A DNA stretch of 64,000 nucleotides from Dimorphilus gyrociliatus (lineage: Eukaryota; Animalia; Annelida), in assembly GCA_904063045.1 (NCBI GenBank), contig CAJFCJ010000070.1:29473-93472 (forward strand), given 5' to 3'. The notes beneath the pieces were generated by a model, which was not told where the DNA came from, ran no database searches, and worked only from the letters and a program-made list of their open reading frames with translations. Both the position numbers and the translations under genes were made by a program. Of this stretch, positions 1-64,000 are shown in pieces (position 1 is the first letter of the stretch; each line of letters opens with the position of its first letter).

Positions 1-3000
1 ATCACTAGAAAGTATACATTGTTTTGAATTAAACATTAATTTGCCTCTTGATTGAATAGATATTGGTCCTATTGAAAATTCTGTTAAATAGATTACACCA
101 GGAATTTTTAATCCATTAATTACATAATTAAATAAATATTTATTGCTGTTTTTCATGTTTAATCCATCAGTTTTATATAGGTCTATTGTTTTAAGGATTG
201 AAATGTCATAGTCAATATCAATATCTAGCTTTGTGGTCAATGATGGTTTTATATATTTAATTCCATAATTTGGTAAAATTTTTGTTTCCAAAGTTGTCCG
301 AATTGATGTTGTATACTTTGACACGATTGAAAGTTTCAAATCTGGAATCTGTTTTAAAGAAAATTTTTTATCCTAGCTCTGAAAACCTACTTACTTAAAG
401 CAATTGAATTGAATTTAGGAAATTCAATTGTACATTCTTTACAAATAGATAAATAGATATTCAGATTCCAAACTTACAGTAGAAATCTTCTGTTACCACA
501 AAAAGAACAATGCAAAATATACTTACATTTGTATTAATTTTTGGAAAATTGCTGTGTATGGAAAGATTCTCATTTAAATTATTACCATTACTACCACCAG
601 TACTATTCTTTGTAATGCTATTATAGTTGATAGTGCTTGTATCTAAATCTTCAGTTAATGATCCTAGATTAATCAATTCTACAGCTTTCCATCCATTCAA
701 TAATGATTTAGAACTGATAACATAACCTAAAGAACTTATTGTATCTTTTTTGCCAATAATTAAATCATCATTCTTCAACAGATCATCACTTTGTGCATAG
801 TACAAACTTTCATGAATATCATCAGTCCAACAAGAAAGTTGATGAGACCAATTTTTTATTTGATCAAAATTTTTACTTTCAATATTTGTACTTGTACAAT
901 AATCAAGTCTTGATTGTAGAAAAGAGTCTTTGTTAATTGTTTTATGATACTTTACTACTCTTTGCAGATAACCTAAAGATTTTTCTACAATAATGATATC
1001 CTCATTTTGATATTGCTCCGTTGTTTTAGCAATAATATAATAAGACCATACAGTTCTCCCTTCATAAGCGTATTCTTCTCCCAAACATTTCATATTTATT
1101 TCTTGAGTAATGCTCTTCCTTGGTTGTGAAGATTGGATAAATATTGACAACTGTCTTTTTGAAGGAGTTAAATGCCATATATTCAATTTATTTTTATCCT
1201 TAAATATTGCAGTTGTTTTGAAATGACCATATTTAAGTAAGTCCAATGGATAAATTTCATATCCAACCATAATCTTATAATTGGAGAATGTATTTGTAGA
1301 ATTAACAATTCTATGATAAACTCTTTCATTATTCTCACTGGTTATTATTTGTTGAGTATAAGTAGATGTATGGTTGTCATCCCCTTCTAGTATAAATATG
1401 TCATATTCTCCATTCAAATCTCCATTCAATTTTTCTTCACTTTTACATTTAAAAAGCTTTGATTTTATTTTAATAACATTATCTTTTAGTTTTATATCAT
1501 TTATTCTCTCTTCTGAAGTCAATTGTGGAATGGGAAAGCCATTTTTACATTTATTCTCATCCCATATTTTACAACCAGATAATGATGTATTTTTAAAGCA
1601 TTTTTTGATGTCTGTACATTGTTGACAAGCTTCATTATTGGTGTGAGAGCAATAAGACTCTTCACAATTAAAAGTTAGTATCTGCTTAGAGCAAGAATTT
1701 GGTTCTACACTTAAACAATTCCAATAGAACCAATCAGGACATGACTTGTATGCTTTATCAGGCATTCCTGGAATACATTTTTGAGTAGTGTCACACCATC
1801 CACAACCCTCTCTCCTAGTACAATGTTTACAAGATGAATAGCGAGGACATTTTGATCTTGAGCATCTTTTTCCATACCATCCAGGATAACATTTACAAAC
1901 ATTTGGGCCTATACATGTACCATGATTATTACAATTTCCAACATCTTTACAAGTGAATTCTGAACAGTCAGACTTAGTCCATCCAGAATTACAGAGGCAA
2001 GTTAAACCAACACATTGTCCCCTTTTAAAGCAGTTATTTTTACACAATCTATCATGAAATTCTTGACAAATAAAAGGTTTAATCACCTTATTATCTATAT
2101 AATTTGTATCTCTTTGCTCAGGATATCCACTATTTGCAGTCCATATATCAGTTGTTGTGAATTTTTGTTCATTTTTACTTGATTCCGTTATTCTAAGTAT
2201 ATCTTTAATATTTTTATTAAGTAAATGGTTTGCTGATAGTAATTGTGAAAAATGATTCAAACACCATTTTTTAGCATTGTTGAAAGTCAATGGTCCAAAA
2301 TGAAAGTAATAGCAAGATTTTTCAATATATTTCCATCCAGTTAGACCACAAAATGAGTTTAGATGATTATTTTTAGGGAATTGTTGAAGATTTTGGGAAT
2401 AATCAAGAAGTTGAAGAGAAGAATCATACCTGCCATCATAGATTCTCTTATGAATTTCACTTGAATGAGTTTCACCCCACCAATTATGAGAACAGTCATT
2501 CAAAATTAGACCACTTGAGTTTGTAAAACAAGCTATTTGAAAAGAATTAACATCATCATTCAAAACATTTGAACATTGATCAAAAGTTGTTTGCTTTAGA
2601 AATATTCCCAGTTCAACATTATTATTGTTAGAAATTTTCAATAGAGAATTTTGAAAATTGTCATTTTGAGAAAATCTACATTGAGTTATATAAATGCTCA
2701 AATTATCATTTTTCATAAAAATATTTTCATTATTAATTAGATTGAATGGAGTTGATTTTGAATTTTGAATATTTACATTTTTCATATAGACTGATGATCT
2801 TTTAGTTGACATGTAAATTGAATGTTTAACAGATGAAAATAGCAAATTTTCAAAATGAAAATAGTTTTTATGCTCTGAGGTTTGATAATTGAGATATATA
2901 GCTGTTGATTTTTCATTAGTAAATGAATTGTTTACAATACAATAATCTCTATGTTTGTCATCATCATCATTGCAAAATATGAATTGTGGATCTCTAAAAC

Positions 3001-4989
3001 CTACACACCTTAGTAATTCAATGCGAAGAGTTATATTAAAATTTCTATTTTCCAATTCATAAATTGGAATATCATAATATTTCCATATATATTCTTTAGT
3101 GGCTGAGTATTCTCTGATGATTTCTGTTTGTTTATCATCAGATTTTATTAATACAGTAATTCTACCATCACCATTAAGCAGATAAAACCGAAAGTAGCAA
3201 TAATTTTGGTTAGAAACTAGATTTTGGTGATAGATATCAATAAAACGTCTTTCATGAAAGTATTCAGAGTGGATGAGTAGTAAATTTCCAAAAGAATTTA
3301 TGTGATTATCAAATGTGTCACCACAGTATCTACGCCTATGTAAAAGAAAAAGTTGGAAAAATGGGAAATGTACATTTCGCATTTATCTTGAAATTGTTAC
3401 AAACCTGGTCTCTGAATTTTAGAGAAGAGTAGTATCAGGTGTTCTGAGAAGTTAGGATCAGTTAATTGCATTTCAATATTTTCATCAAAAATATAGAAAG
3501 CATCCTAGAGATTGAGATGAATAATTGATATAGAATGGGAAAGTGATGATGATAATCATATATCAATACTTACTGTATTAGGCTGTGAAAACAAGAAATA
3601 TGGTATTCCATTTTGAGGAGTGATTATTATATTTTCTATATTTATTGGTGAATTATTCAATAACTGAACTTTAAAAATGAATCCATGAGGAATAGTTATA
3701 GTTAATGAGCATCCAGTATGGAAATTATTTGGCCAAGACAAATCCAAAAATAAATCTCTATCTTTCAAATTATAAAAAGCGCCGATTGAACAAAAAGAAA
3801 TTGGTGAAAAAAGAGATTGTTTGGGAAAATTATATTCAGACATCTGAGAAAATCCTTGAATTAGTCTGATTGAATTTTTATTATTGTTAAAATGACTATT
3901 TCGAATGGAGAATTTATTAAATGTTCCTTTTAAATCTAATCCTACTTCTGTTGTAGATTCTACTAAAATATTGGATATTTCTAATGATGCATTTGAATTT
4001 GATCCAATAATTTGTAAACCACTTGAATTGGATGAAAAATAGGAATCTTTAACAATTGCATAATCATCATTTAAAAATAAATTTAGACCAACACCATGAA
4101 AATGGGCATTTTGAATAAGGTTATTTTTCCCATTTACATTTACAATTGCCTCATTGAATACTGTTGGTAAACAGCTGAAAGAAAGGATTGTTGGTAGAAC
4201 ATCTGCATTTACAAATTTTGTACATTGGTTGAATTGAGTAGCATTGTAGCAATCTAGAATCCAGTCTGTTGTTGAAAAGTTCAATTTTGAGTATGATATT
4301 CCAGCTGTTGATTGTGGATCGGTATTTAGATTAAAATGTTGGCAAACCAGTTGATTTATTTTGAAAAATTGTAAAATACTACTGTTTCTTGTTAAATTGA
4401 TTTGAACAGATTTTTGTAGTCCATCTTCAGAGTTGAATAAGAAAAGTGATATGTTAATTTTTTTAAGTTGAAAATGGCTACTTTCTTGCTTCAATTTTGA
4501 TGTTTTAGTAGTGATTAAAACTCTTTTTTCATTTGGTTTTCCAATATATAATTCTCCATTTACTATCAAATGCTTACCTAGATCAAATGATATCTTTGTA
4601 TTTTGGGATAAAATTTTTAAATCACCATTGATCAGTGTTGTATCTTTGATTCTAACATTTCCACTAAGCTCAACTTTTCCTTTGATATAACCTTCTAAGA
4701 TGGTTGAATCTTTTTGTTTTTTATCAAAATATTTGAGTGTAGTCAATTGGTGATCTGTATAACTTGGTGATAGATTCACTCTAGCCAACAGGCCATTTCT
4801 ATTTCCATCATAGACTTTTGAATAAGGATTTTCATGATTAATGTAATTATGTGTCATATTGAATTGGCATTGATCAATTGAATTTGTATCACAAATGCAT
4901 TGGCAATCTATTTCATAGGTACTTTCTCTATTATCCAAAATATTTCTTGATAGAAAGGGAAAATTCTGTCCTTCCAGTTTCCATTCCAT
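1..4989 (-). CDS. Large multi-exon extracellular protein: parallel beta-helix repeats, C-type lectin, EGF-like repeats, PSI domain (bark beetle/attractin-like domain mix); continues past window start
   Basis: ORFs 3556-4989 and 461-3382 (-). Beta-helix-like Asn/Ser-rich repeats (IRNSHFNNN, ITQCRFSQN) ending in HNWWG; CTL start CGLTGWKYIEKSCYYF..TFNNAKKWC; EGF repeats (CLCNSGWTKSDC, CKCYPGWYGKRC); PSI CKHCTRREGCGWCDTTQKCIPG. GTAAGT..TAG intron 3505-3573; further GTAAGT donors near 540 and 480. Exact exon chain and 5' start not resolved. Confidence 0.75.
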
Positions 4990-5529
4990 AATAGACTCAA
5001 TAAAAACATGGGAATAAACTCATCATTTTACACAATTATTGGTGAACTAAAGAGAGAGGCTGACTTAATTTCTGTCTATGTGTACACATACATTCGTCAG
5101 CTATATTCTACAATAGAGAAGTAGTATTGAACCAGTATTGTACTATGCAGATAGCACTGATAAAGATAAGCAGTAGTGACCTAGTTTCGCATAGGGCAGT
5201 GCATACACATTATGCAGTAATAAAACCTATTGAATTATATAAAGAATATTTGCTATTTGCAACCTAGCATTAATATTACAATTTATTAATCCATAAATTT
5301 ATGATTTCGAACTAAAACTAGTTCAATTAATTATCAATTATGCTTAAATTCTAAGTTTAGATTATATTCACTATTCAACAGTATTGTATACACAATACTG
5401 TTCTTTTTAACATGCATTAATCAGATATACTTCCTCCTTATATGCTGATGCTAAATTTACTAGCTCAATCAATTGAATATCATTATTAAGGTAGAATATA
5501 AAAACGGTCAAATATACAATCTACATGTT

Positions 5530-6008
5530 TTCTTGATTGTTGGACTTGTCCTACTAAAATTGTTACATCTTATGCAACTCTCCAACCTGAGAAATTCAAC
5601 TATTATTTAGAAGAGGAAAACAATAAAAACATGACCATATTTAGAACTTTTCTTTGTCTTCAAATGTTACTTTTGTTTTTGTGAACATTGAAATTTGTGA
5701 ACTATCAACCCTTAAAAGAGTATATAAACCCTACGAAATTAACAGTTGATAGTTCAGTTTTCTAACCGTCAGCTAGTTGTTTAAACTAGCTTGTTTAGAA
5801 CTAGAAGCTCATTTTACTCAATACATATTCTTTGCACGAAATACTGGTGTTTTGTTAATCAATTTCTACCGAAATTGCCTTTGTTAGACTATTTGTGGAC
5901 GAACTTTAAAGGTTCTATTTGGACCAGTACTTTGGCAAGTTGGTAAATGATTGGAAAGGACGATTACAGTTGTGACGAACCAGAAATTCCTACAATTACA
6001 ATACAACA
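5530..6008 (+). mobile_element. Dispersed repeat, probably a degenerate non-LTR retrotransposon (L1/Tx1-like) ORF2 3' fragment
   Basis: Similar sequence recurs at ~9990-10290, 34290-34545, 49290-49555 and inverted at 42190-42340, where it continues from an RT-like stretch. Repeat status seen directly; LINE identity is inference. Confidence 0.4.
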
Positions 6009-6529
6009 AAGTACACTATGAAAAATTATTAAGTGAGAAGAAGATATTGAGAATGCAAAAAAAAGTCTACACAGAAATTCAAAAGGAACTGTTTTCCATT
6101 TGGGAAAACTTTAAAGTTGGTGACATCACAGCAAGTCAACTTGTTGAGATGTGTTCTGCTTTATATTATTAAATATGTGCAGTAGTAATTCAACAGTATT
6201 AAAAATATCAAAAATGTTCAAGTCATTTGAAAAATTATGTTCTTAAATAAACTTTTTTACTTGCAATTTCATGGTTTTCATTTTCTCAGATCATTAGTAT
6301 TTAATCAATTAAGAAAAATATATTAATTCCTTTCATCTTCTCTATTCCTATTTAATAATTTTTTTAATACTATGTGGACATTTACTGTTCATTTGTGGAC
6401 ATTTTCTGTCCGTCTGTGGATGTGTTCTGTTCATCTGTGGACATTTTCTGTCCATCTGTGGACGTTTTCTGTCAATTGTGGACGTTTTCTGTTGTGGACG
6501 TTTTCTGTTGTGGACGTTTTCTGTTGCCC
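6009..6529 (+). mobile_element. Right end of a diverged MULE: transposase C-terminus plus repeat-built TIR
   Basis: YEKLLSEKKILRMQKKVYTEIQKELFSIWENF matches the C-terminus of the MULE at 22882-23367 (YKKLLSEKKICRQQRKAYQNIQSKIFSLWEQF); followed by GTGGAC(G/A)TTTTCT repeats ending ..GTTGCCC at 6529. Confidence 0.7.
6372..6526. repeat. Minisatellite (21-bp then 15-bp units, core GTGGACGTTTTCT) forming the MULE subterminal array
   Basis: Tandem units such as TGTGGACATTTTCTGTCCGTC; the ORFs at 6348-6611 and 6374-6574 are translations of it. Confidence 0.9.
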
Positions 6530-7116
6530 ACTTATTATAGAAATGGATTAGAATATGTCTTAAAAAATAAATGAATTCAAATGGTTTTAAAATATCATTA
6601 ACATTTAGCAACCAACATTCATCAGAAAAAATCTCTCTTCCTTTTCAAGATTTTTAAACATTGTACTATTTCTTTGTAAGTAAACAAAATTTAACTAAAA
6701 TATGATAACAAAACTCTAGTCATCCATTTTGAGTAGGTTTGACCTATTCAAAACACTATGGAAACAATGAAACAACACTGGAAGAAAATTGCTGATGGAA
6801 CAAGAATTTGTGATAAATATTGCATTGGAGATAATTATAATAACTTATTCATTGGTGGCAAAGTTGGATCTGCTACTATTTTTACCAACATTTCTCTTAT
6901 CATATCGGCTATTATCACTGCTTTCATAGATTTAAAATTCTAACATAATCCTTATAACAATCTTATAACCTAAATCTATTGTTAGTCAATAGTGGGCATT
7001 TTTTCACAAGCTGTAACTTGAGAGCCATGGCTATTGTCACCACTTTTTTAACAATGACTAATCTATATTATTAATATACACAAACTGGGAGCTGTATTTG
7101 CAAAGCACAAATAAAA

Positions 7117-9353
7117 ATGGCTACGAAATCTAATGATAATGAAACTGAGGAATTGACAGCAGGAACTAGTGATTTAAAATTAGATTCTGAGCACTTTGAA
7201 TGTAAAATAAAAATACCAATAAAACTACTGCTTCATCAAAGGTCAGACAGAACTGTCCTAGACAAAAAGCGCACACCCTTGGATATAGCTACTGAGGATC
7301 ATCCTAATGGAGTATTTTTCTACCCACGACTGGTGGACAATGTAATATTCTTTATATTAACAAGAAATATTTTTATTGTAAAAATTTTATTTATTCTATT
7401 CCATTAAATTTATATAGGTTGGAGACACACAACAAACTATTAAATTATACAGCGATTGGGATAAAGAAAAAAGAATATTTCATTTGAAAACAATAAATCT
7501 CAACTTAGAAAAAAGAAAAATTACCATTTTTCCACGTGACTTTAAAGGAAATGAGGAGAAACCAGGACTTTTAACTTATAGTAAAAATATATATACAATA
7601 CCTTTATTTTAAAAAATCAAGAAATGAAGAAAACATTTCTTTATACATTTAAACAGATATTTCAAAGGATGGCAAATGTGATTTCGAAAAGTCTCAATTG
7701 ATCATTGAATGGAATCAAGATACAAGCATGAATGCAACTTTGGAGGAAAAATTGGATAGAGTTCGGAATATAAGAATTGGAGCATTTAATATTAAAAAGG
7801 GAAAGATTGAGCAAGAAATTTCAAAAGTATTAGACATTTCTTTTGGTATTTTCATCACAATTTAGAATTTCTTTCAGGTCATACAAAATTTTGATTTGCT
7901 TGCCTTACAAGAATTGACAGCTGACCCTATAGATTATGGAAAAATATTGAAAAATTTAAATGAACAGCTAAATGAGAAAAATCAATGTCCATATTACATA
8001 ATAATTGGCGGAAAATTCCACAATGAAAACTCTGCTTATCTTTACAATACAAAATATTTTGTTAATATTTGCAACACTGACAGTAAAGATTTGGATTGTG
8101 CAAAAACATGGGAGGCTGAAGAAGAAAATCATAAAATGTTGATGCATCAATTTTTTCGACCACCACTTATTGTTTCTTTTCAAACAAAATATTGTGAATT
8201 GGATACATTTACCTTTATTTCTTTGCATACTAACCCTAATAAGAATGCAAAAAATAAAAAAATTGGAAATATATTACATTGTTACCCTTCAACAGTTACA
8301 GGGATAAACAATCTTTTCAAATTGTCAAAAGATATAACAACAGAATATCATGATGAGGTTGTGATTCTCTTGGGAAAAAAATATTAGGTCATTCCATACT
8401 ATTTTCAAACAGTAAATTGTAATTTTTTTCAGCATTTTAAAAATTTGATTATTGGTGGAGATCTTAATTGGTCTGAACAATATCTTTCACATGAGCCAAA
8501 TGTACCAGAAGAATTTACTTTACGTACCCAAAGATCAATACCAATCAAATTAAAACAGAAATATATGACAGTATAATAGTAATTTGTTTAGTAATTTCTC
8601 TTATTATTGATATTAAAGTTATACATATATGGAACTGACTTGGAAAAAGCTATAATTAGAAATAGTGGAACAGTTTATTACAACATAACATTCAGTGACC
8701 ACTTTCCAGTTGGATTTGAAATTCAATTCAAGATAAACTTAGAGGAGAAAATTCCTAAAGGAATAATTCATGTTCCATTTCAAAGTGAAAATCAGTTGAA
8801 AAGTTTGCAAGATTATTTTGATCCATTTACATAATGAAACCTCACAATTTTTGATGATATGTGGCAAAAAAATGACTATACATGGCCAAAGATGTATCAA
8901 GTTAAAAAGCATTTTGATAATCATATTTTCAAAAATATTCTTCAAAGCAATTATAACACATTTTTTATGAAGACTTCAATATATATTGTGGACAATAATA
9001 ATCATGGAGAATACTCATGTATTACAGATTCGAAAAGTAATTGCATAATATTTTACACAGAAGAAAATAGATTTGAAGAAGACTGTTGTCAAAAATACAA
9101 AGAGGAATTTATAATACAATTTGTGGAAAATATTCAGGAAACTTATAAATATAAATGTAAATGTGCTGCATTCTACAATGAAAAATTTCAGTTATTTAAA
9201 TGTTACGATATGTCTACAAATGACAAAATCATTTTATATAAAGATGATAGTAAAATTATTAACCAAGGGAAAATATACTATTTCAATTTTCTGGTACAAA
9301 GTGAAATTCCAGATCCTTATGAAAAGAAAAGATGTCAGTTTTCTTCACTTTGA
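7117..9353 (+). CDS. DNase I-family (EEP) endonuclease with long N- and C-terminal extensions, copy A; about 6 exons; several 1-nt homopolymer deletions relative to the minus copies
   Basis: Spliced translation gives ordered DNase I motifs: IRIGAFNI, FDLLALQE, ENSAYLY, FFRPPLIVSF, FISLHTNP, IIGGDLN, EIYDR, SDHFPV. Short GT-AG introns. Frameshifts near 8527, 8570 and 8825-8850 where copies B/C are in frame. Confidence 0.85.
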
Positions 9354-9989
9354 TAAGTACTTTGGATATCATTTGGCAATTGATTTACTAATTTTCTTTT
9401 TTCTTGTTATTGCACAATTTTCATTATATTTTATACTTAAATAATGTTTGGATGGTTCATTATTATCATTTGGATTGTATTTTAATTCTGATTCATTTTA
9501 TGTAAATCTTTTTCAATTGTTTGAAAAGTGCACTTGGAAATAATGCATAATGATATTTAGACCTTAACTATGATAGAACTTTAGAAAGACTTTTCTTTTG
9601 TAGCCATGAAAATGGTGGAACATCGAAAAAGCTTTTATTTCCTAGAAATTATAATGGTGGAAGTTTTGAAAGATTTTTATTTCATAGAAATTTTAGTTGG
9701 GGACTTTAGAAAGTCATATTATTCGCAGGAAATAGATTCTTTGACCATAACAGATGGTGCCACTTTGGAACTAACAAAGGAACAAACAATATAGAAAAAT
9801 GCATGTCAAAGTTGTTACATCTTTTTCAAAAACAGATATGGAAGAGCAGGTTTGCTTTTGAAATGCCACATGCTAACCATTGTGATATAACAGTTTTCAT
9901 GTTTTTGTTGTTCATGCATTATGAGACTGTTACATTTCAACTTTGTAATCCTTTGGCCAAGTGAACTCAAGCTTTTGGAAATGTGTAAA

Positions 9990-10290
9990 AGGAAATACAT
10001 TTCCCAGTTGGCAGTTCAGTTCTTTAACCCTTAGCTGCTTGTTAAAACTTACATGTTTAGAACTAGAAACTCCTTTAATCAATACATATTCTTGAATGAC
10101 ACTGACACTGAACTGGTGTTTGTTGATTGATTTCTACTGAAATTAAATTTCTTGAGACTATTTGTAGAAGAAGTTGAAAGGTTCTGTTTATGTGAGTATT
10201 TTGGTGCATTGATAAATGATTGGAAGGGTGAATATTGTTCTGAAGAAGCAGAAATTCCTACAATTAAATACAACAAAGTACATTCAAAAT
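9990..10290 (+). mobile_element. Copy of the dispersed LINE-like repeat
   Basis: Similar to 5760-6008 (TTTAGAACTAGAAAC..CTCAATACATATTC..GAAATTCCTACAATT..ACAACAAAGTACA). Confidence 0.45.
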
Positions 10291-10462
10291 TCTTTATGTG
10301 GTTTTTAGTTGTTACAGTTATTGAAGCTTAGGCTAAAACAAAGCTTGAAAATAGTATCGGATGCTTTAGATGTTAGTAACTTTTAGTAGGCCTTATCACA
10401 CATTAATTTGGTCTAAAATGCAGTATAAAATATAGTATAAGCTTTTCGAAAATTAACCTCTT

Positions 10463-10584
10463 TTGTTAAAGTTAGATTCAATCACACATGCAAAATATTT
10501 TTCTATTTCTAATAATGAGAGGATCATTATCTTTGCAACAAATCATCAATTGGATTTATTGTCAAAGGGGAAAATTTGGTTCCT
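10463..10584 (+). mobile_element. MULE transposase fragment running into an assembly gap
   Basis: NNERIIIFATNHQLDLLSKGKIWF matches ENDRILIFSTTKQIELLSKGKIWF(MDGTF) of the element at 20897. Confidence 0.75.
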
Positions 10585-11188
10585 NNNNNNNNNNNNNNNN
10601 NNNNNNNNNNNNNNNNNNNNNNNNNNNNNNNNNNNNNNNNNNNNNNNNNNNNNNNNNNNNNNNNNNNNNNNNNNNNNNNNNNNNNNNNNNNNNNNNNNNN
10701 NNNNNNNNNNNNNNNNNNNNNNNNNNNNNNNNNNNNNNNNNNNNNNNNNNNNNNNNNNNNNNNNNNNNNNNNNNNNNNNNNNNNNNNNNNNNNNNNNNNN
10801 NNNNNNNNNNNNNNNNNNNNNNNNNNNNNNNNNNNNNNNNNNNNNNNNNNNNNNNNNNNNNNNNNNNNNNNNNNNNNNNNNNNNNNNNNNNNNNNNNNNN
10901 NNNNNNNNNNNNNNNNNNNNNNNNNNNNNNNNNNNNNNNNNNNNNNNNNNNNNNNNNNNNNNNNNNNNNNNNNNNNNNNNNNNNNNNNNNNNNNNNNNNN
11001 NNNNNNNNNNNNNNNNNNNNNNNNNNNNNNNNNNNNNNNNNNNNNNNNNNNNNNNNNNNNNNNNNNNNNNNNNNNNNNNNNNNNNNNNNNNNNNNNNNNN
11101 NNNNNNNNNNNNNNNNNNNNNNNNNNNNNNNNNNNNNNNNNNNNNNNNNNNNNNNNNNNNNNNNNNNNNNNNNNNNNNNNNNNNNNNN
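10585..11188. other. Assembly gap (N run)
   Basis: 604 N. Confidence 1.
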
Positions 11189-12547
11189 TTAATAGATTCA
11201 CAATTTTTATTTGTCAATTTGCAAGAAATAAATTCAATATGTTTTAAAGTATTTTTTGACTTAGCAATACCAGATAGAATATTTTCAAATTTGTCAACAT
11301 ATCATTTCTATTTCCTGATTTCCAGAGTATACTTGTCATGTTTTTTGGTTTTTAACTAATGCATGGATTTAGGAAAACATGGTTATAGTTTAAAACACAT
11401 GACAATTATTATTATATAAAATTAAACTCTTATCATTCATTCCAATCAGCTAATCTTATGTCATAGACTTCAGATTTAAACGAACTTTAGAATAGCTTCT
11501 ATTTCATACAACTTAGAATGATAGAATTAAAGAAGTAATTCTAATTTCATAAGCAATAGATTTTTAACATAATTGATGGAGCTACTATGGAATTGGCAAA
11601 GGAACAAAGAACAAAAGGATTCTTCATTTTTTTGTTTATTGAAGTTCTAAACCATAATTTATTCAATGTATAGGCATAATTTTGTATAGATTTTATTGCA
11701 ATGGACAACAAAACACTGTAGATTTTTGACAAAATATCTACATTTAATTTCTTTTGAAATACTGCTGTAGTTTCAAATTACATAAGTATCAGTGCTCCAT
11801 CTAACGGAAGATGTAATTAATCTAATTCTAGTAGTGTGAAATAGATATAGGACATTTAAAAAGTAGTTGAGGATTTTTTCTTCATGTGTTTTAAATGGGG
11901 AATGTTCTATCTTTCTTCATTGACTGCAACGACATCTGTTATGAATTATTATACAAAATATTCCAATATTTTCTAATAAATTACAGTGTCATGCACTGTG
12001 TGAAAGAAAACATGTCTTCTACTTTTGGTTTTGATAGATCTCAAATAAATGACTGCTAAGAGTTTAATTGAAATTACTCTGTTGAAATGAAACAGTCTCA
12101 TAATGCATGACAACAAAACATGAAAACTGTTATATACACATGGTTAGCATGTGGCACTTCAAAAGCAAACCTGCTCTTCCATATCTGTTTTTGAAAAAGA
12201 TGTAACAACTTTGACATGCATTTTTCTATATTGTTTGTTCCTTTGTTAATTCCAAAGTGGACCATCTGTTATGGTCAAAGAATCTATTTCCTGCGAAATA
12301 ATGACTTTCTAAAGTCCACAATAAATTTCTATGAAATAAAAATCTTTCTAACTTCCACCATTATAATTTCTAGGAATAAAAGCTTTTTCAATGTTCCACA
12401 TTTTAATGGCTAAAAGAAAGTCTTTCTAAAGTTCTATCTATCTAAGGTCTAAATATATTATGCATTATTTCCAAGTGCACTTTTCAAACTTGAAAAAGAT
12501 TTACATAAATGAATCAGAAAAGTGACTTTTAGTCAGTTAGTCATTGT

Positions 12548-15500
12548 TCAGTGATAATAGGATCTGGAATTTACTTTTTACCAGAAAATTGAGATAGTAT
12601 TTTTCACAGATTTAATAAATCATCTTTATATATAATGATTTTGTCATTTGTAGACATATCGTACATTTAAATAACTGAATTTTTTTGTAGAATGCAGCAC
12701 ATTTACATTTATATTATAAGTTTGCTGAATATTTTCCACAATTTTATTATAATTCTCTTTGTATTTTTGACAACAGTCTTCTTCAAATCTATTTTTCTGT
12801 GTAAATATTATGCAATTTCTTTTCAAATCTGTAATACATGAGTATTCTCATGATTATTATTGTCACAATATATATTGAAGTCTTCATAAAAAATGTGTTA
12901 TATTGCTTCGAAGAATATTTTTGAAAATATGATCATCAAGATGCTTTTCAACTTGATACATCTTTGGCATGTATAGTAATCATTTTTTTGCCACATATAT
13001 CAAACAAATTGTGAGGTTTCATTATGTAAATGGATCAAATAATCTTGCAAACTTTTCAACTGATTTTCATTTGAAATGGAACATGAATTATTCTTTAGGA
13101 ATTTTCTCCTCTAAGTTTATCTTGAATTGAATTTCAAATCCAACTGGAAGTGGTCACTGAATGTTATGTTGTAATAAACTGTTCCACTATTTCTAATTAT
13201 AGCTTTTTCCGTCAGTTCCATATATGTATAACTTTATATATATAAATTAGCTTTTTTTATAGAGCATTTTTGTTTATCATTATTGTTAATTGTTTATTTT
13301 TAAATTTATACAGTTGGTTATTGATAGAGATTCCAAATTGAACATGGCACAAGAGAATGTCAGCTTTGCTGTCATTTATTTAATAATAAAAAATGTTTGG
13401 ATTATAAAGGTTTGTTTAAGTTTTTTGTCACTATCCTTCCTTACAAATATGTTTTTATATTTTTTCACAGATCAATCATTTTATTGTAACATTTGCTGTG
13501 ACATATCAATGAAGAAATGCATTGTTGCACTTCAAAGGCTACTTCTAGTGCATCTGCTAATGAAGAAATAAGACAAACACCAAATTTTGATACAGCAAAT
13601 AATAGAAATGAGCAAACTATTGTTTGTGAAAATCATTGTGGAAATTCAAGTGGAAATGATACAAATGGCAGTATTATGGAATCACACAATGTTTTAGTTG
13701 AAGATCTTCCAGCTCAGCAAAATAATATGATGGAAGTTTCATTTATAGTTTCTCCAAAATCAGATTGTGAGAAAGAAAGTTATTCATTTAAAATCTTAAA
13801 GGGAATGAGCCAGAAAGGAAAAGATTTGCTACTTTTCAACAATTTCTGCTACAATATTAAAGAAAAAAGAAACAAGACAACTTCTGGATATGCAGTGTTA
13901 GGAACAAAAGAAACAAATGTTCAGCAACAGTTAGTCAGCATGGGAACAGTTTTTATCCTGGAAAGTTATCCATTCTCATGAAAGAGTACCTGATTTGGAA
14001 CAAAAAATAATGATTAGGAATGAACTAAAAAATGCTTGTAATAAAGATATCAGTAGTTCAGGAAAACGTTTAGCTGAAGATGTTCTGGTGAAACATTGTA
14101 GTTCTGGTGAAGTTATTCCATCTCTAGATAATTGTACAAGACTGGCAAACTGGACAAGAAAGAAGTTTAGACCAGCTGAACCTCAAAGTATTCACTTCAA
14201 CTTGGCTAAAACTTTTATTCCTGATGATTTTTTACAATGGATATACAAATGGAGAATGATAGAATACTAATATTTTCAACTACAAAGCAAATTGAATTAT
14301 TATCTAAAGGCAAAATATGGTTTATGGATGGCACATTTAAATGTGTGAAAGACCCTTTTTATCAACTTTTTTCTATTCATGGATTTATAAAAAAAATGGA
14401 GAAATAAAACAAATTCCAATGGCTTTTGCTTTTATGGGATCTAAGAGAAAGACAGCCTACAAGAAATTATTTAAGGTACAATAATTTTGCATTTTAAATT
14501 GAATAATCTAATTTGTTAAATTAACAGGCAATACAAGATTTAACAAATGGGCATAGCCCCAAAAAAGTTGTTGTAGACTTTGAAAAAGCTATTTGGAAAG
14601 CACTATCATTCACTTATCCTGAAGCAAACATTAAAGGGTGTGTTTTTCACTGGACACAGGCAATATACAGAAAGATTCAAGTAATACTTTAATTTAGTAT
14701 TTGAGGTCTAGATAGAACTGACATATTTATTTCCAGGAATTAGGATTATGTAAGATGTACAAGGAGAAAAAAGCTGAATATAGAATCATGAAGAAATTAA
14801 TGGCATTACCATTCCTGCCCTCTGATCTGATAGAACCAACATTTAAGACTATTAAAGAAATAAGTCCTATTGAAATGAAGTCTCTATTGGAGTACATTGA
14901 GACACAATGGATAAATGGATTTTATAAACCAGAGGTATGGTCTGTTTATGGTGAGGCTATAAGGACAAATAATGATCTTGAAGGATGGCATCACAGGCTT
15001 AACAAGAATCTTTGCTCTAACACTGCATTCTATTTGCTTTTAGATGAACTGAAAAGAGAAGCTGATCTGATAAAGCTATATAAAAAATTACTGAGTGAAA
15101 AGAAAATTTGTAGACAGCAAAGAAAAGCATATCAGAATATTCAGAGCAAAATATTCAGCTTATGGGAACAATTTGAAATTGCCTCAATTACCTCCCTGGA
15201 CTTACTTGATAAAGCTTCTGACATTTATTCACCAGTTTAAAATACCTTTATTCTTTAATGTTGTTACACTGTTGTCAATCATTCTTGTTATATTGCTTCT
15301 TTTTACTTAATCAATATATTAATATTTAAATATTTGTAATTCTTATTATTCATTTTTTCCTGTCAAATTGCTCTAAAAACTCCATCTATCAAATATCTTA
15401 TATCTTACTTTGAAGTTTTATAATGGACGTTTTCTCCAGTGGACGTTTTCTCCAAGCAGTGGACGTTTTCTCCAAACAGTGGACGTTTTCTCCAGTGGAC

Positions 15501-17073
15501 GTTTTCTCCTGTACCCGTTGTAATAAACTGTTCCACTATTTCTAATTATAGCTTTTTCCAAGTCAGTTCCATATATGTATAACCTTTAATATCAATAATA
15601 AGAGAAATTACTAAACAAATTACTATTATACCTGTCATATATTTCTGTTTTAATTTGATTGGTATTGATCTTTGGGGTACATAAAGTAAATCCTTTTGGT
15701 ACATTTGGCTCATGTGAAAGATATTGTTCAGACCAATTAAGATCTCCACCAATAATCAAATTTTTAAAATGCTGAAAAAAAATTACAATTTACTGTTTGA
15801 AAATAGTATGGAATGACCTAATATTTTTTTCCCAAGAGAATCACAACCTCATCATCATATTTTGCTGTTATATCTTTTGACAATTTGAAAAGAGTCTCTA
15901 TCTCTTCAGCTGTTGAAGGGTAACAATAAAATATCTTTTCAATTCGATTACTTGTTGCTTTCTTATTAGGACTAGTATGCAAAGAAATAAAGGTAAATGT
16001 ATCCAATTCACAATATTTTGTTTGAAAAGAAACAATAAGTGGTGGTCGAAAAAATTGATGCATCAACATTTTATGATTTTCTTTTTCAGTCTCCCATGTT
16101 TTTGCACAATCCAAATCTTTACTGTCAGTGTTGCAAATATTAACAAAATATTTTGTATTGTAAAGATAAGCAGAGTTTTCATTGTGGAATTTTCCGCCAA
16201 TTATTATGTAATATGGACATTGATTTTTCTCATTTAGCTGTTTATTTAAATTTTTCAATATTTCTCCATAATCTGCAGGGCTGACTGGCAATTCTTGTAA
16301 GGCAAGCAAATCAAAATTTTGTATGAGCTGAAAGAAATTCTAAATTGTGATGAAAATACCAAAAGAAATGTCTAATACTTTTGAAATTTCTTGCTCAATC
16401 TTTCCCTTTTTAATATTAAATGTTCCAATTCTTATATTCCGAACTCTATCCAATTTTTCCTCCAAAGTTGCATTCATGCTTGTATCTTGATTCCATTCAA
16501 TGATCAATTGAGACTTTTCGAAATCACATTTGCCATCCTTTGAAACATCTGTTTAAATGTATAAAGAAATGTTTTCTTCATTTCTTGATTTTTTAAAATA
16601 AAGGTATTGTATATATATTTTTACTATAAGTTAAAAGTCCTGGTTTCTCCTCATTTCCTTTAAAGTCACGTGGAAAAATGGTAATTTTTCTTTTTTCTAA
16701 GTTGAGATTTATTGTTTTCAAATGAAATATTCCTTTTTCTTTATCCCAATCGCTGTATAATTTAATAGTTTGTTGTGTGTCTCCAACCTATATAAATTTA
16801 ATGGAATAGAATAAATAAAATTTTTACAATAAAAATATTTGTTGTTAATATAAAGAATATTACATTGTCCACCAGTCGTGGGTAGAAAAATACTCCATTA
16901 GGATGATCCTCAGTAGCTATATCCAAGGATTTGACAGTTCTGTCTGACCTTTGATGAAGCAGTAGTTTTATTGGTATTTTTATTTTACATTTAAAGTGCA
17001 CAGAATCTAATTTTAAATCACGAGTTCCTGCTGTCAATTCATCAGTTTCTTTATCATTAGATTCCGTAGCCAT
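12548..17073 (-). pseudogene. DNase I-like copy B, interrupted by a left-truncated MULE
   Basis: Inverted homologue of 7117-9353; ORFs 16798-17073 and 15818-16309; last exon split; many indels in 12550-13230. Confidence 0.75.
13241..15516 (+). mobile_element. MULE copy lacking the left TIR and ~400 bp of 5' sequence
   Basis: Near-identical to ~21310-23643; right TIR 15422-15516 followed by GTTGTAATA; frameshifted transposase ORFs 13517-15240. Confidence 0.9.
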
Positions 17074-17469
17074 TTTTATTTGTGCTTTGCAAATACAGCT
17101 CCCAGTTTGTGTATATTATTAATGTAGATTAGTCATTGTTAAAAAAGTGGTGACAATAGCCATGGCTCTCAAGTTTCAGCTTATGTAGCCAAGACAAATC
17201 ATTGTAATTGTTGATTGAGTAATTTTATTGAAATTGTTAAAAAAATCACTTTTTATATATTCTTATTGCAACACAAATTGATTTGTTCAGTATAACCACC
17301 TTCCATGAATTTAAGAAAAGAGTGGTTATAACTTGTCAAAAACCACATGACAGTATTGATAATCATAATAATAATAGTATCTAAACTAGCATAGATTTAA
17401 TTAATTTAAATAAATAACTAAAACCAAGTTACATAATGTACTGTTGGCTAACCCTGTTGAATTCCAATT

Positions 17470-17690
17470 GCTCTGTACGCCAGAGACTCTTGGAGCTTTT
17501 TCATTTCTATTATAGAAAGTTTATACAAGATTTGCAAGATGGCTAAACTTCTGTATACAATAATGAAACCAAATGGGAAAAAGGATAAATTACAATGCAC
17601 TGAGGAAGCCAAACAATCATTCTTCAAATTAAGAGATGCTGTAGTTAAGCCCCATGTATTACAACTTCCTGATTTTAGTAGAAACAACTG
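17470..17690 (+). mobile_element. Ty3/Gypsy pol fragment (RT thumb/connection), duplicate of 25600-25822
   Basis: Same sequence as 25600-25822 with indels. Confidence 0.75.
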
Positions 17691-17823
17691 AATGCCAATT
17701 GTCCAATTGACACATTTTGACTGTTTAAATATGCATTATTCCTTTTGCCATTTTTTCAATTTCCCCTCTGCTAACAATTTTTTAAGGTAAAAAAGCTCTT
17801 TAATGTTTTACTAATCAACTTTT

Positions 17824-18997
17824 TCATTTTTTAACATCAATTGTTGAAATTTTTTTCTATTAAAATATGAAAAAAAGAAATCAACACATTCAATTGTATC
17901 AGAGACTTGAAAAAGTTCTATACACATTTCTTCTGCCCCATTTTTGTCAAAATCACCTAAATTAACTTTTTTAATTTTTGAACAGTTTTTCAGTAAATTT
18001 CCAAAATAATCAATTTGTCTCTGTTTAAATTACACAGTTGAAAACTAATTATCTTCAAAGCTTTTGAAATTGGTTAAGTCCATTGCAAATTCTGAAAAAT
18101 CCATTTCCCATATTACTATTATAATTTAAATTGATTTGTTCAATTTTAGAACATTTGCCAAGTAATTTTCCAATCATTATACATCTTTCTTCATTTAAAT
18201 AACAATTTTCAAAATTGATATTTTTTAATGTTTTTGATGATTTTGTAAGTCCTTTACAAATCATCTAATGCAATTCCCATATCATTATTACCTAAATTAA
18301 CTTTTTCAAGATTTTTGCAATTTTCAAATAATTTGCTATCAGTTTACTATCTTCTTTATTTAAACTGCAATATCTAAGAGACACACATTTCAAGGTTTTT
18401 GATGATTTTAAAAGTTCATTGCAAAAATAATCTAATTGATTTTTGTTTCTGTGATACTCATATAAATCAATTGTCTCTATTTCAGAGCAATGTTTTAATA
18501 AATCTCCTAATACTTTGAATAGACCTTCAAATGGACAGATTGAAAATGAAATATTTTTCAATGATTTACATGATGGTAAAAGTCCATTACAAATATCTTG
18601 AGCTCCTTTTACTGAACATTTCTCTAAGCCAGCTTTGATTATTTCTATATTTGAAAAGTGTTTTTTGAGTATATATCCAAATTTTTCACATTGCTTATCA
18701 GTCAAGTTACAGTGTTTAATATCAATCATTTTCAAAGTTGACTTTGAACGAATAAGTCCTCTACATGTTTGTAAGATTCTTGCCCCATGTTTTTTTTCTG
18801 TCTTATTTTGATGGTTTCTATTGAATCACAAAGTCCTAATAATTTCTTAATAGATTCACAATTTTATTTGTCAATTTGCAAGAAATAAATTCAATATGTT
18901 TTAAAGTATTTTTTGACTTAGCAATACCAGATAGAATATTTTCAAATTTGTCCAACATATCATTTCTATTTCCTGATTTCCAGAGTATACTTGTCAT
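17824..18997 (-). pseudogene. Frameshifted copy of the RI-like LRR gene (indels may be assembly errors)
   Basis: Near-identical to 25959-27140; broken into ORFs 18292-18735 and 18055-18264 by 1-nt deletions. Confidence 0.75.
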
Positions 18998-20896
18998 GTT
19001 TTTTGGTTTTTAACTAATAGCCATGGATTTAGGAAAACATGGTTATAGTTTAAAACCACATGACAATTATTATTATATAAAATTAAACCTCTTATCACTT
19101 CATTCCAATCAGCTAATCTTATGTCATAGACTTCAGATTTAAACGAACTTTAGAATAGCTTCTATTTCATACAACTTAGAATGATAGAATTAAAGAAGTA
19201 ATTCTAATTTCATAAGCAATAGATTCTTTAACCATAATTGATGGAGCTACTATGGAATTGGCAAAGGAACAAAGAACAAAAGGATTCTTCATTTTTTTGT
19301 TTATTGAAGTTCTAAACCATAATTTATTCAATGTATAGGCATAATTTTGTATAGATTTTATTGCAATGGACAACAAAAACACTGTAGATTTTTGACAAAA
19401 TATCTACATTTAATTTCTTTTGAAATACTGCTGTAGTTTCAAATTACATAAGTATCAGTGCTCCATCTAACGGAAGATGTAATTAATCTAATTCTAGTAG
19501 TGTGAAATAGATATAGGACATTTAAAAAGTAGTTGAGGATTTTTTCTTCATGTGTTTTAAATGGGGAATGTTCTATCTTTCTTCATTGACTGCAACGACA
19601 TCTGTATATGAATTATTATACAAAAATATTCCAATATTTTCTAATAAATATACAGTGTCCATGCCACCTGTGTGAAAGAAAACCATGTCTTCTACTTTTG
19701 GTTTTGATAGATCTCAAATAAAATGACTGCTAAGAGTTTAATTGAAATTACTCTGTTGAAATGAAACAGTCTCATAATGCATGAACAACAAAAACATGAA
19801 AACTGTTATATCACACATGGTTAGCATGTGGCACTTCAAAAGCAAACCTGCCTCTTCCATATCTGTTTTTGAAAAAGATGTAACAACTTTGACATGCATT
19901 TTTCTATATTGTTTGTTCCTTTGTTAATTCCAAAGTGGCACCATCTGTTATGGTCAAAGAATCTATTTCCTGCGAAATAAATGACTTTCTAAAGTCCCAC
20001 AACTAAAATTTCTATGAAATAAAAATCTTTCTAAACTTCCACCATTATAATTTCTAGGAAATAAAAGCTTTTTCAATGTTCCACCATTTTAATGGCTACA
20101 AAAGAAAAGTCTTTCTAAAGTTCTATCATATCTAAGGTCTAAATATCATTATGCCATTATTTCCAAGTGCACATTTTCAAACAATTGAAAAAGATTTACA
20201 TAAAATGAATCAGAAAAGTGACTTTTAGTCAGTTAGTCATTGTTCAGTGATAATAAGGATCTGGAATTTCACTTTTTACCAGAAATTGAGATAGTACTTT
20301 TTCACAGATTTAATAAAATCATCTTTATATATAATGATTTTGTCATTTGTAGACATATCGTAACATTTAAATAACTGAAATTTTTCATTGTAGAATGCAG
20401 CACATTTACATTTATATTTATAAGTTTGCTGAATATTTTCCACAAATTTTATTATAAATTCCTCTTTGTATTTTTGACAACAGTCTTCTTCAAATCTATT
20501 TTCTTCTGTGTAAAATATTATGCAATTTCTTTTCAAATCTGTAATACATGAGTATTCTCCATGATTATTATTGTCCACAATATATATTGAAGTCTTCATA
20601 AAAAATGTGTTATAATTGCTTCGAAGAATATTTTTGAAAATATGATCATCAAGATGCTTTTCAACTTGATACATCTTTGGCCATGTATAGTAATCATTTT
20701 TTTGCCACATATCATCAAACAAATTGTGAGGTTTCATTATGTAAAATGGATCAAAATAATCTTGCAAACTTTTCAACTGATTTTCACTTTGAAATGGAAC
20801 ATGAATTATTCCTTTAGGAATTTTCTCCTCTAAGTTTATCTTGAATTGAATTTCAAATCCAACTGGAAAGTGGTCACTGAATGTTATGTTGTAATA

Positions 20897-23643
20897 GAAT
20901 TATGGAGAAAACGTCCACTGGAGAAAACGTCCACTGGAGAAAACGTCCACTGATTGGAGAAAACGTCCACTGGTTGGAGAAAACGTCCACTGGAGAAAAC
21001 GTCCACTATGTGAAGAATATATTAAAAAATACTTTTTCAAATTTAAATTTTTATTATTGATTTTGAGATATATCCAATACATTCCCATAATGCAATCACT
21101 TTTGGTAGCCATTTTGAAATCCAGACAGGAAACAGTTCTGGGATCTTCTATGTTTTTCATGGAAAGTGAATATTGTGCATATTTCATCTACAATTTTTCA
21201 GAATTTTTTGCAGTTTGAAATATATTTCACTATTGAAAACCATCAGACAAAACACAAACTTTAGAATTGATATCAGTAAGTTATAGAATATTGTGTTGAA
21301 ATGATTTATTTATAAATTAGCTTTATTTTTATAGCAGCCATTTTGTTTATCATTATTGTTAATTGTTTAATTTTTAAATTTATACAGTTGGTTATTGATA
21401 GAGATTCCAAATTGAACATGGCACCAATTTGTTACATTTGTGAAGAGAGAATATATGGAAGACAAAATCAAGAGAAATGTCAGCTTTGCTGTCATTTATT
21501 TAAAATACATAAAAAATGTTTGGATTATAAAGGTTTGTTTAAGTTTTTTGTCACTATCCTTCCTTACAAATATGTTTTTATATTTTTTCACAGATCAATC
21601 ATTTTATTGTAACATTTGCTGTGACATATCAATGAAGAAATGCATTGTTGCACTTCAAAGGCTACCTTCTAGTGCATCTGCTAATGAAGAAATAAGACAA
21701 ACACCAAATTTTGATACAGCAAATAATAGAAATGAGCAAACTATTGTTTGTGAAAATCATTGTGGAAATTCAAGTGGAAATGATACAAATGGCAGTATTA
21801 TGGAATCACACAATGTTTTAGTTGAAGATCTTCCAGCTCAGCAAAATAATATGATGGAAGTTTCATTTATAGTTTCTCCAAAATCAGATTGTGAGAAAGA
21901 AAGTTATTCATTTAAAATCTTAAAGGGAATGAGCCAGAAAGGAAAGATTTGCTACTTTTCAACAATTTCTGCTACAATATTAAAGAAAAAAGAAACAAGA
22001 CAACATTCTGGATATGCAGTGTTAGGAACAAAAGAAACAAATGTTCAGCAACAGTTAGTCAGCATGGGAACAGATTTTATCCTGGAAAGTTATCCCATTC
22101 TCATGAAAGAGTACCTGATTTGGAACAAAAAATAATGATTAGGAATGAACTAAAAAATGCTTGTAATAAAGATATCAGTAGTTCAGGAAAACGTTTAGCT
22201 GAAGATGTTCTGGTGAAACATTGTAGTTCTGGTGAAGTTATTCCATCTCTAGATAATTGTACAAGACTGGCAAACTGGACAAGAAAGAAGTTTAGACCAG
22301 CTGAACCTCAAAGTATTCACTTCAACTTGGCTAAAACTTTTATTCCTGATGATTTTTTACAAATGGATATACAAATGGAGAATGATAGAATACTAATATT
22401 TTCAACTACAAAGCAAATTGAATTATTATCTAAAGGCAAAATATGGTTTATGGATGGCACATTTAAATGTGTGAAAGACCCTTTTTATCAACTTTTTTCT
22501 ATTCATGGATTTATAAAAAAAAATGGAGAAATAAAACAAATTCCAATGGCTTTTGCTTTTATGGGATCTAAGAGAAAGACAGCCTACAAGAAATTATTTA
22601 AGGTACAATAATTTTGCATTTTAAATTGAATAATCTAATTTGTTAAATTAACAGGCAATACAAGATTTAACAAATGGGCATAGCCCCAAAAAAGTTGTTG
22701 TAGACTTTGAAAAAGCTATTTGGAAAGCACTATCATTCACTTATCCTGAAGCAAACATTAAAGGGTGTGTTTTTCACTGGACACAGGCAATATACAGAAA
22801 GATTCAAGTAATACTTTAATTTAGTATTTGAGGTCTAGATAGAACTGACATATTTATTTCCAGGAATTAGGATTATGTAAGATGTACAAGGAGAAAAAAG
22901 CTGAATATAGAATCATGAAGAAATTAATGGCATTACCATTCCTGCCCTCTGATCTGATAGAACCAACATTTAAGACTATTAAAGAAATAAGTCCTATTGA
23001 AATGAAGTCTCTATTGGAGTACATTGAGACACAATGGATAAATGGATTTTATAAACCAGAGGTATGGTCTGTTTATGGTGAGGCTATAAGGACAAATAAT
23101 GATCTTGAAGGATGGCATCACAGGCTTAACAAGAATCTTTGCTCTAACACTGCATTCTATTTGCTTTTAGATGAACTGAAAAGAGAAGCTGATCTGATAA
23201 AGCTATATAAAAAATTACTGAGTGAAAAGAAAATTTGTAGACAGCAAAGAAAAGCATATCAGAATATTCAGAGCAAAATATTCAGCTTATGGGAACAATT
23301 TGAAATTGCCTCAATTACCTCCCTGGACTTACTTGATAAAGCTTCTGACATTTATTCACCAGTTTAAAATACCTTTATTCTTTAATGTTGTTACACTGTT
23401 GTCAATCATTCTTGTTATATTGCTTCTTTTTACTTAATCAATATATTAATATTTAAATATTTGTAATTCTTATTATTCATTTTTTCCTGTCAAATTGCTC
23501 TAAAAACTCCATCTATCAAATATCTTATATCTTACTTTGAAGTTTTATAATGGACGTTTTCTCCAGTGGACGTTTTCTCCAAGCAGTGGACGTTTTCTCC
23601 AAACAGTGGACGTTTTCTCCAGTGGACGTTTTCTCCTGTACCC
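20897..23643 (+). mobile_element. Complete Mutator-like DNA transposon (MULE), 2747 bp, 9-bp TSD GTTGTAATA
   Basis: TSD at 20888-20896 and 23644-23652; the empty site (reverse complement) is present in copy A near 8690. TIRs made of the 16-mer TGGAGAAAACGTCCAC (6 copies left, 5 inverted right). Confidence 0.97.
21418..23367 (+). CDS. MULE transposase with N-terminal PHD-like finger, FLYWCH and DDE domain; 3 introns
   Basis: MAPICYIC..CQLC..HKKC|..CNIC; FWICS..C..HSH; WFMDGTF, VVVDFEKA, GCVFHWTQA, RTNNDLEGWH. Introns 21533-21593, 22603-22654, 22808-22863. One homopolymer frameshift near 21945 that is in frame in the 13241 copy. Confidence 0.92.
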
Positions 23644-25599
23644 GTTGTAATAAACTGTTCCACTATTTCTAATTATAGCTTTTTCCAAGTCAGTTCCATA
23701 TATGTATAACCTTTAATATCAATAATAAGAGAAATTACTAAACAAATTACTATTATACCTGTCATATATTTCTGTTTTAATTTGATTGGTATTGATCTTT
23801 GGGGTACGTAAAGTAAATTCTTCTGGTACATTTGGCTCATCTAAAAGATATTGTTCAGACCAATTAAGATCTCCACCAATAATCAAATTTTTAAAATGCT
23901 GAAAAAAAATTACAATTTACTGTTTGAAAATAGTATGGAATGACCTAATATTTTTTTCCCAAGAGAATCACAACCTCATCATCATATTTTGCTGTTATAT
24001 CTTTTGACAATTTGAAAAGAGTCTCTATCTCTTCAGCTGTTGAAGGGTAACAATAAAATATCTTTTCAATTCGATTACTTGTTGCTTTCTTATTAGGACT
24101 AGTATGCAAAGAAATAAAGGTAAATGTATCCAATTCACAATATTTTGTTTGAAAAGAAACAATAAGTGGTGGTCGAAAAAATTGATGCATCAACATTTTA
24201 TGATTTTCTTTTTCAGTCTCCCATGTTTTTGCACAATCCAAATCTTTACTGTCAGTGTTGCAAATATTAACAAAATATTTTGTATTGTAAAGATAAGCAG
24301 AGTTTTCATTGTGGAATTTTCCGCCAATTATTATGTAATATGGACATTGATTTTTCTCATTTAGCTGTTTATTTAAATTTTTCAATATTTCTCCATAATC
24401 TGCAGGGCTGACTGGCAATTCTTGTAAGGCAAGCAAATCAAAATTTTGTATGAGCTGAAAGAAATTCTAAATTGTGATGAAAATACCAAAAGAAATGTCT
24501 AATACTTTTGAAATTTCTTGCTCAATCTTTCCCTTTTTAATATTAAATGTTCCAATTCTTATATTCCGAACTCTATCCAATTTTTCCTCCAAAGTTGCAT
24601 TCATGCTTGTATCTTGATTCCATTCAATGATCAATTGAGACTTTTCGAAATCACATTTGCCATCCTTTGAAACATCTGTTTAAATGTATAAAGAAATGTT
24701 TTCTTCATTTCTTGATTTTTTAAAATAAAGGTATTGTATATATATTTTTACTATAAGTTAAAAGTCCTGGTTTCTCCTCATTTCCTTTAAAGTCACGTGG
24801 AAAAATGGTAATTTTTCTTTTTTCTAAGTTGAGATTTATTGTTTTCAAATGAAATATTCCTTTTTCTTTATCCCAATCGCTGTATAATTTAATAGTTTGT
24901 TGTGTGTCTCCAACCTATATAAATTTAATGGAATAGAATAAATAAAATTTTTACAATAAAAATATTTGTTGTTAATATAAAGAATATTACATTGTCCACC
25001 AGTCGTGGGTAGAAAAATACTCCATTAGGATGATCCTCAGTAGCTATATCCAAGGATTTGACAGTTCTGTCTGACCTTTGATGAAGCAGTAGTTTTATTG
25101 GTATTTTTATTTTACATTTAAAGTGCACAGAATCTAATTTTAAATCACGAGTTCCTGCTGTCAATTCATCAGTTTCTTTATCATTAGATTCCGTAGCCAT
25201 TTTTATTTGTGCTTTGCAAATACAGCTCCCAGTTTGTGTATATTATTAATGTAGATTAGTCATTGTTAAAAAAGTGGTGACAATAGCCATGGCTCTCAAG
25301 TTTCAGCTTATGTAGCCAAGACAAATCATTGTAATTGTTGATTGAGTAATTTTATTGAAATTGTTAAAAAAATCACTTTTTATATATTCTTATTGCAACA
25401 CAAATTGATTTGTTCAGTATAACCACCTTCCATGAATTTAAGAAAAGAGTGGTTATAACTTGTCAAAAACCACATGACAGTATTGATAATCATAATAATA
25501 ATAGTATCTAAACTAGCATAGATTTAATTAATTTAAATAAATAACTAAAACCAAGTTACATATATGTAGCTGTTGGCTAACCCTGTTGAATTCCAATTG

Positions 25600-37827: not shown

Positions 37828-38664
37828 NNNNNNNNNNNNNNNNNNNNNNNNNNNNNNNNNNNNNNNNNNNNNNNNNNNNNNNNNNNNNNNNNNNNNNNNN
37901 NNNNNNNNNNNNNNNNNNNNNNNNNNNNNNNNNNNNNNNNNNNNNNNNNNNNNNNNNNNNNNNNNNNNNNNNNNNNNNNNNNNNNNNNNNNNNNNNNNNN
38001 NNNNNNNNNNNNNNNNNNNNNNNNNNNNNNNNNNNNNNNNNNNNNNNNNNNNNNNNNNNNNNNNNNNNNNNNNNNNNNNNNNNNNNNNNNNNNNNNNNNN
38101 NNNNNNNNNNNNNNNNNNNNNNNNNNNNNNNNNNNNNNNNNNNNNNNNNNNNNNNNNNNNNNNNNNNNNNNNNNNNNNNNNNNNNNNNNNNNNNNNNNNN
38201 NNNNNNNNNNNNNNNNNNNNNNNNNNNNNNNNNNNNNNNNNNNNNNNNNNNNNNNNNNNNNNNNNNNNNNNNNNNNNNNNNNNNNNNNNNNNNNNNNNNN
38301 NNNNNNNNNNNNNNNNNNNNNNNNNNNNNNNNNNNNNNNNNNNNNNNNNNNNNNNNNNNNNNNNNNNNNNNNNNNNNNNNNNNNNNNNNNNNNNNNNNNN
38401 NNNNNNNNNNNNNNNNNNNNNNNNNNNNNNNNNNNNNNNNNNNNNNNNNNNNNNNNNNNNNNNNNNNNNNNNNNNNNNNNNNNNNNNNNNNNNNNNNNNN
38501 NNNNNNNNNNNNNNNNNNNNNNNNNNNNNNNNNNNNNNNNNNNNNNNNNNNNNNNNNNNNNNNNNNNNNNNNNNNNNNNNNNNNNNNNNNNNNNNNNNNN
38601 NNNNNNNNNNNNNNNNNNNNNNNNNNNNNNNNNNNNNNNNNNNNNNNNNNNNNNNNNNNNNNNN
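37828..38664. other. Assembly gap
   Basis: 837 N. Confidence 1.
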
Positions 38665-39072
38665 AGGTATGGTGATATTAATGGCGGACAAGAATATGCA
38701 AAACATCATATCGGTCCACTTAGTTGTTCCATGATATTAAAACTTAAAAGTCCGTTAATATTGAATTCTTACTGTAAGAATTACAATTCGTCATTTTTAA
38801 ACGATAACGACTCAACTACTTGTATTAAATTTAAAACTAAATTTGTCAAATTAAAACTCGACTATACTGAAAAGATAAATTTCACCATTGGAAAAGAGAG
38901 CGTTTTTGAAATTCATCCTTATGTGAACACTTCTATTGGAAAGATAAGCTTGTGTAATCAAGATACGCCGACATCTTTCACTTGCAGTAGTTATTCAAGA
39001 TATATATATGTTTCTCTATGGACAACTTTGTCAAACGATATTGAAGTTTGTGAAATTCAAAATTTGACTTGA
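38665..39072 (+). CDS. 3' part of a second copy of the CASPR-like secreted protein; 5' part probably in the gap
   Basis: Translation identical to the C-terminus of ORF 62782-63768. Confidence 0.8.
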   Translation, partial: RYGDINGGQEYAKHHIGPLSCSMILKLKSPLILNSYCKNYNSSFLNDNDSTTCIKFKTKFVKLKLDYTEKINFTIGKESVFEIHPYVNTSIGKISLCNQDTPTSFTCSSYSRYIYVSLWTTLSNDIEVCEIQNLT

Positions 39073-39802
39073 TATCGATCGTAACCGTTCTCTTCTTTAT
39101 ATAACATTGTATATAGCTTGTCAAAAATGACTCTTTGTGTCTGTGTTCAACCAGTGGTTGAACTCACAGTAAAATAAAAGTCTGGACGGATTGCTGTTGC
39201 AGCAAAACAAGATGAAACAATAAATCGAGAAAGATAATACATTATTAGCTTTTTTATATTAATTTCCCATTTATCACTCTGATAAATTATTGAATTTATC
39301 TTTCTTTGTCGTCTTCACACTTATTTAGACAATTAGATAACTCCGATGGAATAGCGATTGTTTAAATATTTAAACTGCAATAGTTGCTGTATTTTATAGT
39401 TTAGTTTTCACTTGCTCCCCCTACCTTGGGATCAAAAACAGCTTCTTATAAATTCTGTATAATCTTCCACAGCCTTTATTCTCTCTCCCTTTGAAAGTTA
39501 ATAAATAGAAATAGAGCTAGAGAGGTAGATAGAAAGAGATAGAAAGAGTTACCTGTCAAAAATCAACCACTCCCTTAACAGATAAAATAAGAAAATTACA
39601 ATTATTTAGGATTTCTAAAGGGAAATATTTATTTTTTAATCGGAGCAAACAGTTGGCTGCTTTCTTGTTTCATATTTCATTTTTCTCTTCTTCCTTTCTC
39701 CTATCTTTTTCATATTCTTTTTCTCACTCTCTCTCTTTCTTTTCTCGTATTTGCTCTTTTTCTGGCCTTTAGCAGCTCTTCCTCTTCTGCTCGTTTCTCT
39801 TC
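38665..39802. repeat. Near-identical inverted duplication of 62052-63189
   Basis: Reverse-complement match over ~1138 bp; weaker match continues to ~39860 after a 69-bp deletion. Confidence 0.92.
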
Positions 39803-40288
39803 CTTCAGTTGTTTTTAAAATTCCTTTAAAGCTTTATCCATCTTAAAATTGTTTCTTAGCCGGCGAATTATCTTTAAATTTTAATGGACCAGATAACGTT
39901 TTATCAATTGATAATTCAAGGGATTTGCAGTAAGTTTAAATATAACATCTTCCTTTCTCTCTAAAAAGATTAAAATATTTAAAATTTTTAGCATATTTAG
40001 AAAAACTCATAAACAGATCTCTTGGCTATTCATCCTCATCTAAAAACTGTAATTTGAAATCATTCCCTGGTTGTAATGTCATATACAGCTCCTTTTTGAT
40101 AATTATTTTCAAAATAATGTTTGTAGACATTAAACTAGTAATAAATTTTACCTAACAGTAAAATTGTCAATCTGAAGAAAAACCCATTTAAAAGTTTATT
40201 AAAAGTACAAAAAAAATCAGACAGGGAATGTTTCAAACATTCAAATGACGGAATACTCTTTTGTAAAACGTGTAAATTTGAAAATATA

Positions 40289-41016
40289 GAATAGGGGTGA
40301 AACCGTACCTGGGTTAAACCGTACCCATTTTTTATTTAATATACTGTATATGTTTATTAAACTTGTGATAATGAAATATATGTTATACTGATACAATGTA
40401 TAAATTTATAGGCAAATATATAAAGATACTTTTATCTAAAAAATTAAAACAATTAAAAATGAAATAAAAAGAAAAAGAGAATATGAAATGTAGGTAAAAT
40501 CTATGGAGCATATATATGAGATGTTTGTAGCAATAATTCATCTGCTAATATTTTTCCTAATTTGTATTCATCCCAAATGTCAAATATTTTTTATTCTCTC
40601 TCCACATACCTTTTTCTCTGATATCTATATATTTGTTTATCAGACATCACCTTTTCATCGATAATCATCCACTAATATGTAGAATGAGCCTTTTGAATGC
40701 ACTTGACTATTCATCCTGTTGTGCCAACCCTCCACACTATTATTTGTTCTAATTGATAGACCAAACACTGACCAATTTTCTGGTTTTGACATAGAGTTAC
40801 ATATCCATGTACTTTCAAAATACAACAGTAGGTCAGCCAATTTCTATTGCTCCAAAAGTTCAGACTTCAGTCTACCAAATGTTGAAATTATGATATCAGA
40901 TGGTAGAATACAAACACACATATATATATATAATATACTGTATATATAATATTAAGACATATATATTAAATTAACAATGGGTACTGTTTAACCCAGGTAC
41001 GGTTTCACCTGCTCCC
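40289..41016 (-). mobile_element. Internally deleted non-autonomous MULE (728 bp), 9-bp TSD GAAAATATA
   Basis: TSD 40280-40288 and 41017-41025; TIR GGTGAAACCGTACCTGGGTTAAAC(C/A)GTACCCATT at both ends; internal fragment WSVFGLSIRTNNSVEGWHNRMN. Confidence 0.92.
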
Positions 41017-41689
41017 GAAAATATATGTTGAAGAGGATCATTCACACTGTAAAATATCTAGTATGAGATATATAGAAAAGCTTAAGCAAACAATACATGA
41101 TCAAGAAATTGTTGAAAAACAAGAAATGGTTTGCAGGATATGCAAATGTAACTCGTATAAATTGCCGTTGGCATGGATTATTACTGTTAGAGAACTTCCA
41201 GATGTCTAGAGTTAAATGTGATATTATGGTTGGGGGTCATACACATACATATATATAAATATGTCTTTATGCATACTATGTATTAAATCTCGTGTAATAC
41301 ATAATCACTTTTACTAAAATTCACTGTAATCCCATGGTGCTTCTATCTAACTGCAAACTTTTTCTTCTCTAACAATAGAGAATCATTAGCCAGTGAAACA
41401 AATCATTTTCTACATAAGATAATTTCAACATGGCACCTCTCTGTTATGCCTTTAAGAGAAAATTAACAAACATAAAAAGGCGTATGCTCTCTATGTAAAC
41501 AGACTACTCATTGGATTCGTTTAAATGGTAAGTTTAATTTCATACTTTTTCAATTTCACACCTTTTTCCTTAATATTAGTATATAGATTTTGTCAAATTT
41601 GTTGAACAATCAACAACTGTTCATTACATATTGTTTTAAGAAGTGATGAAAATATTTTAACAGGAAAACTTCCTAAAAGAATTGATGAT

Positions 41690-42150
41690 GAAGAAATTTT
41701 TATAAATAATCAAGTGGAAGCTCCTGCTGATGATATTACAAGAGAGGACTATTTTCCTATTGGTTATAACACAAATGAATCTTAAGAAAGCTTATTTGAA
41801 AATATAGATGATGTTGTTCTAAAGAGTGATAGGTCATTTAAAATTTTCCAAAGTAAGAATCAAACAGCGAAGCCATTACTTGTTCATGATGGATTGTCAT
41901 ATACTATTAAAAACAAAAGAAATAAATCAAGTATTTGGAGATGTAGTTTCAATAATAACAGACAATAACAATGTTCTGGTTGTGTCACTGAAAATGATGG
42001 TAATTTCCCTTTGGATTCAACACCACACAATCATTCACCAAGATTAAATTTTAAAGAAATTATTGGTATGAAAGTTACCGTAAAACAAAGATCGCTAATG
42101 GACACTCAAACACCTGCCAAGAGAATTGTTAAAGATACATTTATCCAAAA
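41690..42150 (+). mobile_element. FLYWCH-domain relic, probably the N-terminus of another MULE transposase
   Basis: PLLVHDGLSYTIKNKRNKSSIWRCS..(stop)QCSGCVT..PHNH. Confidence 0.65.
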
Positions 42151-42182
42151 AAAAAACATTTCTAATTTCCCCAGTATGAGTA

Positions 42183-43420
42183 CTAGCTGACAATTAGACA
42201 ACTGAACAATGAGCTATTAATTTTGTAGGGTTTAAATACTCTTTTAAGGGTTGACAGTTCGAAAATTTCAATGTTCACAAGAACAAAAGTAACATTTGAA
42301 GACAAAGAAAAAGTTCTATATTTGCTATAGTTGAAGTATGAAATATATCCTCCAACTTTTACACATTCCACATTATGGGAAAGTATCTTCCATGGTGAAA
42401 CATGGCCTTCAAGATTTTATGGCTTTTTTGTGAATTAAATATCATGATTGATTCCAAAATTCCACAAAAAAGATAGAACAGTCAGGTAAATATTCCAAGT
42501 CAATGGTTTTTTTAGAACTTTGAATAGGTTAATGAAATCTTCCGCAAGAGGGCAGCTGAAGTAATAATTCCCAATGTATATTCATTTCAAATAGAAAACC
42601 CTAATCTTAAAGCGTAACCCTTTTCAACATAGCATATATACTGACTATATATATTTATTATATTTAAATATTTAGACCCATACCCGAAATCATAACCCAA
42701 ACCAAACCTAACCCTGTCTTGCCAGTGGCACTGTTTCACTGTGACACAAAAGTACAATAAACAAATACTCCACAAAAAATCATGAAAACAGCTGATAATT
42801 TAGTAGTACATCTCTTTGGTGTTGTCATTATGTCTCCTTTTTCACACTTAATTTGGTGAATGCTGACGTATTACCATTGTTTTATCATTGCCATAATCCA
42901 ATACAATTGAAAAATGGTGAAAACCTAAAAAAGAACATAACCACATAACTATTCAATAAATCAATTGTAGAGGAAATCTTGAAAAATGTATAGTAGAAAT
43001 AAGATTGTTATAGATTTGTAGTTTGGAGGATTCCATCTGATTGTTGGAGATTTTGAAATGATATTATCTGCAGTATTTTTTTTTAAGTTCATAATTTGTA
43101 TTTATAGTTCCAACTCTATAATGCTTAAAATTGTTATTACTGTCGTCGCAAATAGTTTTACAATGACAAAAATCCTTATTTTCTAGATTTTGATAATTTT
43201 CAATATCTTTTCCTTCTAAGTAAAGAGATATGCAAATTGCATATCTATCATATGATATCAGTGATATTGTTAACCGCCATTATGATATGGTAACAAATAA
43301 TCTTTATATTTTCAACTACAAAATATTGACAAAGCCTTCAAATCATTATTGAGGACGACTAAGGCAACATGTCTTTCCATCAAACCGCTGAAGGGATGGT
43401 CCTCCCTTACCTCTCTGTCT
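42183..43420 (-). mobile_element. Degenerate LINE reverse-transcriptase region
   Basis: CTATTTGCGACGAC near 43130-43145 gives LFADD after restoring one base; downstream SPWKIL..VGG; many stops. Motif-level inference. Confidence 0.4.
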
Positions 43421-43449
43421 TCACATCTCACTTACTCTCCAACAAGTCA

Positions 43450-43909
43450 GCAATATCTCGTTTTGCTTGTGTGAGAGTTTTAGTTGCAAAATCAGAATAG
43501 GAGAAAGATATGAAACAAATCACAAAAGTAGAACAAGGGCATATGAAAAAAACCATAATTATTAAAGATGCAGTGAGAGAAGAAGATGCAACATTTCTAA
43601 AATCAGTTGACAGAAATTTCATCACATTACAAGAAACTTTTATCCAGCTCTCGAGAATGTTATGCAGATCATTTGAGCAGAGAAATTAATTATGCAAAAC
43701 AAATTGGCCTTGATCCTTCTGTAACTCAGTCTAAGAAATATTTTATGGCTAGGTTGAAGAAACCATTACAAACTATTATAAATTTCCTTATTATTATAAG
43801 GAATACAACAAATTGGCGCAATTGGAAAGATATTGTATTGGATAGAAATGACAGGAATACACAAAAACATAACACAAAGAATACTGAGCAGATTCAGAAA
43901 AATAAATGA
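43450..43909 (+). mobile_element. Possible degenerate LINE ORF2 fragment (post-endonuclease region)
   Basis: QIGLDPSVTQSKKYFMARLKKPLQTIINF resembles SPGLDG..EFYK.FW..L..PL...IN of L1/Tx1 elements; weak. Confidence 0.3.
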
Positions 43910-44059
43910 AATACAATCCATTGAGGAAGGCCAGCTCCAAAAAAATTATATCATTTAATAAAGTAGACCACGTGATCAGATAAATATATATACAGAGAGA
44001 GAGAGAGTGAGAGAGTATGCAAATATGCCTCTAGATATGGATTAAATGAAGAATTTTCT

Positions 44060-44460
44060 TGTAAGTTTCTATTGAATTAACTGTTGAAGCCTTCAAAGTC
44101 ATTATTTGTTTGAATAGCTGTCTTAAAAACTGACCAATTATTTGGTGAACATAGATTATAATCTATCCACATTTCCTTGATATATTTAATGAGATCATTT
44201 AATTTATCAATCTGGGCTACATTATTTTTAATCTCTTTAAAGTAATGTTTTATGGTATTAGCATGAAGAAATGGAAGAGCTAACATAATCCTCATTCCAT
44301 ACAACTCTCTTGTTTTCTTTTTATAGTCTCTACTATAGTCAAACTGGTAATGTTTCTTCAAAATTAATGATTTCAAAATTCAATTCATAATTACTACCTG
44401 GCTTTTTCTAAAGACAGCCTGAGACCAGTGATTTAAACAATTCTCGAAACAAAAAAAATT
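44060..44460 (-). mobile_element. MULE transposase relic of another family, intron 44344-44397
   Basis: CLNHWSQAVFRKSQ|..MLALPFL..WSVFKTAIQTNNDFEGFN. Confidence 0.85.
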
Positions 44461-45697
44461 GCTTTGCCTTTTCAAAATCAATTACAAATCTTTTTGGTTG
44501 ATAATTTTTTTGTTAATTCACAGTCTGAAAAATTTTACAATTACTTTAGGAAAATATGTACACAGTTAATAGTGATGCTTCAATCAATGCATCATTTTTC
44601 AATAGAAGGATGAACACTAAAGAGTGTCTATTTCACAAAATAATGAATGAATTCAATCAATAGAATTGATTCTTCTTTATTATATTCACAGCTTAATAAT
44701 TCTCAACAGAAATCAATATCTTGAAAATCCTGTTCCTAAAATAGAGTTCTCATTGAAAAGAATGCCATTTGTAATCTAAGAAACAGATTCATGAATATTT
44801 TCTCATACTGTTTACATATATCATTATTTCTAAAGTAGCTTACAACAAGTGCAGAATTTTACAGATACTAGGTGAGTACATTTGACTCTAATTCTACTTT
44901 ATGGTAGCTGTGTACAAAACTGCGTCATTTAATCATTGCAAATATCATAAAATGGCTACACAAGATAGCTTAGACAGCAATAACTCTATGTGTGGAATCT
45001 GTTTAGGATCTTGGATGAAGATAGAGAAATATTGAAAGATTCGGAAAGAAATTTGATGAACAAGAAAGAAGATCAATAGAATTAATACAAAATCAATTCC
45101 AGAAGTTTAGGAGAAGAATTTAGAGATGCAAACAAAAAAAGACATACACTGTTAAATACAATTTTCTTTTAGAAGGATGAAAAAGAAAACAATGAAAACT
45201 TGGACAAAGAAATCAAAAAGCAAAGTGATGAATGTAAAGAAATTGAAAATAATTCAACAGTAAAATTAATTCCTTGCTCATATAAAAATATGTCAATGGA
45301 AAACATTAAATACATTTTAACATTTTAAAAACTAACAAAGAATACATAATTTTGGAATTTGGAAAGTTGTTGTTTAGCCACTGAAAACTTTCTTATCTTA
45401 ACTGAAGAACATACAAATGTACTCATATTGCAAGAATTAAATCTAAGTTCTATTCACACGGAAATTGATGAATGTTTCAAAATATTGTGCACCAACACCA
45501 ACACTCCACCTCTCCCCATATTTTTTATCACCCTCAAATCCTTTTTGCTATTAGTCTATGTCCTAAAGTTGTCAGGTCCGCTAAGTGAGAATCTAGCCTC
45601 ATCTATAAAAATAACTCTAGACCAGTCTAGACTTTAACTAATCATTTTAAGACAATATTCTTTCGTCTTTTCAGTTAAATTTTGGCGTAGATATTTT

Positions 45698-47330
45698 TTA
45701 TGGAATTTTTTGAATTTCACAAAATGATACTTTTACAATGTCAATTATTTCTGATAAGAAGTTATGGAAAAGTAAATTTGTAGAACTGAAATTTTCATAT
45801 TTTTCACATTTAAAATAGACAAAAAGATATATGACTTTGTCAATTACAGGTTTAGATGTGCATTGCTTATATTGTTTATAATTTCCCACTGTAGCTGTTG
45901 TGGACATGATACTAATTTCTACATTGCCAGACAATTGAGTACTCTTTTTAAATATCATTAAAGAATCAGTATTGTTGTTGGTGTCCTTTCCATTGGACAA
46001 TGTATATTTTAACACTGTATTCTGGTTTGTTAATTGAGTACATGTATCAATAGATTCATGTAATTGATAAAAGTTTTGCAGTCATTCTCTTCATAATTAT
46101 CGATTTTTTCTCCTTCTGTTTTTAGCAGTGTTATTTTTATTTTAAAGAATAGAAAATAGACATTGTTCAAAAAGAGCAATATTCAGTAAAAACAAATTGA
46201 TACCTTTATCAGATATTTGGACAGAATTCACTAAATTTTCAACACCATTTTTAAATAGTATCTGCTTCAAATCTAAAGGTGAATCCAATTCAATATTTCC
46301 TAGTATGTAGGACCCATATGCCTTACCAGACCCAAAATTAATATTTATACCAGTTTTTTCCAACCAAAATTCATTCCAAATTTCACATTCAATTAGTCGT
46401 TTATTATTGCGTAATTGTATATTTTTCTCCAAAGGAGTTTGAACTTGAATTGATGAAATTCTTTTTCCATTAATGAACTCGTCAAGCTTTATTGTCACTA
46501 GAATGGAGGTGTCATTTTTCATACTAATTATCACGGATGAACAATCTTGTGACTGACCCTTATCCTTGCCTTTAACCTTAAATTTCAGACAGGTAAAATC
46601 TTGTTGAAGATGACTTGGTAGAGGATATATTGCATAATTTTCTGATTGAGTGCTGTAGACTTTTTCACTCAACTCTGTATTTGGAGGCAAAAGAAAAAAG
46701 ATAAAAAATGTTCCAATAGCTATTTAAAAGTCATAAAGAAAATGGTTTTTTACTATTTGCAAATATATTAATGTATTGAAATAAACATATTCAATGACAA
46801 CTTTCACATTTGTCTCAATCATTGGAGTATTTGAATAATTGAAAAACTAAACAGCTGCATTATTTAAGAGATTTATAAGTTCAGTAAAGCCTGAACTCCA
46901 TATTAGATTGATGTTTTTAATTCTTTTAGAGTACTGATGTCTGAAAATAAATTTACAATCTGTAAAAAAAACTGTATTTTCCATTATTTAAAAGTAACCT
47001 ATTAGATAAACAACTCATTATTGGTATTGCTGGAAATATAAATGTTATTGATATATATTGGCTAACGCATGTTCTTGTTCATAATCCAGGTTTACAATCG
47101 CCTACCCAAGATATATGCGTCAATCTGCTAATTGCATTTTCGCAATTATTATTGCCATTTGCTGACGTTTGAGTGCAAGTAGCCCCTAATTCTGAACTAG
47201 CTATATTACTAAGCATTTTATCCTCTTCAAAAAAAGTACATTCAAAATTTTCTATGTAATTTGCTAAAAATAGATGTTTAGATAACAAACATATGTGGCA
47301 AATCCAACACAAAATTTTTATATATATGAT
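45698..47330 (-). CDS. Multi-exon extracellular protein: F5/8-type/galactose-binding-like plus farnesoic-acid-O-methyltransferase-like domain; possibly degraded
   Basis: NIASSELGATCTQTS..CENAISR..SWV..QYISITF; F.VKG..CEIWNEFWLEKTGININFGSG; ends VKVSFCEI. Exon chain not resolved. Confidence 0.5.
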
Positions 47331-48216
47331 ACATATTGGCTGTTGATGTTGAAATAATAAAAATAATAAATCTTTATCACAAATCTCCTTCAATCAATGA
47401 AGAAGAAAAATATGATTTCTTGAAAGATACCTTTCCTATAATCTCAAAAAAACCTGATGATTTTCAGGCATAAACAAAAAAAAAATAATATAAAATCTTA
47501 CCTAAATCGTATTTAAAAGAAAATTATATATAAATTTAAGCTTCATCTAACATTTTATGCAGAAAAAAATTAAACAAATACCTTTTTTCTTAGTGAAAAA
47601 CATTTTTAATATGTTGGCCTATTTAAAATTCGAGGTGTTCCAATTTTTAGGAAGTTTACTTTATGTCTATGCTTTAACTATTATTTAAGACAGAAAAAAA
47701 TGAAATGAAAATCTTTTTTTGTGGTAGAAAATATTTCATAGTGTTTTTTGTTTTTATGCAGTCTACTTTATATCTCACATCTTTCTCTAACTTTCCTGAA
47801 GCATGAATTTTACATTTTGATTCATATAAATTTATATCACTTAGATAGGCTTAAGTTTGTAGCATATTTCAGATTAATAATGATTATTGAAGCTTTAATC
47901 AATTATATCAATTGACCAGAGAGAAAAGCGGAGATTTTTGTTTCATATAATGTTTGGTTGTCATAAGATCAATAAATCAATTATGTAGCCTGGTTGCTAT
48001 TCAAGCTTTTCTCTTGAATATAAATGTAATACTTTTTCCCAAACTTTTAACCTTTGTTTTCACTTTCAATTTCACTTTTTCTTACTTTCTTCAAAACGAT
48101 TTAAGAGTAAAAGCTCTTAGCATAATTGGATAAAAAATATGCACCATTTAACTTATTCAAGTAATCTTATAATAATCATATTTACAAATCATATTTTTTT
48201 TCTTTACATTTTGCAG

Positions 48217-48731
48217 GTTTTGTAATAATCCTACATTTGTTGAAAGTAAAAAGCAATAAGATTTGCAATGATAGTAATATTGCAGAGATTGACTTTCGAG
48301 GTTTTTCAATATCTAAGAATATGTATTTTTCCAAATTTGTCTATCAACCTAATACTCATGAATGCAGAACATTTTTGGTTAGTTCTTATGATGCTAGGAT
48401 AAAAATTGAAGTTGATAAAACAGACATTGAATATTCATTTGAATGTCAAGATGATTATGTAGCATTATATGATGGAAATGGAAATAAACAAAAACTAGTA
48501 AAGAAATGGTGTGGGAAAACAGAAAATTTTACATTAATGGCTTGTGGACCAACTTTTATTTTTGTTTTTCATTCTGATAATGATTTTCAGACTGGGAAAG
48601 GTGTGTATATGCATATATCTGCACATGGTCAAATAGATCCAGATAATCCACCATCAACAGGTGTTACAATCGGCGTTGCTGTTTGAGTTTTAGTTATCTT
48701 AGGACTTGTATGTTTGTATTTTAAATATTAG
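48217..48731 (+). CDS. CUB-domain exon with C-terminal TM helix interrupted by in-frame TGA (48684-48686)
   Basis: Acceptor TTTTGCAG at 48216; CQDDYVALYDG..KKWCG..FVFHSDNDFQTGKG; then VTIGVAV*VLVILGLVCLYFKY*. Confidence 0.75.
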
Positions 48732-49289
48732 GAAGACAAATGTAATTGTAAACAATAAACTACTCTAAAATATGCATTCCACTAACAATACTCATTCACT
48801 TGTCATATCAATATTCCTGGGCTATGGTATTTACTCGGTAGACATAGTAGTAAAATGTTCTTCATATCATTATAGAAAGAAAATGTATGTTTTTCATTTA
48901 AAATCTCAGCAATATGAGCACTTTAATGTGTTAGGCTTATTTATGGAGAAGTGTTCTTTTTTATTTTAAAGAGATATTGTGTTTGGTCACATTCCCCATA
49001 TCTTATATCTTCTTTTGTTTTGTGGTAGGCATGATGTAGGATTGGATCAATTGAAAATAGAAGTCCTTTATATTTGATGAGTAATGGTTTAGAACACAAT
49101 CCATTTTTGGTTATGATTCCAATATCACAAATGACTTCAACTGATTCCTTGCTTATTACCAAATCTGTATGCAGGGATGGGAGGTAAAATAAGTAAGTGC
49201 ATCGAAAAAGATGGTCGTCAAATTCAAAAACAGTAAAAATATTGGTCCACAAACCAAAATTTTTCGAAATTTACAGTATCCAGATGTTT

Positions 49290-49555
49290 TAGACCATTAC
49301 TTTATAAACCCTACAAAATTAACAGTTCATAGTTCATTTCTATAAACATCAGCTGGTTGTTTAAACTAGCTTGTTTAGAACTAGAAGCTCATTTTACTCA
49401 ATACATATTCTTTGCACGAAATACTGCTGTTGATTGTTGATTAATTTCTATCGAAATTGCATTTGTTACACTATTTGTGGACGAACTGGAAAGGTTCTAT
49501 TTGTTTAAGTACTTTGGCAATACAATACAACAAAGTACAATTCATTTATTATGAA
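49290..49555 (+). mobile_element. Copy of the dispersed LINE-like repeat
   Basis: Very similar to 5725-5930. Confidence 0.45.
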
Positions 49556-49561
49556 ACATAT

Positions 49562-49857
49562 TTAATCAGTCATGTTGTCTTCAATCCATTGACAATAAAA
49601 GGAAACACGGGCATATCCAGCTGGTCTATTTGGTGGGCAGAATATGATACCAAAAGATGTGATACCAGCTATTTGCATAGAGTTGTTGAGTCCAATTGGA
49701 CAGTTCAATGGGCCACCAGAATCACCCTGCAAGAATATTAAATGTACATTTGTTGAAATTTTCAATTGGTATTTAAAACTTACATTGCATGAATTAGTGG
49801 TTTGGTCATCATTGTTAAGGCAAATGTGAAAGTCATCATCAGCTTGAGGAATTCCTC
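49562..49857 (-). pseudogene. 5'-truncated duplicate of the serine protease gene, intron retained
   Basis: GIPQADDDFHICLNNDDQTTNSCN|GTAAGT..CAG|GDSGGPLNCPIG..WIEDNMTD*; no upstream protease sequence. Confidence 0.9.
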
Positions 49858-49896
49858 AGAACTCTTGGCCAATGGTTATATGTTAAATTCGATCAA

Positions 49897-50334
49897 ATGT
49901 ATATAATTTCCAAAATGGAAATGCTAAAAAGAATCAATACAATCCGAGAATTTGAAATAGTTCATTACAACGATCAAAAATTGCTGTTGAATTCTTCAAA
50001 AATCCAACAAACTTATCACTTTCAACAGGGTTTTTCAACTAATTTTGTCAATTTGACTATCACCAAACTTGCTACAATTCATAACTATTCAATTAATATT
50101 GTAGACCTGAGATTTTTCAGTCTGATTGAATCTACTTCCGGTCTTGAATATTTAAATTTTTATTGTCAGAATTTTCAAATGTTATCTAACTTCTTTGATA
50201 GAAACAACTCAACATTTTATCAATTAACCAATTATCGTCCTCTCTTATTTCAATTTCAATTTGTTGAAACTCTTCAAATTTACGCCAGGAAAGTGAATAC
50301 TAATCAAGAATTTGACATTTGCAACAATATTTAA
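49897..50334 (+). CDS. Uncharacterised ORF, possibly a fragment of an extracellular-domain gene
   Basis: 145-aa ORF without a clear motif. Confidence 0.2.
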   Translation: MYIISKMEMLKRINTIREFEIVHYNDQKLLLNSSKIQQTYHFQQGFSTNFVNLTITKLATIHNYSINIVDLRFFSLIESTSGLEYLNFYCQNFQMLSNFFDRNNSTFYQLTNYRPLLFQFQFVETLQIYARKVNTNQEFDICNNI

Positions 50335-50807
50335 GTATGGAAAAGCGTTGAAATGAGCGAAGGTCGTGTGAAATTATGCTTATTCATGACAAATTCTTCA
50401 GCCCAAGTCAGTTTTTGCAAATATAAATGTTGTAAGAAAATCAAAGGATCAATCTCAAGATTCATAATTACTCTGGATAACCTGCAAACTCCTCTTCAAC
50501 TCCTAGATATCTCTATAGACTAAAATATTTGTTCGAAAAATAAAATTAGAGGAATCGCTTGTTAGTTATTGTATTCAATTTCAAATAGTACTAGAACAAA
50601 CATTTACTACCTTTATCATGATTTTGCTAGATAATCTCAACATTTGTGTTGTTGAAAACTGGTACCCTGTTAATGTATATCAATTAACGGAAGATTAATA
50701 GTATCAGATTAAAATAACAGGAAACATTATATGCTAAATTGAAATATTCAGGTACAATATGAAAATATATATGTAGGTGTAGTCGAAATTTGTTCACAAG
50801 AGATACA

Positions 50808-53800
50808 ATGATAATGTCTAGGGAATTTATCATTTATCTTATCTTTTTCATAATTTCAGATGTACATTTACAATGTAGATTTAGCAATGACGAATATTTC
50901 TCATCGTATTTAGACCAAAAGCACGTAACGTATCACATGAAACCATTAATTGATAACGAAATATTTTCTTATGGTAAAATCTATTTACAAACTAAATATG
51001 GAAATGATAAATATAATCTTGCTTTTGGGATTAATATTGGAGAGGAACAGCATAAAGAACTTTGCAGGATGCTTGGATATGATGATTTTCATTTTGTAGC
51101 TCACGTTTGTGACCCAGAAAATGGTTCTTAAATATATAAAATAATAACTGAAATACGATTAATTGACTAAGCAATTAAATTTAACATTCAGATTTTTTAT
51201 CATTAATACCAATAGAAAAATCGGGAAAGTATTTTTTGTAAGAAAAATCTCCCTCTAGTGGCCATTTCCTATTTTACTAAAATATTTGAATTTTACATCA
51301 TAGACAAGTGTTATCGACAAAGAAATACGTTGGTTCATTTTGTTTAAAGTGCTTCAAAATGAATTCGACGAGTCAGAACAAAACTACAAACATTTTATAT
51401 TTTTTTTAAATTGGTGTTTTTTTTTCTTTCTTCTTCTTTTACAGTTTTCTTTTCTGCAAAAAATGAAAAAAAGGAAATTTATAAAATCTATATGAGATTT
51501 AGAGGAGAAAATTTTCATATTTTAAAAAAGAAATCAACAAAGAAAAGAGAAATTTGCAAGAAAAGTGAATTTTATAAAGATAAATCAACTTTGCTAAAAT
51601 TAAATATAAGATATAAAATTCTATTAAACATTCATAAAAATGAGACAATTGAATGGAAATTTATTGTCAAGGATTTAAAATCAACGACACCTGACTCTGA
51701 AAGTGTTGAATGCACTAAAAAGGAATTGAATGGTTCATTTTATTGAATAAAATTCTACAAGTTTACATTGAAATTACTTATCCAGATTTCATTTTGATTA
51801 AAATGTCGCCATTTTTAAAGAAATATCTATTCTTTCAAAATCTTAATAAAATGACTGCATACTTGATTTTATCCAAGACTCATGGATATTTACCATTAAT
51901 CTTTCATTCTGTTGGAGAAAGTCTAATATCGAAATTGATTTGTGCAATTGATGGAAAAGTTGAAATTCCCAATTATCAAGAGAAGATAACAGTTTCCAAG
52001 ACTATTGTAGATAAATAATCATCATTTTTTAATTAGAATAACAACACGCTTCTTTCCAAGAAATCAACTCGAAAATTAAAAAAACTGTCCACTTGCCCTC
52101 AATTGGGCTATTCGTGGGAAAAGAGAAAAGCGCCAATGTTTATAAATTGTAGATGGGACAAGGATTTTTTCAACAGTTGTGTAGAAGTAGAATTCCTGAA
52201 AGGAATAGTGATAGCATCACAGTGTACTTCCGGAGTTTTGGGTAAGCAATTATCAACCCTTTTTTTTCTCTTTAACTAATGTCAAAAGCTTTTAAGATTA
52301 TGAATTTATTATGGTTGGAGCCGGCGAAAATGCATTGCGCAAAACAACAAAGGGAATAATGAAATCGTTAAAAGAGTTTAAAGGCTTAGTCCTAATCTAT
52401 TACCAAAACGACTGGTATAGTATTAAACCAAGCAAATTAAAAACTTACGAAGTGTTGAATATTTGTAAATATTTTGGATTTAAAACTGGTACATTGGAAA
52501 AACATACACAATATTCTTCTTTTAATAGCGATTTGAAATTTTCAATGCAATGTCAAAATCCATTTAATTTATCAAAATGCAATTTTACTTTCACCAAACC
52601 AACAATATTCAAGTTTGTAGTTATTTAATTTTTGAACATTTTACACATACACACAAACACACGCAATTTCTAATAGATTTGCATATCCATTTTTTTATCA
52701 AACTGTTTTAAACTGCAAAGATACTTCCGGTATTTAGTTAATAATTGTAATTCATCTAGTAGATTATTGGTATTCTATCTAGATGTCCAATGCTTAAAAC
52801 CAAATACGTATAGTGTTCAGGATGGTTGTTACATACACATTGAATATGAAAAAAGCGTCTCAATAAATAGAGCGTCGATGGAGTGCGAAAAGAGAAATGG
52901 ATCGCTGTTCTACATTTCAAAAGGCGAATTTAAATTCTTTTCCACTAATAGAGAAATTAAGGAAACACCATTTAGAGTGTCTCTAAGAGAGGTTCCAGGA
53001 AGTACTGCTACTATTTGATTAATAGACAATTTGATGCTTATTATCCCTTTTACTCTTTCTATAGAATTAAAAGTAGTTAAAGACATAAATGAGAGAGATA
53101 TTCTCGTCTATGACGACAGAAAGCCATACGAATTCTATGGATATACAACCGATTCAAAATCACAGTAGAATCACATAGAATTGGAGATGGAAGATTTCTT
53201 TCCAAGTTTTCACTCCAGAATACTTTACTCTCGTTTATTTCATCCAACTGCCCTTCGAAATTGAAAGAAAATCTTCCATGGCCATCTAAATGTAGACTTT
53301 TGTCATTCAAGTTTTTTAAATTGTTTGTAGATTGTTGGAAAAATGCTTCAAGAAGTTTGCAGCGCTAAATGTGAACAATAACTTTCATAAGGATACTATC
53401 GGAAGATGTTTCTATATGAAACCTGTAAGAGGTTACGCAAATCCAGATTATTTAGTTGTTCCTACAGACTGCCATCTTAATCTCTTTGTTGACAACTTTT
53501 GCAAAGTTCCTTGTACGAAAATGATAAATTAGAAAATGTTTAGATAGAAAACATTAAACATTTCTCTTCTCTTTCCACTCAAGACGACTATAAATTTTCA
53601 TTAACGACCGAATTGGAGAATAAAGAATTTAAAAAGTGTCCTAAAACGTTCTTTCATTGTTTCCATAGTAATTTGTGCATTAATTTCATAAATGTCTGTG
53701 ATGGTGTGAAAGATTGTTGGTTGGGTGAGGATGAGATCAATTGTACTCTTTTTCAACAGTTATTCTTTTGTGATACGAACAATTCAATACCAATTCAATT

Positions 53801-56591
53801 GGTTTGCGATCACGTTAACGATTGCTTAAATAAATTAGATGAAATCAATTGCGGTTAGTAAGCTAATTTTTGTTACCAGTTTTGTCCAAATTAAGTTTTG
53901 TCCAAATATTTTAGAAGCTAAAGCCTGTTCAAAGGGGAAAATGTATGAAGTAGTCCATATAAATATATTGCAGAAAATATTCAATTGACAGTATAGTCAA
54001 ATAATCTTCTCATCTTTCGATTGATGTCTATTAGTGTCATCTATGAATATTTTCTGCTAAATTCTTTAATTGTATAAAGAAACATGCTATATTCAGTAAT
54101 AATTCAACGAAATGCAGGTGTGACAATAGGCAATGTCTAGATGAAAAATACTTTTGCGATGAAGAGAAAAACTGCTATGATGAAAGTGATGAGAAATGCT
54201 CAATTCAGAGTCTGTCAAGAGGGAAAACTGGTAAAAATAGACATATTTCTTAAATATAAATATATTCCCCATCAAGAAAATGTTCCTTTTCTACTTCTGA
54301 TAGATTGCGAGAAATATAATAAATTTGAATGCGATAATAAATGTTTGTCAAAGGGGAAATTGTGCGATAAACAATTCAATTGTATTGATGGGAAAGATGA
54401 AGATTATGGTTATTGTAAGTCTGTTGGCATCACTCAATCAAATGAATGTTTAATATTTGCAAATGCAAAATTAAAAATGAAATGCGAAATTGTTTATACC
54501 TCCATGGGTAACCTTTTAACAAAAGTTCATTTCCCGTTTAGTAGTCTAACGCATTGCAAGAGAAAGTCTTGTAAAGTTGGACAATATCTCTGCAAGTATG
54601 CCGGATATTGTATATCAATTAAACAAGTTTGTGATGGAATTGTCCATTGTCAGTATCACGACGATGAATACGATTGCGGTAGTAAAAGAGAAAAAGAAAC
54701 CAAAAACTACTTTAAATTCTAATTTTATAAATAAAATTTCTTAGATCAATTTAGACCAAATGGATATTTGAAATGTAGACAACAAAACTTGTATATTCCA
54801 TTCAGTGATGTCTGTAATGGAAAAATTGACTGTTTGAAGGGAACTGATGAACTCTATTGTCATTTAAATAGAACTTATTCAACAAATTGCCATTTGCTAA
54901 ACTTTTATACAATTCAATGTTCATTTGGCAAAAGTGTTTTTCACAGAAATGCAATTGACAGCTATAAATCAGCCAAAATTTCAATTAATGATGACACTAT
55001 TAATAAGAAGAAAACGCAAATTGAATCCATATATTCAATAGTTTCTTTAACGTTACATAATTCTTCTATAACAAATTTCAAAATTTCAAAAATCTTCCCA
55101 AATGTTGCTATTCTTTTAATAAGAAATTATAAATTATTGAATATGACGTCATTTTTTTCAAATCCTATAAAAAATTTACAAAACTTGAAAATTATAAATT
55201 CAAAATTGATTGTAAATTCAAAAAGTAGATTAAAAAGTGCATATAATTTATTAGCACTTAATATCTCACTATCAGATATATCATATTTAAATAGAAATTT
55301 ATTTAGCGATTGTAAAAATCTGATTGAAATCATTATTGATAAATCAAATATTTTTGATTTTCATCAATTTACATTTGGGATTTTGAATAATCTTCGAAAT
55401 CTTTCGCTAAGAAACACCGATTTACCTTTAAAGTATAAAAGTAGCCTTATAAAGCCTTTGCAATCTCTTGAGCAATTGTATAGTCAATATTTTTCCTTTT
55501 GTTGTTTTGCCTGGAAATATTCAAAAAGGATTAAACAGTGTTATCCATCAACTGCAACTTTCAGTTCATGTTCGGATCTTTTAGCTTCTAAACCCATGGA
55601 AGCAACTCTATGGATTTTAGCAATAACTGGATTTATCGAGAATTTCTTTTCTATTTTCTATAGATTAGTTATATATAAGAAGAGGGAAGGAAAAGATCTC
55701 TTTCATCTAAGTCTATCATTTGCCGATTTGTGTACATCGTGCTATCTAATTGCAGTTGGAAGTGTTTCCTCTTACTTTAAAGGAAATTATATAGAGAACG
55801 ATTATAATTGGAGAAACAGCGTGTCCTGTACAATAATTGGATGGTTTTGCAGTTGGTCAATTTTAGTGTCAATAATGAGTTTGTTAATGATTACAATAGA
55901 AAGAACTATGAAAATTTACAGTCCAATGAAGAATTCATTCTCATTTTTCCAGTCTTCCTCTATAGTTATTGTTATTTTTCTATGTTCAGCTCTGATTTCA
56001 TCTATTCCAATCTTTATTTACTCAGTTAGTATTGAAATGGAAGGTGGATAGATCTTTAATGAACAATTAAAAAAAAATTACCTAGACATATTATTCTAAA
56101 AGTCCAGTTTGTTTTACACTACACATAACAAGTGATAAGATAGAAGGATGGAAATTTTCATTTATAATCTTTGGATTATCCATTTCAATTATTTGTTTGA
56201 TTATATTATTTTTATATCTGAATATCTGGAAAAAAATTCAATATTCAAAAAATTTCATGAAGAAAGACAAATTTAAAAATCAACAGAAAACTTTTAAGTT
56301 AAATGTATTTTTAATAGTAATATCGAGTTTTATATGTTGGTTCCCTGTATCTGTTTTAGGTCATTTAATACCATAGTAATTGACTTTTAATACTCAACAG
56401 CAATTTATCATTTTGCAGGAGTTTATTCAGCATATTTCAACTTTTCCATTAATACAGATGTCTACGCGGCAATTGTTATTATCATTTTGCCAATGAATTC
56501 TGTTATCAATCCCTTAATCTATACATTTAGAGATTTAAAATTGTTCCTTGTCAACAGAAGAGCAAAGCAAAAGGAACTATTGTACGAATAA
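50808..56591 (+). CDS. GRL101-like / relaxin-receptor-like (LGR type C) GPCR: SRCR-like, C-type lectin-like, about 6 LDLa, LRRs, 7TM; multi-exon
   Basis: LDLa repeats 53613-54870 (e.g. VCDGVKDCWLGEDEINC); LRRs ~55000-55470; hinge FSFCCFA..CYP..FSSCSDLL; TMs with LSFADL, IERT, CWFP, NSVINPLIY; stop 56589-56591. Linkage of the signal-peptide/SRCR-like exons at 50808-52620 is inferred. Confidence 0.85.
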
Positions 56592-59500
56592 TTCATTCTC
56601 TCTTCATTGGTTGTAATTTTATTTTTGTTTGATGTGTCTTGCAGAAAAAAAGAGGTTTATAAAGAGTGCAATAAAAAATTAACACAAAGTACAAAAGAAT
56701 ATTAATTTAAAAATTGAAAATACAATATTTTTAAATATACATATATAAATTTCTGTTACCAGTTTTCGAATTTATGAAATTCAATGAGAATTGCTTAACG
56801 ATGAACAAACTCTTCTCAACTATTAGTGACTTTGATAAGGCAAACAATTTCTATAAATTAGAAAATATGTTTAGAATTGTGAAAGATATTTCAAATATTT
56901 TGAAAATGAGTCACAAGTTTGATATTTCCTATAATGGTTTAATAAATTGTCAAACAATCTACATATTTGTAAGTAGATTTGAAATATAGATTTATGATAA
57001 TATTGACTAGTCTTTTTCTCTTTAAATAGACTAGGCAAGAAAGAAAAAAGTATAGTTTGTCAACTAAAAACTTTGCAATAGCAAATGAGGAAAATGTAAT
57101 GAATGATATACAGGCTTTAGGCTTTCTTACTAAGAAATTAATTCAACAAAGAACAATTGTTTTAAGTAAAAACTAGCAAGTTTCATTCGGAATATTGCAG
57201 TATTGCAGATTATCATATGCTATTTGAAATAATATAATTAGAGTAGAGAAAAGATTTCTTTAAAATAAAATGTCAAAATTACTTTCGAATTTATATTTAA
57301 AAAAGTCAACTGTCTTCTCAGTTTCTTTGTGATGAGACAATTGTCCAGTTTGTCCAGCCAGTATAACTTTTAAATAAAATATCCTGTCTCTTTTATAAAA
57401 TAAACTATTTTTACTGAATAAATACAACCTAGTAATTGACCTTAGCTTGTATAAGTAGCTTTCATACAAATATATTTGGGAATGATTGATTAGTTTTTGC
57501 ATTCTCAATATTAATGTCAAATTCACAATATAAGACATAGAGTGAAGGAAATCATAGAATAATTTGAATAAATCAGGTATCAACATCTCTTTTCTATCAC
57601 AGCAGCTTGGAACAATAAACCTACATTTTCATAAAAAGCAGCATCAGAGATAAAATAGCCTGCATATATTGACACTTTCATTAGATATTATTGGAAGTGC
57701 TGGCCCAGTTTAGGTTCAACCCTTCTAACTATTATGGAATTTTTAGGTTTTATTATTGTCTCTTCAACTTTACTGTTTAAAATGTTGAATTTCCGATATC
57801 TCCAGTTTTAATATTTCCCAGGTTGCAGAGTATGTTACTAAGTAAAATTTATGAATTAACTCTATAAAAGAAAATCTAGTTTTAAAGAAGTACCACTTTG
57901 ACCGAGATATTATTATAAAAATAAAGGGAATTCTTTTGAAAATTGCCAAGAATGTCATAAATTAATATATTTAAACATGGCAGACTTGTTCAAAAACTTG
58001 AATGTGTTTCTTATATTAAGTCTATTGAAATAAATATTCCAAATTATTCCCTGTAACTTCCATAAAGGCAGAACCATTTTTGAGTGGTACAGATAAGTAT
58101 GGTAGGGATCAAAATAAAATTCCTACTATCCAGATACAACAAAGTACAAGCAGTATGTGTAATTTATCAGACTCGTTGTTGCATTTATACAGCTTATGTT
58201 TTAATGTAATTCTTTCCAATTCTGTTAAATATTACATTTAGTATTTCTATTAATAAAAATGATATTTTACCATAAAAAAGAATCCAATTAAACATTAAAC
58301 TATATTTTGCAAAGTACATTGAAAACTCTATTTAAATATTCATAAATTTCTACAACATTTTGAATATCAATTTTGAATAAAGTTAACTTAAATTTCTGAC
58401 AATTTTCTTTCATTTCTGAAATTGTAAAATATTGATTGAATGTTTAAAGTAATAAAGAACATTTTGAAAAATATCACAATACCCATTAAAATATTCAAAA
58501 GTTGGATATTGTCTTTGATTAGAACGTTCAATAATGGAGGTTATATCTTCAATAAACTGTAAATGTCATTTTTTATTAATCATTTAGAGAGAGAGAGCAA
58601 ACAGACAACATTACATTCTTCTATATTACATGTTATAAAAATCAACACACTGTATAAAAAAATCTATTAGTTTTGCAACATTTTGGCACATTATATAAAA
58701 TTTGAAAACACCAAATTCATTTTTTCATATTTTATACTAGAATATATTGAATGTTTAAATCCAAATTGTTGACAAACAATTCAATGTTCTCTATGTTTAA
58801 TATCAATTATATTTTCCCATCTGCTATTATGAAATACTTGTAATAAACCCACAAAATTTTCAAATGAATTATTCAATTTTTTTGAAATTTTTCATTTTTG
58901 CTTAACAGACAATTCTTTTCACCTTATTTTTTTGGGACAAAACTGGAATTATTTAATTTAAAAACCCTTTGTTTTACAACAAAACAGTATTCAAAACTAA
59001 TTACTTTGTAAAAAAAAGAATGAAATCATCGGATGAGGATGAATAGTCAATAGATCTGTTTAGGAGTTTTTCATTCATATTTTATAAAATATTATATAGT
59101 ATTAAGATATCAAGAATATTACTTGCATCGAGAATCATCATTGCATAGTTCAAGACATTCCTCTAATAATATTAAAATCTTACTAATGAATGTACTTCCA
59201 AGAATTTGCTGATTTTCTATTTTGATATATTAACATGCTAAAAATTTTAAGTAATTTAATCCTTTTAGAGAGAGAGAGAGAGAGGGTAGAGAGAGGAAGA
59301 TGTTGTATTAAAACTTACTGCAAATCCCTTGAATTATCAATTGATAAAACGTTATCTGATCCATTAAAATTTAATAAAATACATTCAAGTTTATCGTTCA
59401 AAATGATGATTGAACTGCTTAATGCAGGAGAGATAGAATTTAATAGCGTTCTATTGAAAAGGAAGAACAACTTTCTTGCAATTTGTAGAAACTTCATTCT

Positions 59501-62500
59501 CCTCTTTGAGAATGTAGGAAATAAAGTTTAGTTCCTAGTTTTATAAGATATTTAATATATAGGTCATATCCGTTAATTATTGAAATAGATGCTTTGGAAA
59601 AGAGTTAAATATTTTCTTTATAGCAATTAAAACTACAGTCCCAATAAGAAATCACTGCCAGGTTTCTTCATAGAGTGGAAAGAGTGAATTATTTAACTAT
59701 CAGGACTTGCTTAATTAACTCTTTTTGTTTGGAATGAAGGACAATTTATTAATACAACCGAATTTATAGATAGACCTCATTAAAAAATTTTTCTTACTCT
59801 ACAGTAATTTTTATTCACAAATTTTTAACCAGGGAGAAAAATTTTCAAAAATCAAGTCTGTTCCAGTAAGAGGAATTGTTTGCAATTTGAAATTTGTCAA
59901 TTTGGTAAATGTAGATGTAATTTACATTATGGACAAGATTTCTGTGATAATAGTAGTACAGAGTTACATTTTAGCCTATTGTTATAAAGAGTTTTATTGC
60001 AAAAGTTTAAGGTTTGCATATACTTTTTAATAAAAATGCAGAGCAAGAAATTACAACTTTTAAAAAATATTTAAATCAACCAGTCTATCCAACGATTGCT
60101 GTTCAAAGAAATTGTAGTTATTATACAACAAGGTTCTGTTGAACATCAATCAGTAAATCATGTGAAATGTCATTTAATGGGCAATTGTGAGCTTAATTGT
60201 GAGCTTCTATCTGCATAAAACCAGACCTTTGAAAACAAATAAGGAAACACCCATATCCAGACTTGTAACAATAAAATCCAGAATTACATTTTGATGTTGT
60301 AATTGATGAATCTCTGTAGAATATTTTTTGTTTTTATATTTTGAGTGTTTAATTTAATAAAATACTTTTACTTCAAATTCTAAGAAGAGAATTTTGAGGA
60401 ATATCACAAGGATTGCCATAAAAACAAAGTGATAATTGTCAAACAAGTTTTAAAGAGAAAAACTTGAAAGAGAAGGTTGTTCATTGTGACAATTAAGAAT
60501 CAGCAATATTTTTTGTCCTTTTTTATTGTTGAAAATTCCATTCAACAAAATATATGCAGTTTTTTCAAGTTTTTGCTTAGATATTTAGTAGTGTAGATAA
60601 AATTATAATAAAATTTTGTATATTTGTAATGTATTGCTTTGTAAATGAAAAAAGAGAGAGAAAAGAGCCAATATATATTTTTAATTTGATTTTCTTAAAT
60701 ACGCCTCTATTTGCAAAGATTTCCTAATTGTTTATCCAAACAGTTGCACATCATGGTTAATTTGATCCTTTCAGAAGACAACAAGATATTTAACATGAAT
60801 ATAAAATTTGTTTTTCTATAAAACAAAATTAATCTTTAAAGTTTTGAAAGTTAAAGATTTTGTTGTAGTTTGAAAAAATTGAAAAACTGACCATTGTCAT
60901 CCAATTGTCTTTGTATTTCCTACTTTAATATTTACACAAATTGGTAGTTTTTTTAATAATTCTATTAAAAAAACGATATTTATAGATATTCATAAACAAA
61001 ACTCACAAAAATTGCAAACTTTAAAATAAAAGAGTGGAAAAAAGGAAAAGAATATTAAAGGAATAATAATTGCTCCTAGTGTGTAAGTAACAACTTATTT
61101 TCTGAAGATTAATTGCATTGGGTAAATGACAATGTAATATCTTTCAACAGTTATTATCAATAGGCTAAATAGTCCCATAATTATGGATAAAAAACATACT
61201 CACTGCCCAAATTTGAACTTTCGGAAAAAACACAAAGATTTTTCTTTAATGAATGTTTAAAGTTAGTATTAGAATTGCTGTAAAACACAGCTAAGAATTA
61301 GGAGTGTTAATTTCTCTTTTAATTATCATTTTGAAATATGCATCTTTTTTCAATTCACCATGATTATTGATATCATCGTCAGTGTCATCACTATCATAAT
61401 TTACAATTCTTTTTTTCTGTCTCATCTTCAGTATCTCCCTTTTCATCATAACTCTCCTCATCTTCTTCAACTTGTTCTTCTTTCACCTTTCTAACATCTC
61501 CCTCAGTTTTGCTAACTTACATTTCAATATATTGAACATCATCATCATCTTCTTCAAGTTTTTCTTTTTCTTCTTTTACCAAATTGTTGTTTTGCTCTTA
61601 AGATTCTTGTTCCATTTCTTCTAAATCAATAATCTTGTCATTTTTTTTAGCTATATGTAGGTGATTATGAAATTATCTTTCTTCCAGTCTTACTATTGGT
61701 AGATTTTGAGAGAGTAGTGAATTATACGAGACTATTCAAAGCTATTCATTATATTCATTATCTGACACAAAGATAATTCATCTGTTAAGAAACAATAATA
61801 TAGAATTAATGGAAAAAAAACATCTTAAAGCTCCTGAAAAAGAAGAAATTTCAGAAGATGGGTCTAGGGTCAGACAACTTGAAATAGAACATAGAAAAAT
61901 ATAAGGAAATGAAAAAGCAAAATCTATTTTAGACAATTTTAAGATGGATATAGCTTCAAAGGAATTTTAAAAACAACTGAAGGAAGAGCAAGATAAAAGG
62001 AAACTACTTGAAGAAAGATTAAGAGAAGAGGAGAGTAGAAGGAGGCCATTTGAAGAGAAACGAGCAGAAGAGGAAGAGCTGCTAAAGGCCAGAAAAAGAG
62101 CAAATACGAGAAAAGAAAGAGAGAGAGTGAGAAAAAGAATATGAATAAGATAGGAGAAAGGAAGAAGAGAAAAATGAAATATGAAACAAGAAAGCAGCCA
62201 ACTGTTTGCTCCGATTAAAAAATAAATATTTCCCTTTAGAAATCCTAAATAATTGTAATTTTCTTATTTTATCTGTTAAGGGAGTGGTTGATTTTTGACA
62301 GGTAACTCTTTCTATCTCTTTCTATCTACCTCTCTAGCTCTATTTCTATTTATTAACTTTCAAAGGGAGAGAGAATAAAGGCTGTGGAAGATTATACAGA
62401 ATTTATAAGAAGCTGTTTTTGATCCCAAGGTAGGGGGAGCAAGTGAAAACTAAACTATAAAATACAGCAACTATTGCAGTTTAAATATTTAAACAATCGC

Positions 62501-62781
62501 TATTCCATCGGAGTTATCTAATTGTCTAAATAAGTGTGAAGACGACAAAGAAAGATAAATTCAATAATTTATCAGAGTGATAAATGGGAAATTAATATAA
62601 AAAAGCTAATAATGTATTATCTTTCTCGATTTATTGTTTCATCTTGTTTTGCTGCAACAGCAATCCGTCCAGACTTTTATTTTACTGTGAGTTCAACCAC
62701 TGGTTGAACACAGACACAAAGAGTCATTTTTGACAAGCTATATACAATGTTATATAAAGAAGAGAACGGTTACGATCGATA

Positions 62782-63768
62782 TCAAGTCAAATTTTGAATT
62801 TCACAAACTTCAATATCGTTTGACAAAGTTGTCCATAGAGAAACATATATATATCTTGAATAACTACTGCAAGTGAAAGATGTCGGCGTATCTTGATTAC
62901 ACAAGCTTATCTTTCCAATAGAAGTGTTCACATAAGGATGAATTTCAAAAACGCTCTCTTTTCCAATGGTGAAATTTATCTTTTCAGTATAGTCGAGTTT
63001 TAATTTGACAAATTTAGTTTTAAATTTAATACAAGTAGTTGAGTCGTTATCGTTTAAAAATGACGAATTGTAATTCTTACAGTAAGAATTCAATATTAAC
63101 GGACTTTTAAGTTTTAATATCATGGAACAACTAAGTGGACCGATATGATGTTTTGCATATTCTTGTCCGCCATTAATATCACCATACCTTGTCTGTATAA
63201 GTGGTAATCTGTGAGGTAACACTGAAATTTCACCAGACAGATCATAACTTTGACTATATCCTTGATTTTTTCCAACGTTTTTGCAGTTCTCCATACGATT
63301 TTGCAGTTTATCACAAATTTCGCTTGTTAAACATTGACATATGCCATCATTAAAATGACGTAATTTGTACACTTTTCCATCCAAAAATGTAAATGAGATA
63401 AATTTATCATGAACATTTCGCAGAGTAAGAGACATTTGTTGAGAACAAATTCCAGAACTTTTAATAAGGACTCTTAATTCTGTATTTGTTAAATTTGCGT
63501 ATTTGATTTTGATTGATAAAGTGCCAGACTGTACAGTTAAACGTTTGTTTTGTTCAACATCATTTCCAATTTCCGTTATAATTTCATCTTCAGCAGTTAA
63601 AGAACAAGTTATACCAGCTATCGTTCCATTAGGTACGGGCTGAATTGAATACATCGAATCTATAAAATTATTCGATTCAAGAGCGTCCTTGCAATTTCGG
63701 TAAATTGATTCCAAGTTTGAAAATTTAACTGATCCAAGCAGATTTAGAATTATAAGAAAGTAAATCAT
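62782..63768 (-). CDS. Single-exon secreted protein: CASPR/neurexin-IV-type fibrinogen-like domain plus C-terminal galactose-binding-like domain
   Basis: Signal MIYFLIILNLLGSV; YRNCKD..YSIQP..ITCS; CSQQMSL; CQC..C..CKN; LP..RYGD..HIGPLSC; ends SRYIYVSL..IEVCEI. Confidence 0.7.
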   Translation of the reverse strand: MIYFLIILNLLGSVKFSNLESIYRNCKDALESNNFIDSMYSIQPVPNGTIAGITCSLTAEDEIITEIGNDVEQNKRLTVQSGTLSIKIKYANLTNTELRVLIKSSGICSQQMSLTLRNVHDKFISFTFLDGKVYKLRHFNDGICQCLTSEICDKLQNRMENCKNVGKNQGYSQSYDLSGEISVLPHRLPLIQTRYGDINGGQEYAKHHIGPLSCSMILKLKSPLILNSYCKNYNSSFLNDNDSTTCIKFKTKFVKLKLDYTEKINFTIGKESVFEIHPYVNTSIGKISLCNQDTPTSFTCSSYSRYIYVSLWTTLSNDIEVCEIQNLT

Positions 63769-64000
63769 ATTTTCAGCTAGGAAAAGAGAAGAGAGAGATA
63801 AAAGTAATGAGACAACTGTAAAAAAGATATTCAGCTTTCATTCAATATTTAAAAACTATATCAATAAATAAAATTTGAGATTTAATAATGTATTTTTCTG
63901 TATTTATCGCTTTAGATTAAATTTTTCCATAAAATGCCAAAAACAAAATAATTAATGATCTATCTGCCTTTCCTAGAGAGCATCTTACAAATGAAAATCT

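Follow-up and report, generated by a model that had tools for sequence, protein, structure and literature searches.

Amino acid-changing differences between neighbouring DNase I-like gene copies of Dimorphilus gyrociliatus suggest positive selection

In the 64,000-nt stretch of Dimorphilus gyrociliatus DNA analysed here (the window), a DNase I-like gene of about 610 residues forms a local cluster of three copies, A (starting at 7117, forward strand), B (17073, reverse strand) and C (25200, reverse strand). Copies A and B/C are recent duplicates, and every one of the 49 codons (of 591 alignable) that distinguish A from C alters the amino acid. We consider positive (diversifying) selection on the protein to be the most likely cause of this excess of replacements and, jointly with it, the cluster to be a set of very young duplicates of a DNase I-family gene specific to the lineage; we give this combined reading a probability of roughly 0.6.

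Organization of the gene cluster

This tiny marine worm carries three neighbouring copies of a gene for a DNA-cutting enzyme, with about 50 codon differences, all protein-changing. Copy A (7117-9353, forward strand) consists of exons 7117-7341, 7418-7580, 7657-7826, 7878-8357, 8433-8570 and 8619-9353, and each of its five introns is supported by spliced contigs from public RNA (runs X2 and X5). Copy C (20276-25200, reverse strand) has exons 25200-24991, 24914-24752, 24675-24506, 24454-23975, 23898-23759 and 23710-23644, the last continuing at 20887-20276 on the far side of a transposon; with the transposon removed, it is an open frame of 613 residues. In copy B (12585-17073, reverse strand), exons 1 to 6a (17073-15517) are nearly identical to those of C and are followed by a truncated transposon (15516-13242) and, from 13241 downwards, by a second, unbroken exon 6 in low-quality consensus. 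According to self-BLAST and MAFFT, A 7008-8684 shares 96% identity with C 25309-23644 and B 17182-15517. A and B are arranged tail-to-tail, and B and C are each part of an 8.1-kb tandem unit. Upstream of C, the unit contains a single-exon ORF of 393 residues (25959-27140, reverse strand) with a leucine-rich-repeat (LRR) look, for which a Pfam search gave no LRR match at E<0.01. The unit of B has a copy of this ORF disrupted by 1-nt deletions, and copy A has no LRR-like ORF as a neighbour.

The element inside exon 6 of C (20897-23643, forward strand) is a Mutator-like (MULE) DNA transposon with a 9-bp target duplication (TATTACAAC), inverted subterminal arrays of GGAGAAAACGTCCACTG, an FLYWCH zinc finger (E 1.8e-7) and a remnant of a MULE transposase (E 0.0024). 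Transcripts extend into it (loose end at 8684, run X2), and B/C-type exon 6 RNA contigs without the transposon are also present (X2 record 10). As assembled, B has the transposon in exon 6 too, where a short AT-rich overlap marks its abrupt end within the duplicated exon 6. Copy A as assembled has local frame shifts, caused by 1-nt deletions at 8526, 8570, 8617 and 8825 and by a 2-nt deletion at 8849, and it contains two stop codons. Since every contig of three runs has an extra C at 8526, and X1 record 4 has four extra letters across 8350-8684, these deletions are probably consensus errors. With the transposon in C and assembled B and the frame shifts in assembled A, all three copies may be defective. 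The assembly gap that separates the tails of A and B (10585-11188) lies 1.2 kb past the stop codon of A and is crossed by none of the compared coding sequence; an X1 contig departs from the window sequence at 10566. The 2 kb after the gap (11189-13349) are indel-rich, with 64 gap openings and no mismatch relative to the equivalent part of C.

Coding and intron differences

The 49 codons that differ between A and C contain 56 substitutions. None of the 49 is wholly synonymous, and the only three synonymous steps each fall inside a codon that also changes its amino acid. When substitutions with the observed mutation spectrum were placed at random, 10.8 wholly synonymous codons were expected, and none of 50,000 trials came out without any (P < 2e-5). 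The signal is not confined to exon 4: outside it there are 22 changes, again with no synonymous one (P = 0.004). In the spliced coding alignment, which the preceding sequence-only reading of this locus had proposed as a check, synonymous changes are below their normal proportion, and the Nei-Gojobori method gives dN 0.0425, dS 0.0107 and dN/dS = 4.0 (Fisher P = 0.008). These values describe two independent sequences, since B is nearly identical to C; the changes are therefore unpolarised, and the outgroup paralogues are 30-49% identical.

The introns present a different picture. Over five introns (326 nt) we found a single substitution (7364), a length difference in a T-run (8422) and one G indel (8617), so that exons with 64 substitutions in 1794 nt stand against introns with 1 in 326 (Fisher P = 0.00035). 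The sequence-only reading, made by eye, had described exactly this: paralogues diverging at amino acid-changing sites, with no purely synonymous codon difference and with introns differing by about one substitution and one homopolymer length. Its counts for exons 1-5 (6, 1, 2, 27 and 2 codons, plus a 15-nt in-frame indel) were matched as well, except that exon 1 has 8 changed codons once the two adjoining the indel (7257-7271, forward strand; LDKKR in A only) are included. Exon 6, uncounted there, adds about 9-14 differences. It had also noticed many charge reversals; of the 49 replacements, 28 change charge.

Divergence is higher in the flanks than in the introns: 3 of 109 positions differ upstream and 8 of 462 downstream (1.7-2.8% vs 0.3%). 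This does not fit a simple recent duplication followed by point substitution. Judging by contig depth, the flanks are partly high-copy repeats.

Relationship to DNase I

A profile built from the window exons and paralogues matched DNase1L3/DNase gamma (7KIU) at E 2.9e-16 and DNase I at E 1e-10, with the entries 4AWN, 1DNK and 1ATN at E 3e-10 to 1e-9. On these matches and its motifs, the protein is placed in the DNase I family, whose endonuclease/exonuclease/phosphatase fold it is predicted to share. As in DNase I and DNase1L3 (1DNK, 1ATN, 4AWN, 7KIU), the QE, LH, GDxN, YDR and SDH motifs are conserved in the worm protein. That the catalytic motifs are unchanged among copies, as had been claimed, holds for LQE, SLH, GGDLN and SDHFP, identical in all copies, and NE(N)SAYLY is also read in C and identical in A; the exception is YDR, which is read in B and C but falls within the frame-shifted stretch of assembled A. 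In the alignment to 7KIU, the motifs up to GDxN pair with catalytic positions. In bovine DNase I numbering, the catalytic residues are Glu39 (QE), Glu78, His134 (LH), Asp168/Asn170 (GDxN), Asp212 (YDR) and His252 (SDH).

The worm protein also departs from DNase I in several ways. It has extra N- and C-terminal domains of about 180 and 200 residues, both without a Pfam match, and it has no signal peptide, the N-terminus (MATESNDKETDELTAGTRDLK) being hydrophilic by eye in all copies and paralogues. Secretion is a canonical trait of DNase I, but the family fold does not require it. Arg41 is replaced by Thr or Pro, about 13 residues are inserted after His134, and the cysteine at the position of Cys173, a partner in the C173-C209 disulfide, is not conserved.

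Searches with single exons or the C-terminal domain gave no Pfam match, and an Atlas search with the C-terminal domain returned no credible one. Fold evidence comes from P0002, which is a 36%-identical paralogue and not the window protein, and is limited by this. P0002 scored 20.7 bits against PF03372, below the cut-off of 24.5 bits; in its ESM Atlas model (pTM 0.61), residues 150-418 match DNase gamma-like/DNase-1-like clusters (TM 0.54/0.73), and its AlphaFold model, based on an 11-row alignment, has a pLDDT of 41. When exon 4 was compared with 1.84 billion representatives using HMMER, only four matches were obtained, namely three distant D. gyrociliatus paralogues, each present as a single copy at its locus, and, as the fourth, a canonical triple DNase I protein. 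None of the word-indexed protein searches, run with P0002, the profile and a neighbouring 973-aa ORF, returned proteins of the window itself, and exact-product look-ups for its ORFs came back empty. As far as the searched databases show, close relatives are restricted to D. gyrociliatus.

Clusters of replacements

The differences are concentrated in three patches. The two that had been spotted by eye, one after the QE motif and one after the catalytic His, correspond to 7917-7941 and 8233-8349 (both forward strand). In the first, A reads TADPID..K and B/C read PVSPAD..E; within it, 7921-7924 (CTGA vs TCAG) are mutual reverse complements. By alignment to DNase I/DNase1L3, this patch covers residues 41-45, 50 and 57 of DNase I numbering. 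In bovine DNase I the segment after QE makes contacts with DNA and actin. The second patch, after SLH, spans codons 300-339, of which 20 of 40 differ and none synonymously; in the alignment it lies within a family-specific insertion directly after His134. The third (8488-8523, forward strand) follows GGDLN and, by alignment, adjoins Tyr175. Of the eight mismatches between B and C in 6.4 kb, five fall within these 36 nt, all of them amino acid-changing, as a cluster of two in C (S>L, H>D) and a cluster of three in B (E>K, E>G, R>C). Such clustering suggests short-tract exchange within a larger family. Taken together, the alignment places the patches where they would flank the active-site face.

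Support from read-derived contigs

Support for the variants comes from Logan contigs of runs X1 (DNA), X2 and X5 (RNA), which show presence of a state, not its absence. The substitutions proposed for confirmation in reads were borne out in these assembled contigs for B/C, whose states occur at all listed sites, and for A at roughly half. Contigs of both DNA (X1) and RNA (X2, X5) contain about 24 states of A, as well as the 3′ end of the A type, at a depth roughly one quarter as high. A further 22 or so A-specific sites, among them all of the first patch, were not seen in the contigs of the three runs, which is to be read with the same restriction. For the second patch, X1 (depth 235 vs 717) and X5 each contain an A-like contig, but with the B/C state at 8251, 8254, 8259 and 8266. 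Among RNA contigs, A-type sequences reach 10-27% of the depth of the spliced B/C-type ones, and transcription with correct splicing is seen for both types.

The contigs also contain a third, mosaic variant, A′, which differs from A at five exonic sites, all amino acid-changing. At one codon the variants form a stepwise series, AAA, CAA and CGA. Run X6, from another organism, yielded only matching pieces of 20-70 nt and hence no outgroup.

Discussion

The excess of replacements is real and lies significantly above neutral expectation, so neither relaxed constraint nor error explains it; selection that favours change, or that maintains differences, accounts for it best. One alternative without selection on the protein is that the copies are decaying pseudogenes under relaxed constraint, or targets of a mutational process aimed at exons. 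Neutral decay would be expected to leave some 11 synonymous codons and some 12 changes in the introns, against the observed 0 and 1. Moreover, no stop codon was created by substitution, and the correct splicing of both types also argues against decay. There are features that decay or a mutator would account for, such as the transposon in exon 6 of C and of assembled B, the frame shifts and stop codons of assembled A, the surplus of purine over pyrimidine transitions on the coding strand (25 vs 11) and the 4-nt difference that is a reverse complement. However, we know of no mutator that acts on exons only and spares third positions, and we regard this explanation as highly improbable. Another alternative is assembly error. 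Copy A, or part of it, could be a chimeric or badly polished long-read consensus by the gap, with B a mis-assembled second image of C, as might be suspected from the indel-rich consensus beside the gap and throughout B, from the deletions of A that contigs contradict, from the abrupt halt of the transposon in B and from the A-specific states missing from the contigs. Yet errors would not spare synonymous sites and introns, and the unsupported A states are all exonic and amino acid-changing; furthermore, contigs speak to presence only, and the A states and 3′ end that they do contain come from DNA as well as RNA. We consider an artefact distinctly unlikely.

A different possibility is an older duplication evolving in concert, where frequent gene conversion homogenises introns and silent sites while selection only shields pre-existing amino acid differences from it, leaving islands of divergence. 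In that case the rate of replacement need not be high, nor the replacements recent. The flanks, more diverged than the introns, the mosaic A′, and the B- and C-specific clusters of three and two changes on otherwise identical copies, which resemble single events from other family members, are all in line with it. On the other hand, only very short tracts of conversion could clean the silent sites that lie between replaced codons of the second patch, just a few bases from one another, and donor cassettes are absent from the window. Flank divergence is also a poor neutral yardstick, because the flanks are partly high-copy repeats. On balance we consider concerted evolution of this kind rather unlikely. 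At the same time, the diverged flanks, the mosaic A′ and the tight B/C clusters lead us to propose exchange among more copies.

Several other candidates were rejected. GC-biased gene conversion would affect introns and third positions too, and conversion from distant paralogues, whose silent sites are saturated, would bring in synonymous differences. An overlapping reading frame that constrains silent sites can be dismissed, as no other ORF of at least 100 residues overlaps exon 4 on either strand. An adenine-specific pattern like that of DGRs is excluded as well, for all four bases change in both directions.

Under positive selection, the favoured reading, selection would be concentrated in three loops that, by alignment to DNase I, may border the active-site/DNA-binding face, and would act also on the C-terminal domain and on the tail at the N-terminus. 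Exchange of short tracts between copies would probably reshuffle the selected variants and keep silent sites alike. We infer the selective cause, the surface location of the patches and the exchange among copies. Strong recent positive selection on a nuclease surface, as in an arms race, had been proposed in the sequence-only reading; the excess of amino acid changes (P < 2e-5) sustains the selective part, whereas simple recent divergence by point substitution fits poorly with the diverged flanks, and the surface is one located by alignment.

What might drive such selection? One speculative answer, which we think unlikely in its specific form, is a nuclease-based conflict system, in which an intracellular DNase I-like effector would have loops on its active-site rim pushed to change by a binding partner, either an LRR-like inhibitor or inhibitors of viral or transposon origin. 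On one hand, the co-duplicated LRR-like neighbour could be a cognate inhibitor, the two together making up a toxin-antidote or self/non-self element, in a worm that inbreeds obligately. For this neighbour of B and C, the model would be the LRR protein of the RNase A/ribonuclease inhibitor pair. On the other hand, the inhibitors could come from viruses or transposons, and the nuclease would be a restriction factor.

The sign of positive selection is strong, but of an already known type. Accelerated evolution was described for phospholipase A2 of snake venom glands and other venom families (Nakashima et al. 1993, 1995, cited in PMC6062510), and KA/KS > 1 is given for habu venom genes in PMC6062510. 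Like venom genes, the worm copies are young local duplicates whose coding parts outpace silent sites, with a ratio above 1; unlike them, they belong to a meiofaunal annelid that is not venomous, and their product is a DNase I-family enzyme lacking a signal peptide. The worm ratio is more extreme (49:0), but it rests on a tiny silent divergence and two independent sequences. In the venom cases of Nakashima et al., introns and untranslated regions are reportedly nearly identical, too. The Morpheus/NPIP genes of apes (Johnson et al. 2001) are likewise reported to be segmental duplicates with exons diverging many times faster than introns. They differ in protein, in clade and in having far more copies, and their function is likewise unknown.

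If the signal holds with more copies and species, this gene would rank among the most extreme reported whole-gene excesses of amino acid change, with about 50 replacements against almost no silent differences. The target would be unusual, an intracellular DNase I-family nuclease that, in the databases searched, is confined to a single miniature annelid whose genome is compact. In addition, the loops bordering the nuclease active site would form a defined set of candidates for partner binding, and the signal would point to an unrecognised genetic conflict in a species used as a developmental model, whether over immunity, the control of transposons or a selfish element.

Amino-acid replacements between copies A and C

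Copies A (7117, plus strand) and C (25200, minus strand) of the DNase I-family gene differ by 56 substitutions in 49 codons over 591 gap-free codons, and not one of these codon differences is purely synonymous, as the sequence-only reading had noted by eye for exons 1–5. Three synonymous steps do occur, each within a codon that also alters the amino acid. The earlier per-exon counts stand, with two codons added beside a 15-nt in-frame indel (8, 1, 2, 27 and 2 differing codons in exons 1–5), and exon 6 contributes at least nine more. When the same 56 substitutions were placed randomly on the coding sequence, type by type, in 50,000 trials, a mean of 10.8 wholly synonymous codons was expected and zero was never reached (0/50,000). 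Outside exon 4, all 22 changes are likewise non-synonymous (P = 0.004). The Nei–Gojobori estimates from the spliced alignment, dN 0.0425 against dS 0.0107 (Fisher P = 0.008), agree with the proposed excess of replacements. The five introns, described as near-identical, differ over 326 nt by a single substitution and, at two positions, by one base in length, versus 64 substitutions in 1794 nt of exons (P = 0.00035). Charge is altered in 28 of the 49 replacements. The flanks diverge more than the introns (3/109 upstream, 8/462 downstream); the downstream flank of A is a very high-copy repeat (9483–10343), where the summed contig depth of the DNA run X1 rises to 86,000 versus about 600 across the gene. 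At 7921–7924, A reads CTGA and the other two copies, B (17073, minus strand) and C, read TCAG, exact reverse complements within a palindrome of A (CAGCTG); the difference may represent one micro-inversion instead of four substitutions.

Protein family and position of the changes

Pfam searches with single exons gave no matches. A profile built from the window exons and three paralogues matched DNase1L3 (7KIU, E 2.9e-16) and DNase I (4AWN, 1DNK and 1ATN, E ~1e-10 to 1e-9), and the ESM Atlas model of one distant paralogue, P0002, matched DNase gamma-like clusters over residues 150–418. The N-terminus is hydrophilic and therefore lacks a classical signal peptide; the first ~180 and last ~200 amino acids matched no family. 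A search with exon 4 across 1.84 billion representative proteins recovered only four relatives. Three D. gyrociliatus entries, annotated proteins or gene calls (GCA_904063045.1), are closest to the encoded protein; their loci and the window have repeat copies in common, of which the best are 98–99% identical.

The catalytic motifs LQE, SLH, GGDLN and SDHFP are identical in all copies, unaltered as had been claimed, and YDR was read in B and C. The changes do cluster after the QE motif and the catalytic His, as placed by alignment to DNase I and DNase1L3, with bovine DNase I residue numbering. On the plus strand, patch 1 (7917–7941) aligns to residues 41–45, and residues 50 and 57 are also changed; patch 2 (8233–8349) covers a family-specific insertion of ~13 residues right after His134 and the start of the next helix; patch 3 (8488–8523) follows the residue aligned with Tyr175. 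In the patch 1 segment of bovine DNase I, Arg41, Ser43 and His44 contact DNA, and His44 to Asn56 contact actin. Going by DNase I, all three patches would border the active-site face.

Gene structure and reading frame

Copy A has six exons on the plus strand (7117–7341, 7418–7580, 7657–7826, 7878–8357, 8433–8570 and 8619–9353) separated by introns of 48–76 nt; the published D. gyrociliatus genome, a PacBio assembly, is compact with short introns (PMC7854359). One X2 contig lacks exactly introns 1–4, with other joints showing intron 5 spliced out, and one X5 contig lacks introns 1–3, with joints showing introns 4 and 5 spliced out. Both runs therefore contain RNA, and the six-exon model is confirmed. 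The spliced contigs carry B/C-type sequence; the RNA runs also contain A-type contigs, with a 3′-end depth 10–27% of that of B/C (9320–9486 joints).

As assembled, A lacks one nucleotide at each of 8526, 8570, 8617 and 8825 and two nucleotides at 8849; these deletions produce two short frame-shifted stretches and two stop codons. An extra C at 8526 is found in all contigs of the three runs, and the sole X1 contig spanning 8350–8684 has four extra letters and no substitutions; on this evidence the deletions seem to be consensus errors from long reads, though the absence of the deleted state cannot be established from contigs.

Without its transposon, copy C has an open frame of 613 amino acids. 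The 2.75-kb insertion (20897–23643) lies in exon 6, between YYN and ITFSDH. It is classified as a Mutator-like element by the 9-bp duplication of its target (TATTACAAC), subterminal arrays of a 16–20-nt unit in inverted orientation, a FLYWCH finger (E 1.8e-7) and a weak MULE transposase match. Transcripts continue into the element (X2 loose end at 8684). Element-free B/C-type exon 6 is also present in RNA (X2), and in the assembly a shortened element copy in B (13242–15516) ends abruptly and is followed by another exon 6 with no interruption, so an intact B/C-type copy likely exists. A related array (TGTGGACGTTTTCTGT) lies upstream of copy A, at 6373–6526.

Organization and quality of the locus

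The window is AT-rich (GC ~28%). On the minus strand, an 8.1-kb unit is present twice in tandem, the B unit at ~11189–19761 and the C unit at ~18847–27902, with 99.5% identity across 6.4 kb; A belongs to an inverted partial copy (7008–9941, plus strand) ~96% identical to both. A and B are arranged tail to tail, separated by an assembly gap (10585–11188) that starts 1.2 kb past the stop codon of A, so the compared coding sequence nowhere spans it. The consensus is poor in the 2 kb following the gap, with 64 gap openings and no mismatches against the C equivalent. Over 6.4 kb, B has ~25 single-base deletions relative to C and hardly any substitutions; the B unit and post-gap stretch (11189–19761) look like unpolished long-read consensus. 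A 1138-nt inverted repeat (arms 38665–39802 and 62052–63189, 99.9–100% complementary), one arm of which begins right where the gap 37828–38664 ends, reflects a young inverted duplication or else an artefact of scaffolding.

As to a partner in the supposed arms race, an LRR-like ORF that lies upstream of both B and C has no counterpart beside A and found no support in Pfam; that of the B unit is disrupted by single-base deletions. A 491-aa single-exon ORF (27864–29339, plus strand) also looks LRR-like, has no Pfam match and contains an exact 15-nt tandem repeat (28213–28281, 4.6 copies) whose translation repeats the motif KEIDC. Two long minus-strand ORFs of 973 and 477 aa (461–4989) probably belong to a single gene, whose product would be a large extracellular protein, cysteine-rich and EGF/PSI-like; a word-indexed search found no relatives at E ≤ 1e-20. 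A short plus-strand ORF (25586–25822) located between copy C and the LRR-like gene has no Pfam match; on visual inspection it looks similar to the reverse-transcriptase/RNase H linker of Ty3/gypsy elements.

Contig support and a mosaic variant

The substitutions are partly supported by read-derived contigs. Those of X1, X2 and X5 show the B/C state at all listed sites, and the A state at ~24 sites with about a quarter of the depth: 7126–7198 except 7190; 7962; patch 2 except 8251, 8254, 8259 and 8266; and the A-specific 3′ end (9320–9486). At ~22 others the contigs show the B/C state alone, among them every site of patch 1, the lone intron difference and the differences upstream; this does not show A to be missing from the samples, since contigs lose rare variants. 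The partial occurrence of the A state implies that the runs contain a mosaic variant, A′, which differs from assembled A solely at amino-acid-changing exon sites. One codon forms a stepwise series, AAA (A), CAA (A′) and CGA (C). B and C differ by only eight substitutions in 6.4 kb, five of them within 36 nt of exon 5. All five are amino-acid-changing; two are clustered in C, the other three in B. On copies that are otherwise identical, such clusters resemble single events of copying from other members of the family.

Origin of the pattern

Neutral decay, sequencing error, GC-biased conversion and conversion from distant paralogues all predict silent changes, and none of the 49 codon differences is synonymous. 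A hidden overlapping gene does not account for silent-site conservation, since no other ORF of at least 100 aa lies over exon 4 on either strand. Selection on the protein is therefore the best explanation, and the earlier proposal of positive selection stands to that extent; its recent burst is not separable from homogenization of older copies. Either a very recent duplication would have been followed by a burst of adaptive replacements, or older copies would have been kept alike at silent sites by conversion, with selected differences preserved and reshuffled. Given mosaic A′, the B/C clusters and the flank divergence, we lean towards some exchange among copies.

A literature search did not find DNase I-family genes behaving this way, and DNases go unmentioned in the genome paper of D. 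gyrociliatus (PMC7854359). The DNase I-like copies share their accelerated evolution with other families. The same pattern is seen in the ape morpheus family, and Nakashima et al. reportedly described it for venom-gland gene families in 1993 and 1995. For such families in the habu genome, KA/KS exceeds 1 (PMC6062510, which cites both of those studies). Although so far represented by two sequences from a poorly assembled region, the present case is an unusually clean instance of this known pattern.
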